This document shows positions 1 through 64,000 of a stretch of 64,000 nucleotides of DNA, piece by piece. Source of the DNA: a virus; the IMG/VR virus record IMGVR_UViG_3300046170_000299. The stretch is one strand, 5' to 3'. A program made the position numbers and the translations under genes. Below the pieces are notes generated by a model. The model searched no databases. It saw only the letters and a list, made by a program, of their open reading frames with translations, and had not been told where the DNA came from. Numbering within the stretch: the first letter of the stretch is position 1; every line of letters begins with the position of its first letter.

Positions 1-438
1 TTTGAGGGATATTCTGGTGCTTCTCCTAATCAATCTTGGAGTGCTCTTGGTGGATCAGCAGCAGTATCCAGTGGACCACCAGCAACTCAAAGTGAAGGGG
101 ACCTTTGGTATGATACTGATGATGGTCGCCTCTTTATCTATTATAATGATGGATCTAGTGCTCAATGGGTTGACACTAATCCATATGGACTCCCAACTAA
201 TCTAGTTATTGAAGGAAATATTACTCCAGCTGCTGATAATTCAAGTGACCTTGGTTCAGCAACTAAGCGTTGGGCGAACATCTACTCTGCTGACCTTCAA
301 CTATCTAACGAGGGTGCTGCTAATGATGTAGATGGAACTTGGGGTCAGTACACAATTCAAGAGGGTGAGGAAGACTTGTTCCTGATAAATAGAAGGAGCG
401 GTAAGAAGTACAAATTCATGCTTCAGGAGGTAAACTAA
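1..438 (+). CDS. C-terminal part of a tail-fibre protein (5'-truncated)
   Basis: Frame 1 is open from base 1 to TAA at 436-438: ...GDLWYDTDDGRLFIYYNDG...DLGSATKRWANIYSADLQLSNEG...WGQYTIQEGEEDLFLINRRSGKKYKFMLQEVN, a C-terminus typical of cyanophage fibres. The ORF track missed it because it has no start codon. Confidence 0.85.
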   Translation, partial: FEGYSGASPNQSWSALGGSAAVSSGPPATQSEGDLWYDTDDGRLFIYYNDGSSAQWVDTNPYGLPTNLVIEGNITPAADNSSDLGSATKRWANIYSADLQLSNEGAANDVDGTWGQYTIQEGEEDLFLINRRSGKKYKFMLQEVN

Positions 439-620
439 TGGCACTATATGTCAACGGCACAAAGATGTTAGGTGCCCTTGCTAGTGATCCAACTAGCAAC
501 AACACTGAAGGAGATCAATACTTTAATACTGTAGAGAATGCTTACAAAGTATATAACGGTACTGAGTGGGTAGAGATCTTTACTGACTATGTTCCATCAG
601 GTTCCACCACACTGGGTTGA
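438..620 (+). CDS. small virion/tail-fibre-associated protein
   Basis: ATG overlaps the upstream stop (TAATG); GDQYFNT...KVYNGTEW fibre-type motif. Confidence 0.7.
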   Translation: MALYVNGTKMLGALASDPTSNNTEGDQYFNTVENAYKVYNGTEWVEIFTDYVPSGSTTLG

Positions 621-623
621 TAA

Positions 624-3600
624 ATGGCAAACGAATATTTTCAAAGAACTCCTACCAGTAGTGGTAATAGATCCACGCATACTTGGAGTGGGTGGATAAA
701 GAGAAATGTTTTAGGTGATTGGACTCGTTTGTTCAGCACTGCAGGGACAAACTCTTTTACAACTTACTGGTTCTAGTCCACCAGATCAAATACGATATCT
801 TGATCAAACAGGTAGCAATTATGACTTGCGTAGTTCTTCTCTGTTGAGAGATGTTGGTAGCTGGATGCATATAGTTTTATCTGTAGACCATACACTATCA
901 TTGCCAAGAGACAGAGTTAGAATTTATGTGAATGGTGTTGAACTTGATGATTACTCTACTGATTCTAGTTCAAATGGACCGTCAGAATTGTAGAGCACCA
1001 TATTGGAATTATCAGAAATACGGGCAGCACTTTTGTTAATCCATTTTTAGGTGAACTATTTGATTTATTTTTAGTAGACGGTCAAGCACTCACACCAGAT
1101 GTGTTTGGTTTTTATAAAGATGGAGACGGTTATATGTCTTCTGGAACTACACAAGCAACTGATTTCAGACCAGGACAATGGAGTCCTAGATTACCAAAGT
1201 CAATCAAGTATACGATCAATCGTAGTGGTGGATTCGGTGCCAATGGATTCTATCTGCCTATGAATGATAGTTCTAATCCTGGTGCTGACTTCCACTGTGC
1301 TCCTAATAGTATTATCAAAACTGAAGGGAGAGGACTTACCACAACCACGTAATGGTGCTCCTACAACTTCTGATGCTTATGTCAGTCAGTTAAGAACACA
1401 GACAGGTGAATTGTTTAATGATGGTGTCGTTAAATTTTACTTCAACAAATAGAAATGCATTACAAGATAGTGGCGATGCAATCAATCTTGGAACTGGTGA
1501 ATTTACTGTAGAAGCTTTTGTTTATCATAGTGATATTCCGCAAAATTCTTTGCAGTATATCTTTATGAATTCATCTCAGAGCAATACTACTACATTTGCA
1601 TTTGCTGTTGAATCGGATCGTATTGTTGCTGGTGCATTTGCTGGTAGTTTCTCAAACTCTACAAAAGTAGAAGCAACATTTCCTGTAGGAAGTCTTAAAA
1701 CAGGTAAGTGGTATCATTATGCTGCTTGTAGAAGTGGAAATACACTCCGTCTGTTTATTGATGGTAGAATGGTGGTGGAGGATACTTCCCACACAGAAAA
1801 CTATAATAACACCAGTGCGTTTGGGTGTAGAGTTGGATGCGAAGCAGGTGCTGGTGCTACTGCTGCTGGATTTAAAGCCATCAAGGGATTCATTTCAAAC
1901 GTTCGTGTTGTAAATGGAACTGCCCTTTATACTTCAAACTTTACACCACCAACATCTGCTCTTACCGCAGTAACTAATACTGTTCTTCTTTGTTGCCAGT
2001 CTCCATCATCACCAACTGCTGCTGCTGTATCACCTGGAACTTTATCAGTTCTAACTGAGGGAGATGGTCTAACTGCTGGTAGAAATGAATTAGATGCTTC
2101 TATTGTTCTTGCTGTTCCTGGTATTTCTACTGCGACTGGTGTTAATTTAGTTACGAACGGACATTTTGATACTGATACCAGCGGTTGGAGTTCTTTTAGT
2201 AGCGCAACATTAACTCAAGTAAATGGTACATTAAAAGTAGAATGTACTGGAGGTGATACAGTTTCTGCGGGTAGCTATAATTTTGCTACTGTTAATGGGC
2301 AGAGATATACCGTATCTGTTGAAGTAATATCTAGAACTGGCACTACTGAGTTGGGAATTTCAAATAATTCTACTGTTGGTGCAGGTGCAAATATTTTATC
2401 TACTAATGACGGTTCAGCATCACTTGATTTAGGTTTAAATTCTAGGTCTTTTACTGCTACAGGAACAACAACATACATTGGTCTTTGGACTTCTGGAATA
2501 GCAAATGCAGCAAACACAAATGCAATCTATGATAATGTTGTAGTCAAACAAGAAGACGCACCAAGAGATTACTCTGCTGATATCAAAGGTAGTGGAACTA
2601 ATAAGACACTTACAGCAACTGGTAATGCTGGTGTTGGTTATGATCTTGGTGGATATTATGGAAGTGCTATGACCTTTGATGGAACTGGTGATTTCTTATC
2701 AATTCCCAACAACTCAGATTTTAATTATAGTGATGGTGGAGATTTTACGATTGAACTCTGGTTGTATAGAAAAAATACTGGTGGTAATGATGCCGTAATA
2801 GGCGTTTTTGAAAATAGTGTTGCTAGAAGAGGATGGCAAATTGAACAAAGAGCAAATGAAGCTTTAAGATTTCAGTGGTGGGCAGATGGTTCAACTGGTA
2901 GCGGCACACTTGACACTCCAACTTCTGCTGTACCAATTGACCAATGGACTCATATTTGTGCCGAGAGAAATGGAGATTTAGTAACACTGTATATTAATGG
3001 TGTTGCTAGTGCTGTGGACACATCTGCTGGATCTTTTTATAATAACACCGTAGATCCATTAAGAATTGGTGTATTAAATGCTGCAGGTGATTCGGATTTA
3101 AATGCTAACATCCAAGACGTTCGTATCTACAAAGGTCTAGCAAAATACAAAGGTGGTTTTGATGTTCCCAAACCTTACACACCAGTAGGTATTGAGGCAT
3201 TTAGAACAACTGATGATACTTGTAAGAATAACTTTGCTACTTTGAATCCATTAGATGAAGCTGATATGCCTGTTTCAAACGGTAATTTAGCTATAGATCA
3301 AAGTAGTGGAGGATGGCATACCCTACTAGGAACACAATATGTAAGTAGTGGAAAATGGTATGCAGAAATGAGAATGGATAGATTAGGTTGGATCATGTTT
3401 GGTGTAGATCAAACGTGGTTAGAAACAAACTCAAAACATATTGGTGGTCAGACTGGATCTAAGGGGATGGCAGTAGTATATAATACAGGAAGTCGAGGAG
3501 ATATAACATATAATGGCGCAAATAGCGTATATACTGGGGGAGATACTACAGCAGCAACTGGGGATATTATATCAATTGCTCTTGATTTGGACAATAATAA

Positions 3601-4831
3601 TGTTAAATTCTTCAAAAATAATGTCCAGCAATACAATTTAGATAATTTATTGGAATCAGGAGAACAATATTCAATTGGAGCGTCCCCTTATTCTAATGTT
3701 GCTATAACAATTAACTTCGGTCAAAACCCAACATTCTCTGGTGCTCTAACAGCAGGAACAAACGCAGATGATAGTGGTAAGGGACTGTTTAAGTATGCTC
3801 CTCCAAGTGGTTTCCTAGCATTATGTGAGGATAACTTACCTGCTCCTGCGATTGCTGACCCTGGTAAGCATTTTAAAACTGTGCTCTGGTCTGGTGATGG
3901 TAATAGTGGTAGAAATATTACTGGTGTAGGATTCAAACCAGATTTGGTTTGGATAAAAAGGAGAGATGGTGCTGATGTTCGACATTATCTATTTGATTTG
4001 ATTAGAGGACCTCTTAAAGGATTAGATCCAAGCGATGGTATTGCTGAAGTAGAAGGATCTACATGGTTACAATCTTTTGATTCTAATGGATTCTCGTTAG
4101 GATCTTCTGGTGGTCTCAATGGGTCTGGAAATAACTATGTGGCATGGTGCTGGAAGGCTGGTGGTCCTGCAGTAACAAACACTGAGGGAAATATCACAAC
4201 ACAGGTGAGTGCTAATCCAGAAGCTGGATTTAGTATTATAAGATCACCTGGACCTGGAACCTCTGGGCATGGATTGAATAGTACACCAAAATTTATTATT
4301 CAGAAGTCTGTTGGTACTGGAAATTGGAATGTTGCTCATGCTGACCTATATGCTTCAGGTGGTACTGGCAAAATACTACTTAACCTAAATGGTGGTGTTG
4401 TAGCATCTAGTACAACATATATGCATGAAGCTACTGCTACAACATTTGACCCATTATTTTCTGCAGACCAAATGGCTTACGTGTGGGCAGAAGTAGAAAA
4501 TTTCAGTAAGTTTGGAAGTTATATTGGAAATGAAAATGCTGACGGAAGTTTCATATATTGTGGATTTAAACCAGCATTTGTCATAACAAAGAGAATTGAT
4601 GGCAATGGTAATTGGTTGATACATGACTCTTCAAGAGATCCTGTAAATCCTGTTATGGGAGCATTATATGCAAATGAACCCGATCCAGAAGGAAGCGCAG
4701 TAAGAGTTGATTTTGTTTCTAATGGATTTAAACATAGAAATGCTGATGGTGGAACAGCAAATAATTATGCCAATAATTATATCTTCGCTGCTTTTGCTGA
4801 GTCGCCATTCCAAACAGCTAACGCTAAGTAA
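624..4831 (+). CDS. large tail-fibre/virion protein with LamG (concanavalin-like) and SPRY-like domains; 5' end broken by about 4 frameshifts
   Basis: ATG at 624 (MANEYFQRTPTSSGNR..TWSGWIKR) continues through track ORFs 715-993, 1101-1352, 1264-1452 and 1406-4831. Motifs: FTVEAF...WYHYAACRSG..LRLFIDG, FTIELW...WTHICAER, SGKWYAE...GDIISIALDLDN, FKPDLVWIKRR. Confidence 0.8.
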
Positions 4832-4837
4832 TAAATA
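4830..4837 (+). promoter_or_regulatory. T4-type late promoter (AATAAATA)
   Basis: Matches the NATAAATA cyanophage late consensus, about 30 nt upstream of a structural gene. Confidence 0.6.
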
Positions 4838-4865
4838 CATCAGGGTATCTCTAATCTAAAATCAA

Positions 4866-6038
4866 ATGGCAATCAATTTTCCCACTAGTCCCAGTACAAA
4901 TGATACTTTTACTGTAGGATTCATCACATACAAATGGGATGGAGCTAAGTGGATTGGACAGGGTGTTACTCCTGAAACTGATAGATTAGTTGAGGGTAGT
5001 AATAAGTTAGAGATTAATGATAGTAATGAATTAGTTTGGACTGGTGGTGATGCTAAGTTTGGTGGATCCTTGGAAGTTGGTGCCAACATAGATCTAACGG
5101 ATTCCACAGTTGATCTTTACTCTCAAACAACAAACGCAGCATCGAAAACTTTCCAACTGTTTTCTGATATAGGCGGTACAAAAACAGAGAAATTATCCAT
5201 TACAGCAAACGGTGCCGCCACGCTTGGTGGTGTTTGTAAGGTTGACCGTACTGTATCGGGCGATGGTTGCTTCCACGCCGCATTAAATGGGACAGTAAAA
5301 GCTTCTATCACATCAGCAGGCAGCGCCACGTTTCTTGGTGATGTTGGCATTGGAAGTAGTGCTAGTCCTAGAACTGAATTGGATTTATTTGATGGACAAC
5401 TATCATTTAGTCATAGAACAGATTATTCAATAAGATTTTATAATGGTACTGGTAATAACTGGTCTGCAATACTTAATCCTAGCATTAATGATGGAACTAA
5501 CGCTTCTGCGCTATCATTTAAGGTAGCTACAGGTGAAGCACTTCGTATAGATACTGCTGGCGAAGTAACAAAACCAAAGCAACCAGCATTTATTGTTAGG
5601 TATTCTGTTAATGAAACCACTTGGAATGTAGCGACAGACGGTTGGACAAAAATTCCTTTTGACGAAGAAAATATGGATAGGGGTGGTAATTTTAATACTT
5701 CTACTAGTGAATTCACAGCACCAGTTGCTGGTACGTATCTGTTCGGAGCAGAATTACAATTAGAAGCTCCTAATGGAATTAGTAGCGGTTATCTTACAAG
5801 TGGATCTAATTGGATGTATATTACTTTCATAGTAAATGGTTCTACAACATTGGTTGAAAGTGAAGGTGGAACTAGAACTGATGCTAATTTCAATTCGATG
5901 TATAATTCATATAATCCCACTCACCTATTGCAATTAGCTGCTGGCGATACAGTTTGTATGTACCGCAATGGAAACTATTCTACTATTAAATTTAAAGGTG
6001 GTGGCGAATCTGTTTTCTGGGGATACTTGGTAGGATAA
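4866..6038 (+). CDS. tail-fibre protein with C-terminal C1q-like domain
   Basis: N-terminus MAINFPTSPSTNDTF...YKWDGAKW is a fibre attachment motif; C-terminus PAF...IPFD...NFNTSTSEFTAPVAGTYLF...LQLAAGDTV...FWGYLVG is C1q-like. Confidence 0.8.
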   Translation: MAINFPTSPSTNDTFTVGFITYKWDGAKWIGQGVTPETDRLVEGSNKLEINDSNELVWTGGDAKFGGSLEVGANIDLTDSTVDLYSQTTNAASKTFQLFSDIGGTKTEKLSITANGAATLGGVCKVDRTVSGDGCFHAALNGTVKASITSAGSATFLGDVGIGSSASPRTELDLFDGQLSFSHRTDYSIRFYNGTGNNWSAILNPSINDGTNASALSFKVATGEALRIDTAGEVTKPKQPAFIVRYSVNETTWNVATDGWTKIPFDEENMDRGGNFNTSTSEFTAPVAGTYLFGAELQLEAPNGISSGYLTSGSNWMYITFIVNGSTTLVESEGGTRTDANFNSMYNSYNPTHLLQLAAGDTVCMYRNGNYSTIKFKGGGESVFWGYLVG

Positions 6039-6065
6039 ATAGAGCTGTTGTATTATGTGGGAGAT

Positions 6066-6497
6066 ATGTCAGAAGAAGTAAAGAAAGAAGAACCTAAAAA
6101 GAAAGGTATTCTTGGTAAACTGAAAGAAGCAGCAGACGATAAGGAAGAACAACTTGCAATTCTCTCTACCTTTGTCCGTCTTGGTATTCTTGTTTGGTCT
6201 GGTGGAATTCTTACTCTGGCGTATATTAAACTACCTCCTGCCTTGGGAATTCCTGAGCAGAAACTCGATCCAACTTTCATAGCTTCGGTCTTTACTGGAG
6301 TTTTAGCTACTTTTGGTGTGCAAGCAGCAAAGAAAGCAGGAGATGGTGGTGGTGGTAATGGTGGTGGTATCACTAAAGAACAGATGGAGAGACTGATTGA
6401 GAAGGCAGCACAAACTGCTCCTTCACAAACAATTAGAATCGAACAAGCACCTGTTAAGATTACGACCTCGGATAAAGATGACACTTACAAAATGTAA
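6066..6497 (+). CDS. conserved cyanophage membrane protein (2 TM)
   Basis: Hydrophobic segments ILVWSGGILTLAYI and FIASVFTGVLATFGV; likely start MSEEVKKEE. Confidence 0.75.
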   Translation: MSEEVKKEEPKKKGILGKLKEAADDKEEQLAILSTFVRLGILVWSGGILTLAYIKLPPALGIPEQKLDPTFIASVFTGVLATFGVQAAKKAGDGGGGNGGGITKEQMERLIEKAAQTAPSQTIRIEQAPVKITTSDKDDTYKM

Positions 6498-6502
6498 TTA
6501 CT

Positions 6503-6751
6503 ATGCAAAAAATTATTAACGCAATCGCTATTCTCAGTGGTGTAGTATCACTCACAGTTGTGGGTGGTGGAACATATCTTTATATGAATAAAGATACACT
6601 GGTAGAAGATGCTAGAGGAAAAATTACAAAGGCAGTAACTGAAGCAGTTACAGGTTCACTTCCTGGTTTAGTTGGTGGTTCTATGCCAGAACTACCTAGT
6701 CAAACTGGTGGAGCTATTCCTGATATTGGTGGTTCTGCATTGCCATTCTGA
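6503..6751 (+). CDS. small membrane-anchored protein
   Basis: N-terminal TM IINAIAILSGVVSLTVVGGGTYLY. Confidence 0.75.
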   Translation: MQKIINAIAILSGVVSLTVVGGGTYLYMNKDTLVEDARGKITKAVTEAVTGSLPGLVGGSMPELPSQTGGAIPDIGGSALPF

Positions 6752-6753
6752 TC

Positions 6754-7318
6754 ATGACTAAACTAAAGATTGTTGCTGCTACTGTTGGAGGTTTATTCGC
6801 AGTAGCACATATCGGATTGTTAGGGTTATGTATTCAGAAGACCCAATATTCCACAGGTTCCTGCTATCAATATTCCCCATGGGGAGTATTCATCTTATAG
6901 TATCAAAGCAGGTAAAGATGGATACCAAATTGATTTTAGAGCAAACGATCCTGCTATCTTAGAATCTGAACAAACACTAGATCTTTTAAAAAATAAGAAA
7001 GGACTGTTTGGTGGTGGTATAGAAGACCGTCTAGAATATCGTCGTGATCAATTCACTATGGATGGGTTTAGAAACCTAGGAGGTGCAACTAATGAGCAGG
7101 GAAAGTCTGCGAAAGAAGTAGAGTGCATCGTGGCGGACGCTGGCGCACGGAGTCAAGGTGCAATGGCAGGTAGTGCTATCGCTGCTGGTGTTGCTGTTCC
7201 TGCCCTTTCTGGCATCCCCTATGTGGGTTGGTTAGCTGGTGGTTGGGCGTTACTTCTAGGTAACAAAGCAGGATCTGAGGCAGGATCACAAATTGGTAGT
7301 GTATTCAATGATTGTTGA
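6754..7318 (+). CDS. membrane protein with C-terminal glycine-zipper-like helices; one frameshift near 6826
   Basis: ATG 6754 (MTKLKIVAATVGGLFAVAHIGLL) joins track ORF 7058-7318 if one G is removed from ttagggttatg; GAMAGSAIAAG...GWLAGGWALLLG. Confidence 0.7.
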
Positions 7319-8080
7319 TGGAAATTCCTGAAATTAGATTGAGAGGGAGGGGAGATTGATACTATCAAAATCCCTTTCACTCCTGATTATTTGTTAGATC
7401 CACCTCAAGCAATTCCAATCTATCCACCAATAACTGGTGAAATTGGTGTTCCTATTGTAGACATTCCTGGTTGTGTGGAAGCACATGATGTGGATGAAAA
7501 CAATATGCTTGAGACTGCTGACCCAAAAGGTGTCAGGACATATTGTGATGCTGGAATGCCATCTTATAATCCTATTGATTATAATAAAGATGAACTGCAG
7601 TTTACAGGAGAAGCAGAAGTACCTCCTGTGAGATCACCAGAATCACCAGAGGTAGATTCACCTAAAATACCAAAGGATACTAATACTGCTTCAATAAAGT
7701 GTCCTACAGAAGCACAACAACTGAAGGAACCTATTGGTACGTTAGTAGATAACGGAACTAAAAAAATTATTGAGTATAGATTGGTTGGAAAAGAATGTAT
7801 ACCAATCAAAGAAGAGATTACTGTTGTTGATCAATTTATTAAAGGAATACCATCTACAAACCAAGTGACAACAACAGCATCAATTGCTATCGTAGCAACT
7901 GCAGCTGCGACTGCCACTCCTTTCCTATTGAAAGTTGTTAAACCAATTGTCAAACAGATCATTAAAAAAGTTAAGAAGTTATTAGGAAAAGAACCTCCTA
8001 AACTATCTTCTAATGAAATTCAAACTAATAAGTATAGAGAGAAGAGAGGATTACCTCCTTTCAAACTACCCAAAAAATAA
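7318..8080 (+). CDS. Pro-rich protein with C-terminal TM and basic tail; frameshift near 7345
   Basis: ATG 7318 overlaps the previous stop (MEIPEI...); joins track ORF 7391-8080 after a G-rich run. Confidence 0.7.
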
Positions 8081-8092
8081 TTTTAAAAGAAC

Positions 8093-8260
8093 GTGACAAA
8101 CTACAAAGAAATTGATTGGCGAGAAGATTATAAAAAGTACACCAACGACCCGAGAGATCTTCGACGTTTAGAAGAGGGTGCAACAAGTTTGGCACAGTCA
8201 TGGCATTTACAAGCCATGTTTTATAGATGGAAGAAGATTGTGGGTATCAATCACCAATAG
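8093..8260 (+). CDS. small hypothetical protein (55 aa, GTG start)
   Basis: MTNYKEIDWREDYKKYTNDPRDLRRLEEGATSLAQSWHLQAMFYRWKKIVGINHQ; fills the gap and converges on the minus-strand operon. Confidence 0.6.
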   Translation: MTNYKEIDWREDYKKYTNDPRDLRRLEEGATSLAQSWHLQAMFYRWKKIVGINHQ

Positions 8261-9107
8261 AGATAGGAAGACCTAACACTGATGCATCAGTGCTAACTTT
8301 GGGTTTCGCATTAGGAATCTTATGTACATGTGGAACCATAAAGTTTACACCTTGTACTTGAACGTCTGCACATATCCTTGCATATTTTGTACCAGGTGCG
8401 AATCGAATTCCAGATTTCATTAACTCCCCACAATTTTTAAGACGAGCTATCTCAAAGTCTAATCTTTTATTAGCATTAGCTTGTTGCATCAAAGCAATGT
8501 TAGACTGTGCTGCTTCTTTACATAACTGCTGTAATTTTTTATCTCTTGGAACAGACCATGTTGCACTGATACCAACGGATAAGTTGTAATTATCTTTCTG
8601 TCCAGTTCTAGTTGGTTGCATCCATAATATGTCACCAGGATTATCAGGTGCTCCATCCTCATCCATGTCTCTCATGTCATAGACAGGAGTATCAAAGAAA
8701 TCTTCATATGGTTTTTGTGCTGATGCACTACCAGTAATGAATGGTGTAAAGTTTACAGTTTCACCTTGACACTGAATACCAGCACCATAAGTATTAGTAA
8801 TATATGGTCCTTGTAAAACCTGAATTGCCTGGTTGGTAACTGAGCCTGAGCTATTTGCTACGGGAGATGCGGTTGCACTTACACCCCCTACAGTTTCCGC
8901 CCGAATGGCAGGGACAGTTGCAAGATTTGTTAGACATAGTGTTATTGCGAGAAGATACTTGTTGTGTCGGTTACGCTGGTAACCTCTGTTACTCTTTCGA
9001 TAATCGTATGATTCTGAAGACCTGGTCCGTTGTATGTAGTTGTGAACTGAAAAGCTTCGCCTGGTGTTGTCTGTGTAAACGTTGGCGTGCTGTTTACTCC
9101 TGTCCAT
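8247..9107 (-). CDS. conserved secreted protein (start uncertain)
   Basis: Signal-peptide-like KYLLAITLCLTNLATVPAIRA followed by ETVGGVSATASPVANSSGSVTNQAIQ. The only upstream in-frame ATG lies 166 nt inside the preceding gene. Confidence 0.75.
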   Translation of the reverse strand: MDRSKQHANVYTDNTRRSFSVHNYIQRTRSSESYDYRKSNRGYQRNRHNKYLLAITLCLTNLATVPAIRAETVGGVSATASPVANSSGSVTNQAIQVLQGPYITNTYGAGIQCQGETVNFTPFITGSASAQKPYEDFFDTPVYDMRDMDEDGAPDNPGDILWMQPTRTGQKDNYNLSVGISATWSVPRDKKLQQLCKEAAQSNIALMQQANANKRLDFEIARLKNCGELMKSGIRFAPGTKYARICADVQVQGVNFMVPHVHKIPNAKPKVSTDASVLGLPISIGD

Positions 9108-9388
9108 GATGATGTCACTCCATTAATAGTTACGTTGTTAGAACCTGTACTTGGTGCTAGGTTCCCACTTGCAGTTACGCCTGATCCAGTGACAGAATAT
9201 TGATATCCTGTCGCATAGTCCATGCTGTTTATAGTTTCAGTTACTTTTGAGCTCGTCTCGGTGTGGCTGGTCATACTTCCCTGTTGAAAATTTGGGACCA
9301 CGGGGACCGCCAGAGCAGCGACAGGAATAAGACTCACTCCCACCACAGACATCACAATATATGTGGTTGTCTTTCCAAAAAGGGTCAT
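8942..9388 (-). CDS. conserved secreted Thr/Ser-rich beta protein
   Basis: Signal peptide ...VVGVSLIPVAALA then VPVVPNFQQGSMTS; ends DTTSIFSQ. Confidence 0.8.
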   Translation of the reverse strand: MTLFGKTTTYIVMSVVGVSLIPVAALAVPVVPNFQQGSMTSHTETSSKVTETINSMDYATGYQYSVTGSGVTASGNLAPSTGSNNVTINGVTSSWTGVNSTPTFTQTTPGEAFQFTTTYNGPGLQNHTIIERVTEVTSVTDTTSIFSQ

Positions 9389-9403
9389 TGCGAATTTCCT
9401 CCA

Positions 9404-9898
9404 TTAATCAATCACAGTGATCTCAGAGACGAATTGTCCTGTTGCCGTAGTGCCAGCTCCACCAGCTGTAATTCCGATGACATTTGCACTAGTGATAGTA
9501 CCTGCTAGAGCACCAGCAGCTCCAGCTGTGTAAGAAGTTACACTACTAAAGTTTGGAACTGCACCTACTGTAGGAGCAGATGATGGTACTGCATCACCTG
9601 CAGTGTATGATTGACTGAAGGAGAAAGCAGCGCCTGCTGTGTCTTGAGTAGCAGCAATAGTACCAGGAGCATATACTCCAGAAGTAATAGTGCCAACAGA
9701 GACTGTTCCTGCTGTGTTACCATCGGTAGTATCAATATTTGAACCAGAGATACTGAATGAGGAACCGATTCTTGAAGCTTGAGACATTGCAGCATCAACG
9801 TTGAGTTGAACACTCGATGCGTGTTTAGTAATAAGTCCACCTGCTTGTGCAGCACTGGTGGTCATCAGTAGCATAACGATAGGAAGGAATTTCTTCAT
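9404..9898 (-). CDS. conserved secreted Ala/Gly/Thr-rich protein
   Basis: Signal peptide MKKFLPIVMLLMTTSAAQA; GGAGG..RBS follows its stop for the next gene. Confidence 0.85.
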   Translation of the reverse strand: MKKFLPIVMLLMTTSAAQAGGLITKHASSVQLNVDAAMSQASRIGSSFSISGSNIDTTDGNTAGTVSVGTITSGVYAPGTIAATQDTAGAAFSFSQSYTAGDAVPSSAPTVGAVPNFSSVTSYTAGAAGALAGTITSANVIGITAGGAGTTATGQFVSEITVID

Positions 9899-9919
9899 AG
9901 CGCATATAATTTGGATCCG

Positions 9920-9930
9920 TATTTATTTAT
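9920..9930 (-). promoter_or_regulatory. late promoter for the minus-strand secreted-protein operon
   Basis: Reads ATAAATAAATA on the minus strand, about 20 nt upstream of ATG 9898. Confidence 0.6.
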
Positions 9931-9977
9931 CAAATCAACTTATGTTCGCAATAAGCAATATTAATTTTGATAGGGGC

Positions 9978-10006
9978 TTGACAAACCTTAATGTTTGCTA
10001 TATAGT
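9978..10006 (+). promoter_or_regulatory. sigma70-type promoter for the hli cluster
   Basis: TTGACA-17 nt-TATAGT. Confidence 0.75.
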
Positions 10007-10033
10007 ATTGTAGTATTTCTTTACAAAAGACAA

Positions 10034-10234
10034 ATGACTGTAACAACTGAAGACGGCGGACGCACTAACATGTTTGCACAGGAACCTTCCATGTCCTATG
10101 TTGACAACTATGATGGATATGGTCCTAATGCTGAAAAACTCAATGGTCGTCTAGCTATGATCGGGTTTGTTGCTGGCATTATTTCTTATGTAACATCAGG
10201 AAGCTTCTTCTTCTTCGGAATCCTAGGGTTCTGA
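10034..10234 (+). CDS. hli: high-light-inducible protein
   Basis: NAEKLNGRLAMIGFVAG chlorophyll-binding motif; N-terminus MTVTTEDGGRTNMFAQEP. Confidence 0.95.
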   Translation: MTVTTEDGGRTNMFAQEPSMSYVDNYDGYGPNAEKLNGRLAMIGFVAGIISYVTSGSFFFFGILGF

Positions 10235-10282
10235 TTCAATACACAAAACAACACACAATTAACACACAATAGGTACACTATC

Positions 10283-10390
10283 ATGACTCCAGAAGCAGAA
10301 CGTTTTAACGGTTGGGCAGCAATGCTTGGTTTCGTAGCAGCAGTTGGCGCATACGCAACTACTGGTCAGGTTATTCCTGGCATTTTCTAA
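10283..10390 (+). CDS. hli: high-light-inducible protein (35 aa)
   Basis: MTPEAERFNGWAAMLGFVAAVGAYATTGQVIPGIF; below the ORF track size cut-off. Confidence 0.95.
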   Translation: MTPEAERFNGWAAMLGFVAAVGAYATTGQVIPGIF

Positions 10391-10479
10391 TGAACAGACA
10401 CCCAGTGCCCCTTAAGATAGTGCCATACATCTTTATGTTGGCACTGGGGACTAGTACACTTACAACGGCAATAATTTAA
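10390..10479 (+). CDS. 29-aa hydrophobic microprotein
   Basis: MNRHPVPLKIVPYIFMLALGTSTLTTAII; coupled by TAATG junctions at both ends. Confidence 0.55.
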   Translation: MNRHPVPLKIVPYIFMLALGTSTLTTAII

Positions 10480-10652
10480 TGGAACTAGTAACAGAATCAT
10501 ATCCATATTGGAAAGCTATATTATGGTGTCTTTACCCTATGGCATGTTTAGTTGCTATTGAATTATTCTTACGTTTAGCAAACCAAGATGATGATGATGA
10601 CGGCAGTGATGGAGGACTAATGACTCCTGTATTTGCACCATCAGCATCTTAG
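10479..10652 (+). CDS. 57-aa membrane microprotein with poly-Asp tail
   Basis: MELVTESYPYWKAILWCLYPMACLVAIELFL...QDDDDDGSDGGLMTPVFAPSAS. Confidence 0.7.
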   Translation: MELVTESYPYWKAILWCLYPMACLVAIELFLRLANQDDDDDGSDGGLMTPVFAPSAS

Positions 10653-10662
10653 TGATATAATT

Positions 10663-10687
10663 AGAGGGGAACACCCCCTCTTTTTTT
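10663..10687 (+). terminator. rho-independent terminator
   Basis: AGAGGGG...CCCCTCT stem followed by a T run. Confidence 0.8.
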
Positions 10688-11245
10688 ATGAAAAATTTTA
10701 TTGAGGTATATGATAATGCTTTGAGTTCTGATCAATGCAAAAGAATCATTGATTACTTTGAATCATCCGATGAAAAAAAGCGTGGCGTTGTTGGATCAGC
10801 TGATACTTTTAAAGTAGACATAGCTAAAAAAGATAGTACTGATATATTTCTTTTGTTTTCATATGAGAATGAGATAACAAAGATGATTCACAATAGTCTT
10901 TATGATAATACTAAAAAATATGTAAAGACCCATAAGGATTGTTGTAAGGTAGCACCATGGGCACCACAGAATGATTTCAACATACAAAGGTATCATCCAA
11001 AGCAAGGATATAAAGATGTCCATTGTGAACATAGTACAAAGGAAGACACTACAGTCTTGGCGTGGATGTTCTACTTAAACACTGTTGAAGATGGTGGAAC
11101 ATTATTCACTAGCTATGATCTAACAACAGATTGTATTGAAGGTAGGTTAGTTATATGGCCAGTTTATTGGACACACTGTCACCGTGGTATAACTAGTAAG
11201 ACCAAAACGAAATACATTGCAACAGGTTGGACTTGTTTCATATGA
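10688..11245 (+). CDS. 2OG-Fe(II) oxygenase (prolyl-4-hydroxylase-like)
   Basis: IQRYHPKQGY..HCE...LAWMFYLN..EDGGT.F...GRLVIWP..WTHCHRG...KYIATGW. Confidence 0.9.
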   Translation: MKNFIEVYDNALSSDQCKRIIDYFESSDEKKRGVVGSADTFKVDIAKKDSTDIFLLFSYENEITKMIHNSLYDNTKKYVKTHKDCCKVAPWAPQNDFNIQRYHPKQGYKDVHCEHSTKEDTTVLAWMFYLNTVEDGGTLFTSYDLTTDCIEGRLVIWPVYWTHCHRGITSKTKTKYIATGWTCFI

Positions 11246-11412
11246 AGACTACTACTTTTCACATATACAAAAAAGGAACGAACGAAGTTATCAAATGCGA
11301 CTTAACAATAGATGAATTGGAACAAATGCTATCAGAAAAACAAATAGATTGGTCACACTGGGAGATCCAACCATGCTATACTGAGTACAGTGCTGAAGAT
11401 GCATCGTTCTGA
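11242..11412 (+). CDS. small hypothetical protein
   Basis: MKTTTFHIYKKG...; ATGA overlap with the upstream stop. Confidence 0.65.
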   Translation: MKTTTFHIYKKGTNEVIKCDLTIDELEQMLSEKQIDWSHWEIQPCYTEYSAEDASF

Positions 11413-11533
11413 AATTAAAAAGCATCTCAAGTTTCTTAAGGATCTCAAACGAGACTTAAAAAGAAACCCAAAGCACAAGGTCCCCAAGCACCCCTTCAAA
11501 GATAGGTATAAACGCTCATCTTTTAGGGGTTGA
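11399..11533 (+). CDS. 44-aa highly basic microprotein
   Basis: MHRSEIKKHLKFLKDLKRDLKRNPKHKVPKHPFKDRYKRSSFRG. Confidence 0.5.
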   Translation: MHRSEIKKHLKFLKDLKRDLKRNPKHKVPKHPFKDRYKRSSFRG

Positions 11534-11563
11534 CGGATTCCTCTCCACCTGTTATTATAAATA
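11530..11563 (+). promoter_or_regulatory. composite psbA promoter: sigma70 plus T4 late element
   Basis: TTGACG (11530)-17-TATTAT (11553), overlapping TATAAATA (11556-11563). Confidence 0.75.
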
Positions 11564-11609
11564 GGTAAACAAATGTAACGATCCCGTTTGGATTCCGTGA
11601 CATTGATAC

Positions 11610-11712
11610 GACGCCTTACCAAGACTAAACAGCGTCATTAAATAACAGTCTTTCATACCTCCGCCTGAGGGTGGCGAAGGAATATCATATCAGTGTTTCC
11701 CTGCACTCATAC
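11610..11712 (+). ncRNA. PhotoRC-II-like structured psbA leader
   Basis: Hairpins GACGC/GCGTC, CCTCCGCC-TGAGGGT-GGCGAAGG and AGTG/CACT directly 5' of psbA; resembles the PhotoRC-II motif as recalled. Confidence 0.7.
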
Positions 11713-11726
11713 CTACCCTAATTTCA

Positions 11727-12806
11727 ATGTCTACAACTCTTTCAAGGCAACAATCCCAATCCTCATGGAATAACTTCTGTGACTGGGTTACTTCCACCAG
11801 CAATCGTCTGTATGTCGGTTGGTTCGGTGTACTGATGATCCCAACTCTGTTGGCGGCAACCATCTGTTTTATCGTCGCTTTCGTAGCGGCACCTCCTGTC
11901 GATATCGACGGGATTCGTGAACCCGTAGCTGGTTCACTCATGTATGGTAACAACATCATTTCTGGTGCTGTTGTGCCCTCCTCCAACGCAATTGGTCTTC
12001 ACTTCTACCCTATTTGGGAAGCAGCAACTCTTGATGAGTGGTTGTACAACGGTGGTCCATTTCAATTAGTAGTCTTCCACTTCCTTATCGGCATCTCTGC
12101 TTATATGGGTCGTGAATGGGAACTTTCATACCGTCTTGGTATGCGTCCATGGATCTGCGTAGCATACTCTGCACCTGTTGCAGCAGCGTTCGCAGTATTC
12201 TTAGTATATCCTTTCGGTCAGGGGAGTTTTTCTGATGCTATGCCTCTTGGTATTTCTGGTACTTTTAACTATATGTTCGTCTTCCAGGCAGAACACAATA
12301 TTCTTATGCACCCGTTCCACATGCTCGGTGTTGCTGGGGTATTCGGTGGATCTCTTTTCTCTGCTATGCACGGATCTTTGGTTACTTCTAGTCTCGTCAG
12401 AGAGACAACAGAAACTGAGTCCCAGAATTATGGTTATAAGTTCGGTCAAGAAGAAGAAACATATAACATTGTAGCTGCTCACGGTTACTTTGGTCGTCTT
12501 ATCTTCCAGTATGCTTCTTTCAACAACTCACGTTCACTCCACTTCTTCCTAGCAGCATGGCCTGTAGTCGGAATCTGGTTCACTGCTCTTGGTGTTAGCA
12601 CCATGGCATTCAACCTCAACGGTTTCAACTTCAACCAGTCCATCTTGGATGCAAATGGTAAAGTTCTCCCTACATGGGCAGACGTATTGAACCGTGCTGG
12701 TCTTGGTATGGAAGTCATGCACGAGCGTAACGCTCACAACTTCCCACTGGATCTAGCTGCTGCTGAGTCAACTCCTGTTGCACTCACCGCACCTGCTATC
12801 GGTTGA
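11727..12806 (+). CDS. psbA: photosystem II D1 protein
   Basis: Full-length uninterrupted D1: [15 protein letters not shown]...[13 protein letters not shown]. Confidence 0.99.
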
Positions 12807-12827
12807 TCACTCAACCTGTGGTATAAT

Positions 12828-12851
12828 AAAGGGGGTCTACGGACCCCTTTT
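12828..12851 (+). terminator. rho-independent terminator after psbA
   Basis: AAAGGGGG-TCTACGGA-CCCCTTTT. Confidence 0.75.
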
Positions 12852-12880
12852 CTTTTTGCTCTTCATAATTGTACAGTTTT

Positions 12881-13171
12881 ATGTCTTTCTCTATTACTCT
12901 AAAAACTCCTGATGGGGAAACTATTATTCCATGTGAACCTGATCAATATATTCTAGACGCAGCAGAAGAAGCTGGTGTAGATGTCAACTACTCTTGTCGT
13001 GCTGGAGCTTGCTCTTCATGTGCTGGTAAGATTGAGAGTGGTACTGTTGATCAGAGCGATCAATCTTTCTTGGATGATGATCAGATTGCAGAAGGATTTG
13101 TTCTTACATGTGTAGCATATCCAACATCTGATTGTGTTGTTATTACTGATCAAGAGGAGAACCTTTACTGA
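12881..13171 (+). CDS. petF: plant-type [2Fe-2S] ferredoxin
   Basis: [14 protein letters not shown]...FVLTCVAYP. Confidence 0.97.
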
Positions 13172-13392
13172 TGGAAAATTCTCTACTTGAAATTCTGACT
13201 TACTATGTGATCGGTGGTGCTTTAATCATCGGTCCTCCTGCGATCTTCCTTATCATTGCTATGATGGGTGCTATCCAAAATACCAAGGGTCGTATGGTCG
13301 GTTACAAAGACCACAAAACTTATGGTGATATCTCATTCTATGAGAATGCACCAGTTGATCAAAGCAAATTCTATTTGGAACTTAAAAACTAA
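13171..13392 (+). CDS. conserved small membrane protein
   Basis: Single TM YYVIGGALIIGPPAIFLII. Confidence 0.75.
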   Translation: MENSLLEILTYYVIGGALIIGPPAIFLIIAMMGAIQNTKGRMVGYKDHKTYGDISFYENAPVDQSKFYLELKN

Positions 13393-13403
13393 GGTAAATA
13401 AAA

Positions 13404-14459
13404 ATGACGACAAGTACACTAAACATTCCACAGAGGGGGTGGTTCGATGTATTGGATGACTGGCTTAAACGAGATCGCTTTGTCTTTATTGGTTGGTCTG
13501 GACTACTTCTTCTTCCCACTGCTTATCTTGCCATTGGTGGTTGGCTTACTGGCACGACTTTTGTCACGAGTTGGTACACCCACGGACTCGCTACTTCCTA
13601 TCTTGAGGGTGCTAATTTTCTTACGTCAGCTGTCTCGACGCCTGCTGATGCTATGGGTCATTCTCTTCTTCTACTTTGGGGTCCTGAATCTCAGGGGGAT
13701 TTCGTCAGGTGGATCCAACTTGGGGGACTCTGGGCTTTTGTGGCTCTCCACGGTGCCTTCGCTCTCATTGGTTTCATGCTTAGACAGTTTGAAATCTCTC
13801 GTCTTGTAGGAATTAGACCGTACAATGCTATTGCGTTTTCTGGGCCTGTCGCTGTTTTTGTCAGTGTGTTTCTCATCTATCCTCTCGGACAGTCCAGTTG
13901 GTTCTTTGCACCGTCGTTTGGTGTTGCAGCGATATTTAGGTTCCTACTCTTCCTACAGGGCTTCCATAACTGGACGCTCAACCCATTCCATATGATGGGT
14001 GTTGCAGGTATCCTAGGTGGTGCATTGCTTTCTGCTATTCATGGAGTGACTGTCGAAAATACACTCTACGAAGATGGCGAACAAGCAAATACTTTCAAAG
14101 CTTTTGATAGTACACAAGAGGAGGAGACTTACTCGATGGTTACTGCGAACCGTTTCTGGTCACAGATCTTCGGTATTGCTTTTAGTAACAAGCGTTGGTT
14201 GCATTTCTTTATGCTCTTCGTTCCCGTCATGGGTCTCTGGACTAGTTCTATCGGTATTATTGGACTCGCTCTTAATCTACGTGCTTACGACTTTGTATCT
14301 CAAGAGATTCGTGCGGCGGAGGATCCTGAATTTGAAACGTTTTACACCAAAAACATTCTATTGAATGAAGGACTACGTGCATGGTTGGCACCAGTTGATC
14401 AACCTCACGAGAAGTTTGTATTCCCAGAAGAAGTTCTACCTAGAGGCAACGCACTATGA
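13404..14459 (+). CDS. psbD: photosystem II D2 protein
   Basis: [22 protein letters not shown]...[11 protein letters not shown]. Confidence 0.99.
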
Positions 14460-14701
14460 TTAAATCTCTCTTCACTTTTATGTTTGCTGCATTGATGTGG
14501 GTGCAAGTCCCACAGTGGCAGGATGATTGGTCCAAGTGTGCAGTAGATGTACCAGACACAGCATGTCATTGGTATATCACAGCACCTGATAGCACCATGG
14601 GTGAAGGATTTAGTTGGGCGAATGCTCCATGGTTCAGTGCTGAAGGTCTCCGTGATATTGGAGAACTTCACAATACAGTTCAATCTTTACAGGAAGCATG
14701 A
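14456..14701 (+). CDS. conserved cyanophage hypothetical protein (signal/TM, Cys/Trp-rich)
   Basis: [26 protein letters not shown]; overlaps the psbD stop. Confidence 0.75.
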
Positions 14702-14796
14702 TAAAGAATAGAGGATGTTGTGGTGCTGGATGTCCAGACTGTCCATTCAGACCACCTATGAAGCGATTAATCGCTTCATGTTTGACCACCTCTTAA
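14698..14796 (+). CDS. 32-aa Cys-cluster microprotein
   Basis: [20 protein letters not shown]...; RGCCG.GC..CP pattern. Confidence 0.55.
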   Translation: MIKNRGCCGAGCPDCPFRPPMKRLIASCLTTS

Positions 14797-14808
14797 AGAT
14801 ATGATATG

Positions 14809-14834
14809 ATGGGGTTGAAAGACCCCATTTTTTT
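14809..14834 (+). terminator. rho-independent terminator
   Basis: ATGGGGT-TGAAAG-ACCCCAT plus T run. Confidence 0.75.
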
Positions 14835-14853
14835 ATACATAGAATTAAACCAT

Positions 14854-15117
14854 ATGAATATTACAATTTACACAACAGAAGGATGTGGTTGGTGTGGACA
14901 GATGAAAGAACTCTGTCGTAGAGCAAATGTTGAATACACAGAGGTGCTTTGGTCAACCTTAGATGATGATGAGAAAACTTCTTTCATGAGTAAGTATCAA
15001 GGAAAATTTTCTGGTAGATTTCCAGCAGCTATTATAGATGATGTATTTTATAGTGGTTTAGTTGATGTTGCGAAAAAATTTATGGCAGATGGATTGGTTA
15101 CTGCTCCTAAAAAATGA
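14854..15117 (+). CDS. glutaredoxin-like protein
   Basis: ITIYTTEGCGWC...FP...IDD thioredoxin fold with CxxC. Confidence 0.85.
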   Translation: MNITIYTTEGCGWCGQMKELCRRANVEYTEVLWSTLDDDEKTSFMSKYQGKFSGRFPAAIIDDVFYSGLVDVAKKFMADGLVTAPKK

Positions 15118-15278
15118 AAGAACTTAAAATAAATAAAGGCATAGAGCTCATGCTCAGGAGGGCAAAACAAAAAGAAATGCTACCCCGTAAGGGATTTACT
15201 ATTACTAAGGCGTTTTCCCTCTTAAAACGAGAAGTTTATTTCAACTTTGAATTTAAGTGGGACAAAAAAGAAACTTAA
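15114..15278 (+). CDS. small basic hypothetical protein (54 aa)
   Basis: MKELKINKGIELMLRR...KREVYFNFEFKWDKKET; ATGA overlap. Confidence 0.6.
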   Translation: MKELKINKGIELMLRRAKQKEMLPRKGFTITKAFSLLKREVYFNFEFKWDKKET

Positions 15279-15293
15279 GTTCGGAGTTGAACA

Positions 15294-15524
15294 ATGACAG
15301 AAACTTTATTCGTTTATTTCTCAGCAACAGCATCATTTATATTTCTATGTGTCGGTGTCTTTGCTGGTTGGACAGTAAATGAAAAGATGCATGAATATCT
15401 CTACGTTAGAGAAACAGAAAATGAAAACCTCCACCCAGAAATGTATGATAACCAAGGACAATGGATCAATGAAGAACTACTCTCTGTTCGTTTCTTAAAT
15501 GAAGAGGAATTGGAGGAAGAATAA
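15294..15524 (+). CDS. conserved membrane-anchored protein
   Basis: TM FIFLCVGVFAGW then HPEMYDNQG; RBS GGAG. Confidence 0.75.
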   Translation: MTETLFVYFSATASFIFLCVGVFAGWTVNEKMHEYLYVRETENENLHPEMYDNQGQWINEELLSVRFLNEEELEEE

Positions 15525-15550
15525 ATACTAATTACGGTATACCAATAGTT

Positions 15551-15982
15551 ATGCAATTATTACTAAATGAAGTGCTGCAAAAGGTCAGCAATGCTAAGAC
15601 CAAAGCACAAAAAATCAAACTGCTACAAACATATAATACACCAGCACTCAGACAAATTCTGATTGCTAACTTTGATGAGAGTGTAATCTCTATGCTCCCT
15701 GAAGGAGAGGTCCCCTACAAGGAGAATGAAGCGCCTGAAGAGACAGAACATACGAAACTTGCACACGAGTATCGTAAACTCTATCTCTTCTTCAAGGGCG
15801 GTGCAAGCGTCTCTCAGACTCGTAGAGAAAACCTGTTCATTCAACTGCTAGAGGGTTTACATAAAGGCGAAGCTGAGGTATTATGTCTGATGAAGGACAG
15901 GAAAATCGGCAAACGCTGGAAAATTACCAGACAGTGCGTTGAAGAAGCCTTCCCCCAAATCGAATGGGGAAACCGTAGCTAA
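15551..15982 (+). CDS. conserved T4-like hypothetical protein
   Basis: LLLNEVLQKVSNAKTK...LPEGEVPY...RRENLFIQLLEGLH; preceded by AATAAATA. Confidence 0.85.
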   Translation: MQLLLNEVLQKVSNAKTKAQKIKLLQTYNTPALRQILIANFDESVISMLPEGEVPYKENEAPEETEHTKLAHEYRKLYLFFKGGASVSQTRRENLFIQLLEGLHKGEAEVLCLMKDRKIGKRWKITRQCVEEAFPQIEWGNRS

Positions 15983-15988
15983 TTACTA

Positions 15989-16240
15989 ATGAAAATTCTC
16001 CATGAAAATTGTGATCCAAAACTTGCGAGCGATACATCGCTTCCATACACCGCATACTTGATTGAATACATTGATCAAGGAGAAACTAAATGGGACATTG
16101 CTATATCTACAAAGCAATCAGATATGTTTGATTACTATTGGGATAAATATAAAGCAGTTACCAACATGACTCAATCACAAGGTCGAGTGAGTCCTAAACT
16201 CTGGCAAGATCCAAACGCTAAACCTGCAAAGAAAAAATAA
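15989..16240 (+). CDS. conserved cyanophage hypothetical protein
   Basis: MKILHENCDP...LPYTAYLIEY. Confidence 0.8.
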   Translation: MKILHENCDPKLASDTSLPYTAYLIEYIDQGETKWDIAISTKQSDMFDYYWDKYKAVTNMTQSQGRVSPKLWQDPNAKPAKKK

Positions 16241-16512
16241 TGAGTGCATCACAAACAGGAAACTGGGCAATCTTTTATAGACGAATTGATGATCCACTTG
16301 TGTGGCATACGATGAGACTATGGAGAAGTGATGGTGTGCTTGTGTCTGCTAAAACATATGATCAAGTTTATAAATTTAGACGCTTCAGAGAAGCGTGGGA
16401 GTTTGCAAAGAATTTAATTACAGGTGGAGAATTAGGTATACCTGTTTATGATGCTGAAGTACGCCGTGTTTGTAAAGCTAAAGGTGAAGCATTCTACCTA
16501 GCAGGAAACTAA
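16240..16512 (+). CDS. hypothetical protein
   Basis: TAATG-coupled 90-aa ORF. Confidence 0.7.
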   Translation: MSASQTGNWAIFYRRIDDPLVWHTMRLWRSDGVLVSAKTYDQVYKFRRFREAWEFAKNLITGGELGIPVYDAEVRRVCKAKGEAFYLAGN

Positions 16513-16513
16513 T

Positions 16514-16529
16514 TGTATTAAGAAATACA
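16514..16529 (+). promoter_or_regulatory. NtcA-binding site
   Basis: TGTA-TTAAGAAA-TACA is a perfect extended GTA-N8-TAC, 2 nt upstream of a TTGACA -35. Confidence 0.65.
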
Positions 16530-16531
16530 GG

Positions 16532-16560
16532 TTGACAACGCATACATAGTATGGTATGCT
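16532..16560 (+). promoter_or_regulatory. sigma70-type promoter driving the riboswitch cassette
   Basis: TTGACA-17-TATGCT with TG extension; predicted start near 16567, exactly at the aptamer 5' end. Confidence 0.75.
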
Positions 16561-16566
16561 TATACC

Positions 16567-16613
16567 ATCGTTCATCCCACTCTTGGGTGGGACGCAAGTA
16601 AGTCGCGGAACGG
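16567..16613 (+). ncRNA. glutamine riboswitch-like aptamer (glnA/Downstream-peptide family), copy 1
   Basis: CGTTCA-[TCCCAC..GTGGGA hairpin]-CGCAAGTAAGTCGCG-GAACG; P1 is CGTTC/GAACG. Confidence 0.7.
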
Positions 16614-16615
16614 AG

Positions 16616-16799
16616 CCGTTCATCCCATGCTAGAATTATTATTCTATTCATCACTCACATGTGCTCAAGCTGATAGCATTATGCTACGGATGAGAACAAA
16701 CGAGAATATTCCTCCCGAATATAAGGTGGAATTGATTGAGGTCATGAAGGAATCAACACCTGAATGCTACCCTTGGGACGCAAACGACTAAAGGAACGG
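16616..16799 (+). ncRNA. glutamine riboswitch-like aptamer, copy 2, with an ORF inside the P2 loop
   Basis: CCGTTC (16616)/GAACGG (16794) P1; TCCCA (16623)/TGGGA (16774) P2; 3' core GACGCAAACGACTAAAGGAACG. Confidence 0.6.
16627..16791 (+). CDS. 54-aa protein ending WDAND, nested in aptamer copy 2
   Basis: MLELLFYSSLTCAQADSIMLRMRTNENIPPEYKVELIEVMKESTPECYPWDAND. Confidence 0.7.
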   Translation: MLELLFYSSLTCAQADSIMLRMRTNENIPPEYKVELIEVMKESTPECYPWDAND

Positions 16800-16829
16800 A
16801 TTAAAATCCAACTACTTTAGGAGTAACTC

Positions 16830-16997
16830 ATGAACACACTTAATCAAATCAAGAAGCAGATCATCAAGAGATCTGCTCTACACGACGCTCAGATTCTTCA
16901 CACTACATATCGTGGTGTTAAGTATGATACAGGTAGTGTAGAATCTAAAGAGACCCATGGCACATTCTGCTATCGTGGTCAACTTTATAAAAAGTGA
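16830..16997 (+). CDS. DUF4278 / GifB(IF17)-like small protein
   Basis: MNTLNQIKKQI...HDAQILHTTYRGVKY...HGTFCYRGQLYKK with two YRG motifs; RBS AGGAG. Confidence 0.75.
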   Translation: MNTLNQIKKQIIKRSALHDAQILHTTYRGVKYDTGSVESKETHGTFCYRGQLYKK

Positions 16998-17012
16998 TTA
17001 ACTTACTTATCC

Positions 17013-17040
17013 AGAGAGGGTTTTAACCCTCTCTTTTTTT
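17013..17040 (+). terminator. rho-independent terminator closing the riboswitch cassette
   Basis: AGAGAGGG-TTTTAA-CCCTCTCT plus T run. Confidence 0.85.
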
Positions 17041-17185
17041 ATGAGTATAAACCAGTAGGCAATAATATTCGTTGCAATTTTTCTTTAATTGAATGTTCCA
17101 AAAATAAATAGTGGTAGAATTATGCGAGGTGGAAAAATGAACCCTTCTCTCCCCTTTATTATGGTTTATTGCATGGAGAAAATTA

Positions 17186-17359
17186 ATGCACAATCTATTG
17201 TCCAGATCTCAACTTAACCAGTGGAGACACTTAGAAACTACTGTAGACACTTTGGAGGTGGAAAATCAAAAGCTCGATGACTACTATGAATGTTTAGTCG
17301 AATGCGATTTAGAAAACCAAACTTATTGTAAACGAATATGTAGAAAAATTTTAACGTAA
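17186..17359 (+). CDS. 57-aa protein with C-terminal Cys cluster
   Basis: MHNLLSRSQL...DDYYECLVECDLENQTYCKRICRKILT; RBS GGAG; has its own terminator. Confidence 0.75.
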   Translation: MHNLLSRSQLNQWRHLETTVDTLEVENQKLDDYYECLVECDLENQTYCKRICRKILT

Positions 17360-17365
17360 ATATCT

Positions 17366-17393
17366 AGAGAGGGGTTGCAACCCCTCTTTTTTT
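17366..17393 (+). terminator. rho-independent terminator (loop TTGCAA may double as a -35)
   Basis: AGAGAGGGG-TTGCAA-CCCCTCT plus T run; TATGAT 17 nt after TTGCAA. Confidence 0.75.
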
Positions 17394-17424
17394 ATGCTAT
17401 GATGATATCATCTGTAACATAAAT

Positions 17425-17607
17425 ATGGATAGAGAACGACTAAAACTCATTGTCAAAAACCTTAAATCTCTGGTCAATGCATTGGAGAGTGAAGTGTATT
17501 CTAATGTAGATGCATACAAATACGTTCATCCTTGGGACGAACATGTAAACAAAACAAAAGCCAGAGTATTAACTTCAGAGAACGACGATGACGGATATGC
17601 AGATTGA
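17425..17607 (+). CDS. conserved cyanophage hypothetical protein
   Basis: MDRERLKLIVKNLKSLVNALESEVYS. Confidence 0.8.
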   Translation: MDRERLKLIVKNLKSLVNALESEVYSNVDAYKYVHPWDEHVNKTKARVLTSENDDDGYAD

Positions 17608-17848
17608 TTGGCGTTACAGTGATGAACGAATGGACGTGAGAACACAAGGACTTAACATCCTACTCAAGAAATTTGGACCTGAGATATGCTCAGACGGATC
17701 ACCAAGGTATTCATCCCAGAGCATTTACGAATGCATTCACGATTGGGTATCACAAGGTAACGCAAGCACATCTGGAATTGTTGCTTACTACCAAGCGTAT
17801 TATGACCCGAATAAAAGACCAAATAAGATTAGCAAAGAAAGCTATTAA
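17588..17848 (+). CDS. hypothetical protein
   Basis: WRYSDERMDVR...IYECIHDWVSQG. Confidence 0.7.
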   Translation: MTDMQIDWRYSDERMDVRTQGLNILLKKFGPEICSDGSPRYSSQSIYECIHDWVSQGNASTSGIVAYYQAYYDPNKRPNKISKESY

Positions 17849-18068
17849 GGAAGCAAAGAAGAAACCTGATCTGTATACAGATGAGGAATTGCAATACATG
17901 ACATTAGCACTTGTACGTGCTAAGATACAACTAAAATTAAAACAACAACAAAGAAAACAGGAGAAGGGATTTAGTAATGAACTCAGTGAAACTCGTAACA
18001 GTGACACCAGACGCAGAGAAGATGATGGGGTACGTGGCGAGAGTATCGAACCCCAACAATCAGGATAA
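17802..18068 (+). CDS. small basic hypothetical protein
   Basis: MTRIKDQIRLAKKAIK...LYTDEELQYM; 3' end runs into thyX in another frame. Confidence 0.55.
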   Translation: MTRIKDQIRLAKKAIKEAKKKPDLYTDEELQYMTLALVRAKIQLKLKQQQRKQEKGFSNELSETRNSDTRRREDDGVRGESIEPQQSG

Positions 18069-18615
18069 CCCTAAGGTTGCTGGTCTATTAAAGTACTGTA
18101 TCAAGCACAACCACTGGAGTGTCTTTGAGCAGGCACACATGACGCTTGAGATCGAGACCTCTAGAGGAATCGCAGCTCAAGTGCTACGACATAGATCTTT
18201 TACATTCCAAGAGTTTTCTCAACGGTATGCTGATAGTTCTATGCTGGCAGATATAATCCCTCTACCTAATCTACGTCGTCAGGACACAAAGAATCGTCAG
18301 AATTCTACTGATGATTTAGATGCTTTTCATAAGCAAGAGTTTGAGATTGCTATTCAAAGACACTTTGTTTCTGCTATGGATCTATACCAGACTATGCTTG
18401 ATCACGGTGTGGCAAAGGAATGTGCTAGATTTGTGCTTCCTTTAGCAGTTCCTACAAAAATCTACATGACAGGCTCAGTTCGGTCATGGATCCATTACAT
18501 CGAATTGCGTTCTGCTCATGGAACGCAGAAAGAACACATGGAAATCGCACTAGATGCTAAGCGTGTGTTCGCTGAACAATTTCCTATTTGTGCGGAGGCA
18601 CTTGACTGGTTATGA
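17977..18615 (+). CDS. thyX: flavin-dependent thymidylate synthase
   Basis: HWSVFEQA...QVLRHRSFTFQEFSQRY ThyX motif. Confidence 0.95.
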   Translation: MNSVKLVTVTPDAEKMMGYVARVSNPNNQDNPKVAGLLKYCIKHNHWSVFEQAHMTLEIETSRGIAAQVLRHRSFTFQEFSQRYADSSMLADIIPLPNLRRQDTKNRQNSTDDLDAFHKQEFEIAIQRHFVSAMDLYQTMLDHGVAKECARFVLPLAVPTKIYMTGSVRSWIHYIELRSAHGTQKEHMEIALDAKRVFAEQFPICAEALDWL

Positions 18616-18842
18616 AACTATTAACGTTGGAAGATTATGAATTGGCAGGTCAAACATTCTGGCCAAAGTATTGGTACGTTTCCAAAGAACTTGGTGAAGG
18701 TGCTAAGACAGAAGACATTCTTAAATGTATGGAAGCTATCGGTGGTGTTGCACTGAAGTTAGCACTAGAAGAGAAGGGAGCAGGTCCATTTGGATTTTAT
18801 AAAAAAAAGGAGGGTGACGATGGCGACGTATCCAGTTATTAA
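18612..18842 (+). CDS. conserved hypothetical protein
   Basis: FWPKYWYVSKELGEGAKTEDILK; ATGA overlap. Confidence 0.75.
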   Translation: MKLLTLEDYELAGQTFWPKYWYVSKELGEGAKTEDILKCMEAIGGVALKLALEEKGAGPFGFYKKKEGDDGDVSSY

Positions 18843-19086
18843 TAAAGAGACTGGTGAACAAAAAGAAGTAAGACTTAGTGTTCACGAGTGGAGTCAGTGG
18901 AAAGATGACAATCCAGAATGGGACAGAGACTGGAGTGATCCCTCTACTTGCCCTGCCTCTGGTGAAGTGGGAGAATGGAGAGATAAGATGGCAAAGACCC
19001 ATCCTGGATGGAAAGACATTATGAAAAACAAAGTGATTCCTAAAGCACCTCGTAACAAAACCATTACCGATAAGTACAACTACTAA
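18820..19086 (+). CDS. conserved T4-like hypothetical protein (FmdB-like N-terminus)
   Basis: MATYPVINKETGEQKEV...WDRDWSDP; RBS GGAGG. Confidence 0.8.
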   Translation: MATYPVINKETGEQKEVRLSVHEWSQWKDDNPEWDRDWSDPSTCPASGEVGEWRDKMAKTHPGWKDIMKNKVIPKAPRNKTITDKYNY

Positions 19087-19088
19087 TT

Positions 19089-19841
19089 ATGCCTGTTAGA
19101 AAGAAGACAACTAAATCACCTGGTCAAGGGATGACTGCGAAGCAACGCAAGCGTCGTAAACCTATTGATGAAGCATACATGCTTCCTGTTGAACCCATCA
19201 CTGATAATCAAAAGATTTTCTTTGATGAGTGGGATAAAGGACAGATGTTATATGCATATGGTGTAGCAGGTACAGGTAAGACATTCATTGCACTGTACAA
19301 AGCACTTAAAGATGTACTGAATGAGTACACACCATACGATAAAATATACATTGTTAGATCTCTAGTAGCTACTAGGGAGATTGGTTTCTTACCTGGCGAC
19401 CATGAAGATAAGTCTTCTCTCTATCAAATTCCTTACAAGAACATGGTTCAATCCATGTTTGAGATGCCTGATGATGCATCATATGAAATGCTCTATGATA
19501 ATCTCAAGGCACAGGAAACTATCTCGTTCTGGTCCACTAGTTTCATACGTGGTACTACACTAGACAATGCAATCGTTATCATTGACGAGTGTCAGAACTT
19601 GAACTTCCACGAACTTGATTCAATCATCACTCGTGTTGGACAGGACAGTAAGATTATCTTCTGTGGTGATGCTGCACAGACTGACTTGCAAAAGATCAGT
19701 GAGCGTACAGGCATCATTGACTTCCAACGTATCTTACAGAACATGGAAGAGTTCTCACTGGTTGAATTCGGTGTAGAAGATATCGTTCGTTCTGGTCTTG
19801 TTAAATCTTATCTCATCAACAAAATCAATCTAGGTTTATGA
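19089..19841 (+). CDS. phoH: PhoH-family ATPase
   Basis: GVAGTGKT Walker A; IGFLPG, IRGTTLDN, IDECQN, CGDAAQTD. Confidence 0.97.
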   Translation: MPVRKKTTKSPGQGMTAKQRKRRKPIDEAYMLPVEPITDNQKIFFDEWDKGQMLYAYGVAGTGKTFIALYKALKDVLNEYTPYDKIYIVRSLVATREIGFLPGDHEDKSSLYQIPYKNMVQSMFEMPDDASYEMLYDNLKAQETISFWSTSFIRGTTLDNAIVIIDECQNLNFHELDSIITRVGQDSKIIFCGDAAQTDLQKISERTGIIDFQRILQNMEEFSLVEFGVEDIVRSGLVKSYLINKINLGL

Positions 19842-20536
19842 AATTGTTTAATCATGTAGGTGGCATTGAACCTATTGAAATGTCTGCTGAGATGGTCGAA
19901 GGAAAAAGACTTTATCTCACACCCGAAGGCATGAAATTTCCATCTGTCACCACTGTGATTGGTAACAATGCTAAAAAGATGGCGGGTATTGCCAAGTGGC
20001 GAGCTCGTGTTGGTGAGAAGGCAGCAAATGCCAAGTCCACTCGTGCTACTGGTCGTGGCACAAAGTATCATTTAGTTGCAGAAGATTATCTTAACAACGA
20101 TTTAGACTTAAAGAAATACAAATCACATCCCCTTCCTGTGCTGATGTTTCACCACAGTCGTCCTACTTTGGACCGTATAAATAATATTTACTTACAGGAA
20201 GCTGCGCTCTACTCTAAACATTTAGAATTAGCAGGGCGTGTAGATTGTATCGCTGAGTTTGATGGTGTGTTGTCTATTATTGACTTTAAGACAGCAGAAC
20301 AACCTAAGCGTGAAGAATATCTCTACGACTATTTCGTTCAAGAAACTGCATACGCATGTATGCTTCAAGAAAACTACGGGTTGAGTGTCAAACAACTCGT
20401 CACAATCGTTGCTTGTGAAAACGGAGAGACCCAAGTGAAGGTGCTTCCACCTAAGAAAGAATACTTCATCAAGTTGATGGGTTACATCGACGAATACCAA
20501 GAACGATATGGACAAAAAACAATTATTAGAGGATAA
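19838..20536 (+). CDS. PD-(D/E)XK exonuclease
   Basis: FPSVTTVI...RGTKYH...AGRVDCIAEFDGVLSIIDFKT...QETAYA. Confidence 0.9.
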   Translation: MKLFNHVGGIEPIEMSAEMVEGKRLYLTPEGMKFPSVTTVIGNNAKKMAGIAKWRARVGEKAANAKSTRATGRGTKYHLVAEDYLNNDLDLKKYKSHPLPVLMFHHSRPTLDRINNIYLQEAALYSKHLELAGRVDCIAEFDGVLSIIDFKTAEQPKREEYLYDYFVQETAYACMLQENYGLSVKQLVTIVACENGETQVKVLPPKKEYFIKLMGYIDEYQERYGQKTIIRG

Positions 20537-20762
20537 ATTTATGACCGCTGCGAGATTTTCGCAGGAAGTGGAGAAGATTGCATTACACAATCCATCAATG
20601 AATTATATTGATTCTGTTATTCACTACTGTGAGGAAAATGAAATCGAATTAGATAGTGTAAGTAAACTAATTAGTAAACCATTAAAAGAAAAGTTGCGTC
20701 ATGATGCACAGCAACTCAACTTCATGAAAAAAACAAGTCGTGCCAAGTTAATGTTAGTATGA
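20508..20762 (+). CDS. gp33: late-promoter transcription coactivator
   Basis: FSQEVEKI...YIDSVIHYCEENEIE...LISKPLKEKL; conserved position before gp32. Confidence 0.9.
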   Translation: MDKKQLLEDKFMTAARFSQEVEKIALHNPSMNYIDSVIHYCEENEIELDSVSKLISKPLKEKLRHDAQQLNFMKKTSRAKLMLV

Positions 20763-21094
20763 GCTTCTTTAAATCTGATATAGTTAGAGGTGACATCCAA
20801 GAAATGTTGGAGCTCCAGCAGTTCTGTTTTAGATCCGCTATGAATTTTGTTCTTCTTGAAGACGAAAGGAAGATGGATTATTTTGATGCACTTGAAACTC
20901 TCATTGAAAAACAAAAGATCTTTTATGCTCGTGCTAAACTGAGTGATGATCCCGAAGCTAAATCGGTCATCGAGACCATGAAGCAGGGGGTTGTCATGCT
21001 AGGAGCTACACCTGACACGTCCATCGAATCCATGTTTGATGAACTATTGTTAAAGGTTCAACGCATGAAGCAACAATTAGAGGCAGGGGGTTGA
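20759..21094 (+). CDS. conserved cyanophage protein (DUF1825-like)
   Basis: MSFFKSDIV...LIEKQKIFYARAKLSDDPEA. Confidence 0.8.
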   Translation: MSFFKSDIVRGDIQEMLELQQFCFRSAMNFVLLEDERKMDYFDALETLIEKQKIFYARAKLSDDPEAKSVIETMKQGVVMLGATPDTSIESMFDELLLKVQRMKQQLEAGG

Positions 21095-21119
21095 CGCCCG
21101 TCCCCTTGCCTGTTATTAT
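21091..21119 (+). promoter_or_regulatory. sigma70-type promoter for gp32
   Basis: TTGACG-17-TATTAT. Confidence 0.75.
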
Positions 21120-21192
21120 GTTCAAGTGATGAGGGCACCATTGGGTTCCAACCCAATACACAAACCAAATCCGATTAAATCCGAGGTAATCT

Positions 21193-22113
21193 ATGTCATT
21201 CGCAGACTTAAAGCGTAAATCTCAGAACAACTTCTCCTACCTTCAGAAGGAACTTGAGAAGTCATCCAGCGGTAAGAACGTTGATGATAGGTTCTGGAAA
21301 CCAGAAGTTGACGCTGCTGGTAACGGATATGCCGTTATCAGATTCCTTCCTGCCCCTGATGGTGAAACCATCCCATGGGCAAAGGTGTACTCCCATGCCT
21401 TCCAAGGTATTGGTGGTTGGTACATTGAAAACTCCTTAACTACACTCAACGAAAAGGATCCCGTTGGTGAAGTGAACCGCCGTCTCTGGAACAGCGGTGC
21501 TGATGAGGACAAAGAGACTGCACGTAAGCAGAAGCGTAAGCTTTCTTACTACAGTAACATCTATGTTGTAAAGGATCCTAAGCACCCTGAGAACGAGGGT
21601 AAGACATTCTTGTATAAGTATGGCAAGAAGATCCATGACAAGATCCTTGCTGCCATGCAACCCGAGTTCCAAGATGAGACACCAGTAAATGTCTTTGATC
21701 TTTGGGAAGGTGCTAACTTCAAATTGAAGATCAAAAAAGTAGCAGGGTACTGGAACTATGATAGCTCTGAGTTTGATAGTGTTAGTGCTTTGTCTGCAGA
21801 CGATGATGAACTTGAAGCAACGTGGAAAAAAGAATACTCACTAGAGTCATTCACTTCCAAAGAGCAGTTCAAATCATACGAAGATCTTGAGCGTCGTTTG
21901 AATCTTGTGCTAGGTATCAGCGCACGTCCTGCTCCCCGTCCAGTTGATGAGTCCTTCGAGGATGAGTCTGAAGGTCGTGGTAGTTTCAACGCCCCTCCTT
22001 TAGTCGTTGACAATCAACTGGTTGATGGTCACCATCGTTCTCCTGTCAAGCAGGAAGCAGTTGTAGATGACGATGATGCCCTGTCCTACTTCGCACGTCT
22101 TGCTGAGGAGTAA
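21193..22113 (+). CDS. gp32: single-stranded DNA-binding protein
   Basis: DDRFWKPEVD..GNGYAVIRFLP...WYIENSLTT...KYGKKI...acidic tail DDDDALSYFARLAEE. Confidence 0.97.
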   Translation: MSFADLKRKSQNNFSYLQKELEKSSSGKNVDDRFWKPEVDAAGNGYAVIRFLPAPDGETIPWAKVYSHAFQGIGGWYIENSLTTLNEKDPVGEVNRRLWNSGADEDKETARKQKRKLSYYSNIYVVKDPKHPENEGKTFLYKYGKKIHDKILAAMQPEFQDETPVNVFDLWEGANFKLKIKKVAGYWNYDSSEFDSVSALSADDDELEATWKKEYSLESFTSKEQFKSYEDLERRLNLVLGISARPAPRPVDESFEDESEGRGSFNAPPLVVDNQLVDGHHRSPVKQEAVVDDDDALSYFARLAEE

Positions 22114-22114
22114 T

Positions 22115-22273
22115 ATGGGAGCTGAATTCTTGGCAATGCCTGACACTCTAGCGATGCTAGATGGAGCAGTTGGAGCATGGAATTCTATGAGCTACGGGGA
22201 GGGGTTTCTCTTCTCCCTTTGGGTCGTAGGAATGTATTACATCAAACTTCGTATGGATAAATTCATTAAGTGA
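22115..22273 (+). CDS. small membrane protein
   Basis: AWNSMSYGEGFLFSLWVVGMYYIKLRMD. Confidence 0.7.
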   Translation: MGAEFLAMPDTLAMLDGAVGAWNSMSYGEGFLFSLWVVGMYYIKLRMDKFIK

Positions 22274-22464
22274 AGAAAGTGTTTGAGGTTCTCTTTCATC
22301 CAGTTACAGTTTTAAACTTAACTTTTGTTGGATCCTTAGGATTGATTCAGGTAGTCCACACCAAAGCACACCTTACTATAGAAACAGATGTTCATGGTCA
22401 TGTGCATCGAGCACTGAAAAAGAATCCAGAGTTGGCACGATCAGCTTGTTATGAACTTAACTAA
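22270..22464 (+). CDS. small hypothetical protein (GTG start)
   Basis: FHPVTVLNLTFVGSLGLIQVVHT; GTGA overlap. Confidence 0.7.
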   Translation: MKKVFEVLFHPVTVLNLTFVGSLGLIQVVHTKAHLTIETDVHGHVHRALKKNPELARSACYELN

Positions 22465-22592
22465 TGAAGAAAAAAGAAATGATCGAGGCACTACAAAAGC
22501 GTCTCGATCAGGTGGAGGCAGACAACCTAGTTCTCCTCACACGAATAGCAAAACTAGAGACGAAATTCGATAATCAAATCTGTGAAAAGTGA
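22464..22592 (+). CDS. 42-aa coiled-coil microprotein
   Basis: MKKKEMIEALQKRLDQVEADNLVLLTRIAKLETKFDNQICEK; TAATG-coupled. Confidence 0.55.
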   Translation: MKKKEMIEALQKRLDQVEADNLVLLTRIAKLETKFDNQICEK

Positions 22593-22628
22593 AAAAAATT
22601 CTCCGCCAATTTTTTGGTGAAAAAAGTC
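22592..22628. repeat. phased A/T-tract motif, copy 1
   Basis: AAAAAAATTCTCCGCCAATTTTTTGGTGAAAAAAGTC, similar to 26378-26412. Confidence 0.55.
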
Positions 22629-23259
22629 AACCAGTTTTCTTTAGACGCTGACTAATATAGTTGGTGTCTTTTTTGTATAGATTTTGTTTTCTGAAATCAT
22701 CTACAAAAGATTGTAAGTATTGTTTTTTAAGAAGATATATTTCTCTCTTCTTATCATTTTCTTCTTGATAATATTCTGCAACGGTAATGGGACTACAAAT
22801 CTCATTGCCGTTTTTTAATGTCATGGCACCATTGATATTTAATTTATGCTGTCCATTGTAAAATGTTTGATCAACATGCAAACCAGCAGCATAGTGTCCT
22901 ATCGATTGTTTGATTTCGTAATGATTGATCTGACTATATGGATCATCAAATTCTTGCTCTAATACTCTATAGAGTTCATAGTTATTCATTGGCCAATCAT
23001 ACTGTGCATTGACCATGTTGTTAGTCAAAAGAATTACCCAATCATAAAATTGATTTCCGTAAAAATTCCTAGCTAAAATATCTGGACGTTCTCCATCTTT
23101 GATTGCATACTTTTTAAAGTAAACAACATTAGAAAAGATATCATCATTGATTTTATATCTACGAAAAAAATTCTTCGCGACTGTAAAATCTGATGTTGAA
23201 AAAGGAGAGTTGATTGGTTTCTCGTCGTAAGCGAGATCTGGTATGATTGAAAAATACAT
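22627..23259 (-). CDS. gp53: baseplate wedge subunit
   Basis: MYFS..PD..Y...KNFFRR...GERPDILA..FYGNQFYDWVILLTN. Confidence 0.92.
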   Translation of the reverse strand: MYFSIIPDLAYDEKPINSPFSTSDFTVAKNFFRRYKINDDIFSNVVYFKKYAIKDGERPDILARNFYGNQFYDWVILLTNNMVNAQYDWPMNNYELYRVLEQEFDDPYSQINHYEIKQSIGHYAAGLHVDQTFYNGQHKLNINGAMTLKNGNEICSPITVAEYYQEENDKKREIYLLKKQYLQSFVDDFRKQNLYKKDTNYISQRLKKTG

Positions 23260-24419
23260 TATCGAACAGAACCTGAGATAACTTCTTCTGCAAAGTTGAT
23301 TTTTGTTTCTTGAAAATTAAGTGTTAATTCGATGGCAACAGGTTGACCATCATCTCTATATGTAGCATATGCTCCATCAGGAGTGTAATTTACACTTACT
23401 TCAGTAACAGCTAACATTTTATATCTTGGAAGAACTTGATGTTCATTTGCTCCACGCATAAAAGAAACTCTACAAAGATTTGGTACACCAATAAACGCAG
23501 ATACAATTCCCTCGTTTACCATTTTGTCTGGATCATTAAATCCCATTACTTGTCCAGGATCACGGCGTGGTAAAGTACATGCTTTAAATATTTGTACAAT
23601 TCGATTAATCTCTGTAGATTCACCCGCATTTCTTGGAACTAATTTGAATTTTAAAGCAAAGTTTCTCATGTCAACACTTTGGAACATCAATTCAGTATTG
23701 GGATTCATGATTGCCCCTGATATGCCACCAAAAATATCATCTTTAGTAAGTGAATCACCACCAGCTGCTTTAACACTTTTCTGTAAAATTGCAGCAGCTG
23801 TTAGACCAAGAGCTCTTTGCGCTGCACCACTAAGTGTACCAAAACCCCCAGCAATTTTGTTTAATGCCCCTGCCTGACCTGCCGATGTTAAAATACCTGC
23901 ACCAGTCGTACTGAATGCTTTACCACCCCAATTACCTCTAAAACCAGTAGAAATATCTTCTGGCATATACATTATGATAGATGGATAATCCTCTCCAGCA
24001 TCGTCATAATCTTGAACTTGATTGTAATCAATTTCCTGATTAAAGTAACTTCCTAAATTATCCTCTTTAACGTTTAATGATGGAACATCATTTTGAAATG
24101 AATTCACACCAAACCCACCCAATCTTGTACCCGATTGTATACCCGTTCTATTTCTTTGTCTAAAAGGTGGATTGTATTTTTTAAATTGAAACAATACATA
24201 ATCACTATTCTCACCAATAGTCTGAGAATTTGGATATTTTAGAATACCAGAAGATGAATAATTTTGATCTGGTTTATCAAATGATCCGAGTCTAGTTAAA
24301 GCCTCGAATTCTGAAGGAGTCACACCTGCAGCTGCCGCTTCCGCCTTCGCGCCATCGATTTCTGCCTGAGACTTCTTTTGCTGTTCATCAAGTTGTCCTC
24401 CTGTTCCTCCCCAAGCCAT
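23259..24419 (-). CDS. gp48: baseplate tail-tube cap
   Basis: IIMYMPEDIS...GAIMNPNTELMFQSVDMRNF..KFKLVPRN..ES..I...IELTLNFQE. Confidence 0.9.
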   Translation of the reverse strand: MAWGGTGGQLDEQQKKSQAEIDGAKAEAAAAGVTPSEFEALTRLGSFDKPDQNYSSSGILKYPNSQTIGENSDYVLFQFKKYNPPFRQRNRTGIQSGTRLGGFGVNSFQNDVPSLNVKEDNLGSYFNQEIDYNQVQDYDDAGEDYPSIIMYMPEDISTGFRGNWGGKAFSTTGAGILTSAGQAGALNKIAGGFGTLSGAAQRALGLTAAAILQKSVKAAGGDSLTKDDIFGGISGAIMNPNTELMFQSVDMRNFALKFKLVPRNAGESTEINRIVQIFKACTLPRRDPGQVMGFNDPDKMVNEGIVSAFIGVPNLCRVSFMRGANEHQVLPRYKMLAVTEVSVNYTPDGAYATYRDDGQPVAIELTLNFQETKINFAEEVISGSVR

Positions 24420-25108
24420 TATTTTGCCATCTCCTTAGATTGTGGTGTTCCGTATCCTTTCACTAGTCTTTGACCTCGGATTTTATCATAGAAGTTCTCA
24501 TCAGTATCTTTCCATACTTCAGATTTATCTATTGGAAATACCATGCCATTAACATTTTTTACAAAATCTTCTGTTGGTAATAGGATTGCAGTATCCCATT
24601 CACTTGAAGATAGATCTAGGTATAACCCTTCTACATGTGGACTTAGGTATTTATGGAAACATCTCTTAGGAATGTCAATTCTTCCTTGCATTAATTTTTT
24701 AGTAGCTATAATTCTCTTCTTTGGTGACAAGTAATGTAGGTTAGCACCCCAAAATTCAGTTTTACCTGCTGCTTTGATTACATACACTAAAGGAAACCTA
24801 TCATAGTAAGGAAGATACTTCATCTTTGCCTTATACTCAAACATATAAAGGTGTCCTGCTACTGTGTATCGACGCAATTCATTTGCATCTTGTTCATCAG
24901 CAGCGCCTACTCTGTCACTCTTTTCATTTAATATATACTTACTAAAATTTTTCTTATAACTACTAGCTTCTGATTTCACTGCATTTCTATACCATGCAAG
25001 TGATTTTTTTTCTCCGTTTGTTTTAGCGGAGACTTTTTCAAATAATGTTTTGTATCCTGGTTCTTTATTTACGTTGTTGCGCTGTATAGCGGCGAATCCT
25101 GTTGTCAT
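24419..25108 (-). CDS. gp2: DNA end protector protein
   Basis: GHLYMFEYKAKMKYLPYYDRFPLV...FWGANLHYL. Confidence 0.92.
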   Translation of the reverse strand: MTTGFAAIQRNNVNKEPGYKTLFEKVSAKTNGEKKSLAWYRNAVKSEASSYKKNFSKYILNEKSDRVGAADEQDANELRRYTVAGHLYMFEYKAKMKYLPYYDRFPLVYVIKAAGKTEFWGANLHYLSPKKRIIATKKLMQGRIDIPKRCFHKYLSPHVEGLYLDLSSSEWDTAILLPTEDFVKNVNGMVFPIDKSEVWKDTDENFYDKIRGQRLVKGYGTPQSKEMAK

Positions 25109-25111
25109 TTG

Positions 25112-25543
25112 TCATACTCCTAAATGATCCTCGGTTAATATTAAGAAGTTCATCTGCCTATCTTCACAATATTCACGAGCAGCAGACCATTTAGTTTGGT
25201 TCTTTGCGTATGTTAATACAGCATTACGATATGAGGCAGTTCGTTTATTTTTCTCATTCGGTGGTTGTGTTTGTTTTTTGGGTTTTACTTCAATAATATA
25301 CTTCGCAAGATTACCAGACTTTTCACGAACTTTGATATAAAAGTCTGGATAGTATCGCCTCACCTTACCATCAGGAGCTCTGTATGGTATAATAATCTCT
25401 TCACTTCCCCACTGTAATATTGAAGGGTTATTGTCACAGAACACCATGAACTTACGTTCCCATAGCGACCTGTAAACAACGTTTGTCGGGTTGCCACGGT
25501 ACTTCTGAGGGTTTTTAGGTTTAAAATACCCAGAGTACGCCAT
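25112..25543 (-). CDS. gp4: head completion nuclease
   Basis: MAYSGYFKPKNPQKYRG...YRSLWER...WGSEE...RRYYPDF...IEVKP. Confidence 0.95.
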   Translation of the reverse strand: MAYSGYFKPKNPQKYRGNPTNVVYRSLWERKFMVFCDNNPSILQWGSEEIIIPYRAPDGKVRRYYPDFYIKVREKSGNLAKYIIEVKPKKQTQPPNEKNKRTASYRNAVLTYAKNQTKWSAAREYCEDRQMNFLILTEDHLGV

Positions 25544-25574
25544 AAATATAAATGATCCAACATAGGTATTTAGC

Positions 25575-26342
25575 GTGGCAGCGGGAATTACTTCATTTTT
25601 ATCTCAGGTCAGTCGTCAAGGCGGATTCTCGTTTAGTAATAATTTTCTGGTGGAAATAAAATCTTCTCAGGAGGGTGCTAACCCATCTGATCTATTCGAT
25701 CCTAATTTGTTAGAGATCTTTTGTGAAGAAGCACAACTGCCTAACTCAAATACTGCAACTGGAACACAAATTGGATTAGTCACTGGTCTTGGTTCTGTAG
25801 ATTATCCACACACAAGAGTGTTTACAGAATTTTCTCTTACATTTATGCTAGATGCTAACTTAAATATTTTGAAAAGTTTGAATGAATGGTATTATGGTAT
25901 TATTGGTCAAGAGAATAATGTCTCAGGAGGAATTCCAATATCTCCTGATAGAGTGATGAGAGTCGGTTACAAAGATGACTATGTGTGTGACATTTATATT
26001 ACAAAGACAGAGGCTGGAAAAGATTCTTCTACTGAGAGAAAACCATTGACTTATGTCATGGAGAAAGCATGGCCATACCAAATTGATGCTATCCCACTTC
26101 AATTTGGATCCTCTCAAATAACAAAAGTAACTGCACAATTTAAATACGAAAGACATTATACTATAGCAAGAGATATTAGATCAGCTCCTCAAATTACTAA
26201 AGGTGATGGATTGGGTCCCTATGAAAGTGTTACTCCTCTTACAGATGAGCAACGATTAGAGAACTTTAAGAGGGAAGTAGCTGTGACTGGTAATAGAAAT
26301 CTTGCGAGACGAATGGTGAATGCCTTCCCCATGGATCAGTAG
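25575..26342 (+). CDS. tail-tube-fold baseplate protein (gp54/gp19-like tube initiator)
   Basis: CEEAQLPN...FSLTFMLD..LNI...WY...EKAWPYQI..I.LQFG...KVTAQFKYE. Confidence 0.75.
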   Translation: MAAGITSFLSQVSRQGGFSFSNNFLVEIKSSQEGANPSDLFDPNLLEIFCEEAQLPNSNTATGTQIGLVTGLGSVDYPHTRVFTEFSLTFMLDANLNILKSLNEWYYGIIGQENNVSGGIPISPDRVMRVGYKDDYVCDIYITKTEAGKDSSTERKPLTYVMEKAWPYQIDAIPLQFGSSQITKVTAQFKYERHYTIARDIRSAPQITKGDGLGPYESVTPLTDEQRLENFKREVAVTGNRNLARRMVNAFPMDQ

Positions 26343-26377
26343 GGTCAAATCGCAATTTTCAATTCCATGAAAGTGGG

Positions 26378-26412
26378 AAAAAAATTCCCGATATTTTTCG
26401 TCTGAAAAAGTC
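26378..26412. repeat. phased A/T-tract motif, copy 2
   Basis: AAAAAAATTCCCGATATTTTTCGTCTGAAAAAGTC, directly before a late promoter. Confidence 0.55.
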
Positions 26413-26418
26413 GCTAAA

Positions 26419-26426
26419 TATAAATA
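26419..26426 (+). promoter_or_regulatory. late promoter TATAAATA
   Basis: Perfect T4 late consensus 20 nt upstream of gp26. Confidence 0.8.
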
Positions 26427-26445
26427 TGACCTTGGAGTTAATATA

Positions 26446-27159
26446 ATGGCGTTGCCACAAGTTGTTCTCCCAACTTATGAGTTGGAAATTCCTTCTAATG
26501 GGAAAAAATTGAGATATCGTCCTTTTGTTGTAAAAGAAGAAAAGGTACTTCTAATAGCTTTAGAAACTCAGGATGAAAAAGAAATTGAAAAAGCTGTCAA
26601 ATTTCTCTTAAAGGGTTGTATTCAGTCAAGAATTAAACTTGAGGATTTAGCAATGTTTGATTTGGAATATATTTTCCTTCAAATTCGTGCTGTATCTGTT
26701 GGTGAAATTGTACAGATGAATGTAACTTGTAAAGATGATGAAAAAACGCAAGTTAAGTATAATCTGAATCTGACTGAGGTTAAGGTTAACAAACCAGAAG
26801 GACATGACTCTAAAATCATGCTAAATGATGAACTTGGTGTTATTATGAAGTATCCTTCTTGGACTGAATTCATTAGTGGATCTATTATGGGTCAAACTCC
26901 ATCTACAGATGGTATAGTTGAAATTATTGCTGAATGTATTGATCAGATCTTTGATAAAGAGGATGTATATGACAAATCTACTACTACTAAAAAAGAATTT
27001 GTCCAATTTGTAGAAGGATTGACCAATACTCAATTTGAAAAAATTCAAAAGTTTTTTGAGTCTACTCCTAGATTAGAACATACATTTACGGTTACAAATC
27101 CAGAGACAGGAGTTGAATCTGAGTTTTTAATTAATGGATTAACTAATTTTTTCGGATAG
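26446..27159 (+). CDS. gp26: baseplate hub assembly chaperone
   Basis: MALPQVVLPTYELEIPS..KLRYRPFVVKEEKVLLIALE...FDLEYIFLQIRAVSVGE...ends LTNFFG. Confidence 0.92.
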   Translation: MALPQVVLPTYELEIPSNGKKLRYRPFVVKEEKVLLIALETQDEKEIEKAVKFLLKGCIQSRIKLEDLAMFDLEYIFLQIRAVSVGEIVQMNVTCKDDEKTQVKYNLNLTEVKVNKPEGHDSKIMLNDELGVIMKYPSWTEFISGSIMGQTPSTDGIVEIIAECIDQIFDKEDVYDKSTTTKKEFVQFVEGLTNTQFEKIQKFFESTPRLEHTFTVTNPETGVESEFLINGLTNFFG

Positions 27160-27184
27160 CCCTCTTCCATAACACGCTAGAGGG
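27147..27184 (+). other. candidate -1 ribosomal frameshift signal
   Basis: Heptamer T_TTT_TTC (27147-27153), 6-nt spacer, then stem CCCTCT/AGAGGG (27160-27165/27179-27184). Confidence 0.65.
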
Positions 27185-27338
27185 ATACTACAAAACTAAC
27201 TTTGCTTTGATGCATCATCATAAATACTCTTTGACTGAGATTGAAAATATGATGCCATGGGAGAGACAGGTATATACTAGTCTCTTAATGCAACATCTAG
27301 ATAATGTCAAAAAAGCACAAGAAGCTAAGCAAAAATAA
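27147..27338 (+). CDS. gp51: baseplate hub assembly protein; -1 frame relative to gp26 (first ATG at 27210 gives only 42 aa)
   Basis: FFRIALFHNTLEGYYKTNFALMHHHKYSLTEIENMMPWERQVYTSLLMQHL; YSL.EIENM.PWER is the gp51 signature. Confidence 0.85.
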   Translation, partial: FFRIALFHNTLEGYYKTNFALMHHHKYSLTEIENMMPWERQVYTSLLMQHLDNVKKAQEAKQK

Positions 27339-29900
27339 TGGCACACGGATTTTTATCATATCAAGATAGCAGAGGTAAATCTGGGATTGAGAGAGCTCTG
27401 GAGGATTATCTTGAGAAGAAATTTAAAGATCTAAAAGAACATTTATTCAGAGAACGTAAAAAAACAGACCAGAAAATTGATGAAGTTTCTGTAAAAGTAG
27501 AAGGACCTGCTGCTCTGGGAGCAGGACAACAACCTTTATTATCGGGTGGAAATCAAAAAGCAGTAGCAGCAGCACCTTTACAAAGAATGCTTGGTGGCAC
27601 TGCATTACAAAAATCAATTGCAGCAGGTCCTTCAGCAATAAATCCAGAGGTTTATGGTGGTGGATTAGCTAGGGGTGGATTTAATGGAAGACCACTAAAA
27701 TCAGAAGGATTTGTTTCTGATAGAATTGTAAATATCGGTTCTACAAATCTTGGTGTAGAAAGAGATATTGGCGGTGACGATATGTTCGTCAAACGCATGG
27801 AACCTGTTGGTGGAGATAGTGGAGAAGTAGTACAGGCAATTGATAGATTGACCATGGTCACCATGGGTCTAGTTGCTGCTACAAAACAACAAACACAAGT
27901 TCAACAACAGATTGCTCAAACACAGCAACAAGAAGCAGAAAAATTAGGAAGAAAATCACTAGCAGCTTCAGAAGAATTTGCTCTAGAACAAGGTGGAGAC
28001 TTCTCTAACAACGCTGCTTATATGGGTCTTGGAGCAAACGGCATGGCCTTGATGGGTGCTGGTGGTGGTGGATCACGTAGAGGTGGTGGTCCTGGCATGG
28101 GTTTTGGTGGCAAAGCAATGGCGGCGCGACTAGGAAGAACTGTGATGAAGAGAGGTGGCGCTAGAGCTGGAACAAGACTTGGCATTGCTCTGGGTGGTAG
28201 GATGAGCAAAGGTCTTGGAAAAGGTTTAGGAAAAAAATTAGGTGGAAAAGCAATTGGTAAACTTGCTGGTGGAGCACTTGCAAAGAGTTTAGGAAAGAAA
28301 ATTCCACTGGTAGGATTAGGACTAGGTGCTGTTTTTGCTGCTCAAAGAGCACTACAGGGTGATTTCCTTGGTGCTGGTTTAGGAATTAGCTTCTGGTGCA
28401 GCATCTACTATTCCTGGTGCTGGTACTGCTGCTTCTGTCGGTATTGATGCTGCTTTAGCTGCAAAAGATATGACATCCTTCTCAGAAGGTGGAATTCCTA
28501 CTGGAGACAATGTTGTTGCTTTACTTAATGATAGACCAGATAAAAAACGAGAGGCAGTATTGCCTCTAACTGATAAAACTTTCTTAGACTTTGGTGAAGG
28601 AATTTTAAATGCACAGAAAAAAAATAAAAATACGTTTGCTAAATTGCAAGCACAAGGAATGGCGCAATACTATGATAAGCAAAGTGGTTGGTCAGGGTTT
28701 ATCGATGGTTTCATAAAAGTCTTTAAACAGTTAACTGGTGGAATCAAGATTTTTGGTAAAAAACTCTTTAATTGGGGAAATGATGGAGATGATGATTCCT
28801 CATCAAATGATGGTATTAGTGGAGAAAAAGGAGATCCAAAAATAAAACTAGGTAGTTCCGAAGAAGCAAGAATTGCTGCTGCTCTAGTAACTGAAGGTGC
28901 TGGTGGAACTGCTTCTACTGATATTTTACAGGTTCTAGCAAATAGAATGGAAAGTGATAAATATGGAAACAAGTTATACTGACATTCTATCTGCAAGAGG
29001 TCAATTTGCTGGTGTATTTGATAGATATGGCGCAGGAAATGAAGAAAAAGCAATTTCTGAATTCAGAGGAATTAGTTCTATTGAAGATGCAGCTGCATTT
29101 GCAGGTGTTTCAGAGAAGGTAATTAAACAAAGAATTGCTGATATGAGAAATGCTGAATTAAGAAAGAGTTCCGCAGAACATGTTGGTGGAGCACTAGAGT
29201 TTAGAGCAGCTCCTGGTTACTATACGGCAGACGGAGGAGAACGTCTAGTTGAAGGTGAAATGGGATCTGATGGTAGATTCTATGGTTCTTCGTGGAGAGG
29301 TGGATCAGGTGACAACCAGTATTTGACAACTGCTGGTAAAGATCCAATGCTTTCTAGGTGGTGCGGCAAGTGTTGACTATGATGGAATGACAACTACTCC
29401 AGACGCAAAACCAGACCGAAAAACCAGACCCACCAGCTGGTGCTGACTGGACAAAATCATTGAATCTGGGTAACCAACCGTTTATTGATTTTGGTGATGA
29501 TAATCAGTTTCGTGCTGCCAAGAACGGTAATGGTGGGTATACTATCACGAAAAAAACAGGTTTTCTTGGTGCTAGGCAACGCATTGAAACTAAAGGTAAA
29601 AACCTTGACTTAAAACCTCTATTAATAGAGGCTGCTGCAAAAGAAGTAAGTTCCTTAAATCCAACAACAGATAATGACTCAAACAAACTTGCTACAACTG
29701 TTGATAATCCCGATGCATTAAATATAGCTTCTGTAGATGCTCAAACTGCTTCTGCAGGAGCAACTACAATTAACTACATCACCAACAACACATCTGGTGA
29801 TAAATCTTCTGGAGGAGGAGATGATGTAGCATTAGGAACTAACTTTGATGGTATGGGTCCTAATCCAATCTTTACTACTATGGCATTTAGAGCTGCCTAA
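27338..29900 (+). CDS. tape-measure-like protein with SleB/Hydrolase_2-type cell-wall hydrolase domain; about 4 frameshifts
   Basis: Track ORFs 27338-28447, 28470-28982, 28954-29376 and 29460-29900 join after removing single bases near 28383, 28965, 29355 and 29420. Gln-rich coiled coil, Gly/Lys-rich KKIPLVGLGLG segment, and LVTEGAGG...ILQVLANR...ILSARGQF. Confidence 0.7.
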
Positions 29901-29903
29901 ACT

Positions 29904-31337
29904 ATGGAAAATTTTTCTTCACCAACTGATTTCGTACTTAAAAGTTTTAGAATTTTTAAGGGAGGAACTAATACAGATATTGAGATTAAAAAATTAGTTG
30001 CAAATTTTGAATATATTGAGTCTATTTTAAGTCCCTTTATAGTAGCTGGTGCTACTCTAGTTGATAGTGCTGGTTTACTTGGATCTCTTCCTATTAAAGG
30101 TGGAGAAAGGGTAATTATTGAAATGTTGACAAATATTAGTGAGGTTCCAATTCGATATGATATGGTTCTTTGGAGAGTCTCTGATCGTTTTGCTCAACAA
30201 CAGAAACAAGTATATAAAATTGGTTTAATATCTCCTGAAGCATTGGCGAATGAAATTACAAGAGTTAATGTTGTAATGGAAGGTAATCCTGAGGGGATTA
30301 TTAAAAAGATGATAAAACAACCAGAATATATTGGTAGTCAAAAAGAGTTTTTCTCAGAACCTTCTTTATTTGAAAATAAAATAATTCCTAATAATAAAAG
30401 ACCATTTGATCTTATTACACAACTAGCAGTTAAGAGTATTTCTCCTAAAGCTAAGTTTGAAACTAAGAATACATCAAACAATAATAAATCAGAACAACAA
30501 ATTAAAGGCAGTGGTGGATTTTTCTTTTGGGAAACACGTAGAGGATATAATTTCTTTGCAGTTGATTCTTTATGTGCTGATGATAAAAGTCCTCTAAAAT
30601 CTGATAGATTACAGGTAAAAGCATGGGGTGATGCACCAAATAAACCTTATACTGAAAGATTGGGAAATATTGGAGATGGTGCGGATGAAAGATTTACAAT
30701 TAAAAAATCTATCTTTGATTCTGAGGTTGATACTCTTGCATCTTTAAGAGTGGGAAAATATTCTTCTTTAATAGTATTCTTCAATCATTCAACAGGGCAA
30801 TATGAAGAGTATGTCTATAAAATTAAAGATAGTTATGATAACATGTCACATCTTGGAGGACAAGATTCTCTTTCTTTAATTCCTGTACAAAATGTAGAAT
30901 TATCTGATTACCCTAGTAGAATTATGTCAGTATACTTAGATCATGAATCTTGGTCTAATGAACTCGAACCTGCTTCACCAGAACCAAGAGATAAATCTAA
31001 ATCCCCAACAAAATTTGCTGATTGGCAAAAATATTATATGGCACAATCTATAGCAAGGTATAGGTTACTTACAAATCAGAAGTGTAGTATCGTAATACCT
31101 GGAAATGCTGAAATATGTGCAGGAGACAGAATTAATGTTAGACTAGTCAGTAAGCTACCAACTTCATTAGGAAAGGACGAACCTTTCGATTTGGAGAGTA
31201 GCGGACAATACTTGATTCAAGAAGTAACGCATTCTTTTGATCCTTTATCTGGATCAAATGGTACATTTTACACCACATTGCGCTTGATGAGAGACTCTTA
31301 TGGACAAAAGGATAAAGTGTCCTCACATAGTAAATAA
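29904..31337 (+). CDS. baseplate hub protein (gp27-like position)
   Basis: FEYIESILSPFI...LVDSAGL...GGERV...FFFWETRRGYNF..VDSL...IPGNAEICAGD.I...SSGQYLI..VTH. Confidence 0.75.
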   Translation: MENFSSPTDFVLKSFRIFKGGTNTDIEIKKLVANFEYIESILSPFIVAGATLVDSAGLLGSLPIKGGERVIIEMLTNISEVPIRYDMVLWRVSDRFAQQQKQVYKIGLISPEALANEITRVNVVMEGNPEGIIKKMIKQPEYIGSQKEFFSEPSLFENKIIPNNKRPFDLITQLAVKSISPKAKFETKNTSNNNKSEQQIKGSGGFFFWETRRGYNFFAVDSLCADDKSPLKSDRLQVKAWGDAPNKPYTERLGNIGDGADERFTIKKSIFDSEVDTLASLRVGKYSSLIVFFNHSTGQYEEYVYKIKDSYDNMSHLGGQDSLSLIPVQNVELSDYPSRIMSVYLDHESWSNELEPASPEPRDKSKSPTKFADWQKYYMAQSIARYRLLTNQKCSIVIPGNAEICAGDRINVRLVSKLPTSLGKDEPFDLESSGQYLIQEVTHSFDPLSGSNGTFYTTLRLMRDSYGQKDKVSSHSK

Positions 31338-31340
31338 ATA
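31333..31340 (+). promoter_or_regulatory. late promoter upstream of cp12
   Basis: AATAAATA about 20 nt upstream of the ATG. Confidence 0.6.
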
Positions 31341-31361
31341 ACTAAAGGAAACTACCTACTT

Positions 31362-31589
31362 ATGGACAGTATCGAACAGCATATCGAAAAGGACAAAGAG
31401 ATTCTTGAGAATCCTACTATTTCACCGCAACAACGTCGTCACATTGAAGGTGAACTGCATGAATTAGAAGAGTATGCAGAACATAATAAGAAAGATATTG
31501 AAGCAGGTGATCATCACGATCCTTCATATCTTGAACTTTATTGTGATCAAAACCCTTCTGAACCAGAATGTTTAGTATATGATGATTGA
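31362..31589 (+). CDS. cp12: Calvin-cycle inhibitor CP12
   Basis: C-terminal ELYCDQNPSEPECLVYDD; N-terminus ISPQQRRHIEGEL as in picocyanobacterial/phage CP12. Confidence 0.95.
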   Translation: MDSIEQHIEKDKEILENPTISPQQRRHIEGELHELEEYAEHNKKDIEAGDHHDPSYLELYCDQNPSEPECLVYDD

Positions 31590-34484
31590 ATATGGATGAC
31601 TCATTATCACGGTTAGTACCAGTAAATCAAATTGGATCCGATGGATACGCTTGGTGGATTGGACAAGTAGAAGGAACTGTAGATGACGATAAAAACAATA
31701 AAGGTGGATATCGTTATAAGGTAAGAATTGTAGGAGATCATCCTGGTAATAAGGATATTCTTCCTACTGCTGCTTTGCCATGGGCAACCGTGATGATGCC
31801 AGTTACAACACCATTCATGCCAGGTAATGTTGGTGGTGCAGCTTCTCAGTTAATTGAAGGTTGCTGGGTAACTGGATTTTATGTAGACGCAGACAAAGCA
31901 GAAACCTATTATCTTAGGTTCTATTGGTCAAACACCTGCAGCTACAAAGATTATTAATACGCCAGGACCAGAAAGAAAAGCATTTGTTACAGGAGAGAGT
32001 TATGGGTCACAAGTTGACCCATATAAAGATGGGGCAGAAGAAGTAACAGAATCAGGCACTACTGAAACATCAGGTGTTTCTGAAAAGGGTGCTAGAACAG
32101 GTTCTGGTCTATCTACAGGAAGAGAAGTTGAGGATGAAGATGGTGAAAAGAGAGAAGACGTTCCTGTACCACCAGCAACAAAAGAAAGATTGAAAAGAGA
32201 AGAGTGGTGTCAAAGTGTTGCTGAAAAATGCAAAGACCAAGATTTAAAAACACAGATGACCAATATTGTTGGTCAGATGTTAGCTGATATACAGAATAAT
32301 GGTGGCAACATTGGAGATTTTTATGTTAACAAAGTTAGTGGTGGTGTAAACAGTTCAATTGCTAAGGCTAGAACATCTATTAACAAAGCACAGCGTGTTG
32401 TTACTGAGTTCTTGGCAAGAATTAAAGGTTATATTAAACAACAATTACAGGAGGCTGTAGACAACTTAGTGAAGGCATTACTGAAACCAGATGAAACTGG
32501 TAATGCTTTAACTCCTGTAACAGAATTCTTCAACAATGCTTTGAAAGACCTTGGTTGTCAAATGGCAGACTTGGGTGAACGTTTGATGGCATGGTTAACA
32601 AATGTATTGATGAGTTATGTCAACAAAGCATATCGCGCTGCTATTTGTCATATAGATGAGTTTGTAAATGGAATCATCTCTAAGATCAATCAGTTGATTA
32701 CTGAAATCCTTGGTAAAATATTAGGACCTTTACAAGATATTCTTGGTGCTATTGCTGAACCACTTAATATGATTGGTCAAGCTATCAATTTTGTTCTAAA
32801 ACTTCTTGGCATTTCTTGTTCTGGTCCAGATCAAACATGTAATAAGTACAAGAAAGCATGTACTAATGGAGAAGAAGAAAAGAAAAAAGATGATGAAGAT
32901 TTCTTGGATAATCTTTTGAGTAGTATTGATAATCTATTTGGAGATACTCCTGGTGATTATACACAGTATGTTTGTGAAGAAGCATATACTGGAAATCCAT
33001 TAACACTTACTACTATTGGATTTACTGGAGGTGTTCCTTTACCATATACACCAAAAGGTCCTGATGATGTATCTACAAAGAGACCAAAAATTACATATAA
33101 TATTCAAGATATTAAAGTAACTAGGGGTGATATTGCTATATTCACAATTAATCGTTCTGGATACCTAGGATCTGCTTCTTCTGTTACATTCAAAACTTTA
33201 GATACACAAGGTACAGCAACTCCTGAGGAGGATTACTTACCAGCAAATACAATTGTTGGTTTTCAACCAGAAGAAACTTCAAAAACTGTTGAGATTCGGA
33301 CGTTTGGAGATCCATTATCTGATAGATCAACAGAAAAATTTTATGTAAGTATCAAGAAAAATAGTCCAATTGATAGTAGCGGAATCAAATCATTTTTTAC
33401 ATCTAATATTGCAGAGTGTGAGATTTCACCACAACCAATTAAAGAAGTATATCCTCCATACAAACCACCAGCAGAAAATCCAATTGATATTGATGTTCCT
33501 GAAGATCCTGTGACTCCTCCTGATGATGATGGAGATGGTACGCCAAATGATCCTACCGACGATCCATCTAACACTACACCTTCTTATGAAGTTGTAGCTA
33601 ACAGATCTATTTGTCCAGAAGATGAATTTATTATCTATTCAATTACTACTAGTAATGTAGATAATGGAACTATTTTATTCTACAACTTATTCGGTCAAGG
33701 TATTACATCTGATGATATCATTAATGGGTCTTTAACTGGATCATTTGTTGTTAACAATGGAAAAGCACAAGTAACTGTTGGTATTGCAGAAGATGATGTA
33801 GTAGAAGAGGCAGAAAATCTAACTTTTGCTATTACAGGTAAGGGAGCTACTGCAGATGTTTTAATTGTATCAAGAAAAGATCTAAACCTTCCTGATTTTG
33901 ATGAAAGTGTTGGTGATTCTATTGAGAGTGTATTTGAGGAGTTTAAACCACCTGCAATTAATATTCCTGATGTAATTACTGATGATAATGGTGGTATTAT
34001 CGAAATTCCTGTGGATAATCCTGGCGATCCATGGGCAGAACCACCATTCGTATTCATTGGTGGGGAAGGAGTTGGTGCAACTGCAACGGCATTATTAGAT
34101 GACAATGGATTCTTAACTGAAATTCGTGTCATCTCACCAGGATTTGGTTATAAGAAAAACCGCTCTGATGATAACGACAAGAGATGTGTCATTGATACAT
34201 TTACCGCTGTTAAATTTGGAATTGGATACAAAGTTAAACCAGAGATTTTTATTAATGATGAACCAGGATTAGCAGAAGCTATCATTAATGATGATGGATT
34301 TTTAATTGGTGCTAGAATTCTCAATAGAACAAAAACTTTTGAAGGATTTCCTGAGATCAAAGTCGTTGGTGGTGGTGGATATGGAGGACAATTGTTACCT
34401 TCATTAGTATGTCTAGATACAGATGGACTTTCCAAGATTGGTTCTACTAAAATTGGTACAGGTCGTTATGTTGATTGTCCTTAG
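31586..34484 (+). CDS. gp5: baseplate central spike gp5-like (OB-fold, no lysozyme; Calx-beta-like domain); one frameshift near 31895
   Basis: WWIGQVEG...RYKVRIVGDHP...LPWATVMMP...GCWVTGFYVD then KQKPIILGSIG after removing one A; joins track ORF 32190-34484. Confidence 0.85.
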
Positions 34485-34496
34485 GAGATGTAGATA

Positions 34497-35378
34497 ATGG
34501 CAGCTGCTTCACAAAAAACTTATAATAGTATTAAGAAGGATGGTATTGCAAAACCAACAACTCCTGATGAAACACAAGATACCAGTGGTATTAGATTGTC
34601 TTATGCTTATAAAGGGTTTAGGACAAGAGCATCTATCTATGAAAGAATACTTCCAGATAAACTCACAACAGCATTGTGTATTGATGGTCCTTCAGGTTCT
34701 GATAATGCAATGACCTTCCATAATGATGGGAGAATTACTGTCATGACTGGAGCAAGAGATCCTAATAAAGGTGCTGCTAGTGGAAAATTAAATATCACAA
34801 CGTATGGTGGTCTTCATAAACATGAAGGCAGAGTTAATATGGAGTTTAACGAAGGTGATAATCAAAAACCACAAGGTGATGGACAAGCATTAAACATCAT
34901 ATGTTATGGGGATTATATAGATGAGGCTAAAGGATCAGAAAGAATTATAAAAGCAAATATAATTAGAATCGAAGCTGTTGAAGAATTAGTTTTATCGGGT
35001 GGATCTATTAAAATTCAATCTCAGTCTGATATTGAGATGGCTGCTACTGCTATCAACTCTGCACAAATCAATAAGAAGGATATTATTCTAGGTCAGAAGA
35101 TGAGTTTTGGTGCTGGAGAAGAAACTTCAATCCAGTTTGACCCAAGATCTAATCAATCTGTTGTTTCACCAGGTCATATTAGTCATGTTATTGCTGGAGA
35201 CTACAAACAATACATTGGTGGTGTATCTAATATCACCGCTGCTGGTGGTACGTTTGCTGTTCCTTTAGTGAAAGACAGATTCAATACATATAAAGTGAAA
35301 TCCCTTTTAGGAAACACAGAGATTTCCTCTACAGTAGGAACCACTTCTATAAAAGGATTGTTAGTTTACCTTAATTAA
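34497..35378 (+). CDS. gp5 C-terminal-like beta-helical spike protein
   Basis: Directly follows gp5; Gly/beta-rich repeats such as GDYIDEAKGSE and GDYKQYIGG. Confidence 0.6.
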   Translation: MAAASQKTYNSIKKDGIAKPTTPDETQDTSGIRLSYAYKGFRTRASIYERILPDKLTTALCIDGPSGSDNAMTFHNDGRITVMTGARDPNKGAASGKLNITTYGGLHKHEGRVNMEFNEGDNQKPQGDGQALNIICYGDYIDEAKGSERIIKANIIRIEAVEELVLSGGSIKIQSQSDIEMAATAINSAQINKKDIILGQKMSFGAGEETSIQFDPRSNQSVVSPGHISHVIAGDYKQYIGGVSNITAAGGTFAVPLVKDRFNTYKVKSLLGNTEISSTVGTTSIKGLLVYLN

Positions 35379-35382
35379 AATT

Positions 35383-35664
35383 ATGATTTTTTGGATTGGA
35401 TTCTTTGTCATGTTCTTCAATGAAGGATTTGTTATGATGAGACACGTATCACCGTGGTTCTCTAGACAAAGAGATAAATTTATTGAAAAGTATGGTGCAA
35501 ACGCATGGTATAGATTCCATGGTATACTTGACTATACTTGGATTGTACTAGTAGCTATTGGTTTAATTGTAAACCCCAATAGAGTAATACATGTTATGGC
35601 ATTAGTAACTTTCTGGGTATTATCTTTCATTATATTTTACTTACCGAGATGGATCCGCAGATGA
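35383..35664 (+). CDS. membrane protein (3 TM)
   Basis: FFNEGFVMMRHVSPWF...RFHGILDYTWI. Confidence 0.75.
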   Translation: MIFWIGFFVMFFNEGFVMMRHVSPWFSRQRDKFIEKYGANAWYRFHGILDYTWIVLVAIGLIVNPNRVIHVMALVTFWVLSFIIFYLPRWIRR

Positions 35665-35888
35665 ATCAAATTACAGTTTTCATATACCTGATATGTTTTG
35701 TTAGTCTATTGGGAGCTACATTTGCGTTCATGTTTACTATGATGACATCAACACTTAAAGAATTTGATAAACCTAAAAAGAAAAATAATACCGTATTACC
35801 CGCACCTCATCCTGAAATGGAAGGAGTCAAGTCTGGAACGGAATTGCTAGTATTCAGAAGCGAAGACAATGATTTAGAGGATAATTGA
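35649..35888 (+). CDS. membrane-anchored protein (DUF2973-like)
   Basis: TM then PHPEM..VKSG.ELLVF. Confidence 0.7.
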   Translation: MDPQMNQITVFIYLICFVSLLGATFAFMFTMMTSTLKEFDKPKKKNNTVLPAPHPEMEGVKSGTELLVFRSEDNDLEDN

Positions 35889-36023
35889 TAAGTTTAACTT
35901 ATTATAATGGTAAGGAATGCTCATAGCAAACTGGCACAAGGGGGGTTGATTTTTGGTCTCAACCCTGATAAATTAACCTTGTAGCAATCAGAGAAGGTGC
36001 CTCAACTAATCGCACCAACTCAC

Positions 36024-36052
36024 TTGACGCGCTCTGTATCATGTGCTATACT
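36024..36052 (+). promoter_or_regulatory. sigma70-type promoter
   Basis: TTGACG-17-TATACT with TG extension. Confidence 0.8.
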
Positions 36053-36058
36053 TTTCAA

Positions 36059-36136
36059 GCAGTCGGGAATAACCGACTCTCCATCTGCGGGTAACCACTC
36101 CGCAAGCAAACAAACATTTAAACGAGGAAAATTTCA
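36059..36136 (+). promoter_or_regulatory. structured 5' leader of the OMP gene
   Basis: Hairpins AGTCGG/CCGACT (36061-36078) and TGCGG/CCGCA (36086-36104) before the GAGG RBS. Confidence 0.5.
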
Positions 36137-36511
36137 ATGATCAAAACCGCTTTTGCTGCCCTTGCAGCTGCTTCTGCAATCGCTGCTCCTGCCGCATTCG
36201 CTGGTCCTTACGTCAACGTAGAGGCTAACTCTGGTTGGACGGGATCCGATTATTCTGGGACGAATACAGACCTTCACGTAGGGTATGAAGGTGCTCTTGG
36301 CGAATCTGCATCATACTACGTCCAAGGAGGCGCTACTGTACTTTCTCCCGATGGCGGAGAATCTGACACTGTTCCTTCTGGTAAGGCAGGCGTTGGCGTT
36401 GGCGTTACTGATGCTCTTGGTCTCTACGGAGAAGTCAGTTTCGTTGGTTCGGGTTCTGACAGCGTTGACCGTGGATACGGTACAAAGGCAGGTATCAAGT
36501 ATTCATTCTGA
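36137..36511 (+). CDS. small outer-membrane beta-barrel protein
   Basis: Signal peptide MIKTAFAALAAASAIAAPAAFA, alternating beta strands, C-terminal GIKYSF beta-signal. Confidence 0.8.
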   Translation: MIKTAFAALAAASAIAAPAAFAGPYVNVEANSGWTGSDYSGTNTDLHVGYEGALGESASYYVQGGATVLSPDGGESDTVPSGKAGVGVGVTDALGLYGEVSFVGSGSDSVDRGYGTKAGIKYSF

Positions 36512-36549
36512 TACTAGTTGCGTAATTGTAATGGTGTGATATAATAACA

Positions 36550-36574
36550 GGGAGTCTTAGGACTCCCTTTTTTT
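36550..36574 (+). terminator. rho-independent terminator
   Basis: GGGAGTC-TTAG-GACTCCC plus T run. Confidence 0.85.
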
Positions 36575-36605
36575 ATTCTAAATATCAACGGTTAGTAATT
36601 AAAAT

Positions 36606-36920
36606 ATGCTTTCTACTCAATATAGATTAAGATTAGAAGGTATTTGCAAAAAAATTGCAAATAACGAAGCGGTAGTTCTGCAAGACATGATCTGGGCAGA
36701 GAAACTTTCTAAATCTCATACAACCGCAAGAGAATGGTTGAGGCAAGCTAGAAGACAATCTTCACAAAATATAGAGGAGGGAAGTACCGAGGATTTTTTG
36801 AATAGGATGGGTTTAGGAGATCCTGATCCGTCCAAACATAGAACTAAATTTGACGGTGCTGATGATATAAAAGAATGGTTTCACCAAGACAAACCTGATG
36901 ATTGGAGGCAAAGGGATTGA
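36606..36920 (+). CDS. conserved cyanophage/cyanobacterial hypothetical protein
   Basis: MLSTQYRLRLEGICKKIAN...DMIWAEKLSK...DWRQRD. Confidence 0.85.
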   Translation: MLSTQYRLRLEGICKKIANNEAVVLQDMIWAEKLSKSHTTAREWLRQARRQSSQNIEEGSTEDFLNRMGLGDPDPSKHRTKFDGADDIKEWFHQDKPDDWRQRD

Positions 36921-36928
36921 GTAGTAAG

Positions 36929-37217
36929 ATGATGTTCTTGGTTGATGCTGGTGACGGTAGATGCATCAGTCACGATGGATACATACAATTGGGTAGTTTC
37001 TCTCATTCTGTAGAGAAGCATCTAGAGTTAAATCCAGAACAAGAATGGCAGGTAACATATTGGATGCCTGATCCATTCTATATGAGATATCCACGACCTA
37101 ATTATCAGCACACTATGAAGGCGAACGAAGGTTCTCCCTAAAACTGATAATGCTACTGATAGTCGTCCTAGAGACTTCCCCGACCAAACAACAACCAGAT
37201 TAGAGAGAACATTATGA
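36929..37217 (+). CDS. conserved hypothetical protein; frameshift near 37137
   Basis: FLVDAGDGRCISHDGYIQLGSFSHSVEKHL...; continues as GSPKTDNATDSRPRDFPD if one C is removed. Confidence 0.65.
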
Positions 37218-37349
37218 ATGATTTTCTAGACAACCTAGCAGCAAACCAATATCAAAAACAAAAGGATAGAGATACCATCAAGGATCTAAGAACGTGAAAT
37301 TGATGAACTCAAATCACAAATCGTAGTTTTAAAATCAATGAAACTATGA
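37214..37349 (+). CDS. small coiled-coil protein; frameshift near 37286
   Basis: MNDFLDNLAANQYQK...; joins ...EIDELKSQIVVLKSMKL after removing one A. Confidence 0.45.
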
Positions 37350-37585
37350 ATGATTTCAAGATTACTCCTCAAACATACATTGATATGAATAAGGAGTTTG
37401 AAGAAGACGATATTCCTTTTAGGATTGTTATTCCTACACAGGAAGCGATTGATAAGCATCGTTCACAACCACCACTTCCTTATAACACACCACCAGCAGT
37501 GGACATGGTTGCTGAAATGTGGGCAGAGCACAATAGAATAGAGGAAGAACGCAAACTACAACTTGAGATAGATCTAGGAGAATAA
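37346..37585 (+). CDS. hypothetical protein
   Basis: ITPQTYIDMNKEFEEDDIPFRI. Confidence 0.7.
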   Translation: MNDFKITPQTYIDMNKEFEEDDIPFRIVIPTQEAIDKHRSQPPLPYNTPPAVDMVAEMWAEHNRIEEERKLQLEIDLGE

Positions 37586-37589
37586 ATCA

Positions 37590-37844
37590 ATGTCAAATTT
37601 AACAGCTGTAATTTACAGTAATGGTAGTCAAGAATGTGATCGCATGGCATCACTTTTAAAAGTATTACCTCAAGTTGAAGATTTTCATAGATACGAACTA
37701 GATAAGGATTTTACCAAACAGCAATTTCAAATGGAATTTGGAGGAGATGCATCATACCCTCAAGTTTCATTAGGCAACAAGCATATTGGTAATATGCATG
37801 ATACATTAAGCTACATGAAAAACATACACATGCTTGACAAATAA
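37590..37844 (+). CDS. glutaredoxin-like protein (single Cys)
   Basis: AVIYSNGSQECDR...FQMEFG..ASYPQV..G.KHIG. Confidence 0.8.
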   Translation: MSNLTAVIYSNGSQECDRMASLLKVLPQVEDFHRYELDKDFTKQQFQMEFGGDASYPQVSLGNKHIGNMHDTLSYMKNIHMLDK

Positions 37845-37885
37845 AATCAAACCATGTACAATTTAAACCATATGACCTTATTAGC

Positions 37886-38083
37886 ATGAATTATAAACCC
37901 TATAGTATGGAGTGGAACAGGCGTCGTTACTTAGCAGAAGCGATTAAGACCTATTTTAATGATGATGTTGACCCTAACATTGTTGTTGATGATATTCGTG
38001 ATGTCCTTACTGAGGAAATTGATTACTATAGGGGACGTGCTGATGATTTACAACAAGTAATGGACGGTATTAACAATGACTAA
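37886..38083 (+). CDS. hypothetical protein
   Basis: Follows the promoter TTGACA (37834)-17-TACAAT. Confidence 0.7.
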   Translation: MNYKPYSMEWNRRRYLAEAIKTYFNDDVDPNIVVDDIRDVLTEEIDYYRGRADDLQQVMDGINND

Positions 38084-38216
38084 GAAAAGCTTTAAGAAAA
38101 CAGATAAGAAAGGTCGTGAAGAAGAGTGGATTTGGGAGGAGAGTCCAGAACTCAAAGCATTTATCAAACAACAATCAATTATCAAACTGTCTGCGCCACC
38201 CACACGCCCCATCTAA
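38076..38216 (+). CDS. 46-aa hypothetical protein
   Basis: MTKKSFKKTDKKGREEEWIWEESPELKAFIKQQ... Confidence 0.55.
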   Translation: MTKKSFKKTDKKGREEEWIWEESPELKAFIKQQSIIKLSAPPTRPI

Positions 38217-38285
38217 TCTGCTATACTAAGGGAGTTGAGAGGTAAACCAAATGTGTTTCCTTACGTGAAACCGCCTCTCACAACC

Positions 38286-38368
38286 GCGAGTATGGCGGAA
38301 TCGGTAGACGCATCAGACTTAAAATCTGCTGACCATTGGTCGTGGGAGTTCAAGTCTCCCTACTCGCA
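38286..38368 (+). tRNA. trnL: tRNA-Leu (anticodon TAA)
   Basis: GCGAGTA/TACTCGC acceptor stem, D-loop GGAATCGGTAGAC, loop CT-TAA-AA, long variable arm, GTTCAAG T-loop; CCA not encoded. Confidence 0.95.
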
Positions 38369-38403
38369 TTCTTGTTAAATAGAACATGAAACGCTGACAA
38401 AAG

Positions 38404-38664
38404 ATGAAGTATACCATTAGCAGAAAACATTGTTTTGTTGACAACGAACCTGTTTTAATGTATTATATTCAGGAGATACCATTTGCTTTTGATGTTCTAG
38501 AAAGAGAAGAGAAAGAAGACAAGTGGATCTTGTCTGAAGCAGCAATAAATCAAGAGTATACCTTAGAAGATATTTTTAAATTCTCTGATTATTTAATTGC
38601 TGAAGAATGCCATCCAGTTTTATTTGAATTAGATCTCGTTAATCCAGAGCTTATACCAGAATGA
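38404..38664 (+). CDS. conserved hypothetical protein
   Basis: 86-aa acidic ORF overlapping the cpeT start. Confidence 0.75.
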   Translation: MKYTISRKHCFVDNEPVLMYYIQEIPFAFDVLEREEKEDKWILSEAAINQEYTLEDIFKFSDYLIAEECHPVLFELDLVNPELIPE

Positions 38665-39176
38665 GTTTTATTGAATTATTGGTTGGGACATTTGCTAACA
38701 AACGTCAAGCACAATCCCATCCTACACGTTTTGCACACATTCGTGTTTCTCACCGTTTGATTGGAGAAAACCGTATCTACGGAGAACAAGCATACAACTA
38801 TCTACTCAATCGTCCATATCGTCAGTTTGTGATCGATGTGGTTCAGGTTGGAGAAGAGTATCATCTAAAGAATTATGAGATTGCAAATCCTCTACAGTTT
38901 GCGGAGTGTAAAGGTCTCGAACAAATTACAGATGATATGTTGACATATCGTGAGGGTTGTGATATTATTATGAGACAGACAGGCACAGAATCTTACTTCG
39001 GTGGGACATCTACCTGCCACTGTAATGTCAATTGGAATGGTATTGATACTTTTGTCCAGAATGAGGTAAGACTCACTAAGGACGAATACCATGTAACTGA
39101 CAAAGGATTACATGTAGAAAACCATACTAAAGTATGGGGTTCTGATTACGGAGCATTTAAATTCGTAAGGCAGTGA
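38661..39176 (+). CDS. cpeT: T-type phycobiliprotein lyase
   Basis: GTFANKRQAQSHPTRFAHIR...YGEQAYNY....PYRQ...GCDI...DKG...VWGS.YGAFKF, the CpcT/CpeT signature. Confidence 0.9.
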   Translation: MSFIELLVGTFANKRQAQSHPTRFAHIRVSHRLIGENRIYGEQAYNYLLNRPYRQFVIDVVQVGEEYHLKNYEIANPLQFAECKGLEQITDDMLTYREGCDIIMRQTGTESYFGGTSTCHCNVNWNGIDTFVQNEVRLTKDEYHVTDKGLHVENHTKVWGSDYGAFKFVRQ

Positions 39177-39183
39177 TGCCGTC

Positions 39184-39255
39184 GCCTGATTAGCTCAGTG
39201 GTAGAGCAACGCTTTTGTAAAGCGTAGGTCGTCAGTTCAAATCTGACATTAGGCT
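39184..39255 (+). tRNA. trnT: tRNA-Thr (anticodon TGT)
   Basis: GCCTGAT/ATTAGGC acceptor, AGCTCAGTGGTAGAGC D-arm, ACGCT-TT-TGT-AA-AGCGT, GTTCAAAT T-loop. Confidence 0.95.
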
Positions 39256-39277
39256 TTAGAGATTGATCATCTCTATA

Positions 39278-39443
39278 GGGAGTGACTGAATAAACTTACT
39301 GGCAACCGCTGGTTAAGGTGATGAGACACAGGTGGTGCTGCTATCTTAGGATATGAATCGATTTACCAATCGGGTCTCAGGCAAAGATGAATTACTCTGT
39401 AGTAATGCCCGTCTTTTGTTGGTACACAGGAATCCAACCTCCC
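39278..39443 (+). ncRNA. manA-like structured RNA
   Basis: GGGAG/CTCCC closing stem; internal GAGAC/GTCTC, CGAT/ATCG, AAAGATG/CGTCTTT and TTGG/CCAA helices; follows a tRNA. Sequence resembles the manA motif as recalled. Confidence 0.65.
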
Positions 39444-39535
39444 ACCCTTTTTATTTGAATAATCGGTAGCTTTACGGCAGAGCTAGCATCTTGCAAACAT
39501 AACCGTACCCATTGTAATCTTGCACAAAAAATCAA

Positions 39536-40525
39536 ATGCTAAAATATCAAAAACTTATTCCAGGTCAATTACCAGATGTATCTTGGTATGACCAACTTGA
39601 ACTACCTGAAGGAAAATCTTATCGGGTTACAGAGAGAGCTTGTCTCCCTATTGATGAAGTAATCAATACAAACTCATCAAACGAAGTTAACAATGAAGTT
39701 CGTTCAGTTGGAACTGACAACGTTAACAAAGAATTAATTAAGAACAATATTCTTGTCAATGGTGTGTTGGTCAGTGTACAACCTCCATATGTTTACGAGA
39801 GCAAACTTTTTGATGGGTTTACTCGTTATGACTCTTACATAGAACTTGGCGTTACTCATGTAGTCTTCAATATTCTTGAGTTGAAGAAAGGTTTTACTGA
39901 GCAACAAATGCGTGATGAGATTGGTCTAGGTGCCAATAATCATCCACCATCAAAGAGTGCCACAGTCAACGACTTTAAGAAGCGTTTGAACGGACACATT
40001 GATCATTTCAAGGTTGAGCATGAGATCCTTCCTTCTACTGGTCACTGCATTGATTGGGTTAATGATATCCCTCATTCATTCGCACCAAAGCAAGTAGTTG
40101 ACATTGTAGATGTATGCCTTAAGCAGCATCGTTGTTCTGCTAGTGTTCTTGCTATGGACTCTAACAAGACAAACCAGTGGTCAGCAAAATACTGCCCTAA
40201 TGATATGAAAATCATTCCTCTTAACGTTTCTTCTCAGAAGGGTGGTGGTGTAAAAGGAACCTACTTTGATCGTGCTTTTATCAGTGCATTTTATAGGGCA
40301 GGAGAACTATCCTTCCTTGGATACACTCAAGGTATTGAAGCGGAAGAGTTAGATCACTATCGTCAGAAGGCACAAGAAAAAATTGATGCCGCCAACGAAG
40401 CTTTTGAAAAAGCATTTCAGAAGCGTCTAGAAGAAGGAAAGAACTTCAAGATGTTTAAACTTGAAGGATTCGTTCCTCAGATTATGGGTGAAGAAGATCA
40501 CACCACTCTGATTGAAACTAACTAA
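39536..40525 (+). CDS. uncharacterised 329-aa protein with possible ParB/Srx-like N-terminal domain
   Basis: I..NG.L...PPYV....LFDGFTRY..Y..LG pattern. Confidence 0.8.
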   Translation: MLKYQKLIPGQLPDVSWYDQLELPEGKSYRVTERACLPIDEVINTNSSNEVNNEVRSVGTDNVNKELIKNNILVNGVLVSVQPPYVYESKLFDGFTRYDSYIELGVTHVVFNILELKKGFTEQQMRDEIGLGANNHPPSKSATVNDFKKRLNGHIDHFKVEHEILPSTGHCIDWVNDIPHSFAPKQVVDIVDVCLKQHRCSASVLAMDSNKTNQWSAKYCPNDMKIIPLNVSSQKGGGVKGTYFDRAFISAFYRAGELSFLGYTQGIEAEELDHYRQKAQEKIDAANEAFEKAFQKRLEEGKNFKMFKLEGFVPQIMGEEDHTTLIETN

Positions 40526-40531
40526 TAATTC

Positions 40532-40556
40532 AAGGGGGGCATACGCCCCCTTTTTT
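40532..40556 (+). terminator. rho-independent terminator
   Basis: AAGGGGGGC-ATAC-GCCCCCTT plus T run. Confidence 0.8.
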
Positions 40557-40621
40557 AATATGGTCACTATAAAAGAACAATTACATTATATCTACATATG
40601 TTTTAGAGAAGTGTTTTTGAT

Positions 40622-40972
40622 ATGCCTTACAAAGATAAAGAAGAAAATCGTAAGTACCAGCGCGAGTGGGCGAAAAAGAATTCAAAGACTATTAAATCAA
40701 ATCAAATTGGTTCTCAGAGGAGAAAGCAGATAGTAGAGGATGCAAAGAAGCATTCATGTATCATTTGCAATAAAGACTTTCATCCTGTACAAATGGATCT
40801 TATTCATGTAGATCCATCACCAAAAAAACATAGTGTATCGAAATTATTACAGATAGCTAGTTACAAGACATTACAAGAAGAGATTGATAAGTGTGCCCCA
40901 ATATGTGCAAACTGTAATAGACTACTACAGAATGGTCATGTAGATCTACCAGAACTCATTGTCATGCCATAA
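40622..40972 (+). CDS. HNH-like zinc-binding endonuclease (catalytic residues degenerate)
   Basis: CIIC...DLIHVDP..K...EEIDKCAPICANCNR. Confidence 0.75.
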   Translation: MPYKDKEENRKYQREWAKKNSKTIKSNQIGSQRRKQIVEDAKKHSCIICNKDFHPVQMDLIHVDPSPKKHSVSKLLQIASYKTLQEEIDKCAPICANCNRLLQNGHVDLPELIVMP

Positions 40973-41032
40973 GGTTCAAATCTCACTACTTCTAAATTTT
41001 AGAACCCACCAGTATTTTCAGTCTTCTACTGG

Positions 41033-41040
41033 TATAAATA
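41033..41040 (+). promoter_or_regulatory. late promoter TATAAATA for the giant virion-protein operon
   Basis: Perfect consensus 40 nt upstream of ATG 41080. Confidence 0.85.
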
Positions 41041-41079
41041 AACCCGAGGACAAAGTATCACCGCAGGGTCAGAGTAATC

Positions 41080-44000
41080 ATGCCATTAACACGTTTAGAT
41101 AACCTTATTAGTTCCAAGACTGGTAAGTATCTTTATGTTTCGCCAGACGATTTTAACGCAACGGATGCGTTATCTAACCGAGGCAATTCACCAGTAACAC
41201 CTTTTAAGAGTATTCAGAGAGCATTCTTAGAGATTGCTAGATATTCTTATCTACCTGGTTTCCAGAACGATAGGTTCGACCAGTTCAGCATTATGCTGAT
41301 GCCTGGTATTCACTATATTGATAACCGTCCTGGTCTTGTTGACACCAGCGGTATTGATGTATTTGGATTTGATCAAGCTACTAATGCTTGGACTGATGAT
41401 AGCATCCTAGACATCTCTAACCCAGATAACGTCTTCTATAAATTTAACAACACTGAGGGTGGTGCAATCATCCCTAGAGGTTCTTCACTCGTAGGTTATG
41501 ACCTAAGAAGAACTGTTGTTCGTCCAATGTACGTTCCCGACCCTGCAACAACGGAACGTGAAATTCCTCGCTCTGCAATCTTTAACGTAACTGGTGGTTG
41601 TTACTTCTGGCAGTTCACTATTAAGGATGGACAAACTACATCTGAATCTCCTCTCTACGATAACTCTGAAGGAAGTGGTTTAGTCTATTATGATCCTAAA
41701 GATTTCGCAAAAAAATCCGCACCAAATTTTTCTCACCATAAGCTAACTGTATTTGAATATGCTGATACAGAAGAGTTAAGTCTTTTCTATAGAAAAATTG
41801 CAAAAGGTTTCTCTGCATATCAACCTACAATTGATGATCCTGGTGAATTTGATTTCAGGGTTCAAGAGAACAGAATTGTTGGTCCTTTATCTGACTCTAG
41901 AGTTATTGAGTCTTTAACTCTTGCAGATGCTACAACTGATCCTAGTATTCCTGCATCCACTGCAGAAATTACAGTAACAACTAAAGTTGATCATGGATAT
42001 TTTGCTGGTCAGTTTGTTGCTATTGCTAATACAGAAATTGATGATGTATTAGAAGGTATCTTCCAGATCAAAGAGATTGATCAGAATGATGCTCGTAAAT
42101 TTAAGTATGAAGTTCCATTCGTTGTAAGTGGAATTGGTAGTAATATTGTATCTGGTCAGACAGTTAGTGTTGACACTACTCCTGCACTAGGACAGAATGC
42201 ACAAACATTAGCAGAGGTTGACTCTGTTGAATCTGCATCACCATATGTCTTTAACGTATCGATTAGATCTACGTGGGGTATTTGTGGTATCTGGGCGAAT
42301 GGTCTTAAGGCAACAGGCTTTAAGTCGATGGTTATCGCTCAGTACACGGGCGTATCGTTACAGAAGGATGACAGAGCATTCATTCGTTATGATGAATATA
42401 CTAACACATGGAACCAAGCATCACTAGTAGATGCATTTGCTACTGTTCCTTATCACACCAAGGGTGATAGCTATTGGAAGGATGAGTGGAGAAACTTCCA
42501 CGTTCGTGCTTCGGATGATGCTTTCATTCAGAACGTTTCTATCTTCGCTGTTGGTTTCGCTGATCACTTCCTCATGGAAAGTGGTGGTGACATGTCTATC
42601 ACCAACTCGAACTCTAACTTTGGTAATACATCTCTACATGCTATTGGTTTTAAAGGTTTCGCCTTTAACCAAGATAAGGGTGGTTTCATTACTGACATCA
42701 TTCCACCTGAAGCAGTTGTTGACAATACTGCCAGCACTAAAAAGATTTCATATTATACTATTGATATTCAGGGGACATTACAAACTTCCTCAAATTATAC
42801 CAAACTATTCCTTGGTAATGATGACATCGTAGATCCTCTGGTAAGACCAGCTGCGACTATCACTGGTTATAGACTTGGTGCTAAGTCTAATGATAGACTA
42901 TATGTCAAGTTAGATAATGCTCCTGGCACAGATGAATTCTTTAATGTACAACTAGAACCAACTGGTTTTGTTAAGTATGTTGCTAAGGGTTCTATTCTTA
43001 ATCCTTCTGGTGGTGTAGTTAATAGTGTCTATGCAGATGCTGCTAACCTAATTGAATCTAACCGCCGTATGATTCAGGAGGAAGTCTTTGGATATATCCT
43101 AGAGAAGTATCCTAGACTCCAGAATATTCCTTATGTTAATCCTGGTCTAAATCCTGCAGGTAACAGATACTTTGATGCTCGTAATTTAATTGCTGCTAAC
43201 CGTCAAGAGATTGTTGATACAGCATTCGATGATATGATCACAACCTATGGATCTAGTGTGATCCAAGGTATTGGTGATGGTAAGTGTAAGAGAGATATTG
43301 GTCTGATTGTTGATGCTGTTGCAGAAGATCTTAAGGACGGTGGTAACTCTAACGTTATTGCTGCAACCAGAACTTACTTTGATGGTGATGGCAATCCACT
43401 AACTAATGGTTTAGTTGGTGAGGAAGACTATGCAACCTATGCATTCCGTAGAGCTCGTGATTTATGTAAACTTGCTATTGCTAACCTACTAACTGTACAG
43501 GCAGATCTATATGATCCTGATCCTAACAGTAATCTTGCTCCTTATGGTATCAATGTCGGTAAGACAGGTTCTCAGGCAGAACTAGATGGTGATACAACTA
43601 ACGGTGTAACGATTGACCTTGCACTTAAGGCAGATCCTGCATCCCGTTATAAGGACGCACGTAACAGAATTGTCGCCAATAGAGAGTTCATCCTAGATGC
43701 AGCACTTGCTGAGGTAAGTGTATATCATCCTGACTTCTACATTCCTGGCGACACACAAACCAATTCACAGTCTAGACTTGCTGATGGATTTAGAATGATC
43801 CGTCGTAACTCTTCTGAGATTAGAGATAAGGCACTTGCAGCTATTGCTGTTGCTCATCCTAACTTCTATATTGATGGTGATAATCAGACTGATGAAGGAT
43901 CTAGATATGCATCTGCATATCGTTTGATTGCAAACAATAGAAACCAGATTATTGATGTTGCATTGGCAGAAACAACTGTACAACATCCAGACTATTACTT

Positions 44001-47000
44001 TGTTGGTGATCAACAGACTGATGCACGTTCAAGATATGCTGATGGTTATCGTTTAATCCAGCAAAACAAAACTGAGATTGTCAACACTGCATGGACAAAT
44101 ACACTAGGACAGTATGCAGGCGCTGCAGCTACTGAAGTTAAGTGTAAGCGTGACATGGGAATCTTCGTTGATTCTGTATCTCTTGACCTCTTCGTTGGTG
44201 GTAACAAGTACGCACGTAAGTTTATTCAAGAATACTTCAATGCTGCTGGTAATGCTTGGATCTCTGGTGGTCTACAGGGTGAAGAGACTGAAAGTATCTA
44301 CGCATTCAACCAAGCAAGAGATTTAATGAAATCTGCTGTAGCTAACCAGTTGAGTGTTCAGGATCTTAGTGTTACACCAGGTCCTGCACAATATGCTGGT
44401 GGTGGCGGAGATATTGCTAACACTAACGCTGGTGCATGTGATGATGTACAATCTGCAATCACAACTCTAGTTGATATTGTTACGACACAGATTGCTGCTG
44501 GTAATCTCAATGCTTTACCTGCTGAGACAGCATACATCGCAGGTCCTGGCGAAGAGAAATGCCGTAGAGATATTGGTATCTTTGTTGATAGTATCGCACT
44601 TGACTTGTTCTGTAAGGGTAATGTTTACACTCACAGATTTGGAGCAGAGTTCTTTACAGATGCTTCAACTCCTGAGTTCTCATTCAACTCAGCGGTATAC
44701 AATACCAACTTCAATAAAGCTGCTGAGACGATCAAGAAAGCGATCACTAATCAACTTTACGAGAAAGATCTATTCAGAACAGCAGACAATGCACCTGGCT
44801 CAGCATATGGTCAGGTATCTAAGGATTACACACCACATGGTGCAACTTATGATGCAGCAACTGGTGATATGGTTCTCAGTATCGCTAACCATGGTTTAAG
44901 TAATGGCGATCGTGTTAAGATTGCAGATTCTGGAGTTGTATTTACATGCACTATGGATAGCAATGGTAGTAACCATGCATATCCACGTAATACAGACCCT
45001 GCATCTGGTCAGTACCTTGAGATTACTGCATCTACAACAGATAGTATCACAGTTAATGTTGGTGCATCTCCTGCTGGACAGCAATACGATCATACATTTG
45101 TAAGTGCTGTTGCTAATTGTGTAAACTTTGCTGGTAACACTGCTAATCAACTAATCGACGCTCAGACTGCTCTATGCTCTGACGTTCAATCTGCTGTTGA
45201 CTCACTAACAAGTATTGTAACTACAATTCTTTCTAATGGCAACCTCAGCACCATGCCTATTGAGGTTAACTATGGTAGTGGTAGAGGTCCTGGCGAACTT
45301 AAGTGTGCTCGTGACATCGGTTACTTTATCGATGCTATCTCCGTTGATATGTTCTGTGAAGGTAATAAGCATACTAGAACATTCACTGAGCAATACTTCA
45401 CTAATGCTACTACACCTCTAAACAACGGTCTTGTTGGTGAAGAAGCAGAAAGTGTTACTGCTTTCAACACTGCTCTTAATGAAATGAAGAGAGCAGTTAC
45501 CAACCAACTATACTATAAAGATCTCACTGTCACTGAGGGTGAAAGTCAATGGGGAGATGGCAATGGCACTGTTGCTAGAAATTCTTCTACTGCATGTGCT
45601 GATGTTCAGAATGCTATCACTACACTAGGAACTATTGCTACTGATGCAATCACTGCTGGTAATATTACTGGTGGTATCTGGAACTCTGCTGCTAACGCTG
45701 GAACGTTCATTACTGGCGAAGCTAAGTGTCGTAGAGACCTTGGCATCGTTGTTGATGCTGTTGCACAGGATCTCTGGTTTGGTGGTAACGAGTTTACTAT
45801 CGCTGCAACTAAGGAATACTTTAATAACAATGCATTAATTGCTAACGGTGTTGATGCTGAAGTTGCACCTTCTATCACTGCATTCAAGCGTGCTGAAGAT
45901 TTAATGCAGCGTGCATTAAACAACGTTTACTATGATCGTGACCTTAATATTACACTAGATCAGACGGGTGATCCACCAATTGTAGGTGACATCGAGTGTG
46001 ATGCACATGACATGGTAACCTCTAACCTAGACTTCATTGCAGAAGAAGCATATCTTCGTATGATTGCTGCATATCCTGCTTACACACCACAGGCAAACAA
46101 TACTGCACAAGATTGTAAGGATGATGTTATTACTGTCCTTAAAGAAGTCATGTGGGACGTTAAGTTTGGTGGCAACTACAAGACATATGATGCTGCTAAG
46201 ATCTATGTCACCAACTACGACTATCAAACTGGCACTAACATCTCTACTTTCCTTGATGCTGAGCGTGATGAAGCTGCTAAGGTAATGCTTGAGGCGAAGA
46301 ACATCGCCATGCAGGTTATCAAGAATGAAACTGTAACTGTTGATGCTGCTAACACCAAGACTCAGGTCATTGATAATACTATCGTAGAAGACTGGGATGC
46401 AACTGAACTACTACCTAAGTGTGGTTCTGCTGTAGCTGCTGTTGATACTTTGTTTGGTATCGTTATTCAAGCGATTGGTAATGATGGTGGCGTAGGTAAT
46501 CTTGATGGTGTAGTTAGAACTACTCTTGATGGTCCTGATCCTGCATGGAACAAGGCACTCAATGTTATCAGCACTACTGCTACTTCCGTTACACTTAACG
46601 TTGGTGCATCTGCATCTGGTGATCAATATCCACATACATTTATCGCAGCAGCTGCTGGTGCTTTAGTATCTGGTGGTGCTTATGCTCATACATTTGTAAG
46701 TGCATCTGCTGGTGCAGTTAACGTCGTTAACGGTTCTCAGATTACACCAACCAATGCAACATACGATGCTGCAACTGGTGATCTAACTCTATACTTTGGA
46801 TCTGCACACGGTGTAACTACTAGTGATCAACTATCTATTGATGATAACTCACTCACATTCTCTTGTGATATGGGTAGAGATTCAACAACTAAGACTTATC
46901 CTCGTGCTGGATCTGATCCTGTTGCTGGTCAGAATGTCAACCCAACTGCTGTAACTGCAACCTCTATTACAATTAATGTTGGTGCATCTCCTCTAGTTGA

Positions 47001-50000
47001 GCATAACGTATCTAACGCAGTATATGATTCTGCAACTGGTTCTATTGCTCTTACGATTGGTGCTCACACACTAACCTCTGGTACTAGCGTCAAACTTAAG
47101 GAAGAATCTTTAATCTTCAAGTGTACTAAGGATCAGAATGTTATGACACATTCCTATCCTAGAGCATCTGGTAAGTACAGACCTGCTGCATATGCAGATG
47201 GCAACTGTTCTGATGTTCTTGCAACTGTTAACGCACTGATTGACATCACATGTAACTCTCTTAACGATGGTAACCTCAACAACTTACCACCTCTAAACAA
47301 TGGTGAGTGGGATTGTGCAAACGTTCGTAGTTCTATCGAAGTTCTCTTTGATATTCTACAGGATGCAATCGTTGGTGGTACACTTGCTGGTCTACCTCCT
47401 CTTAACACTGGAGACTTCACAATCAATAACGAAGCATCTAAGTGCTTCCGTGATGTTACTTACATCGTTGATGCTGTTGTTAATGACTTACGACTTGGTG
47501 GTAACCTCAACAGTATCCAAGCTGGTGAAGCATACTATGTTGGTAACAACCTAGAGTACATCGACGGTGAGAAGACTGAAACTCTAGATGCATGGAACTA
47601 TGTCGGACAGATGGCAACTGCTGCCATGAGAAACTTCGATGTTCTTGCATTCAACTGTTCTACAACTACTGGTTCTGCAATCGTTGACGTTAACGATACT
47701 CGTGGCATCATTATTGGTATGGGTGTCAAGGAATACGATGACACTGATCCAACTGCACCAGCATATGTCAATGGATTGCTACAAAGTGGAGCAACTCAAC
47801 TAGTATCTAATATCCCTGCTGGTACATATGTCAAGAACATTGTAAGTAATACACAAATTGAACTTGGTGTTAATGGTTCTAGACTAACTGAAGGTAACAC
47901 AGTCAACGCCTTACAGACTAGCACTACAACTGAACTATACTTTGTATATGAAAATGGTATTTGGGCAGATACATTACCCACAACTAAGATTGTCGGTCCT
48001 GCAGGAACTGGTGAAGAGGTCATTCAAGACACCACAGTTTCTCCAACAAATAGAGAGTGTTCTGGTACTGCTAATGCTATTGAAACGTTAGTTGGTAACA
48101 TCACTACTATTATTAATAGTGGTCTTGGCACAGTTACTAGACAAGAGCAGACAGTTAACACTGCACTTCTTGCATCTAGAGCTACAGTATTTACGATTGA
48201 CGTTTCTGGTAGTGGTCCTTCTAACCCACATGACTTTGAAACTGGTACAGCAGTTAGATTGGTTCCACGTCCACGTTTCGATCAAGTAACTGGTAAGTAT
48301 GTTGATGTTGATAAGCGTCTTGTTAGACTACCTAATGGTTTTGATACTAACAGAACATACTATGTCATTGCACCAGGTAGAGTAACACAACCAGAGAACT
48401 ACGGTGGTACATCATTCTTCGATGGTAGTGATCAAACTAGATTGATGCTTGCAACCTCTAGAGAGAACGCAGCATCTGGTATTTACATCTATGCATCTGA
48501 AACAGATAGCATCGATAAGGATGTTGAGATTGATCTCTATCAGTTTGTTCTTGACGACAAGTATGATCTACACAATTATACTGGTGTATTAAGCACATCA
48601 GTTAACGCTGGTATTCAAACAGATGTATCTCACATCTTTGATGTTCCTAATGCTGGTACTACACCTCAGAAAGCATTCATCAGAGCTGTTGAAGGTGGTG
48701 TTCTACCTCTAATCTCACAGACCTATGTTAATGATCCTCAAGTTGCGGTAACTGATCCGCAGAACTCTGCTATCGGTAGAATCAATCCTAACATTGAGTT
48801 CTTCACTCGTTATCAGAATAATAAGACACTTACATTACACAAGACACATGCTGATGCAATTAACAATGTAAATCCAATTACATTTGCAGCTGGTCAATCT
48901 GGTCTTGAGTTCAATGTTTATGCTAACAAGAGTCGTTCGCCAATGCGATTCGATCCTGGTTTCACTGATGCTACTGCAACCAATGGTAAGTGGTACATCC
49001 AGTGTAAGGACGAGGTAACTGGTAGTGGTGATCCTACAGATAATATCTTCTGGAGAATTTCTCAATCTGATTACGCTGATAGACAGAGATCCACTGACAT
49101 GTGGTATGAGCGTCTAGAAGATAATCGTGATAAGGATGATAGAACATACAAACTACGTATGGTCATTCCTAAGTATCTTGAGAATGCAAGAGATCCTATT
49201 AATGGATTTGTTCTTAAGACAAGAACTGATGACACACGTAAGTTAGTACCTCAGAAGGTTGTATTGAAACCAGTTGTTGGTACAGTATATGGTGCTCGTT
49301 TTGAAAACCCAGTACAAGCTGGTGAATATATTGGATATGATTCTGCTGATTTCAATACTAATAGTCTTAATTTAGATGCACAGTATGATCCATTTAAAAA
49401 GGATCAAACAGGTGCAGGTATTGAGTATAGAGCATTTGCAAGATTCACATCTGGTATTCAGGCAACTATCCAATCTGGTCGTTATGTAGAAGACGTTTTA
49501 GATCCTTCTATCAAGTATCTTGAGTTGAATCTATATGATCATGCTGTTGATACTAGAAACTTCCCTGGCTTGAGGAACGAGACATTTACTACAGTTAAGA
49601 TTACTGCTCCTCAAGGTGGTAACTTTGTAACTAGTAAGGTTGATAACCAAGCATCATCTCCTAACGCTATTAGTTTTGCTGGTAATTCTTCTGGTTTAGC
49701 TAACGTTCATGCATATTATACAGTAAATGGTGAACATTACTTAATCATCAAGAACGTTCGTAGTGGTGATTTAGAGTATAGTGAATATGCCAATACAAGA
49801 TTCACTCAAGGCACTGTCTTTGCTGACATGCTTGAGGATCAGGACATGGGCAAATCGCTTCCTCTAAAAACTCAAATCAGAAAAAATAATCCCCAGTTTT
49901 TCTACAAGCAAAACGGCGCTAACGTTTACACTATCACACCTGGCGACAGAATTCAAGATGACGCTGGTGTTGAGTACTATGTTGATAGCGTTGAAGATGC

Positions 50001-53000
50001 AGGAGTTATCGAAGATACATTCTATATCTTCGGATATGAAACTCTACAAAAGAGAATTTCTGGACAGCAAGATGGTATCTACTATCTAACTGCCCTCCGT
50101 GGTAACGTTTCACCATTCCCAACTGGTGCTGGTGTAACTAACAACTTCAAGAAGTTTAAGTTCTCTCAACCAGTCAGTAAGCTATATCCTCTTAACTATA
50201 GAAACGATCCTCTTTGGTTTAAGAAGTCTGGTACTTCACAAGAAGAAAAAGATCTATATGCTGCATTAATTGACCCACCACAGGTATACTCTGCTGCTGA
50301 CAACTATGTACATGGTCTTGTCACAGTTAACGACTTTAAGAACTCTACAACCAGAGAGATGGTTGCAGACCTTACAGAACAACCTGCATTCTTGCTTAAC
50401 ACCTATACTGGTGGCAATACAATTCAAGCACAAAGTGGTAATGCAACTTCTGGTTCTGAAGATCGTAGGATTCCGATTTCTGGTGATAGCACAGTTCTCT
50501 CTGATCAGAGATATTATGTTGAACTTAGACGACCATCTATCGCTCGTGCTGGTAACCATACGTTTGAATATCTTGGTTTCGGTCCAGGCAACTACTCCAC
50601 TGGTCTACCAGCTAGGCAGGAAGTCGTCCTAACACCTGAAGAGGACTTCTACGCACAAAGTAAGAAACAAGACGCTGGTATTGTCTTCTACACTGGTATT
50701 AACTCACAGGGTGATTTGTACATTGGTAACAGAAGAATCAATGCTATTACTGGTGAAGAGACATTCATCGATTCTGCTGCATTAGTAGATGATGGAGACG
50801 AGGATGATACATTAGGCGGTCTAGTTACTACCTTCGATACTCCTGTAACATTCAACCAGAATATTACAGTTGTTGGTGGTGATGGTGAACTAGTTAATAC
50901 ATTTGAATCACCAATTACTATCGCTGTTCAAGATTCTGATCTAACACAGTCAAGAGATGCATTAATCATTCGTTCTAACGTATCTTCTATTGATCCTGTA
51001 ACACAACTAGAACAAGATGAGCAATTAGATAGAACTGCATTTGCTCCTCCTACTGATGGTGACATCAGACTTGGTAAAAACAGAATTCAATCCGCTATTT
51101 TTGGATTTAATTCCAGAGGAAATGGTCAAGAATATAAGATTCAAACACATACTACAGGCGGTGTAGCTTCTAACGTTACTCCTAATCAGTCTCCACTGAT
51201 CGCTAATGGTGGATCTAGAATTGATGTATCTCAGTTTATCACTTATGGTGGTGTAATCGCCGCACCTGGCGATATGCTACTCAAGGGAGCTGAAGTTGGT
51301 AAAAACGGATCTATCGCATGGATTCTTTCTAACTACTTCTCTAATATTTCTAATAATCAGATTGATAACATCGAGTTTGATGGAACCAATGTTGTTAAAC
51401 TCTCATTCAGAGACTTTACCAGTGGTGTTGCACTCTCAGTTGGTAATGATATTGGCATCACATCTGGTTCTCAGATTAGAATTAAGAACTTCTACTATGA
51501 TCCTAGACTAAACCTAACATGGCAGGTATACGCTGCTAAACCTGGTGATGCATTTAACCCAACAAATAACTACTGTCATTTCCAAGTTATTGATCAAATT
51601 CCACAAGATACACAAGCTTGGGAAAACATTATTGCTGGTACAGCTACTGGACAACCTAGTCCTACTATTGAATTCTCTAACTCTAACTTCAAGGAATTTG
51701 GAGTCATTGGTGCTGAAGCACTTAGAACAGAGACTGAGAGCATTGGTGAGTATAAGTTAGGCATCAACACTGTTGCTCGTGCTCCACATAGTGCATATGC
51801 AAATGCATGGGTAAATCCAACAACGACTGATCCTCGTGCAAACCTTGATGTTGTTGGTAACGCATTCATCAGTGGTAGAGTTACAGGTGATTTCTTAGAT
51901 CATACTAACTTCGCTGATCGTGATAAGACTGCAATCGACAATGCACTATTAATTGGTGGTGATAGTTCTGCTCCTAACGATGAGGCAGTCCTACGTGTTG
52001 CGACTACAAACGGTGGTCGTGTTGGTATTAATGTTGATAACTCTCAACTAGATAGAGCTCTGGTTGTAGATGGCACATCTAGATTCACTGATGATGCTCG
52101 TTTTGAGCATGACATTGAAGTCAATGGTGATGATGGTGTAATTGCCGAGATCAGAACATCACAGACAACAGGTACATTTAACTTAGTTGATGATACCACA
52201 TTTACTGGAACACTCAACATTGGTAGTCAGGTTGGCACATTCAACCTAGTCAATGATACTACTGATGATCAGTTTATCTACGTTGGTACTTCATCAACAC
52301 ACAGTAATATCTTCATCGGAACTACTTCTGATACACCTAGTTCTAATATTTCTAAGGTTGAAATTGGTGGTGGATATAACAATAACGAGTCTCTATCCTT
52401 TACTAGAATCAAAACCAAGTCCTTCAAGGTTGATGGTGACTTCCAGCTAGGTGCGAGAAGAACAATTAATGATACTGTAAACCTAACCACTAGTGCAGGT
52501 AAAGTTTCATTCTTCTCTAACTCTGGTTCTGCTTCTATTCTTGATTTCGCACTTAATGCATCTGAAATCAACATTGCTGGTCAGGGTGGTCTAACCACAA
52601 TTAACAACCAGTTGAGAGTTGTTGCTTCTGCACAGTTTGATGGAAACATCCTAATGTGTGGTGGTGTTGCGGCATTCTCCTTCTTAGGTGACAGGGCACA
52701 ACTTGGATCCACTGCATTCGCTCATGCTGATGGTATTCTAAGTGATACATTATTCAATAAGAACATTGACATTCTTAATGTCTTAGTTCTACAGACAACT
52801 GATGAAGGTTACAACCAAGTTGATACTGCTGGTGCTGGTCTCTGGGGTGGTGCTGCTTATCAACAGGAAGTTACAAACATTGGTGGAGCACCAGCTGTTG
52901 AACCACAGACATTGGGTGTTCTAACTGGTGATGAATACTGGTTACCACTCAAGTTTGCACCTGTTAAGCAAAATGGTGATCCATACTTTGTTGAGAATGA

Positions 53001-55386
53001 TTATATTATTATCAACAGTGCAGTTTCTGGTAGCGGACATCCTGAGATCGTTCAGGTTCTAGAATTAACTAGAACATCTGTTGCTCCTTACTACCTCAAG
53101 GTTAAGCGTCAACCACTTGGTACTTACACTGCAATTCTAAACAATCATATTGATACTACACCTATTTTCAAGGTTAACGTACAGTTTGATGCCACATGGA
53201 CTGAGCAGGCACTAGATTCTACTGGTCCTCAAGACAATGTATATCTTTCTGAGTTTGGTGGTGTTCTAACAAATAATGATTATGTAATCATTGACCGTGA
53301 AGATACAAACAGCGATGGCATCTTTAATCAAGGTGAAGTTATCAAGGTTGTTACTCCTCTAGAGGCAGTAGAACAGAAATTCAGAATTTCTAAAGATTGT
53401 TCTCAAGGTGAAGCTGGCGATGTGTTCATTGTCAACTCTGTAACAGGTGACACTACTATCCTTGGCGATACTACTATCAATAACACTCTGACAATTAAGG
53501 GTGGTTGTGGAACACTATCCAATGTTCAGTTTAATGGAACTGCAACTGCTGGAACTAATATTATTACTGGTGTAACTGTTACGAGTCCTGATAAGACAAT
53601 TGCTGATATCAAGATTGGTGATACCATTGTTAATATTACTAACGAGTCTCCAATTAACTTCTCGCCAGATGCAGTCATTACAGCAATTGATTCAGTCAAT
53701 GGTGAGTTAGTTCTAAGCAGAAACACACTTGGTTCTTCTTCCCAGACTGTAGGATTAGCAGCTAGGAGAAATGAGCAATTCTTGATCACAGATGGTAATC
53801 AAGTACCAACATTCAGGGTAGATTCTTGTAGTGGAACTACACATATTGGTAATCAATATGGTAGATTCGATATTGAATACTCCAGTGCTGGAGAGACTAC
53901 TTCTAATACTGCTGGTATTCCTGCACTATTTGATGCTGGAACTATCAAGAGAGCATATAGTTTCTGGTTCGATCCACAGCATGTATCTGATGGTGGTCCT
54001 ACTACTACAATCGCTAGTGCTGTTGCTGGTAGCGCAAGTCAAATCCAGATTCCTGTTCAATCTCTTGGTGTTGGTTCTGGTGCGTTTGCTGTTGATGATT
54101 TAGTATTTGTTGGATCACCAACTGCAACAACTACTCAAATTGGTGATTATATTATTGGTAAGATTACACAAATTATTACCAACCCTGCTAACTTAACTAT
54201 TGTTGTTGAAGATGCTGGTACTGGTTTAAATACCAACAAGACATTTACTCCATCTGATAGTGCATTTGATGCTGGTAATACTGTTAGAAGACTAATCAAG
54301 CATAAGGAACTTGCTAATATCATCGATGTTGAGCAGAGAACTAGAGTTAACTCTGGTGCTTCTACCACATATATCTCGATGATCCTTGATAAAGGATATA
54401 TCTCTCAGCAAAAACTTGATTACGCTCAATTCTTAGCTCTTGCAGATGACGAAGGTGATGCTAAGATTTGGGTCAAGGTTGTTGGAAGACTGAAAGGTGA
54501 TGTTCATCAAGTAACGATGAACGAACAAATTCAAGATGGTGCAATTGGATATAGAAGTGGTAACACTCTCATCAATGGCAACTTGGATATGGCTGGTGGA
54601 AGCTTCCAGATCTTCGATTCTGTTAATCAGACAAGACTGTTTGCTTTAGTTAATGATGATGGTCACGCTGATCACCAAGGTCTACTAACTTGGGATGCTG
54701 GTGTTACTGCAAGAGGTGACTTCTATCTCTTCAGCGCACAAGATCCAGAGAACGTTGTTTTAAATCCAGATGCTAATGTTCCATCATTCTCTGTTGATAA
54801 CCTGGCTAATGTAACTGCTGGTAGGTCGTTTACTGTTAATGGTCTGGCATCTAATCCACCTTCTACAACATTCAAGCAATTTGCTTTAGAAAATCTTGGT
54901 GTAGATGGCACAGAAGAGTATGCAATTAAGCAAGATAGTTCTATCGATGCATTTGGTATTACTAACTTCACTACTTCTAGTGGTGCTAGACATACAAGAT
55001 ATATTTCTTCTGCATCTCCAGAAGAGGATCTAACATTAGTACCAAATATTACTTATATGGTAAATACTACTGCTTCAACTACATTAGTTCTTACATTACC
55101 ATCTGGTCCTCAATCAGGAGATATTGTGAGAATCACAGATGTTGGTGGTAACTTAAGCTATAATACATCATTGGTACTAAGAACAGCAGAATCTTCTGGA
55201 ACTAAGATTCAGGGAGATGATACTGGAACACTGTTGGGTGGAAGAATTACACCATATCCTTCTGGAGAACTGGTAGTTCAAACTCCTAATGCTGCGTTTG
55301 CTCTTGTATATCTTGGTTCTGTTGATAGTAATGGACAAGTTGGTATTCCAACTTCAGTACAAGGATGGTGGTTAACCGAGGTATAA
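41080..55386 (+). CDS. giant (4768 aa) virion/tail structural protein: N-terminal beta-helix-like region, central phycobiliprotein-like repeats, C-terminal fibre-type domains
   Basis: Uninterrupted 14.3-kb ORF behind a late promoter; YVSPDD..ATD...G.SP..PFKSIQRA beta-helix entry; C-terminal LVLTLPSGPQSGDIVRITD fibre motif. Confidence 0.92.
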   Translation: MPLTRLDNLISSKTGKYLYVSPDDFNATDALSNRGNSPVTPFKSIQRAFLEIARYSYLPGFQNDRFDQFSIMLMPGIHYIDNRPGLVDTSGIDVFGFDQATNAWTDDSILDISNPDNVFYKFNNTEGGAIIPRGSSLVGYDLRRTVVRPMYVPDPATTEREIPRSAIFNVTGGCYFWQFTIKDGQTTSESPLYDNSEGSGLVYYDPKDFAKKSAPNFSHHKLTVFEYADTEELSLFYRKIAKGFSAYQPTIDDPGEFDFRVQENRIVGPLSDSRVIESLTLADATTDPSIPASTAEITVTTKVDHGYFAGQFVAIANTEIDDVLEGIFQIKEIDQNDARKFKYEVPFVVSGIGSNIVSGQTVSVDTTPALGQNAQTLAEVDSVESASPYVFNVSIRSTWGICGIWANGLKATGFKSMVIAQYTGVSLQKDDRAFIRYDEYTNTWNQASLVDAFATVPYHTKGDSYWKDEWRNFHVRASDDAFIQNVSIFAVGFADHFLMESGGDMSITNSNSNFGNTSLHAIGFKGFAFNQDKGGFITDIIPPEAVVDNTASTKKISYYTIDIQGTLQTSSNYTKLFLGNDDIVDPLVRPAATITGYRLGAKSNDRLYVKLDNAPGTDEFFNVQLEPTGFVKYVAKGSILNPSGGVVNSVYADAANLIESNRRMIQEEVFGYILEKYPRLQNIPYVNPGLNPAGNRYFDARNLIAANRQEIVDTAFDDMITTYGSSVIQGIGDGKCKRDIGLIVDAVAEDLKDGGNSNVIAATRTYFDGDGNPLTNGLVGEEDYATYAFRRARDLCKLAIANLLTVQADLYDPDPNSNLAPYGINVGKTGSQAELDGDTTNGVTIDLALKADPASRYKDARNRIVANREFILDAALAEVSVYHPDFYIPGDTQTNSQSRLADGFRMIRRNSSEIRDKALAAIAVAHPNFYIDGDNQTDEGSRYASAYRLIANNRNQIIDVALAETTVQHPDYYFVGDQQTDARSRYADGYRLIQQNKTEIVNTAWTNTLGQYAGAAATEVKCKRDMGIFVDSVSLDLFVGGNKYARKFIQEYFNAAGNAWISGGLQGEETESIYAFNQARDLMKSAVANQLSVQDLSVTPGPAQYAGGGGDIANTNAGACDDVQSAITTLVDIVTTQIAAGNLNALPAETAYIAGPGEEKCRRDIGIFVDSIALDLFCKGNVYTHRFGAEFFTDASTPEFSFNSAVYNTNFNKAAETIKKAITNQLYEKDLFRTADNAPGSAYGQVSKDYTPHGATYDAATGDMVLSIANHGLSNGDRVKIADSGVVFTCTMDSNGSNHAYPRNTDPASGQYLEITASTTDSITVNVGASPAGQQYDHTFVSAVANCVNFAGNTANQLIDAQTALCSDVQSAVDSLTSIVTTILSNGNLSTMPIEVNYGSGRGPGELKCARDIGYFIDAISVDMFCEGNKHTRTFTEQYFTNATTPLNNGLVGEEAESVTAFNTALNEMKRAVTNQLYYKDLTVTEGESQWGDGNGTVARNSSTACADVQNAITTLGTIATDAITAGNITGGIWNSAANAGTFITGEAKCRRDLGIVVDAVAQDLWFGGNEFTIAATKEYFNNNALIANGVDAEVAPSITAFKRAEDLMQRALNNVYYDRDLNITLDQTGDPPIVGDIECDAHDMVTSNLDFIAEEAYLRMIAAYPAYTPQANNTAQDCKDDVITVLKEVMWDVKFGGNYKTYDAAKIYVTNYDYQTGTNISTFLDAERDEAAKVMLEAKNIAMQVIKNETVTVDAANTKTQVIDNTIVEDWDATELLPKCGSAVAAVDTLFGIVIQAIGNDGGVGNLDGVVRTTLDGPDPAWNKALNVISTTATSVTLNVGASASGDQYPHTFIAAAAGALVSGGAYAHTFVSASAGAVNVVNGSQITPTNATYDAATGDLTLYFGSAHGVTTSDQLSIDDNSLTFSCDMGRDSTTKTYPRAGSDPVAGQNVNPTAVTATSITINVGASPLVEHNVSNAVYDSATGSIALTIGAHTLTSGTSVKLKEESLIFKCTKDQNVMTHSYPRASGKYRPAAYADGNCSDVLATVNALIDITCNSLNDGNLNNLPPLNNGEWDCANVRSSIEVLFDILQDAIVGGTLAGLPPLNTGDFTINNEASKCFRDVTYIVDAVVNDLRLGGNLNSIQAGEAYYVGNNLEYIDGEKTETLDAWNYVGQMATAAMRNFDVLAFNCSTTTGSAIVDVNDTRGIIIGMGVKEYDDTDPTAPAYVNGLLQSGATQLVSNIPAGTYVKNIVSNTQIELGVNGSRLTEGNTVNALQTSTTTELYFVYENGIWADTLPTTKIVGPAGTGEEVIQDTTVSPTNRECSGTANAIETLVGNITTIINSGLGTVTRQEQTVNTALLASRATVFTIDVSGSGPSNPHDFETGTAVRLVPRPRFDQVTGKYVDVDKRLVRLPNGFDTNRTYYVIAPGRVTQPENYGGTSFFDGSDQTRLMLATSRENAASGIYIYASETDSIDKDVEIDLYQFVLDDKYDLHNYTGVLSTSVNAGIQTDVSHIFDVPNAGTTPQKAFIRAVEGGVLPLISQTYVNDPQVAVTDPQNSAIGRINPNIEFFTRYQNNKTLTLHKTHADAINNVNPITFAAGQSGLEFNVYANKSRSPMRFDPGFTDATATNGKWYIQCKDEVTGSGDPTDNIFWRISQSDYADRQRSTDMWYERLEDNRDKDDRTYKLRMVIPKYLENARDPINGFVLKTRTDDTRKLVPQKVVLKPVVGTVYGARFENPVQAGEYIGYDSADFNTNSLNLDAQYDPFKKDQTGAGIEYRAFARFTSGIQATIQSGRYVEDVLDPSIKYLELNLYDHAVDTRNFPGLRNETFTTVKITAPQGGNFVTSKVDNQASSPNAISFAGNSSGLANVHAYYTVNGEHYLIIKNVRSGDLEYSEYANTRFTQGTVFADMLEDQDMGKSLPLKTQIRKNNPQFFYKQNGANVYTITPGDRIQDDAGVEYYVDSVEDAGVIEDTFYIFGYETLQKRISGQQDGIYYLTALRGNVSPFPTGAGVTNNFKKFKFSQPVSKLYPLNYRNDPLWFKKSGTSQEEKDLYAALIDPPQVYSAADNYVHGLVTVNDFKNSTTREMVADLTEQPAFLLNTYTGGNTIQAQSGNATSGSEDRRIPISGDSTVLSDQRYYVELRRPSIARAGNHTFEYLGFGPGNYSTGLPARQEVVLTPEEDFYAQSKKQDAGIVFYTGINSQGDLYIGNRRINAITGEETFIDSAALVDDGDEDDTLGGLVTTFDTPVTFNQNITVVGGDGELVNTFESPITIAVQDSDLTQSRDALIIRSNVSSIDPVTQLEQDEQLDRTAFAPPTDGDIRLGKNRIQSAIFGFNSRGNGQEYKIQTHTTGGVASNVTPNQSPLIANGGSRIDVSQFITYGGVIAAPGDMLLKGAEVGKNGSIAWILSNYFSNISNNQIDNIEFDGTNVVKLSFRDFTSGVALSVGNDIGITSGSQIRIKNFYYDPRLNLTWQVYAAKPGDAFNPTNNYCHFQVIDQIPQDTQAWENIIAGTATGQPSPTIEFSNSNFKEFGVIGAEALRTETESIGEYKLGINTVARAPHSAYANAWVNPTTTDPRANLDVVGNAFISGRVTGDFLDHTNFADRDKTAIDNALLIGGDSSAPNDEAVLRVATTNGGRVGINVDNSQLDRALVVDGTSRFTDDARFEHDIEVNGDDGVIAEIRTSQTTGTFNLVDDTTFTGTLNIGSQVGTFNLVNDTTDDQFIYVGTSSTHSNIFIGTTSDTPSSNISKVEIGGGYNNNESLSFTRIKTKSFKVDGDFQLGARRTINDTVNLTTSAGKVSFFSNSGSASILDFALNASEINIAGQGGLTTINNQLRVVASAQFDGNILMCGGVAAFSFLGDRAQLGSTAFAHADGILSDTLFNKNIDILNVLVLQTTDEGYNQVDTAGAGLWGGAAYQQEVTNIGGAPAVEPQTLGVLTGDEYWLPLKFAPVKQNGDPYFVENDYIIINSAVSGSGHPEIVQVLELTRTSVAPYYLKVKRQPLGTYTAILNNHIDTTPIFKVNVQFDATWTEQALDSTGPQDNVYLSEFGGVLTNNDYVIIDREDTNSDGIFNQGEVIKVVTPLEAVEQKFRISKDCSQGEAGDVFIVNSVTGDTTILGDTTINNTLTIKGGCGTLSNVQFNGTATAGTNIITGVTVTSPDKTIADIKIGDTIVNITNESPINFSPDAVITAIDSVNGELVLSRNTLGSSSQTVGLAARRNEQFLITDGNQVPTFRVDSCSGTTHIGNQYGRFDIEYSSAGETTSNTAGIPALFDAGTIKRAYSFWFDPQHVSDGGPTTTIASAVAGSASQIQIPVQSLGVGSGAFAVDDLVFVGSPTATTTQIGDYIIGKITQIITNPANLTIVVEDAGTGLNTNKTFTPSDSAFDAGNTVRRLIKHKELANIIDVEQRTRVNSGASTTYISMILDKGYISQQKLDYAQFLALADDEGDAKIWVKVVGRLKGDVHQVTMNEQIQDGAIGYRSGNTLINGNLDMAGGSFQIFDSVNQTRLFALVNDDGHADHQGLLTWDAGVTARGDFYLFSAQDPENVVLNPDANVPSFSVDNLANVTAGRSFTVNGLASNPPSTTFKQFALENLGVDGTEEYAIKQDSSIDAFGITNFTTSSGARHTRYISSASPEEDLTLVPNITYMVNTTASTTLVLTLPSGPQSGDIVRITDVGGNLSYNTSLVLRTAESSGTKIQGDDTGTLLGGRITPYPSGELVVQTPNAAFALVYLGSVDSNGQVGIPTSVQGWWLTEV
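43021..48130 (+). repeat. about 7 helical protein repeats with C-x-R/K-D...GGN and a second C-x11-D motif
   Basis: First-type Cys codons at 43285, 44143, 44560, 45304, 45727, 46114, 47443; second-type at 44437, 45175, 45595, 46420, 47206, 47314, 48058. Confidence 0.85.
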
Positions 55387-55389
55387 TCA

Positions 55390-56646
55390 ATGGCAAATTA
55401 CAATAGAATCAAATCCGCCAAGGCAGTTCCAATCGGAACAATTATGCCTTGGACGGGTTCATCAAGTACATCTGCTGTCGCAGAAGACGCAATCCCTTTT
55501 GGATATATTGTCTGTAGAGGACAAACTCTCAGAGCTCTTGATTATCCTCTGTTGGCACAACTGATAGGTAATACATATGGTCCTTATCAGGAAACTGGTG
55601 GTCCTGCAGTTGGTATCCAAAACCCATATCCATACTATGAAGAGGAAGATGTATTCATTCTCCCAAGTTTAAATAATTGTAGCATGGTTGATCTAGAATC
55701 TTCTAGACTTGATCCAGCTGATAATGCGGTTGTTGGCGCATATATCACAGAAAATGGTAATGATGCAGCACCGTTAAATCTTATTACATCTTATATCGAT
55801 GTGAATTTTTCTGTTGATCCATCAACAACTCTATCTGGTAAAATTACTGGAATTACTTTAAGCGATCCTGCATTCTTTGACACATTTAGAACTATACCAA
55901 GAAAATTAGGTATTGACCATACTCCTGCACATACTCATCCAAGACCTACAAATTCTGATGGTACTAATGGTTCTTATCCATCAGCTCAAACACAAGGAAC
56001 ATATGTTTCTACTTTTATGCCTGGTCAATATGATACACAAGGATCTGAATGGACAACTGTTACACCAGAACCACTTGGCAATGAAGGTACAGTTGATAAC
56101 TTTACTGCGAGTGAAGTATCACTCACATGGTATGATCCACTTGCAGATAGTTTAGTAGATTGTAGTACATTCCGTGATTTTACTTCTGCTTCACAAACAA
56201 TTCCACAAGCTAGAGCAACATCCAGTCCAAGAACTATTCAACAGTATTATACTATTGAAAACGCTTATGACGATGATTATTCATGTATCCCTCAAGTGGA
56301 TCAACCTGCAGTTTCTTTGCCATTCCCTCCAGAAGGAAGATATAATGGGGCTCAAAACTCATATGTAGGTGGTAGTAGTGTTACTAATGCAAGAAGACAA
56401 GGACCATATCCTACAACGTTAAATCATAATGCTGATCAGTGGGGGTCGCAGTCACTTGCATCTCATAATCATTTCACAATTGATCTATCAATGACAAGAG
56501 GTCAGTTGAGAATTCCAAGCACTACGCTCATAAATAATATGACAACGGGAACTATAGCACCTGTAAGTGTTGACAAGGCTTTAAGTGTGCAGATTAATCC
56601 CAATACCCCGTCACTTACTACTCTTGTTATAATGAGGGCATTCTAA
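55390..56646 (+). CDS. tail-collar-domain fibre protein
   Basis: PIGTIMPWTG...PFGYIVCRGQTL...YPLLAQLIGNTYG...F.LPSL. Confidence 0.88.
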   Translation: MANYNRIKSAKAVPIGTIMPWTGSSSTSAVAEDAIPFGYIVCRGQTLRALDYPLLAQLIGNTYGPYQETGGPAVGIQNPYPYYEEEDVFILPSLNNCSMVDLESSRLDPADNAVVGAYITENGNDAAPLNLITSYIDVNFSVDPSTTLSGKITGITLSDPAFFDTFRTIPRKLGIDHTPAHTHPRPTNSDGTNGSYPSAQTQGTYVSTFMPGQYDTQGSEWTTVTPEPLGNEGTVDNFTASEVSLTWYDPLADSLVDCSTFRDFTSASQTIPQARATSSPRTIQQYYTIENAYDDDYSCIPQVDQPAVSLPFPPEGRYNGAQNSYVGGSSVTNARRQGPYPTTLNHNADQWGSQSLASHNHFTIDLSMTRGQLRIPSTTLINNMTTGTIAPVSVDKALSVQINPNTPSLTTLVIMRAF

Positions 56647-58074
56647 ATGGCAGTATTCTATAATAGAGAAAAAGCAAAGATTGGAACTACTAGTGGTTCC
56701 ATCATTCACTGGTCGTATGAGTTAACCACTAATGATCCAGATAATGCTTCTACAAAAGAATTACTACCAGCTGGATATCTAAGGTGTGATGGTGCTATCT
56801 ATGCTGCAGATATTTTTCCAGAACTAGCAGCAATTTTAGGTGTTGGATCTCAGTCTAGATATAAAAAACCAAATGTCAACTTACTAGAGAATCAGTTCCA
56901 ATTACCTGATTATGGTTCTAAAAAGTTACGAGCATCATCTGGTGCTAACTTAGGACTAGAAGTTGATTTGAGAATTCAGGATGATAACAACCAAGAGATT
57001 ACAAAATCTGGTGTTGGATTAGAAGTACAGAGTAATATTGGTGAAGTATATGAAATATTATATCAGGGTAATTTCTTTATCCCGTCTCAAATAATTCCTG
57101 TTACTGGTGAACCAGGATTTGTAAGAAATACAGGTAACTATACAGAAACTATTGAAGTTCTTCCTAATGCTTTTATACCACATGCTCACTTCCATGACGG
57201 CAATAGAACTAGGGTAAGATCATCGATTGGAAATGAATTTAGTTCATTTGGCAGAAACTTTTATAGAAGAAAATCTACTCTATGTGTTGTTCCATGGTAT
57301 TATAATACTAGACAAGATCTTTGTGCTGTTGCATCTACTAGATTTAAATTGTCTGGTGTTAGTAATCCTGATGGATTTAGTAATGCATTACTTGGTAGCT
57401 GTACCAGATATGTTTATGGTGGTTGTTTACAAGGTTGTAATTTCTATATTCCACCACAGAACTATTGTTTAACACCAGATCTTGCTGATACAGATGTATT
57501 TAATAATGATACAATGTCTAGTTATGTACAGGGATTAATTGGCAGTGGAGACACTGAATCAGATGGAAGATGTTTATATCCAATGTGGTCTGGAACTAGT
57601 ATTGGTTGTGATGATAGTGAAGGATCTCAACCTCAAGATAATACCACATGTGGTACAGTAGACTACACAGGAACAATTTTTACCAAATGTGAACCATCTG
57701 GTTTAATTGGTGGTATTGTTTGTTCTGGTATGCCACAGATGGCGGGACCAACATCCTTAATTGGAGAGTTTTCTATACCAGGCAACTGGAAGTTTACAAA
57801 CGTTCCTTTTGATGGTAATAAAGATGGTGATAGAGAGGGCATTTCTGCTATCTCAAACACCACTACTGAAGTGCAACAATTTGGTAATGATGCTTCACAT
57901 AGACACTTTGTAAACTTTGAAGCACAACCACATACATATCAATTGAATACTGTGCCAACATTTATTCCAGCAGCTAACTTATCTTCTACATTGAAGATTA
58001 TAGTTAATGAGCAGAATAAAGCAGACCAGTTTATACAACCATATCTTGTCCAAGAGTTTCTAATCAAATACTGA
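56647..58074 (+). CDS. tail-collar-domain fibre protein with Cys-rich central region
   Basis: GSIIHW...PAGYLRCDGAIY....FPELAAILG...FQLPDY. Confidence 0.88.
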   Translation: MAVFYNREKAKIGTTSGSIIHWSYELTTNDPDNASTKELLPAGYLRCDGAIYAADIFPELAAILGVGSQSRYKKPNVNLLENQFQLPDYGSKKLRASSGANLGLEVDLRIQDDNNQEITKSGVGLEVQSNIGEVYEILYQGNFFIPSQIIPVTGEPGFVRNTGNYTETIEVLPNAFIPHAHFHDGNRTRVRSSIGNEFSSFGRNFYRRKSTLCVVPWYYNTRQDLCAVASTRFKLSGVSNPDGFSNALLGSCTRYVYGGCLQGCNFYIPPQNYCLTPDLADTDVFNNDTMSSYVQGLIGSGDTESDGRCLYPMWSGTSIGCDDSEGSQPQDNTTCGTVDYTGTIFTKCEPSGLIGGIVCSGMPQMAGPTSLIGEFSIPGNWKFTNVPFDGNKDGDREGISAISNTTTEVQQFGNDASHRHFVNFEAQPHTYQLNTVPTFIPAANLSSTLKIIVNEQNKADQFIQPYLVQEFLIKY

Positions 58075-61000
58075 TGACAGTTTCGTACAGAAATAAATTT
58101 ACTGCTTATAAGCAGGAACATGAAGCTAACTATGCTTCTATTGGATCCATTTTTCCTGTGCCAGTAGATACTTTTTCTACTGATCCAGCACATGCACTTG
58201 GTGGTGCAGGTTCTGGTGGTTTGAATATGGAGCATAGTTACAAAGGATATTTGTACTGTGACGGAAGTGAATTAAATATTAGAGATTATCCTCAATTATA
58301 TTCTACTATTAGAAACACTTACGGTGGATCTACAACTTCCAGACCAACACAGTCAGCAAATGCTGGTGGTATGAGAAGGATTTTATGGATTGGTAATAAA
58401 TGCTTTATCAATTTCTATAGAGATCCTGGTATTGCGAGTGGAAATAAACTACCATATCCATATGGAACAGCATTTAGAATGCAAGATGATACTGGTAGTA
58501 CACCAGCTGGACCAGGATTGGGATCTATGCCCTCAGGTGATTGGGAGTATTCTATATTTTATGTAACTAAAGTACCAACAGAAACTCTTAGTAGCGCACA
58601 ACTTCCATCAGGTGAATTTGCATATGAAATTGTATTTCCTGACACTATTGACCCAGCTACGTTACCTAAAAACAATGTAGATATTACTACTGGCACTCAT
58701 CCTACTATTCTACTTAATAAGTCTTTTACATTTGCTGATTCACCTCATCAGGTAGGAACATTTAATCTACCAGACTACAGAGATAGAATTATTGTAGGTA
58801 TTGGTGATGTAGATGGAGAAGGAACACCAACAGTAGAAAATGCATTGGTTAATAGTGTTGGACAAACTGGTGGTAGATGGTATATTTCAAAAGATCAAAT
58901 TTTAGACGGCGGGGTATTTTTTAGTGTTGGAGATGTAAGAACAACTGGATATCAAAATATTAGTGCTGATGTATTCACTTACGTTACTGGTAAGGTTGAA
59001 TTTAGAATTGGACCTATTGATGATCATATTTTCAATAGACCAGTAGAACATAATCATTATATTTTATCATCTATTGCTGATGATTCTGTTGATAATGAAA
59101 GAGATGGTGTACCTATCGATGAATTTGCTGTAAATTATACTACTCAAAGAGCTAATATACTACCATTTGAACCAGTTGGACAAGGTGGATTAGCATTAGG
59201 TCACTCACATGGATTAACTCGCGAGAAGTTAAACGATCCATCACTTGCAACTTTTGGTAATACACCAGGACCTGGTGGTGTTGATCCTAATCAACCTGCT
59301 GATATTTTTTGGGATGTCTCTGATCCAGAATTAGTTTCATACTTAACACCTATTAGTGGTGGTCGAATTGGATATGATGATGTTTCATTAGAACCACATG
59401 GTCCTGGAACAGGAGAGTGGGAAGGATTTGTTAAACCAGGAGTTGCACAAAGTAATGTCTATCTTGCTTTTGGATATCGTGCTACAGCAACTGGTTTTGA
59501 TAATCCAGATCAATTAAAATTAAGTAGAAGCGTCACATATACACTTGATTTCACTGGTTATACTCAACTTTACGTCTTTGCTGTTGCTGGTAATGATAGT
59601 AATGGTGGAGAACGTCCTAACAATGAAAATGAAGGATTATATTGTATTTTCAGTGATGGTACAGAACTTCGTCTTTTCCCATCTGTAAACGATTACAGAA
59701 TTGAAAATGGATTAGAAGGGGCAGAAGCATTTGCTTTATATGATGCTATTCACTCTAACTGGAGAGAATTTATTATTGATATTCCTACAGCATTACAAGA
59801 TCAACCAAATCAAAATATTCAATTAAAACAAACTCTCAGAGCAGGAACTGAACAAGATTCTGGTGTTCCAGCTGGCAATGACAATGCTAATGACATGTTG
59901 GGCATTCAAGGTATTGGACTACGTGGTGGTATTATTGAGGATCCACCAGAACCAGATGGTTGTTATCCTATTACTGGTAGTCCGATTGTTCCTGTTCTTA
60001 CAGCAGTATTTGATTCTGCTAACAATATTGTATTAGTCACCACACCAGAAGCACATGGATTTAGTAAAGGTGATTATATCACAATTCAAGGTGCAATACC
60101 AGAAGATCAAGGAATGTATAATGGAACGTTCCAAATTTTAGAGTCTCAGTTTTCTAGTACGGCATTTGCATATACACCAGAATCAACTCCTACACTTGGC
60201 CAAGCTTCTGGTACTGTTGCAGTTAGAATTGCTGCTGGTACATTTGAAGATGTAGTATCAACACCTTCTCCAAGATTATATGTTGTTGATGGACAAACTA
60301 AAATTGGTGGTAAAGCAGATGTATTTACACCACCTGGCACTGGTACAGTCTTCCAAAATGATGAACTAGTATCACAAGGATCATTTACTTTACCAGCAAT
60401 TGCTGCATCAGCTGGCGATGTAACACGAATTGATATTGTATTAAAAGCGCCTGGCGGTGGTGGTGGTGGAACTTCGGGTGATGGTGGCAATGGTGGATTT
60501 TCATATGCAACATTTGATATTGGTGGAGCTACTTACACTTGCTATGCATATGGCGGTAATGGCGGTAGTGCTGGTGACAATGGTGGTAATGGTGGTAATG
60601 GAGGAACATATCTAGTTCCTGCTGCTCTATTAGCTATGGATAATGTTTCTATCAGTGGTTCTTCAAATGGTGCTTCAGGAAGTAATGGTGGTAATTTTGG
60701 TAGTGGAACTATTAATGGTGGTTCAGGAAGTGGAGATGGAGGTGTAGGTGGTTTTGGAACATCTGGTACATTCACTATAACTACCGATACTGGATTTGTA
60801 ACACAAGGTGGATCATCATGGAATGCACCTTCTAATACTGGTGTTACAGCTAGAACCGTAACTATCAAAGCTGCTGGCGGCGGCGGTGGTGGTGGTAATG
60901 GAAATGGTAACTCTGGATGTAATAATAGTGCAAACGGTGGTAGTGGTGGTGCTGGTGCATTAGTTACTGCAAACCTTGGATTTGGTCCTACTAGTCTGAC

Positions 61001-62645
61001 GTGGACTACAGGAAGTGGTGGTGGGCAAGGATGGAATGATGTTGACTCTCTTGTTAGTGGAACTGGAACAGAATATCGGTTTGGTACAGGAGGTTCTGGT
61101 TCATCGCCAGGCGGTAACGCTGGACTTGGTTATTGGGGTAATGGTGCTTCAGGTGGTGGCGGTGGTGGATCCACTGGTATTTTCTGGGATGGTGCTATTC
61201 CTATTTGTGGCGCAGGCGGCGGTGGCGGCGGCGGTGGATCAGGTGGTGGTTTCAACGGTGGTGGTACTACTGATGGATGCTACGCTGGGGGTAACAACCA
61301 AGGTGCATCATCTAACTTAAATTCACAAACATCTGCACTCGACTTTACCTTTGGTGCTAATGGTACTACTGGTAACTGCACCGCTGGTGGCGGTGGAGGA
61401 GGCGGCGGTGGCGTCGGTATTGGTGGACAAGCTAACGGTGGTACTGGTGGACAAGCAGGTGTTGGACATAATGGTAATGGTGGTGGTACTGGTGGTGCTC
61501 GTGGTAGATCTGCTTACAGATCTGATTATTGTTCAGCATCATGGAGCACTGCAGGTAATGGTGGTAATCCAGGAAATTCTGGTGGTTCTGGATATGTTCA
61601 GATTAGAGTTCAAGATGAAAGTGAGCAGGATGGAAGACTAGGTGGTGGCGGTGGTCAAGGTGCTACATTAATCCTTTCTATTGCCAACGTTAATACATCT
61701 GTTACATGTGGTCTACAATCTGCTGGTTCTAATGGTGGTGATGGATCTGCAAACGGTGGTGTTGGTAATGTTACAGCAGAATTTAGAGGAACATTACCTG
61801 GCGAAGAAATAGAGGGAACTCTATCTAATCCTGAAGGTGGATATTATGAATGTGATTTAACAGGTGTACCTGGTGCTACAAGATTTGATGATGGTATTTG
61901 GAAACTTTCTAGTGCTGATGGTGATACTAAAGAAGTTCTTTTGAAACCAGTAACTCCTGGCAATGGAACTGGAAATAATGGTAAATTCCAGATGTCTACT
62001 AGTGGCAATGGTGATTCCCCAACATATGGTACTCGTTCTAATAGATACTTACCTTTTGCAGGTCCAGGTACTAGAGAATATACAATTGGTCCTTTAGATC
62101 TATCTAATGTAGAAAAGATTGAATGGTCAGTTATTCGTGGTACTAGTTTGAATGGTGGTGAAACACCTGACGAGGATCTTTTACTCTATTATAGTGTTGT
62201 TGGTTCATCAACAGTAAATCTATTAGGAGTTGTTAAATCTTCTACTGGTGGTGATTCAACTTGGTCAGAAACTTCTATAGATATTCCTGAAAATAGTAAT
62301 GCAAGAGCATCAGCAGTTGAATTATTTGTGAGACAAACTAGAGTTCTTACTCAAGATGATAACTCTGATCCTACTCTAGACAACTACGGTATCTCTGGCA
62401 TGGCACTATTTTATGGTGAGATTACAACTAGAGTATTCACACCAACAGATGGTACAGAAATTTGTGACATTGATTTTATTGACAGAACTGTTAATGTTAT
62501 TGAGTCTGGTTTATCTTCTGATGAGGGACTATTCACAATGAGTTCTTCCACACCTATTACAGTTACAGCAGAAGCTATTCCAGAAGTCAATATTCCTTTA
62601 ATTACAAAGTACCACAGAGTCAAGTACCTAATCAAAGCCGTCTAA
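58074..62645 (+). CDS. large tail-collar-domain fibre protein with Gly-rich tracts
   Basis: IGSIFP...GYLYCDGSELNIRDYPQLYSTIRNTYG...FNLPDYR; extensive GGGGG/GGNGG repeats at 60.4-61.8 kb. Confidence 0.9.
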   Translation: MTVSYRNKFTAYKQEHEANYASIGSIFPVPVDTFSTDPAHALGGAGSGGLNMEHSYKGYLYCDGSELNIRDYPQLYSTIRNTYGGSTTSRPTQSANAGGMRRILWIGNKCFINFYRDPGIASGNKLPYPYGTAFRMQDDTGSTPAGPGLGSMPSGDWEYSIFYVTKVPTETLSSAQLPSGEFAYEIVFPDTIDPATLPKNNVDITTGTHPTILLNKSFTFADSPHQVGTFNLPDYRDRIIVGIGDVDGEGTPTVENALVNSVGQTGGRWYISKDQILDGGVFFSVGDVRTTGYQNISADVFTYVTGKVEFRIGPIDDHIFNRPVEHNHYILSSIADDSVDNERDGVPIDEFAVNYTTQRANILPFEPVGQGGLALGHSHGLTREKLNDPSLATFGNTPGPGGVDPNQPADIFWDVSDPELVSYLTPISGGRIGYDDVSLEPHGPGTGEWEGFVKPGVAQSNVYLAFGYRATATGFDNPDQLKLSRSVTYTLDFTGYTQLYVFAVAGNDSNGGERPNNENEGLYCIFSDGTELRLFPSVNDYRIENGLEGAEAFALYDAIHSNWREFIIDIPTALQDQPNQNIQLKQTLRAGTEQDSGVPAGNDNANDMLGIQGIGLRGGIIEDPPEPDGCYPITGSPIVPVLTAVFDSANNIVLVTTPEAHGFSKGDYITIQGAIPEDQGMYNGTFQILESQFSSTAFAYTPESTPTLGQASGTVAVRIAAGTFEDVVSTPSPRLYVVDGQTKIGGKADVFTPPGTGTVFQNDELVSQGSFTLPAIAASAGDVTRIDIVLKAPGGGGGGTSGDGGNGGFSYATFDIGGATYTCYAYGGNGGSAGDNGGNGGNGGTYLVPAALLAMDNVSISGSSNGASGSNGGNFGSGTINGGSGSGDGGVGGFGTSGTFTITTDTGFVTQGGSSWNAPSNTGVTARTVTIKAAGGGGGGGNGNGNSGCNNSANGGSGGAGALVTANLGFGPTSLTWTTGSGGGQGWNDVDSLVSGTGTEYRFGTGGSGSSPGGNAGLGYWGNGASGGGGGGSTGIFWDGAIPICGAGGGGGGGGSGGGFNGGGTTDGCYAGGNNQGASSNLNSQTSALDFTFGANGTTGNCTAGGGGGGGGGVGIGGQANGGTGGQAGVGHNGNGGGTGGARGRSAYRSDYCSASWSTAGNGGNPGNSGGSGYVQIRVQDESEQDGRLGGGGGQGATLILSIANVNTSVTCGLQSAGSNGGDGSANGGVGNVTAEFRGTLPGEEIEGTLSNPEGGYYECDLTGVPGATRFDDGIWKLSSADGDTKEVLLKPVTPGNGTGNNGKFQMSTSGNGDSPTYGTRSNRYLPFAGPGTREYTIGPLDLSNVEKIEWSVIRGTSLNGGETPDEDLLLYYSVVGSSTVNLLGVVKSSTGGDSTWSETSIDIPENSNARASAVELFVRQTRVLTQDDNSDPTLDNYGISGMALFYGEITTRVFTPTDGTEICDIDFIDRTVNVIESGLSSDEGLFTMSSSTPITVTAEAIPEVNIPLITKYHRVKYLIKAV

Positions 62646-62680
62646 ATACTATGACGGTATGAGATCCCTAATCTAATACA

Positions 62681-63505
62681 ATGAACGAGTATTCTTCACA
62701 AGATGTAGCACTATATTTAAATGCCATTAATAGAACAATGGCAAAAAATGGTGTAACGAAAGTTATTACTGATGATTTCTGGAAAGACGAAATTGTCCCT
62801 ATTCTATATCCTATTTGGGATTCTGATAGGGATAAATTAGAAAGTTTTATCAGGTATAAGACTGGTGTCGCCTTGATGAACAAGAACAAGTTTCAAAGAA
62901 ATCAAAAAACAGGTGAATATAAGTGGGTTTCATATGAAATGAATCTCGATGCATTTGAGAAGGCAGAGATTGATGACTTATACACCAAGCTAGATGCAAA
63001 ATTTATTGAGTTTAGAGACTTAAGTGATATTGATCTTGAGGGTAAACTTGCTTCACAGTTTGCTGCTGATGAATACACAAACTGGACTAAGATTACAATA
63101 GTCAGAAATTTCCTACTTATGGATAGTGACTGGTCACAACTTGGAGATGCTCCTCTTACTGATGATGAGAAAGCACAGTGGGTTGCATATAGAAAGAAAT
63201 TAAGGGATATTCCACAAGAGCAACTATCAATTCCTCCTAGTAACGTTAAGTTTCCAATTAGTCCTAAGAAATATGCAGAAATGCTAGTTGAGAACTCTGA
63301 ATTGGGAGCGTATCTAGCATCTGATGAACAATTCTTCCACATTGCTCAGTCAGTGTATCGCAAGTTTGCTAGTAGATCAATGTCTTATATGGCAATGGCA
63401 ATCACTACTAAGCAAGTGGATGGAATGCCACAAAACAGAGTATACAGTGAGAGTAATACTCTTGATGCTATTTTACGAGCTATTGATGACGGAGGACTTG
63501 ACTGA
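62681..63505 (+). CDS. tail-fibre assembly chaperone-like protein
   Basis: VRNFLLMDSDWSQLGDAPL...W.AYRKKLRDIPQ motif. Confidence 0.8.
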   Translation: MNEYSSQDVALYLNAINRTMAKNGVTKVITDDFWKDEIVPILYPIWDSDRDKLESFIRYKTGVALMNKNKFQRNQKTGEYKWVSYEMNLDAFEKAEIDDLYTKLDAKFIEFRDLSDIDLEGKLASQFAADEYTNWTKITIVRNFLLMDSDWSQLGDAPLTDDEKAQWVAYRKKLRDIPQEQLSIPPSNVKFPISPKKYAEMLVENSELGAYLASDEQFFHIAQSVYRKFASRSMSYMAMAITTKQVDGMPQNRVYSESNTLDAILRAIDDGGLD

Positions 63506-63894
63506 TGGCACTTATCTCTTTAAATCCAAAAACAATTGGTGAAATGTGTGCTCGTTTAGCAGAGCTAGAGAACAAATTTGTTATGGTAGTAGATAATACT
63601 GCATATGATTCAATGTCTTCTGATAATAAAGCATTGATGTATGCATATTATAAGAGTGTAGACGAGAATGGTGAAGCACAATGGATCATTCCTGAGAGTG
63701 AGATTGATGAAATCTTCGCACAAAAGCATACATTTTATGTGTTCAAGACTGAGCAGATTGCTGTAGACAATTGCTGTGACTGGTTCCCACAACCACAAAA
63801 TTTACCAAACGCAGCATTTAGAATTCCTGCATATATTGTCAAACCTAATGGGACAATCCCTTACATCAACGAAGATCCTTCAAATCCTGGTTGA
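63505..63894 (+). CDS. hypothetical protein
   Basis: TGATG-coupled 129-aa ORF ending DWFPQPQNL. Confidence 0.8.
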   Translation: MALISLNPKTIGEMCARLAELENKFVMVVDNTAYDSMSSDNKALMYAYYKSVDENGEAQWIIPESEIDEIFAQKHTFYVFKTEQIAVDNCCDWFPQPQNLPNAAFRIPAYIVKPNGTIPYINEDPSNPG

Positions 63895-63919
63895 CACGCC
63901 ATCGATGGTGTGATAGGAT
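63891..63919 (+). promoter_or_regulatory. sigma70-type promoter with palindromic spacer
   Basis: TTGACA-17-TAGGAT; spacer contains CCATCGATGG. Confidence 0.65.
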
Positions 63920-63940
63920 GACCTCATCTAGCATTCAACT

Positions 63941-64000
63941 ATGAAGGTTCCCACCAAACCAGAACTCACACATATGCAGATCCAAGCTATTTTAAGGGAA
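63941..64000 (+). CDS. hypothetical protein (3'-truncated)
   Basis: MKVPTKPELTHMQIQAILRE runs off the window. Confidence 0.6.
   Translation, partial: MKVPTKPELTHMQIQAILRE

Follow-up and report, generated by a model that had tools for sequence, protein, structure and literature searches.

The window, by which we mean the whole 64,000-nt stretch of viral DNA that was analysed, contains between positions 16514 and 17040 an ordered set of elements. From 5′ to 3′ these are an NtcA-type box, a sigma-70 promoter, a predicted composite riboswitch with a small gene (ORF1) inside it, a Shine–Dalgarno (SD) sequence, a second small gene (ORF2) and a terminator. A preliminary description had listed the box, the promoter, an aptamer at the +1, a second aptamer, a ribosome-binding site, a protein with YRG motifs and a terminator, and each of these was found again at its position. 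The second aptamer does exist as an aptamer-like unit, but it is split by ORF1 (16627–16791), a gene absent from that description. About 80 IMG/VR loci and 370–420 GenBank cyanomyovirus records show the complete layout with its parts at fixed offsets, which argues that this set of elements is more than a chance assembly. The features are as follows.

16514–16529, no strand assigned: NtcA-type box TGTA-N8-TACA, recognised by sequence (GTA-N8-TAC at 16515–16528), 3 nt 5′ of the −35
16532–16560, plus strand: predicted sigma-70 promoter TTGACA-17-TATGCT with a TG extension (−35 at 16532–16537, −10 at 16555–16560)
16550–16555, plus strand: alternative −10, TATGGT, 21 nt after the TAC of the box, a class-II spacing
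16569–16573, plus strand: 5′ strand of outer P1, CGUUC, pairing with 16794–16798, with C:G to U:A covariation
16575–16592, plus strand: P2 hairpin of the outer core, UCCCAC/GUGGGA, with covariation (CG 45, UA 6, AU 3, UG 2) and length variation
16593–16603, plus strand: junction CGCAAGUA (5′ strand of loop E) and 5′ strand of P3, AGU, invariant in 56 sequences
16608–16621, plus strand: hairpin H, GAACG-GAGC-CGUUC, the inner P1-like helix, paired in 100% of cases, with double changes from G:C to C:G, also in the minimum free energy (MFE) fold
16623–16627, plus strand: 5′ strand of inner P2, UCCCA, pairing with 16774–16778; its last A is the A of the ORF1 AUG
16627–16791, plus strand: ORF1, 54 aa, PHROG 504, T4-like gene cluster 430, inside the loop of inner P2
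16774–16786, plus strand: 3′ strand of inner P2, UGGGA, and junction CGCAAACG, also the ORF1 codons W-D-A-N
16787–16798, plus strand: 3′ strand of P3, ACU, 3′ strand of loop E, AAAG, and 3′ strand of outer P1, GAACG
16788–16820, plus strand: anti-SD helix CUAAAG (16788–16793):CUUUAG (16815–16820), enclosing the hairpin GGAU/AUCC (16798–16809)
16820–16823, plus strand: SD of ORF2, GGAG; AGGAG is invariant in 56 sequences
16830–16997, plus strand: ORF2, 55 aa, small DUF4278-type protein, PHROG 545, T4-like gene cluster 937
17013–17040, plus strand: intrinsic terminator at the cassette end (17013–17034 and a T run), kept in relatives

ORF1 matches PHROG 504 with an E-value of 9e-31 and is annotated in relatives, and its variable columns are distributed 45/29/51 over the three codon positions, the pattern of a coding sequence; NCBIfam gave no match for ORF1 or ORF2. 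The only SD-like motif available to ORF1 is the GGAG at 16612–16615, within hairpin H. At the other end of the gene, the final five codons and the UAA stop (16789–16791) are at the same time aptamer core sequence, and these codons show no synonymous change, whereas the remainder of ORF1 varies freely. Judged by these substitution patterns, ORF1 is a real gene of 54 codons with an RNA-level constraint on its last codons.

In order to place the aptamer-like units, the leader was compared with the Rfam models for glnA and Downstream-peptide RNAs, the check that the preliminary description had proposed. Both models match (29.1 and 25 bits), but neither match reaches its gathering score (35 and 33, respectively). 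The RF01739 match covers 16567–16616 (E = 3.8e-4 in a 701-nt search) and so begins at the +1 predicted from TTGACA-17-TATGCT (about 16566–16568), in agreement with the preliminary placement of an aptamer there. The 3′ stem columns of RF01704 are mismatched, and its scores are 25.0 bits for the window and 26.3 bits for L053. The second unit gave no Rfam match as a contiguous unit in the window; its halves, CGUUCAUCCC on the 5′ side (16617–16626) and UGGGACGCAAACGACUAAAGGAACGG on the 3′ side (16774–16799), have ORF1 between them. L053 is a natural compact relative without ORF1, in which RF01739 scores 39.3 bits, exceeding the gathering score only in a nested alignment, and in which the junction at 16593–16603 aligns to the RF01739 consensus.

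Across about 150 related phage loci, covariation speaks for a fold in which the two units have exchanged strands, the first 5′ strand pairing with the last 3′ strand. In this predicted fold the 5′-most CGUUC would pair with the 3′-most GAACG to give outer P1, the two middle strands would form hairpin H, and the 3-bp P3 helix AGU/ACU would join the halves of the composite element. The RF01739-type P1 (CGUUC/GAACG) and the P2 hairpin are both supported by covariation. The first four pairs of inner P2 are broken in none of 106 elements (C:G in 80, U.G in 16 and a compensated U:A in 10). Loop-E AAGUA (16596–16600), AGU/ACU and A/GAAG are invariant, show no covariation and align to RF01739 in L053; P3, with its three base pairs, never covaries and has five G.U variants. 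The ViennaRNA MFE fold recovers hairpin H, the inner P2 that encloses ORF1, and the anti-SD helix, with z-scores of −2.3 for the window and −4.3 for L053. In the predicted fold, the outer core carries all of the type-I features, namely P1, P2, loop-E AAGUA with A/GAAG, and P3. Since the inner core lacks the loop-E strands, it may not bind ligand. For this fold the long-range helices have to close around some 150 nt of loop, which ribosomes may occupy.

In a plain tandem arrangement, two glutamine aptamers would follow each other independently, each with its own P1, and ORF1 would lie in the P2 loop of the second; the response would be sharper and more digital. Each unit does hold the order CGUUCA...GGGACGCA...GGAACGG, the 5′ unit reaches its 29.1 bits by itself, the first unit's local P1 would be the earliest to form in transcription, and tandem glnA RNAs have been reported (PMC2864571). 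Under the tandem model 99.2% of cells are paired, with six broken; under the nested model the figure is 99.8%, with every P1-type helix at 100%. The models part at the four innermost nucleotides of P1. In 99 further distinct sequences these occur as three haplotypes, (C,G,C,G), (C,C,G,G) and (U,C,G,A), each of which is Watson–Crick in the nested pairing. In a tandem, both P1 helices would be mismatched by (C,C,G,G), the haplotype of at least 47 distinct elements, and by (U,C,G,A), that of 6–8, whereas the nested model compensates both fully; these counts are of sequences rather than independent events and are inflated by relatedness and module recombination. In addition, the first unit is without the GAAG partner of loop E and without P3, the second is without AGUA, and jointly they make up one complete type-I consensus. 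Because of the compensatory haplotypes, a plain tandem is rejected as the main fold. It could form transiently during transcription, and as an account of the leader it is unlikely.

The nested fold must also be weighed against a reading in which the first core alone senses glutamine and the split second unit is a relic, retained for the C-terminus of ORF1, its initiation region and the anti-SD strand, with ORF2 translated mainly by coupling to ORF1. The ORF1 stop does lie within the anti-SD strand, 38 nt before the ORF2 AUG, so that a terminating ribosome would open the SD, and in one relative (L013) ORF1 ends before the aptamer core. A relic fits poorly, however, with the lack of synonymous variation in the five codons that overlap the core, or with inner P2, which stays paired across ORF1 through U.G and compensated U:A changes. 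It fits no better with the 5′ half CGUUCAUCCC, which is non-coding and yet conserved as strongly as the coding 3′ half, or with the compact variants L053 and L055, which retain the second unit without any ORF1. We regard this reading as very improbable. Taken as a whole, the account that we consider probable is that positions 16514–17040 make up a self-contained T4-like cyanophage cassette, running from its own promoter to its own terminator, and that its leader is a composite glutamine riboswitch with two interlocked aptamer-like cores and not a plain tandem.

The likely expression platform lies between the composite core and ORF2. The anti-SD helix shows AU25/GC25/GU6 without a single mismatch, belongs to the MFE fold and is paired in 77 of 77 distinct 3′ regions, with 11–24 different intervening sequences per class. 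Its 5′ strand, CUAAAG, holds the ORF1 stop codon and overlaps the P3/loop-E strand, and its 3′ strand, CUUUAG, stands directly before the GGAG of ORF2. In the ligand-free MFE fold, which is based on thermodynamics alone, the 5′ GUUCAU also pairs with AUGAAC at the start of ORF2 (16830–16835); synonymous sites in the AAC codon, a weak test of this pairing, show 50 AAC and 4 AAU. These features are consistent with an anti-SD helix that gates ORF2 and with a glutamine-ON switch, and translational ON switches are known among glutamine riboswitches (PMC6212724; PMC6698751). If the leader behaves as has been published for the two classes of glutamine riboswitch, glutamine would be expected to stabilise P1, loop E and P3. 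The stabilised core would withdraw the anti-SD strand and free the 5′ strand from AUGAAC, and we propose that ORF2 would therefore be translated at high glutamine. A ribosome terminating on ORF1 would likewise melt the anti-SD helix, so that ORF1 translation and RNA folding should compete, coupling the two genes.

TTGACA-17-TATGCT is the best sigma-70 match within 16200–17450 (10 of 12 positions), and TTGAC and TATAAT are kept in nearly all of the relatives' promoters. The window contains 28 NtcA-type boxes, of which the one at 16514–16529 alone is joined to a full −35/−10 promoter. At NtcA class II promoters, GTA-N8-TAC is centred near −41.5 and takes the place of the −35, and TAN3T follows about 22 nt further on. 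Here the box is present with its centre at about −46, the −35 is intact and TATGGT follows 21 nt downstream; this alternative −10 is restricted to the promoter subtype in which the box abuts the −35, and in the other subtype the box lies about 6 nt further upstream (centre −52). NtcA-repressed promoters of the host gifB/DUF4278 type have the box over the −10 or the transcription start site (TSS), whereas the phage box stops 3 nt short of the −35. On these motifs, the phage promoter is a predicted near-consensus sigma-70 promoter of early type, with a candidate NtcA box just 5′ of the −35, and its transcript would begin with the first base of the composite riboswitch.

ORF2 is basic and Arg/Lys-rich and has the motifs Y27RG and Y48RG. 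It matches PHROG 545 (E = 1e-30), and scores 23.7 bits against Pfam PF14105 (E = 6.5e-5), short of the gathering score of 25.3; some of its phage relatives have a precomputed PF14105 match. Residues 1–55 align with picocyanobacterial DUF4278 proteins at a probability of 99.6% in hhalign (E = 5.8e-24), and the aligned host proteins include one that scores 27.1 bits, above the Pfam cut-off, and one that NCBI names DUF4278. By homology, then, ORF2 is a phage version of the small picocyanobacterial DUF4278 proteins. No usable PDB match was obtained for ORF2 by sequence or, with a Foldseek search of an ORF2 model, by fold. DUF4278 is the N-terminal part of IF17, a part dispensable for glutamine synthetase (GS) inactivation (PMC6316151; PMC6212724). 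The preliminary description had called ORF2 a DUF4278/IF17-like gene; the DUF4278 type is borne out by the alignment, but the likeness to gifB/IF17 was overstated, as ORF2 holds nothing beyond this dispensable module, a distinction drawn from the division of IF17 in the literature.

The promoter may be a constitutive early sigma-70 promoter, at which the box serves as a weak repressor or roadblock site or as the site of another factor, and not for NtcA-dependent activation. Its consensus −35 and TG-extended −10 suit this reading, as do box centres that miss −41.5 and fall at two offsets, separated by about 6 bp or half a helical turn, and the 34 of 55 distinct relatives (about 60%) in which the same promoter is kept and an exact GTA-N8-TAC was not found. 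The remaining 21 of 55 nevertheless have an exact box where 1.4 would be expected, a fifteen-fold enrichment, and the boxes cluster in position and conserve GTA and TAC around a freely varying N8. The extended TGTA...TACA form is frequent, TAN3T occurs at class-II spacing in the window's promoter subtype, and NtcA sites have been published for cyanomyovirus genomes (PMC3037559). We give this reading, of a box that does not serve NtcA-dependent activation, a chance that falls only a little short of even. A different reading, that of the preliminary description, makes ORF2 a phage GS inactivating factor of the IF17/IF7 type, through which NtcA and glutamine together would control host GS. ORF2 is of the DUF4278 lineage that forms part of IF17 (PMC6212724), is basic like the inactivating factors (IFs), and has host counterparts that are likewise under NtcA and a riboswitch. 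All 55 residues of ORF2, however, fall within the DUF4278 module, with which the small host proteins align end to end, and the C-terminal, IF7-like region that interacts with GS, with its essential arginines, is absent. Among longer ORF2 relatives there were no IF17-type fusions, only tandem duplications and read-through gene calls, and neither sequence nor fold led to a PDB match. In marine picocyanobacteria, IF-type control of GS is to date ruled out (PMC6316151; PMC6212724). We consider a GS factor improbable and, because DUF4278 is the part of IF17 that GS inactivation can do without, tuning of GS by the phage through ORF2 is unsupported and would be a guess.

The closest cellular homologs of ORF2 are in Cyanobium and Synechococcus (loci L086–L117, found by a scan of genome contigs), where a perfect GTA-N8-TAC, an RF01704 riboswitch at 43–58 bits and a DUF4278 ORF occur together. 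A published host example is the small DUF4278 gene PMM1846/Yfr6 of Prochlorococcus MED4, which combines an NtcA box with an RF01704 riboswitch (PMC6212724, PMC6316151). Phage and host loci thus share an NtcA-type box, a glutamine riboswitch and a DUF4278-type gene, as had been claimed, and the parallel holds because ORF2 is a full-length homolog of host proteins whose genes each combine an NtcA box with just one Glutamine-II riboswitch. They also share a glutamine leader that abuts the SD and an ORF that starts with AUGAAC. The stronger claim, of a phage copy of host gifB control logic, holds for these components but not for the leader, which was not copied, nor for the position of the box. 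Host leaders have one pseudoknot-type Glutamine-II aptamer and no nested gene, in contrast to the double type-I-like core with ORF1 in the phage, and host boxes end 19–21 nt before the riboswitch, over the core promoter or TSS, a repressor position (cf. PMC6212724), whereas the phage box is upstream of an intact −35.

Compared with Glutamine-I RNAs (RF01739), such as the Synechocystis gifB leader (PMC6212724), the phage element has the same P1 (CGUUC/GAACG) and a covarying P2, and putative loop-E strands and a short putative P3. The gifB leader is a translational ON switch, and as there, a 3′ aptamer strand of the phage element would compete with a helix that occludes the ribosome-binding site. 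The phage consensus, however, is built from two distant halves, with a second core, hairpin H and a 165-nt gene inside what would be a P3 insertion, and its junction reads CGC...AACGG, as in type II, and not CGG...AACGC. The anti-SD helix encloses GGAACGG, but the resemblance to Glutamine-II (RF01704), where GGAACGG sits in the loop of a 3′ hairpin and makes a pseudoknot, is purely topological. Relative to other tandem or cooperative riboswitches (the glycine riboswitch; the glnA RNAs of PMC2864571), two predicted ligand-sensing cores in one leader are shared, but here covariation supports an exchange of P1 strands and not two self-contained aptamers, and a protein gene lies in a helix loop.

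Published work already describes both glutamine riboswitches and NtcA sites for cyanophages. The glnA matches in T4-like cyanophages (Rfam; S-CREM1, PMC9964418) belong to the same element family, and the 99-nt, 44-bit S-CREM1 match resembles the nested alignment of L053, but those reports give the Rfam match alone, without a DUF4278 gene, nested ORF, strand swap or anti-SD platform. GTA-N8-TAC sites in intergenic promoter regions of cyanomyoviruses were described by Sullivan et al. (2010) and read as exploitation of the host N-stress regulon (PMC3037559); those are unlinked to a riboswitch or cassette, whereas the box here stands at a non-canonical distance from a consensus sigma-70 promoter. 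Our literature search yielded no account of an ORF within an aptamer, of phage DUF4278 proteins or of the phage cassette, and we found no paper on the nested-gene, interlocked layout. A 192-aa insert ORF was identified by PHROGs as a homing endonuclease; a Pfam search gave no match for it.

Going further, and tentatively, since we hold it to be somewhat less probable than not, the leader may act as a three-way switch built on a double glutamine sensor with swapped strands, in which ligand-dependent folding, ORF1 translation and ORF2 initiation compete. Host glutamine would then partition expression between the two proteins, 2-oxoglutarate would enter through NtcA at the promoter, and ORF2 would mimic host DUF4278 effectors.

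Riboswitches are usually pictured as compact non-coding leaders. In the phage design proposed here, a whole protein gene would sit in an aptamer helix and the cores would exchange strands, an arrangement kept across hundreds of ocean cyanophages, and standard covariance-model scans miss the interlocked element. The leader would be a natural case of ligand sensing, translation and translational coupling in one RNA. Abundant marine viruses would in this way bring their own read-out of host nitrogen, through glutamine and possibly through 2-oxoglutarate via NtcA, and use it to time the expression of their own version of a small host protein. ORF2 itself would offer a compact handle on the role of DUF4278 in Prochlorococcus and Synechococcus.

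The window comes from a T4-like cyanomyovirus and includes ThyX and NrdC-like genes. In the databases, the closest relatives, with ~75% identity, are myoviruses of Synechococcus and Prochlorococcus. The NtcA-type box, promoter, TATGGT, GGAG, YRG-containing ORF and terminator named in the preliminary description were all found in the sequence; they are listed here with the other RNA features detected.

11598-11693, PhotoRC-II RNA (54.8 bits)
16514-16529, NtcA-type box TGTA-N8-TACA
21 nt after the box, TATGGT
Best sigma-70 match in the region, promoter TTGACA-17-TATGCT with a TG extension
16820-16823, GGAG, the SD of ORF2
16830-16997, ORF2, 55 aa, two YRG motifs
17013-17034, intrinsic terminator
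38286-38368, second tRNA
39184-39448, manA RNA (170 bits), directly after a tRNA

Two glutamine aptamers had also been proposed. An Rfam search gave a Glutamine-I riboswitch (RF01739) match at 16567-16616 with 29.1 bits, below the gathering threshold of 35, and the Glutamine-II model (RF01704) scored 25 bits against a threshold of 33; thus no glutamine riboswitch passes at the cassette at gathering threshold. Both parts of the second aptamer are present, as CGUUCAUCCC (16617-16626) and UGGGACGCAAACGACUAAAGGAACGG (16774-16799), but they are split by a 54-codon gene, ORF1 (16627-16791), absent from the preliminary description, and because they are not contiguous the unit has no Rfam match. Further downstream, a different gene contains a lone sequence like one half of an aptamer, CGUUCAUCC-UU-GGGACG with AACAUG after it (17522-17541, inside ORF 17425-17607); it resembles a 5' strand and P2 hairpin without a core and also codes for VHPWDE.

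The cassette layout recurs in ~80 IMG/VR loci and 370-420 GenBank cyanomyovirus records: the 5' strand, core and 3' strand each occur twice, at constant offsets, with ORF1 in between. Relatives carry the annotations T4-like gene cluster 430 for ORF1 and 937 for ORF2. Two loci, L053 and L055, lack ORF1 and hold a compact contiguous version. L053 passes the RF01739 gathering score (39.3 bits) only when the first 5' strand is paired with the last 3' strand; in this alignment P3 is AGU...ACU, the loop-E partner of AAGUA is A/GAAG, and everything between is an insertion. We compared this nested pairing, in which the middle strands form a hairpin (H), with a tandem arrangement in which each unit closes its own P1. 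In an alignment of 56 sequences the tandem structure was 99.2% paired, with both P1 helices broken in three sequences, and the nested structure 99.8%, with every P1-type helix at 100%. A variant-strand scan added >120 further contigs (99 distinct). All parsed elements were classed by the innermost nucleotide of each of their four strands: 53 have (C,G,C,G), 47 have (C,C,G,G) and 6 have (U,C,G,A), counts that represent related sequences rather than independent events. All three haplotypes are Watson-Crick paired when nested; as tandem units, (C,C,G,G) and (U,C,G,A) each carry two mismatches. The helix enclosing ORF1 is broken in 0 of 106 elements (C:G in 80, U.G in 16 and compensated U:A in 10). 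Unconstrained ViennaRNA minimum free energy folds of the window (-72.7 kcal/mol, z -2.3) and L053 (-38.1 kcal/mol, z -4.3) contain hairpin H, the ORF1-enclosing helix and an anti-SD helix. On the strength of the haplotype pairing, the L053 alignment and these folds, we read the RNA as two interlocked cores with P3 in common; P3 never covaries, and the inner core lacks loop E. The tandem fold may be a transient co-transcriptional intermediate.

The loops of the cassette helices accept whole-gene insertions. In two IMG/VR contigs (L141:2240-2835 and L209) the loop of hairpin H holds an insertion of ~590 nt that encodes a homing endonuclease of 192 aa (PHROG 314, E 9e-9), downstream of which the second 5' strand, ORF1, core and ORF2 are all intact.

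The variation in ORF1 marks it as a real gene, and one that is fused to the RNA. In 55 members of the family, the three codon positions are variable in 45, 29 and 51 of 58 columns, and several synonymous codons are in use at invariant residues. The last five codons, W-D-A-N/H-D, which with the stop codon constitute the aptamer core, show zero synonymous change (GAC 55/55, GCA 55/55, AAC 36/36, GAC 55/55). Divergent longer versions of 64 and 66 aa occupy the same loop in L002 (S-RSM4) and L020, keeping the RNA-encoded DAND-stop tail and two Cys 36 residues apart; one of them has a signal-peptide-like start. ORF1 matches PHROG 504, its relatives are found in phages and marine metagenomes only, and its AlphaFold model is a small helical hairpin (pLDDT 77). 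The frame is open back through the first aptamer (16546-16626), and many gene callers report an 81-aa 'ORF1' reading through the riboswitch, probably an annotation artefact.

The anti-SD helix pairs CUAAAG (16788-16793) with CUUUAG (16815-16820), the latter continuing into the GGAG of ORF2. Its variable pair never mismatches: 25 sequences have A-U, 25 have G-C and 6 have G.U, and the A/G variation falls on the middle base of the ORF1 stop codon (UAA or UGA). In an enlarged set, 77/77 distinct 3' regions pair, with 11-24 different intervening sequences per class. These six anti-SD bases overlap both the loop-E strand (AAAG) and P3 (ACU), so that an RNA in the aptamer fold cannot form the anti-SD helix, and vice versa. 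Both glutamine riboswitch classes are translational ON switches, in which ligand favours a CGUUC:GAACG helix over an RBS-occluding alternative (PMC6212724, PMC6698751). By analogy, we infer that ORF2 is turned on by high glutamine, which would favour the aptamer fold at the expense of the anti-SD helix. A ribosome terminating on ORF1 would occupy the anti-SD strand, so ORF1 translation should free the ORF2 SD and disrupt the aptamer. In four relatives (L003, L034, L074 and L085) an extra hairpin-bearing insert of ~30 nt (GAAAAACGGAUCC...GAGAAGGUU...) lies between the aptamer 3' strand and the SD-side anti-SD strand, and the distance from the ORF1 stop to ORF2 is 70 nt.

GTA-N8-TAC occurs 28 times in the window (15.1 +/- 3.8 expected), so that a single copy is unremarkable by itself; nearly all copies lie within coding regions without a promoter, and only the cassette box is joined to a full promoter. 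Among relatives the exact box is present in 21/55 distinct promoters (1.4 expected; maximum 6 in 200 shuffles), and 20 of these 21 lie at two offsets, centred ~-46 and ~-52 from the aptamer start. Within the box, N8 is free to vary, and the longer TGTA...TACA version is common; on this comparison it is the position of the box that is conserved. In every case the phage box is placed upstream of a consensus -35 that is intact, which matches neither the position of a class-II activator nor that of the repressor in host DUF4278 genes, and TAN3T at class-II spacing occurs only in the window's promoter subtype. NtcA binding at the putative phage box is plausible; NtcA sites in cyanomyoviruses have been published (PMC3037559).

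ORF2 scores 23.7 bits on the DUF4278 model (PF14105; cut-off 25.3) and matches PHROG 545. An exhaustive profile search reached picocyanobacterial proteins of 55-63 aa, including a cluster that carries the name 'DUF4278 domain-containing protein [Cyanobium sp.]', and profile-profile comparison with the host proteins gave 99.6% (E 5.8e-24) over the full length. Its AlphaFold model is a long helix with a beta hairpin (pLDDT 80), for which a PDB search returned no match. The proposal that ORF2 tunes glutamine synthetase (GS) is not supported: DUF4278 makes up the N-terminal part of IF17, a GS inactivating factor, and is dispensable for GS inactivation (PMC6316151), ORF2 has zero residues beyond this module in a full-length alignment, and no fused, IF-type proteins were found among its longer relatives. 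The part that interacts with GS is likewise missing from small picocyanobacterial DUF4278 proteins, and to date control of GS by IF-type proteins is ruled out for the picocyanobacterial clade (PMC6316151). In Synechococcus WH7803 infected with a cyanopodovirus, expression of a DUF4278 gene is transiently raised at the first time point (log2 2.63; PMC7885011).

The host genes (Cyanobium, Synechococcus RCC307, MIT S9452) carry one Glutamine-II riboswitch (43-58 bits) and a perfect GTA-N8-TAC ending 19-21 nt before it, in agreement with the published scheme of NtcA repression and a glutamine-ON riboswitch (PMC6212724). Those at L094, L101 and L114-L116 (~420-510) begin AUGAACGU, complementary to the 5'-end ACGUU of their own riboswitch. 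In the ligand-free state, the aptamer 5' strand may mask their start codon. Similarly, in the phage minimum free energy fold, 5' GUUCAU is paired with AUGAAC of ORF2, a pairing for which a synonymous-site test was weak.

Glutamine riboswitches in T4-like cyanophages (PMC9964418), cyanophage NtcA sites (PMC3037559) and the association of DUF4278 with a riboswitch and NtcA in hosts (PMC6212724) are known; our literature search found no paper on the gene content of the phage cassette, on a gene inside an aptamer helix or on a strand-swapped topology. The neighbourhood of the cassette differs among phages, in which it follows nrdC, speD or nrdB. Bounded by its own promoter and terminator, it thus behaves as a module. 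The phage had been described as copying host control logic; the leader is not a copy of the host's, but since host genes also pair DUF4278 with a box and riboswitch, the cassette parallels the host module.

Follow-up and report, generated by a model that had tools for sequence, protein, structure and literature searches.

Conserved small genes nested in register with the helices of glutamine-riboswitch-like aptamers in cyanomyoviruses

Riboswitch aptamers are usually regarded as compact, non-coding domains upstream of the genes that they control. In the window studied here (the whole 64-kb stretch of viral DNA under analysis), the second of two tandem aptamer-like elements is divided by a complete small open reading frame (ORF) whose last codons lie within the aptamer itself. 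The locus raises the question of whether one RNA can be gene and metabolite sensor at once, with the same bases acting as codon, as helix and as scaffold of a ligand pocket, and of how translation and folding would then share it. Our preferred answer, which we hold to be probable but well short of certain, is that the stretch is a working split aptamer enclosing a real gene, and that translation of this gene and folding of the aptamer are mutually exclusive.

A gene between the halves of an aptamer

The virus is a T4-like cyanomyovirus near S-RIM12 and Syn33, and the protein encoded by the nested ORF shares 100% identity with its counterpart in S-RIM12 isolates and in Syn33 (genus Brizovirus). 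In S-RIM12 and Syn33, ribonucleotide reductase genes are followed by at least one small gene, the cassette described here and the transaldolase gene talC; the window differs from them downstream, with other small ORFs after the terminator. An Rfam scan of the window returned a manA RNA, PhotoRC-II and two tRNAs. The cassette itself is a mini-operon of ~480 nt, made up of two tandem glutamine-riboswitch-like aptamers and a DUF4278/IF17-like gene, with these features:

16515–16528, plus strand: GTA-N8-TAC box (NtcA-type consensus; putative site), just 5' of the -35 hexamer
16532–16560, plus strand: sigma-70-like promoter, TTGACA-17-TATGCT with a TG extension (10/12 matches)
16567–16616, plus strand: aptamer 1, compact, with a 6-nt loop (Rfam sub-threshold matches)
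16617–16626, plus strand: 5' half of aptamer 2, read from the sequence as CGUUC (16617–16621), A (16622) and UCCC (16623–16626)
16627–16791, plus strand: nested 54-codon gene (Syn9 gp197 family, T4-GC 430, phrog_504), ending in WDAND
16774–16799, plus strand: 3' half of aptamer 2, namely U16774, GGGA (16775–16778), junction CGCAAACGA, CUAAAG, GAACG (16794–16798) and G16799
16788–16820, plus strand: helix of CUAAAG (16788–16793, with the stop codon) and CUUUAG (16815–16820, overlapping the SD), from covariation
16819–16997, plus strand: SD AGGAG (16819–16823) and 55-codon DUF4278/IF17-like gene (16830–16997)
17013–17041, plus strand: predicted intrinsic terminator, end of the mini-operon

Transcription is predicted to start at ~16566–16568, at the first base of aptamer 1. 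The promoter pattern TTGAC...TAnnnT is kept in 85 of 156 related loci, and the GTA-N8-TAC motif recurs in 86 of 156 related upstream regions at variable distance. The product of the downstream gene scores 23.7 bits against Pfam DUF4278 (cut-off 25.3), matches phrog_545 at 1e-30 and carries YRG motifs, and its S-SSM5 orthologue is annotated DUF4278.

Aptamer 1 has the expected compact shape, with P1 formed by 16569–16573 and 16608–16612 and a 6-bp P2 formed by 16575–16580 and 16587–16592, the latter varying with compensation between related phages. When the region 16400–17100 (700 nt) was searched against Rfam with permissive thresholds, aptamer 1 scored 29.1 bits for Glutamine (gathering 35; E 3.8e-4) and 25.0 bits for Glutamine-II (gathering 33), both below gathering though significant for a search of that size. 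The split aptamer 2 gave no Rfam match at E up to 10 in the same region, but its compact orthologues from other phages are significant, if again sub-threshold, for both Glutamine (32.7 bits against 35; E 1.3e-4) and Glutamine-II (29.4 bits against 33; E 1.1e-4). The halves of aptamer 2 hold the glutamine riboswitch core (CGUUCA, ACG-C/G-A and GGAACG, with the CGUUC/GAACG helix), and these bases fall on upper-case consensus positions when the compact orthologues are aligned to Rfam. The element also occupies the leader position of a glutamine riboswitch, 5' of a DUF4278/IF17-like gene, with a covarying helix that overlaps the SD. The element is a relative of the glutamine riboswitches, a hybrid of types 1 and 2; we do not assign it curated membership, since its scores lie below gathering and ligand binding is a predicted property. 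The analysis shows the anatomy, its conservation and selection on both the coding and the RNA level; ligand binding, and the direction and strength of control, we infer.

A 4-nt linker separates P1 of aptamer 1 from the second CGUUC 5' strand. The AUG at 16627–16629 stands directly 3' of the P2 5' strand of aptamer 2, and the last six triplets of the ORF, UGG GAC GCA AAC GAC UAA (16774–16791; W-D-A-N-D-stop), supply the 3' strand of P2, then the junction, and last the opening bases of the helix that follows, with the UAA stop at 16789–16791. P2 encloses a loop of 146 nt, between A16627 and U16774. A sequence-only reading of this locus had placed a 54-codon ORF inside the P2 loop of the second aptamer, with its start codon at P2 and ~146 nt of coding sequence where the first copy has a short loop. 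The ORF recovered here agrees base for base, the two loops measure 146 and 6 nt, and the AUG lies in the P2 helix in every locus compared.

Conservation and modular history of the nested genes

To judge whether the layout is more than a curiosity of one genome, we compared 80 close loci, 21 diverse GenBank loci and 80 loci reached via a different protein. The split layout is kept in 162 of 162 loci with a gp197-type ORF, with the P2 core paired in all of them, and P1 of aptamer 2 is intact in 160. Directly after the P2 5' strand comes the AUG in all 162 (in one with a single extra U). In the 64-kb window the 3'-half pattern of aptamer 2 occurs exactly twice, with 0.00 occurrences expected from shuffles. 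This recurrence is far beyond chance. The non-coding 5' strand UCCC has become UCUC or UCCU in 21 of the 162 loci and has no other changes, so that each C-to-U change stays G-compatible. The frame of the ORF runs on unchanged through the 3' half in all loci but two: in S-CAM1 it ends ~27 nt ahead of the 3' half, and S-TIM54 has UAG where UGG otherwise stands. The coding end is therefore separable from the aptamer.

The nested protein itself is widespread. A tblastn search found the ORF in 316 GenBank phage records, nearly all of Synechococcus cyanomyoviruses, down to ~40% identity, and IMG/VR holds at least 272 further copies; GenBank annotations call it hypothetical, gp197 of Syn9, or T4-GC 430. 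Among 72 distinct sequences the length ranges from 153 to 186 nt, always in multiples of three, and the median dN/dS is 0.19 (2101 pairs with dS above 0.1); in the diverse GenBank set the median pS is 0.74 against a pN of 0.34. Five residues (Leu5, Cys12, Glu35, Glu38 and Cys47) are invariant in 43 representatives, and the invariant Cys, Glu and Leu persist to 40% identity. AlphaFold2, given the alignment, predicts a two-helix hairpin (helices 12–24 and 30–43) with a mean pLDDT of 80. To go by this pattern of change, the nested ORF is a real gene under purifying selection, its frame preserved and its translation predicted.

As to what the protein is, it falls in no Pfam family, and PHROG lists phrog_504 as unknown. 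Its predicted fold had no PDB match at E up to 0.001, and the Atlas returned unnamed clusters only. A search of 5.8 billion proteins gave matches from phages and marine metagenomes only, many with a spurious 81-aa upstream extension. The want of a Pfam family or a structural relative is what could be said for a reading in which the 146-nt insert is an RNA domain that is open in frame by accident. Against that reading stand the low dN/dS, the synonymous turnover, the indels only in threes, the invariant residues and the confident AlphaFold2 model, and we find it scarcely credible.

A sister ORF occupies the corresponding place in aptamer 1. In 83 loci, including Syn9 and Syn19, a 66-aa ORF of the gp196 family (phrog_6471; dN/dS 0.11) lies in the P2 loop of aptamer 1, which encloses 198 nt, and in most gp196-type loci the AUG again follows the P2 5' strand directly. 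Weaker relatives of the gp196 family occur in Prochlorococcus phages. We considered paralogy between gp196 and gp197 and did not adopt it: hhalign gave a probability of 3.9%, and while two Cys align with similar spacing, homology is not established.

Four architectures result when aptamers 1 and 2 are scored in that order: short/ORF in 94 loci (the window among them), ORF/ORF in 63, ORF/short in 3 and short/short in 59. Aptamer 1 of S-RIM2 has a 27-nt loop resembling both ends of gp196, and an 8-codon remnant and a deletion variant also exist. The four architectures indicate modular gain and loss of the ORFs, with the aptamer halves and the DUF4278 gene retained. The sequence-only reading had offered, as its alternative, a gene inserted into the aptamer. 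That was right in part, as the modular gain and loss attests.

A rival reading makes the nested gene a passenger: the P2 loop would be a permissive lodging place, the overlap of codons and helices mere genome compaction, and the aptamer would sense glutamine and control the DUF4278 gene just as compact copies do. The coming and going of ORFs as modules in four architectures, with truncated remnants, speaks for this, as do the weaker gp196 relatives in Prochlorococcus phages and S-CAM1, in which the end of the ORF has moved off the aptamer. However, the strict AUG register leaves no space for a separate ribosome-binding site inside the loop, and initiation therefore cannot avoid the aptamer. 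The passenger reading also has to contend with synonymous sites biased toward closure and with stop codons that covary with the helices (see below). We regard it as unlikely, and retain the working split aptamer as the preferred reading.

Pairing and codon choice across the split

The coding end of the ORF is under RNA-level constraint. The terminal Asp-Ala-Asn-Asp codons are GAC in 70 of 70 cases, GCA in 70 of 70, AAC in 42 of 42 and GAC in 68 of 70; inside the same gene, Asp is GAT 63 times and GAC twice, Ala is mostly GCT and Asn mostly AAT. The WDAND ending had been proposed to be dictated by RNA sequence, and the data bear this out: the terminal codons defy the gene's own preference, and copies without any coding function have these very nucleotides too. 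In one locus identical halves are joined by a UUCG tetraloop, in two others by a 19-nt loop, and in 59 short/short tandems from IMG/VR the same type-2 3' half is present with P2 stems that covary freely. These ORF-free compact orthologues, with the same 5' and 3' halves, also uphold the earlier assignment of both stem halves to a single aptamer.

Several lines of structure prediction agree on the long-range pairing. In our alignment the three helices are paired in 96.6% of cells, compared with 31–55% when the partners are slid; RNAalifold independently finds the long-range P2 and the downstream helix, and single-sequence folding of the window copy yields the long-range stem in both its MFE and its centroid structure. 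For the four core P2 pairs in 42 representative loci (each with <88% protein identity to the others), the mean predicted pairing probability is 0.60 in the native sequences; it falls to 0.30 when synonymous codons are permuted within each ORF and to 0.31 when the interior is shuffled (p 3e-6 and 2.6e-5 in paired Wilcoxon tests, generous values given that the loci are related). About one third of the 42 loci have a predicted P2 probability <0.35. In these folding models synonymous sites favour the closing of the long-range P2. Among distinct sequences, the U of the nested AUG has a partner in only 61% and the G in only 81%.

Covariation, which had been put forward as a check on the two stems, gives a divided result. 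The gp197-type long-range stems are nearly frozen: only one-sided, wobble-compatible changes occur, and no pair is altered on both sides. This is expected because the 3' strand doubles as Trp-Asp codons, and for the same reason conservation of that strand is by itself no proof of pairing. The sister stems are more informative. In gp196-type loci the P2 strands follow the stop codon (UCUC/GAGA with UGA, UCUU/AAGA with UAA, UCCU/AGGA with UAG), and the gp196 AUG has its partner in the CAU ahead of the stop. The gp196-type stem, as aligned, shows true compensatory changes, with the stop codon as one predicted helix strand. In addition, a 36-codon mini-ORF that reads through the type-2 3' half has UCU paired with AGA. 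The check was therefore weak for the gp197 stems and positive for those of the sister family.

The frozen stems leave room for a reading in which the halves are relics: aptamer 2 would no longer fold as one, its 5' half serving as the initiation region of the nested gene and its 3' half as coding sequence plus a coupling or SD-masking element. No double compensatory change is found in the gp197-type long-range stems, the split copy has no Rfam match, and a 146-nt loop is costly in both folding energy and folding time, as this reading would have it. It is nonetheless hard to reconcile with halves identical to those of compact aptamers that encode nothing, with a non-coding 5' strand that has accepted only G-compatible C-to-U changes, and with a frozen synonymous choice in the terminal codons; native closure is, moreover, twice that of codon-permuted sequences, the sister ORF-bearing aptamer covaries, and the 36-codon variant keeps its UCU/AGA pairing. 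We give the relic reading a small chance, and continue to prefer a second aptamer that folds.

Further downstream, the stop-codon/SD helix is paired in 99.8% of cells, and covariation links the middle base of the stop codon to the SD-side strand (GC 44, AU 20, GU 8, unpaired none). The CUAAAG:CUUUAG pairing, which encloses a small GGAU/AUCC hairpin (16798–16809), is recovered by RNAalifold and by the MFE fold. Judged by this covariation, the helix beside the DUF4278 SD is real and includes the nested stop codon. The CUGAAG:CUUCAG helix could be an OFF-state mask of the ribosome-binding site or the counterpart of the type-2 pseudoknot P2. Two other candidate pairings were set aside: an anti-SD-like CCUCC inside the ORF (~16712–16719) as an SD mask, which is confined to one subfamily, and a helix in the MFE fold between GUUCAU and the first bases of the DUF4278 gene (AUGAAC), as several phages start this gene differently.

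Predicted control and known systems

How, then, might a ribosome and a ligand share this RNA? The P2 loop faces away from the ligand pocket, and an insert there would therefore be tolerated. Judging from ribosome footprints and the layout of the RNA, a 30S subunit placed on AUG 16627 would cover the entire 5' half of aptamer 2, and a ribosome terminating at 16789–16791 would cover the 3' half and melt the CUAAAG:CUUUAG helix that overlaps the DUF4278 SD. With both halves covered in this way, nested-gene translation and a folded aptamer 2 would exclude each other. The sequence-only reading had proposed that folding masks the start codon and that translation unfolds the aptamer; both would follow from this argument. 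A folded, ligand-locked aptamer 2 would hide the nested start codon; conversely, translation of the nested gene would reset the sensor and briefly open the downstream ribosome-binding site, and termination at the nested stop would help initiation at the site 39 nt further on. If aptamer 2 is folded, the nested gene should be repressed and the downstream one switched on, which is awkward for simple co-regulation.

Pairing between the two aptamers is also predicted. In the MFE fold GAACG of aptamer 1 forms a hairpin with CGUUC of aptamer 2, and in two loci both strands have changed together, to CAACG in the first aptamer and CGUUG in the second; this double change, which represents a single evolutionary event, preserves only the inter-aptamer hairpin. 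The hairpin suggests that aptamer 1 controls access to the nested start. The same observations, together with the adjacency of the complementary strands, could be taken to mean that the sensing unit is circularly permuted, the 3' half of aptamer 1 cross-paired with the 5' half of aptamer 2 and P1 closed by the short linker; the strand at 16617–16626 would then have its partner elsewhere than in the distant 3' half. But GAGA, AAGA and AGGA of aptamer 1 go with UCUC, UCUU and UCCU of that same aptamer, whereas the following 5' strand remains UCCC. Cross-pairing as a P2 sensing unit was rejected, as P2 covariation follows the within-aptamer partner, and we consider a cross-paired sensor very improbable. 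The inter-aptamer hairpin is more likely a ligand-free alternative structure than a sensor.

Within the preferred split-aptamer reading, two control logics can be drawn. In the first, high glutamine would let aptamer 1 keep its GAACG strand, so that initiation could proceed at the unpaired CGUUC-UCCC-AUG region; the DUF4278 SD would be exposed by translation of the nested gene and, after that, by the folding of aptamer 2 as well. When glutamine is low, pairing between the 3' strand of aptamer 1 and the 5' strand of its neighbour would be accompanied by the SD-masking helix and by low expression of both genes. High glutamine would switch on the entire operon, and ribosomes passing through would reset aptamer 2. 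The second logic is a toggle, in which the nested gene would be on at low glutamine and the DUF4278 gene at high. We lean to the first, at roughly even confidence. Known glutamine riboswitches are ON switches: they act at translation on IF17/DUF4278 genes, and the ligand is thought to free a helix that masks the ribosome-binding site (PMC6212724; PMC6698751).

More broadly, and tentatively enough that we would not wager on it, the P2 loop of cyanophage glutamine riboswitches may be a general gene slot, in which the aptamer gates its own nested start and ribosomes reset the sensor and open the next ribosome-binding site. Under this conjecture, chains of up to three small ORFs (gp196, gp197 and DUF4278) would be strung together with half-aptamer spacers of 35–38 nt, and synonymous codons would be selected for closure. 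If it is true, phage riboswitches are systematically undercounted, as covariance-model searches do not see split aptamers. One survey of how riboswitches are distributed counted two glutamine aptamers in cyanophage genomes and concluded that phages rarely use riboswitches (PMC5473149); against that published count of two, the split copies described here, which escape scans of that kind, are widespread in marine cyanomyoviruses (316 GenBank records; 162 of 162 loci). The locus offers a natural system for the competition between translation and ligand-dependent RNA folding on one molecule, and an example of synonymous-site selection for long-range RNA structure. The cassette suggests that phages read host glutamine to time an IF17-like factor, possibly an inhibitor of glutamine synthetase, along with one or two small proteins, which would bear on viral steering of nitrogen metabolism in ocean picocyanobacteria.

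Four kinds of known system invite comparison. Leader ORFs such as mgtL in the Mg2+-responsive mgtA leader of Salmonella, and the peptides of classical attenuation, work through ribosome position, which decides the helices that form; they sense charged tRNA or proline, and their peptide sequence is otherwise unimportant. The phage locus shares with them a short ORF in a ligand-responsive leader, but its ORFs are conserved proteins under purifying selection, and their place is the loop of the aptamer, not the expression platform. Group I and II introns host ORFs in peripheral loops, as the T4 td intron does with I-TevI. Here the likeness is of an RNA of a T4-like phage with a gene in a terminal loop, long-range helices and modular ORFs; the introns, however, are self-splicing ribozymes with mobility genes, while the phage host RNA is a predicted metabolite sensor with ORF boundaries in register with its helices. 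A preprint on mycobacterial cobalamin riboswitches reports uORFs with translational coupling (bioRxiv 10.1101/2022.06.01.494293). Riboswitch, small ORF and downstream gene are linked via translation there, as would be the case in the phage, but the uORF follows the aptamer there and lies inside it here.

The closest relatives are the glutamine riboswitches themselves, RF01739 (type 1, glnA RNA) and RF01704 (type 2, Downstream-peptide/Glutamine-II). In the searchable literature we found no description of an ORF inside a glutamine aptamer, although an earlier remark on long P2 inserts is possible. What is new here is that conserved genes are nested in an aptamer loop in register with its helices. 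The phage element shares with both families the order CGUUCA, variable hairpin, ACG(C/G)A, GGAACG, the site upstream of a DUF4278/IF17-like gene, a variable loop away from the pocket, and occurrence in tandem, for which glutamine aptamers are known (PMC2864571, PMC6212724). In its middle it is closer to type 2, at its GAAGGAACG end to type 1. It differs from both in that the hairpin loop is here a coding gene (146 nt, or 198 nt for gp196), with the start codon and the stop or last codons within the aptamer helices.

Promoter and start-codon elements of the cassette

The cassette, in which a promoter and tandem glutamine-riboswitch-like aptamers (1 and 2) precede a DUF4278/IF17-like gene, holds three further sequence elements in the window:

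16515-16528, perfect NtcA-type box (GTA-N8-TAC), 4 nt 5' of the cassette promoter's -35 hexamer
16570-16575, GUUCAU in an aptamer 5' strand
16830-16835, AUGAAC, the complement of GUUCAU, with which it is paired in the MFE fold

Of the 156 upstream regions of relatives that were compared, 86 also contain GTA-N8-TAC, mostly 52-60 nt ahead of aptamer 1. From its position by the promoter and this recurrence in relatives, the putative NtcA-type box suggests that transcription is under host nitrogen control, in addition to control by the riboswitches.

In most of these phages the DUF4278 gene begins with AUGAAC, the complement of the GUUCAU in the aptamer 5' strands; several others have a different start for this gene. 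The predicted pairing could be an additional start-codon mask, or a coincidence that follows from a Met-Asn start. The aptamers may also pair with each other. In loci L115 and L131 (at about 715-735), the 3' strand of aptamer 1 reads CAACG and the 5' strand of aptamer 2 reads CGUUG; each change costs its own aptamer the innermost pair of helix P1, and the two combined keep the inter-aptamer hairpin perfect. We count this double change as a single evolutionary event.

An optional insert in the expression platform

Between GGAACGG and the helix that overlaps the Shine-Dalgarno sequence (SD) of the DUF4278 gene, an optional insert, about 30 nt long and built as CGGAUCC-hairpin-GAGAAGGUU, extends the expression platform in some loci (L011-L014, L038, L073, L088, L090-L092, and L096). 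Its stem covaries freely (CAGC/GCUG, CUCG/CGAG, CUCC/GGAG, CACCC/GGGU) and is capped, almost without exception, by a GAAA tetraloop. The insert may be a docking element that aids the long-range fold. In the window, its place is taken by just a small GGAU/AUCC hairpin.

Variant, remnant, and probably misannotated nested genes

The WDAND ending of the nested gene (the 54-codon ORF in the P2 loop of aptamer 2) has two exceptions. In S-CAM1 (L097), the 3' half of the aptamer is intact and the ORF stops about 27 nt before it; in S-TIM54 (L095), UAG stands where Trp is otherwise encoded, so that the protein is five residues shorter and an A faces C in P2. An 81-aa form of the protein is common among database matches (P0004, P0005, and others). 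Here gene callers begin upstream, reading in frame through aptamer 1, and this form is probably an annotation artefact due to the hidden riboswitch.

The aptamer 1 loop of S-RIM2 (L086, L094) measures 27 nt, and both its ends resemble the Syn19 ORF of gp196, the sister family, with ATT where gp196 has ATG; judged from this likeness, it looks like a scar left by internal deletion of gp196. Among L182-L246, IMG/VR loci with single aptamers have P2 loops of intermediate size: one holds a 36-codon mini-ORF whose DAKAD-stop end runs through the 3' half, one a remnant ORF of 8 codons, one a P2 extended to 13 bp without an ORF, and one a deletion after which aptamer 1 is fused to the C-terminal portion of the nested gene.

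Other cis-regulatory RNAs

Two more RNA elements lie elsewhere in the window:

11598-11693, PhotoRC-II RNA (54.8 bits)
39257-39448, manA RNA (170 bits), immediately following a tRNA

Both are cis-regulatory RNAs typical of cyanophage.

Follow-up and report, generated by a model that had tools for sequence, protein, structure and literature searches.

Introduction

[quoted passage not shown] In T4-like phages, the tail assembly chaperone genes are said to have been identified by Vladimirov, Gautam and Davidson (Virology 2022). The T4 proteins gp26 and gp51 have been described as hub assembly chaperones (Leiman et al. 2010, PMC3004832). In a later review, the G-T frameshifting was described as a conserved trait of the long-tailed phages, "except T4" (Atkins et al. 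2016, PMC5009743). The gp51 proteins of cyanophages and vibriophages were found to be without the first ~200 residues and to have "about 20% of the length" of T4 gp51, and phage Aeh1 to be without gp51; no explanation was offered (Sullivan et al. 2010, PMC3037559). Two more recent papers refer to the 2022 work. According to one passage of the PRFect preprint, frameshifting is replaced in some T4-like phages by a pair of genes, one short and the other longer and fused (PMC10274946); a passage of Chaplin et al. 2025 cites it for the poly-T -1 frameshift signals in T4-like TAC-N genes (PMC12846349).

The locus studied here lies in a stretch of 64,000 nucleotides of viral DNA (IMG/VR virus record IMGVR_UViG_3300046170_000299), called the window below. 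The window belongs to a cyanomyovirus; the nearest isolates are S-WAM2 and S-CAM4, with ~79% nucleotide identity. An earlier note on this DNA, made from the sequence alone, had proposed that a programmed -1 frameshift joins gp26 to the gp51 peptide, and comparison with related loci supports this proposal. The novelty that the note implied fails, as the citing papers credit the 2022 authors with such T4-like chaperone genes. As far as those citing passages tell, this kind of gene is already published, the T4-like gp26/gp51 of the 2022 work represent the same gene family, and the present locus is a further example; our work is a confirmation and an extension. It is conceivable, though we would not count on it, that the 2022 paper covers only the homology and the two-gene solution of T4. 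In that case the locus would be the first specific case made for a hairpin-stimulated ribosomal -1 slip in the Kyanoviridae, because of the enriched hairpin with register-coupled codons, the frame switch at the heptamer, and the T_TTA_AAC heptamer of a Rhizobium phage. In the literature searched, no experimental demonstration in a cyanophage was found.

The locus can be compared with two further systems. As in lambda gpG/gpGT, the gene is flanked by the tube gene and the tape-measure gene (the latter is assigned here from position and composition). The window protein has roughly double the length of lambda gpG and carries additional domains beyond residue 90, and its heptamer is U_UUU_UUC instead of G_GGA_AAG. 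In phage P2, whose tail is contractile, the pair E/E+E' has its chaperone -1 frameshift immediately before the tape-measure gene in the FETUD operon. A gpD-type hub gene lies further downstream in P2 and is comparable to the window gene at 29904-31337. The P2 proteins belong to a sequence family other than that of the window.

The gene 26 junction and its neighbourhood

The features of the locus are listed in Table 1. The gene order is tail tube family, gene 26, extension, tape-measure-like gene, and tail/hub protein.

Table 1. Features of the gene 26 locus, in positions of the window.
Feature	Position	Strand	Remarks
Tail-tube-family gene	25575-26342	+	PF23849 Phage_TTP_2, E 3.6e-78; phrog_45 tail tube, E 2e-42
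Terminator-like hairpin	26374-26390		precedes the late-promoter-like motif
T4-type late-promoter-like motif TATAAATA	26419-26426	+	20 nt before the gene 26 ATG
Gene 26	26446-27159	+	0-frame product of 237 aa; putative short chaperone form (TAC-N)
Slippery heptamer T_TTT_TTC	27147-27153	+	in the X_XXY_YYZ phase of the 0 frame
-1-frame extension	27153-27338	+	61 codons (CGG ... AAA) and TAA 27336-27338
Spacer GGATAG	27154-27159	+	6 nt; holds the 0-frame stop TAG 27157-27159
Hairpin	27160-27184	+	CCCTCT 27160-27165 pairs with AGAGGG 27179-27184; 6-bp stem, 13-nt loop
ORF usually annotated "gp51" in relatives	27210-27338	+	42 aa from ATG
Tryptic peptide IALFHNTLEGYYK of the extension			upstream of the annotated Met
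Tape-measure-like gene	27338-29900	+	split into at least four ORFs in the window
Tail/hub protein gene	29904-31337	+	phrog_350 tail protein, E 1.8e-118

The 3' end of the gene 26 ORF reads AAT TTT TTC GGA TAG. The 0-frame codons within the heptamer, TTT and TTC, encode Phe235 and Phe236, and the hairpin starts 6 nt 3' of the heptamer. The -1 frame is closed by a TAA at 27144-27146, just 5' of the heptamer; from the heptamer it has 63 open codons, and the TAA at its end shares one base with the ATG (27338) of the next gene. The first ATG of the -1 frame is at 27210, with a TTG at 27207. A slip at the heptamer would join gp26 residues 1-236 to the 61 residues of the extension, giving a predicted long form (TAC-NC) of 297 aa, against 237 aa by normal decoding. 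The gene end, heptamer, 6-nt gap, stem, TAA 27144-27146, 63 codons and ATG 27210 had all been read correctly in the earlier note.

Both elements of the signal were examined for their background frequency. The string TTTTTTC occurs 22 times on both strands of the window, with 18.8 expected. This count is at the level of chance, and conservation was used as evidence instead to reject a chance heptamer. The hairpin of the window folds with -9 kcal/mol (z -2.2), and 4 of 200 shuffled sequences fold equally well; it is a modest hairpin of 6 bp and weak by this z score. Within the window alone, the signal is barely beyond chance, and its significance comes from conservation.

The motif in front of gene 26 resembles the late promoters of T4-like phages, which we presume it to be, and it likely marks the start of a transcript covering gene 26, gp51 and the tape-measure-like gene. 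No promoter-like or terminator-like site was seen between gene 26 and the ATG at 27210. The pieces of the tape-measure-like gene match phrog_18972 at positions 1-346, 378-466 and 729-853 of 865, in order, and the relatives have an uninterrupted ORF of >438-512 aa at this position. Its gene position and its Gly/Ala/Lys-rich composition suggest the tape-measure role. For the tail/hub protein gene, the neighbouring gene is labelled "late control gene D protein" in some relatives.

Conservation of the predicted slip site and the switch of the coding frame

A total of 169 loci with a usable junction, from viral contigs and phage records, were scored. Gene 26 ends with T_TTT_TTC or T_TTT_TTT in 168 of them; the exception is Salmonella phage Det7 (Ackermannviridae), in which the -1 peptide is present and the canonical heptamer is absent. 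The earlier note had proposed to look for the heptamer and the open -1 frame across cyanomyoviruses, and both are kept there and beyond. The same layout, with the heptamer, an early 0-frame stop and a gp51-like -1 ORF, was found in the phages P-SSM2 (Prochlorococcus), Aeh1 (Aeromonas), D484 (Vibrio), DLP_6 (Stenotrophomonas), VmeM-32 (Vibrio; T_TTT_TTT) and IG49 (Rhizobium). The Rhizobium phage RHph_I1_18 has T_TTA_AAC in place of the T run, which is a different canonical tandem-slip heptamer. The search of viral contigs for relatives of the Vibrio D484 gene found none.

Alignments were made for two cyanophage clades, with 64 and 66 distinct junction sequences. Among these sequences, which are phylogenetically related and whose entropy counts are therefore non-independent events, each of the 7 heptamer positions shows an entropy of zero, and the wobble positions of the heptamer are invariant in 3/3 cases, whereas the third-codon positions of the upstream 240 nt are invariant in only 0/79 and 1/79 cases. 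Invariant runs in the same upstream 240 nt reach 2 nt at most in one clade and 5 nt at most in the other. The codon preceding the T run always ends with T (AAT, AGT, TCT, GAT, GCT), despite the synonymous alternatives. A part of the T-run conservation is explained by the conservation of Phe-Phe at the protein level in both frames alone.

It is precisely at the heptamer that the codon periodicity moves to the -1 frame. Upstream, the three codon positions of the 0 frame have mean entropies of 0.61/0.48/1.23; for the 19 codons from the heptamer to the annotated ATG, the values are 0.20/0.06/0.78 in the -1 frame. The annotated gp51 part gives 0.33/0.20/0.82, a pattern like that of the 19 codons before it. 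These substitution patterns indicate selection at the level of the protein over the 19 codons before the annotated gp51 ATG. The last 0-frame codon is variable across the relatives (Gly, Ala, Val, Glu, Asp or Arg), and its variable base is the third (wobble) position of a conserved -1-frame Arg codon, CGN. The -1-frame translations of the relatives are unrelated 5' of the slip point and conserved from Phe-Phe onward.

The annotated start was also inspected. No ATG, GTG or TTG occurs between the slip site and 27207 in the clade of the window, and yet the peptide RIALFHNTLEGYYKTNFAL is conserved. Several relatives have GTA in place of the ATA at 27156, which is therefore not a conserved start. 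The earlier note had named initiation of gp51 only at 27210 as an observation that would speak against a frameshift; the stretch upstream of this ATG is coding in the -1 frame. Its remark that the ATG has no clear ribosome-binding site was borne out, and no promoter-like site was found before the ATG either.

RNA structure downstream of the heptamer

Since the stem register differs between clades, the folding energy relative to control windows and the coupling of codons to the stem were used in place of a single consensus structure with covariation counts. The 47 nt after the heptamer have a mean folding energy of -13.0 kcal/mol in 88 distinct relatives. The control windows inside gene 26 (n=2016) have a mean of -5.3 kcal/mol (sd 2.6), and 88% of the downstream sequences are below the 5th percentile of the control. 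Thus the downstream hairpin is strongly enriched among the relatives. The stems begin ~5-8 nt past the heptamer, with a register and sequence that vary by clade (i+j 36 vs 39).

The synonymous codon choices are coupled to the stem register. GCC occurs with CTA and GAG (20/20); GCA goes with TTG or CTG, and mostly with GAA. A Phe codon is fixed as TTC only where it is inside the stem. This coupling between codons and stem may partly reflect shared ancestry. No hairpin comparable to these was found when the sequences after the heptamer of the Aeh1 group were folded. The window hairpin at 27160-27184 is presumed to be the frameshift stimulator.

Protein family, structure and relationship to T4 gp26 and gp51

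The Pfam scan assigned gp26 to PF12322 T4_baseplate (E 1e-69, residues 9-236) and returned this family only, with no classical chaperone Pfam family. By this assignment, gp26 is a sequence family separate from the classical chaperone families. The protein covers positions 5-232 of the phrog_150 (gp26 family) profile. For the -1 peptide of 63 residues, the matches are phrog_634 "baseplate hub assembly catalyst" (E 9.4e-28) and positions 231-279 of the 282 in phrog_150. Since phrog_150 spans both gp26 and the -1 peptide, some members of this family are natural fusions.

The PF12322 domain is common to the window gp26 and both T4 proteins, and the short/long architecture is the same. T4 gp26 (208 aa) contains PF12322 alone (E 8.8e-64); in T4 gp51 (249 aa) the domain spans residues 1-201 (E 3.9e-52), and a tail comes after it. 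The profile of the gp26 domain aligns with T4 gp51 residues 6-185 (E 2.6e-7), and the alignment of the T4 gp51 tail (residues 200-245) with the -1 peptide begins at the slip point (BLASTP E 4e-4; hhalign E 2.1e-5). The predicted 297-residue product is, by these alignments, colinear with T4 gp51. [quoted passage not shown] These paralogues are divergently transcribed, whereas in the window one gene is overlapped by a -1 ORF. T4 gene 26 ends with GAG TTC TTT GAG TTA CTA TAA, in which Phe-Phe is retained; its TTC TTT is non-slippery, unlike T_TTT_TTC in the window. The copy numbers of PF12322 are one within the window, one each in the complete genomes of S-WAM2, S-RSM4, P-SSM2 and Aeh1, and two in T4.

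Structural models were predicted for gp26 and the extension, which were folded as two separate parts. In an exhaustive structural search with the AlphaFold2 model of gp26 (pLDDT 93.6), residues 1-90 matched the HK97 tail assembly chaperone 2ob9 with Z 7.7 (84 residues aligned, rmsd 3.7), 3fgx with Z 7.6 and YqbN 3klu with Z 7.6. The next matches were 5ir0, a protein of unknown function (Z 5.2), and others with Z 4.4 or less. A Foldseek search of the PDB with the gp26 model gave nothing significant, and its row of highest probability was 2ob9; at the sequence level, neither gp26 nor T4 gp51 had a match in the Protein Data Bank. The modelled N-terminal domain of gp26 thus resembles the solved tail assembly chaperones at moderate Z, with a predicted fold like that of HK97 gp10, YqbN and 3fgx. 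The earlier suggestion of a lambda G/GT-like chaperone pair before a tape-measure-like gene agrees with this model and with the gene order. The model of the extension (pLDDT 82.6) has three helices, at residues 11-25, 29-33 and 37-62. The annotated Met (27210) is residue 22 of the -1-frame peptide, and is inside the first predicted helix.

Proposed decoding and alternative explanations

The best explanation, to which we assign a probability of roughly 0.78, is that gene 26 is decoded in two ways via a hairpin-assisted ribosomal -1 slip. Most ribosomes would read through to the TAG at 27157-27159 and produce the 237-aa short form. A minority might pause over the hairpin with two tRNA-Phe on UUU UUC of U_UUU_UUC, slip back by one base, and proceed in the -1 frame to the UAA at 27336-27338. 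The slipped product would be the 297-aa long form, and the last 42 of its 61 extra residues would be the "gp51" of the databases. The ORF at 27210-27338 probably represents no more than the C-terminal part of the extension. The short and long forms would correspond to T4 gp26 and gp51, respectively. On the model of lambda gpG/gpGT, the domain common to both forms would coat the tape-measure-like protein encoded downstream, and the role of the small helical extension would be to bring in a further component of the tail or hub. The slip signal is present and conserved and the -1 frame is coding; we infer from them that the slip is ribosomal, and have likewise only inferred its efficiency and the binding partners.

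Exactly the same protein could arise at the level of transcription, if RNA polymerase added one extra U on the T6 run and some mRNAs thus encoded the 297-aa fusion, to be decoded normally. A homopolymer run is present at the slip site in nearly all lineages, and some relatives have T7; both speak for this explanation. The enriched hairpin, on the other hand, is untranscribed while the polymerase is on the T run, and therefore fits a ribosomal stimulator. Six T are also short for efficient polymerase slippage. The T_TTA_AAC of RHph_I1_18 is a tandem-tRNA slip site and a poor one for polymerase slippage, which argues for a ribosomal over a transcriptional slip. The wording of the citing papers points in the same direction: in the passages concerned, the separate gene pair of T4 is named as the "other mechanism" (PMC10274946), and the poly-T runs are called "-1 frameshift signals" (PMC12846349). 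We consider transcriptional slippage unlikely. Sequencing or assembly error in the homopolymer, with a true genome of T7 and a simple fused gene, would again give the fusion. The adjacent tape-measure-like gene is broken into several ORFs, unlike in the relatives, and the assembly may contain indel errors. However, the same T6 run, 0-frame stop and -1 ORF are found in the same phase in 168/169 loci, which come from independent isolates, metagenomes and complete genomes of cultured phages. Such an error, which the earlier note had already thought improbable, was rejected on this basis and is extremely improbable.

The hairpin-assisted ribosomal slip has also to be weighed against decoding with no recoding, in which gp26 (237 aa) and a small gp51 (42-43 aa, from the ATG at 27210 or the TTG at 27207) would be made independently. 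The ATG is conserved at the gp51 position, and the records of S-RSM4, Syn1, P-SSM2, DLP_6 and D484 annotate a separate small gp51. But the 19 codons before the ATG are coding-constrained, with an invariant peptide and no start codon in the clade; the annotated Met would fall within a predicted helix (Met22), and no promoter-like site or clear ribosome-binding site precedes its codon. Independent synthesis also leaves the invariant wobble bases of the heptamer, the hairpin, and the gp26-like domain before this peptide in T4 gp51 unexplained. Moreover, Aeh1 and VmeM-32 have the -1 ORF and no annotated gene. This explanation is rather less probable than transcriptional slippage, although a small gp51 peptide could be made in addition to the fusion.

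Annotation in relatives and implications

Most of the public records of cyanophages and T4-like phages list gp51 as a separate gene of 43-57 aa, or omit it; therefore, the predicted long chaperone form is missing from the protein databases. The -1 ORF region is without an annotated gp51 in the records of S-WAM2, Aeh1 and VmeM-32. The frameshift reading would explain both the "truncated" gp51 of cyanophages and vibriophages and the "missing" gp51 of Aeh1 (PMC3037559). The two genes of T4 appear to be a derived, hard-wired version of a frameshift that is general among long-tailed phages. If the T4 pair is derived, the "except T4" of the review would hold only for the close relatives of T4. The locus is of value for annotation and as comparative evidence concerning the mechanism, and -1 frameshifting in marine cyanobacteria could be studied in it as a clean natural system.

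Among 139 full-length representatives of the family clusters, 89 end one residue past Phe-Phe and 16 end at Phe-Phe. In P-SSM2-like phages and in Syn1, an ATG lies a short distance 3' of the stop codon of gene 26, and a 57-aa peptide could be initiated independently from it.

Slip-site variants and gp51-like peptides in relatives

The T run of the gene 26 slip site (T_TTT_TTC in the window) is not shared by every relative. Rhizobium phage RHph_I1_18 carries T_TTA_AAC at this position (about 1400-1440 of its locus record, L177), and its 0 frame continues past this heptamer to a stop 9 codons further on. In this phage, one canonical heptamer has been independently swapped for another. In Salmonella phage Det7 (Ackermannviridae), gene 26 ends with GAG ATT TTC ATT TAA, and no canonical heptamer was found at this end (L086, about 1925-2100); the -1 frame nonetheless codes for a gp51-like peptide (...MPWHLDLL...).

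Among the 139 full-length representatives of the gp26 family, about 16 lack the terminal Phe-Phe (including P0018, P0033, P0046, and P0097), and most of these end in ...SFL[G/E]. Judged from the protein ends, these termini would fit T_TTT_TTA/G at the DNA level, in which case the nucleotide run, rather than the residue, would be conserved. The window contains 22 copies of TTTTTTC, 20 of them on the - strand; apart from the gene 26 slip site, the + strand carries just one, at 25006. The skew may stem from avoidance of T runs on the sense strand or from nothing more than a purine-rich make-up of coding strands.

The gp51 gene is not annotated in the records of Aeromonas phage Aeh1, Vibrio phage vB_VmeM-32, and S-WAM2; a clear gp51-like peptide can be read in the -1 frame downstream of the T run in all three (see table). 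The reported 'absence' of gp51 from Aeh1 is a gap in annotation.

The C-terminal 95 residues of gp26 have an annotation of their own in the T4 record, as internal product 26' (L088, 5803-6090). Therefore, T4 may make three proteins of the gp26/gp51 family.

Regions flanking the chaperone gene

Upstream of gene 26, a terminator-like hairpin is followed by TATAAATA, which looks like a T4-type late promoter opening a transcription unit of the chaperone and tape-measure-like genes. Downstream, the tape-measure-like gene is broken into at least four ORFs (27338-29900). Three of the four pieces listed match phrog_18972, a protein family profile of 865 positions, in order; the third piece is the exception. 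Close relatives have an unbroken ORF at this position. Taken together, the split ORFs, the ordered profile matches, and the unbroken ORF in relatives point to assembly indel errors or gene decay.

Features at the gene 26 locus of the window and gp51-like ORFs in other phages
Feature	Record	Position	Strand	Remark
Terminator-like hairpin with T run	window	26374-26390	+	5' of gene 26
TATAAATA, T4-type late-promoter-like motif	window	26419-26426	+	20 nt before gene 26 ATG
Tape-measure-like ORF piece	window	27338-28447	+	maps to phrog_18972
Tape-measure-like ORF piece	window	28470-28982	+	maps to phrog_18972
Tape-measure-like ORF piece	window	28954-29376	+	no phrog_18972 mapping
Tape-measure-like ORF piece	window	29460-29900	+	maps to phrog_18972
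gp51-like -1 ORF, Aeromonas phage Aeh1	L085	about 1900-2100		
gp51-like -1 ORF, Vibrio phage vB_VmeM-32	L178	about 1400-1620		
gp51-like -1 ORF, S-WAM2	L002	2313-2492

Follow-up and report, generated by a model that had tools for sequence, protein, structure and literature searches.

Possible bilin-attachment cysteines on phycobiliprotein-like domains of a giant cyanophage virion protein

The window, a stretch of 64,000 nucleotides from a marine cyanophage (IMG/VR record IMGVR_UViG_3300046170_000299), was found to encode a giant virion protein with seven biliprotein-like domains in its middle part, as seen in Table 1. Profile homology together with an AF2 fold match supports the repeats being phycobiliprotein-like. 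The helices that carry a second cysteine may be the helix-H-like end of a truncated phycobiliprotein-derived domain, with both cysteines serving as bilin sites and CpeT as a plausible, though not a necessary, loader. We hold this reading tentatively and put it a little below an even chance. The giant ORF matches PHROG 4527 (4617 bits) as well as PHROGs 529, 5342 and 701, and its annotated orthologues are found in S-WAM2, S-RSM4 and ACG-2014e. Twenty-four of the 32 cysteines in the protein fall within aa 736-2327. The repeats of the window share 16-45% pairwise identity, and their length of ~135 aa leaves space for one helix between cores. Further conserved cysteines were seen near the array, in the motif D-L-F-C-x-G-N and in beta inserts.

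Table 1. Features of the cpeT region and of the giant virion gene, in window coordinates
Feature	Position	Strand	Remarks
tRNA-Leu	38286-38368		ARAGORN
Putative sigma-70-like promoter match	38438-38466		before cpeT; consensus match only
cpeT, T-type phycobilin lyase homologue, 171 aa	38661..39176	+	Pfam PF06206; PHROG 488
tRNA-Thr	39184..39255	+	between cpeT and giant gene; ARAGORN
Intrinsic-terminator-like hairpin	40532..40553	+	9-bp stem with 6 GC pairs and a T run; downstream of ORF 39536-40525
TATAAATA, T4-type late-promoter consensus	41033..41040	+	40 nt before giant gene ATG
Giant ORF, 4768 aa	41080..55386	+	cyanomyovirus 'short tail fiber' / virion structural protein
Domain 1, aa 724-830	43249..43569	+	K-C-K-R-D at Cys736; no Cys helix after
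Domain 2, aa 1010-1145	44107..44514	+	Cys1022 on helix E; Cys1120 on closing helix (44434-44481)
Domain 3, core aa 1149-1250	44524..45219	+	Cys1161; beta-rich insert, then Cys helix 1366 (45172-45219)
Domain 4, aa 1397-1531	45268..45672	+	Cys1409; second Cys1506 (45592-45639); unit chosen for AF2 model
Domain 5, aa 1538-1665	45691..46074	+	Cys1550; divergent closing helix with Cys1640
Domain 6, aa 1667-1806	46078..46497	+	D-C-K-D-D at Cys1679; second Cys1781 (46417-46464)
Two tandem Cys helices	47200..47358	+	Cys2043 and Cys2079; preceding domain 7
Domain 7, core aa 2110-2210	47407..48102	+	Cys2122; insert, then Cys helix 2327 (48055-48102)

The homology of the repeats to phycobiliproteins was seen at the profile level. 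A repeat profile searched against the PDB with hmmsearch gave an E-value of 0.003 when built from 7 rows and 5e-5 when built from 51 rows, and all 60 of the 60 PDB matches listed were phycobiliproteins, with K-C-x-R-D-I-G of the repeats aligned on alpha-Cys84. An hhalign comparison with 10 real phycobiliproteins returned a probability of 90.7% (E 1.2e-6). These matches were confined to helices B/E or E. With the Pfam Phycobilisome family (PF00502), the whole giant protein had no match at E 0.1 and did not reach the gathering score; one of the seven single repeats matched at E 0.14, below the threshold. A feature search of a protein atlas gave GH53-type clusters at 0.89, which is under the meaningful level. 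The K-C-x-R-D core on helix E was well kept: of 51 units, 50 have the cysteine, 50 the aspartate and 41 the arginine, and all seven window copies have both the cysteine and the aspartate. Some copies in Prochlorococcus phages have lost the C-x-R-D motif.

The AF2 model of domain 4 had a pLDDT of 77, with about 90 for the closing helix and the core versus about 70 for the leading helix. In VIA-align, model residues 44-168 superposed on residues 74-177 of a phycobiliprotein beta subunit, i.e. helices E-H (103 residues, rmsd 2.4 A), with a Z of 10.0, a value that, by the tool's own caveat, helical models can reach through common packing. Of the elements of the complete fold, the X-Y hairpin and helices A and B were not superposed. 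Among 48,161 chains searched without a filter, four reached Z 8 or more, three of the phycobiliprotein family and one non-haem globin. Foldseek of the model against the PDB found no match at E <=0.001; its best E was 0.5, and its rows were mostly phycobiliprotein beta chains. When a two-domain model was searched after a Foldseek prefilter, in which the phycobiliproteins were lost, only ApcE stood out (Z 6.6). In both AF2 models, the Cys helix closes the domain before it, packing as its last helix; in the two-domain model, that domain is the first of the two. The models support a helix H position for the Cys helix that follows each K-C-x-R-D core. The superposition on a beta subunit that had been suggested in the preliminary description succeeded for helices E-H at the level of aligned ranges.

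The preliminary description had reported seven helices with a second cysteine, and all were recovered in the translation of 41080-55386 (aa 1120, 1366, 1506, 1781, 2043, 2079 and 2327), its numbers being off by no more than 1-2 residues. A further copy, the eighth, is divergent and lies at Cys1640. The consensus of the Cys helix, C-x-[DN]-V-x-[ST]-A-I-D-T-L, recurs in homologues of many cyanomyoviruses and, therefore, the helix is a conserved element rather than a chance occurrence. The second cysteine is present in 33 of 51 units and in 40 of 77 in a larger domain set; where it is absent, Tyr, His, Thr or Val stands in its place. An obligatory disulfide between both cysteines of a domain was set aside, since 50 of 51 units retain the helix-E cysteine with or without the second one.

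The same description had equated the second cysteine with the beta-155 site. In the domain 4 model, the closing helix spans residues 150-169 with Cys149, giant aa 1506, at its N-cap. The last residue of phycobiliprotein beta chains (172, 177 and 184 aa) falls on model residue 168, which puts Cys149 19 residues before the fold end; the same distance to the C-terminus is found for C153 of 172 in CpcB, C159 of 178 in MpeB and C165 of 184 in CpeB. This mapping is arithmetic from ranges aligned on AF2 models. The order of core and Cys helix fits it: in phage B23, all five K-C-x-R-D cores are followed by a Cys helix 87-99 aa on, and the array ends in both B23 and the window agree with this phasing. 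The place of the cysteine on helix H and the 19-residue offset were thus upheld in the models, but not a match to helix H in sequence. Profiles phased from helix E to H did not detect a helix-H similarity and matched at helix E alone, and sequence profiles put the Cys-helix type on phycobiliprotein helix B. The beta-subunit motif given in the preliminary description is real, as G-D-C-S-A-L-V-A-E-A-G-A-Y-F-D with its Asp at +12 was found in CpcB, CpeB and MpeB of a Synechococcus genome. The claim of an Asp 12 residues after the cysteine in three window copies was also exact (1120, 2043 and 2079). However, only 4 of 51 units have this Asp versus at least 90% of phycobiliproteins, so it was rejected as a signature common to both. 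The helix-H signature G-D-C-[SA]-x-L-x-x-E-x-[GA]-x-Y-F-D was not recovered in the phage repeats. In phycobiliproteins, beta-Asn35 and beta-Asp39 contribute to the beta-155 pocket along with alpha-subunit contacts (PMC6614406). The E-H domain as modelled has no helices A and B and would lack these residues and contacts; hhalign sets the conserved Asp two residues after the cysteine of the Cys helix on beta-Asp39.

The gene upstream was confirmed as a member of the CpeT family. Its product matched PF06206 over residues 3-170 of 171 (E 8.9e-37, 127 bits against a cut-off of 21), and its PDB matches included Nostoc CpcT (4O4O, E 2.5e-20) and a phage CpeT (5HI8, E 7e-14). It ends 1.9 kb before the start of the giant ORF, as had been stated, and overlaps a small ORF upstream by 4 nt. 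A search of genome contigs with CpeT found two loci only, both apparently phage DNA inside MAGs. Motifs of the TATAAATA type are established late promoters in T4-like phages, and the copy before the giant gene is probably used as such. From these elements, cpeT and the giant gene are predicted to be separate transcription units with their own promoters and a terminator between them.

Whether cpeT and the domain belong together was examined in 29 phage genomes. Both were present in 22, cpeT alone in none, the domain alone in three and neither in four (Fisher p 0.0015, and 0.006 when P-SSM2 and P-SSM5 are taken as a single genome; both values are uncorrected for phylogeny). The co-occurrence proposed earlier, therefore, holds for the domain (22 vs 0) but not for the second cysteine, which did not track cpeT among domain-bearing genomes (Fisher p = 1). 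It is kept in three phages without cpeT and absent from four with it. Thus the system is not 'self-contained', as the preliminary description had suggested. We consider it an even call whether the closeness of cpeT to the giant gene is plain synteny without a functional link, with cpeT sitting in a tRNA/metabolic island by the gp5 region and the fibre gene downstream by chance in this clade. In S-SM1, cpeT is found at 14.6 kb, flanked by cp12 and a tRNA and adjoining gp5, and the domain gene lies 40 kb away at 55.8-74.4 kb; S-RIM2, ACG-2014b, Syn19, P-RSM4 and P-HM1 share this layout. The terminator-like hairpin and the late-promoter motif that separate the two genes in the window, along with the lack of association with the second cysteine, also fit chance neighborhood. 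On the other hand, cpeT was never seen without the domain. P-HM1 also speaks for a link. It has cpeT and five domains, two with the second cysteine, yet the sole biliprotein of its host MED4 has Cys82 alone and no T-site. This mismatch calls for another lyase substrate and is circumstantial support for a link with CpeT.

Another possible explanation, which we regard as somewhat doubtful, is that the repeats are a phycobiliprotein-derived scaffold without pigment. They would form a rigid helical fibre module with structural or redox cysteines, in inter-chain disulfides or metal contacts, and cpeT would serve the host antenna only. This would account for the second cysteine being found in about half of the domains and swapped elsewhere for other residues, for its helices being kept in the three cpeT-less phages, and for the other conserved cysteines close by in D-L-F-C-x-G-N and the beta inserts. 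P-SSM4 also fits, as it kept cpeT and lost the helix-E cysteine, with three domains that have no cysteine at either site. In addition, we know of no report of a pigmented cyanophage particle. What an unpigmented scaffold does not readily explain is that the best conserved part of these divergent repeats is the bilin-contact motif, the Cys and Asp of helix E. Neither does it explain a helix-E cysteine without a constant cysteine partner. In phycobiliproteins, the helix-E and beta-155 sites are far apart, and by analogy the two sites should also sit far apart here if the fold is alike.

It is unlikely that the beta-155 equivalence is wrong and that each Cys helix is the homologue of helix B of the following domain, with its cysteine near beta-37 and the conserved Asp at +2 on beta-Asp39, where hhalign sets it. 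HMMER aligned profile positions 4-69 with residues 40-104 of C-phycocyanin alpha (accuracy 0.91), hhalign reached 62 columns with phage D-V-Q on beta L-D-A-V, and the E-to-H profile matched only at helix E, but the extra helix was worth just ~5-7 bits. The VIA ranges start at residue 41-46, so that the leading helix is not superposed on B while the closing helix is superposed on H, and the array ends in the window and B23 favor a core followed by its Cys helix. Both helix readings point to the beta-155 pocket, since beta-Asp39 hydrogen-bonds that bilin (PMC6614406).

Under the explanation that we prefer, a truncated phycobiliprotein-derived domain of ~100-135 aa (helices E, F, G and H) would be present in seven copies in a late-expressed, tail-fibre-like protein. 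Helix E of each domain carries the canonical bilin motif K-C-x-R-D, and in about half of the copies a second cysteine, predicted to cap the closing helix at its N-terminus, would occupy the structural place of beta-Cys153/155/165. Both cysteines may hold, through a thioether bond, a bilin synthesized in the infected cell, the second probably as an optional additional site. Loading of the second cysteine would fall most naturally to a T-type lyase; the phage CpeT may do this, and the host CpcT/CpeT could too. To our knowledge, 'boosting the host antenna' has been the sole reason given for the bilin-synthesis genes and T-type lyase of cyanophages. It is a poor fit for phages of Prochlorococcus MED4, where the one biliprotein lacks a T-site. 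Two bilin-type cysteines per domain offer a concrete alternative lyase substrate on a phage structural protein. Even if the repeats prove to be unpigmented, the reuse of host antenna proteins as fibre building blocks appears unreported in the literature searched.

A further step would make the giant fibre protein a virion-borne biliprotein, with bilins from phage and host enzymes on the helix-E cysteine and, loaded by CpeT, on the helix-H cysteine, that acts as a light sensor for light-dependent adsorption; we consider this very improbable. Light-dependent adsorption has been seen in several marine cyanomyoviruses (PMC2984593, PMC6628666), and the giant protein is a candidate photoreceptor for it. 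P-HM1 and P-HM2 do not adsorb in the dark and P-SSM2 does (PMC6628666). P-HM1 has five domains and cpeT versus neither in P-SSM2, which fits a light sensor.

Several known systems can be compared with this protein. The window CpeT is a full-length member of the CpcT/CpeT lyases (4O4O, 5HI8), whose known target is beta-Cys153/155/165 (PMC10452541). The known substrates of T-type lyases differ in being cellular beta subunits, and no phage-encoded substrate was described in the literature searched. In work by Gasper and colleagues from 2017, P-HM1 CpeT reportedly bound PEB tightly without transfer to host CpeB. Non-haem globin sensors, the RsbR N-terminal domain (3ZTA, Z 8.9) and pXO2-61 (3PMC, Z 6.7), were top-ranked or high structural matches and, therefore, the phage repeat fold is globin-like; unlike the repeats, they have no C-x-R-D motif, and no sequence similarity between the two was found. 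The beta subunits CpcB, CpeB and MpeB (PF00502) share with the phage domain the globin-like helices E-H, C-x-R-D on helix E and, in the models, a further cysteine that caps the N-terminus of the final helix, 19 residues from the fold end. In contrast, the phage domain has no X-Y hairpin, has no helices A/B in the model, falls below the Pfam threshold, has a G-H loop of ~30 aa and lacks the Y-F-D hallmark of helix H; it occurs as a tandem array in a 4768-aa virion protein, with the alpha-like flank K-C-x-R-D-I-G. ApcE matched both models in structure (4XXI, Z 8.0; 9WG7_N2, Z 6.6-6.9), and its bilin is attached at a non-canonical cysteine without a lyase. Like the phage protein, ApcE has a phycobiliprotein-type domain inside a large multidomain protein, but that domain is complete, single and part of an antenna protein, whereas the phage carries seven truncated copies in a virion protein.

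Self-comparison of the giant protein, which resembles a tail fibre, revealed seven copies of a helical unit roughly 135 aa long. Its invariant helix, K-C-x-R-D...D-L..G-G-N, has the core Cys at aa 736, 1022, 1161, 1409, 1550, 1679, and 2122. When a profile of these seven copies was searched against all PDB sequences, 47 of the 48 matches at E up to about 1 were phycobiliproteins (PBPs; best E 0.003), and K-C-x-R-D-I-G aligned with the alpha-84 bilin site. A 51-row profile, made after retrieving 52 related loci from IMG/VR, reached a best E of 5e-5, and among the matches listed 60/60 were PBPs. The phage domain did not reach the threshold of the Pfam PBP model; hhalign against the PBPs of one Synechococcus genome (CpcA/B, CpeA/B, MpeA/B, and Apc subunits) gave a probability of 90.7% and an E of 1.2e-6. 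The AF2 model of one extended unit (domain 4, aa 1397-1531) had a pLDDT of 77, with the core near 90. Foldseek by itself found no significant match for this model. Superposition on PBP beta chains, a check suggested in the preliminary description, gave Z 10.0, with 103 residues aligned at an rmsd of 2.4 A and model 44-168 lying on beta-chain 74-177. In a Foldseek-independent search of 48,161 representative chains, Z 8 was reached by four only: a non-haem globin, phycoerythrin beta, allophycocyanin, and the ApcE bilin domain. From the profile, hhalign, AF2, and structure-search matches, we therefore conclude that the unit is a PBP-type domain, diverged and truncated to helices E-H.

The preliminary description also placed a second Cys, in a helix closing each unit, at the beta-155 site, which belongs to the attachment site of T-type lyases (T-site, beta-Cys153/155/165). 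All seven of its Cys helices were found where it put them, lying between K-C-x-R-D cores; three further copies are isolated or behind beta-rich inserts. In the model, a helix at 150-169 after the core (pLDDT about 90) occupies the place of helix H, with Cys149 (giant-protein aa 1506) as its N-cap. For beta chains 172, 177, and 184 aa long, the structure aligner VIA paired their final residue with model residue 168. The T-site Cys of Synechococcus CpcB, MpeB, and CpeB is constantly 19 residues ahead of the C-terminus, the same offset as in the model (168 - 149 = 19), and this range arithmetic on predicted models supports the helix-H position. The Cys helix belongs to the first domain in a two-domain model, as in the single-unit model. 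Phage B23 has five cores, each with a Cys helix 87-99 aa on, and its series opens after the first core and closes after the last; the window array ends likewise. The AF2 models and the array ends thus agree with the earlier phasing, in which the Cys helix closes the preceding core.

Sequence profile methods detected no helix-H similarity for the Cys helix, and sequence methods put this helix type on PBP helix B, where its conserved Asp at +2 falls on beta-Asp39. Since beta-Asp39 hydrogen-bonds the beta-155 bilin (PMC6614406), both mappings point to the same pocket, although they are distinct homology statements. The Asp at +12 claimed for three window Cys helices is seen in the translated giant protein; this residue typifies helix H of PBPs, where it is at least 90% conserved, but it occurs in only 4/51 phage units. 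As far as the predictions allow, the unit is a PBP-type domain with its second Cys at the T-site position.

Of 51 diverse units, 50 carry the helix-E Cys, 50 its Asp, and 41 the Arg. The second Cys, in the leading-helix column, is found in 33/51; in the other units, an R-Y-x-D-A variant of the helix has Tyr, His, Glu, or Phe at this position. In 20 phages, a Cys helix lies within 75-125 aa after 40 of 77 cores. Some Prochlorococcus-phage copies lack the helix-E Cys, among them 3/3 domains of P-SSM4. That the bilin-contact motif is selectively conserved suggests that the phage domains may attach bilin.

Several other features were seen. P-SSM4 (NC_006884 69800-76400) has K-K-T-D-L in the orthologue of the R-C-K-T-D-L copy and retains a cpeT homologue despite the missing helix-E Cys in all three domains. 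A third Cys, two residues ahead of G-N in D-[LM]-F-C-x-G-N, occurs in two window copies (Table) and 9/51 units. The beta-rich inserts between helical domains, the portion of the region with the broadest matches among other cyanophages, share F-x-C-x(9-12)-[HT]-x-Y-P-R (Cys1290, 1929, 2015), which may bind metal or have a structural role. The tandem helix-loop units, with consensus S-R-Y-x-D-A-x-x-L-I-x-x-N...P-x-F-Y-x-x-G-D-x-Q-T, are related to the Cys helix; Tyr replaces Cys, Asp +2 is kept, and no E-F-G core is present.

Table. Features of the cpeT and giant-gene region of the window
Feature	Coordinates	Remarks
tRNA-Leu(TAA)	38286-38368	flanks cpeT, side away from giant ORF
cpeT	38661-39176	CpeT/CpcT lyase homologue, full length
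tRNA-Thr(TGT)	39184-39255	flanks cpeT, side toward giant ORF
ORF	39536-40525	between cpeT and giant ORF
Terminator-like hairpin, strong	40532-40553	between cpeT and giant ORF
Late-promoter motif TATAAATA	41033-41040	between cpeT and giant ORF
Giant ORF (+)	41080-55386	4768 aa; full-length match to cyanophage 'short tail fiber' / virion structural PHROGs
Helix-loop units	43640-44110	aa about 855-1010; 3-4 in tandem, ~45 aa each
Third Cys, Cys1178	44611-44613	
Third Cys, Cys1426	45355-45357	
Beta-rich insert	44826-45150	aa about 1250-1357
Beta-rich insert	46740-46900	aa about 1890-1940
Beta-rich insert	47000-47160	aa about 1975-2030

The source of the window is a T4-like cyanomyovirus that has S-WAM2 and S-RSM4 as relatives. 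A hairpin and a late-promoter motif separate cpeT from the giant gene, and the two are therefore adjoining but separate transcription units. Adjacency of cpeT and the domain gene is clade-specific: in S-SM1, cpeT (at 14.6 kb) adjoins gp5 and is flanked by cp12 and a tRNA, with the domain gene 40 kb away. The placement of cpeT amid tRNAs and metabolic genes is common to the window and S-SM1. S-PM2 (NC_006820; region 165600-171000) has nine domains split over two genes, one (166336-170280) beginning ~1.9 kb past cpeT (163961-164470) and the other at 55.5-57.9 kb.

Whole records of 27 isolate genomes and a 194-kb phage contig in a Synechococcus MAG were screened for PF06206, the CpeT/CpcT family, and for the domain profile. 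Counting the window, 22 of the 29 genomes have both cpeT and the domain, three have the domain without cpeT (B23, S-SSM6b, S-SKS1), four have neither (P-SSM2, P-SSM5, S-SSM7, S-CRM01), and none has cpeT alone. Fisher's test gave p = 0.0015, or 0.006 if P-SSM2 and P-SSM5 are taken as one, with kinship ignored. This association is no more than suggestive, because the sample was partly picked by giant-protein similarity and relatedness was uncorrected. The proposed co-occurrence of cpeT with Cys-bearing repeats is seen for the domain but not for the second Cys, which is kept in 8/10 domains of the three cpeT-less phages and absent in four cpeT-bearing phages.

The MAG contig (JBJBBP010000001.1, 193,981 bp) is an entire cyanomyovirus genome, a relative of the window, with a CpeT at 88% identity, a seven-domain giant ORF of 4904 aa, 11 domains across three genes, and two bilin-reductase genes at 30923-32151 but no haem oxygenase. 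A CpeT homologue with 57% identity to the window's was found on CAJXMP010000233.1 (4.4 kb, 'Lewinella' MAG). This contig is probably a piece of cyanophage DNA wrongly assigned to a Bacteroidota MAG.

A further reading, of low probability and from a comparison of very few phages, would tie the domains to light-dependent adsorption: P-HM1/2 fail to adsorb in the dark and P-SSM2 succeeds (PMC6628666), a split that follows presence and absence of the domain.

It can be hypothesized, as in the preliminary description, that phage CpeT acts on the giant-protein domains. The Cys-level pattern and the separate transcription argue against a dedicated CpeT-domain pair, while the genome-level co-occurrence and a paradox in P-HM1 and its host MED4 argue for such a role of CpeT. 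P-HM1 carries cpeT and five domains, two of them with the second Cys, and its CpeT reportedly failed to load PEB onto host CpeB. The sole biliprotein of MED4 has one site, Cys82 (bioRxiv 10.1101/2020.03.31.018853). A phage with cpeT and second-Cys domains, set against a host with Cys82 alone, favours action of CpeT on the phage's own protein.
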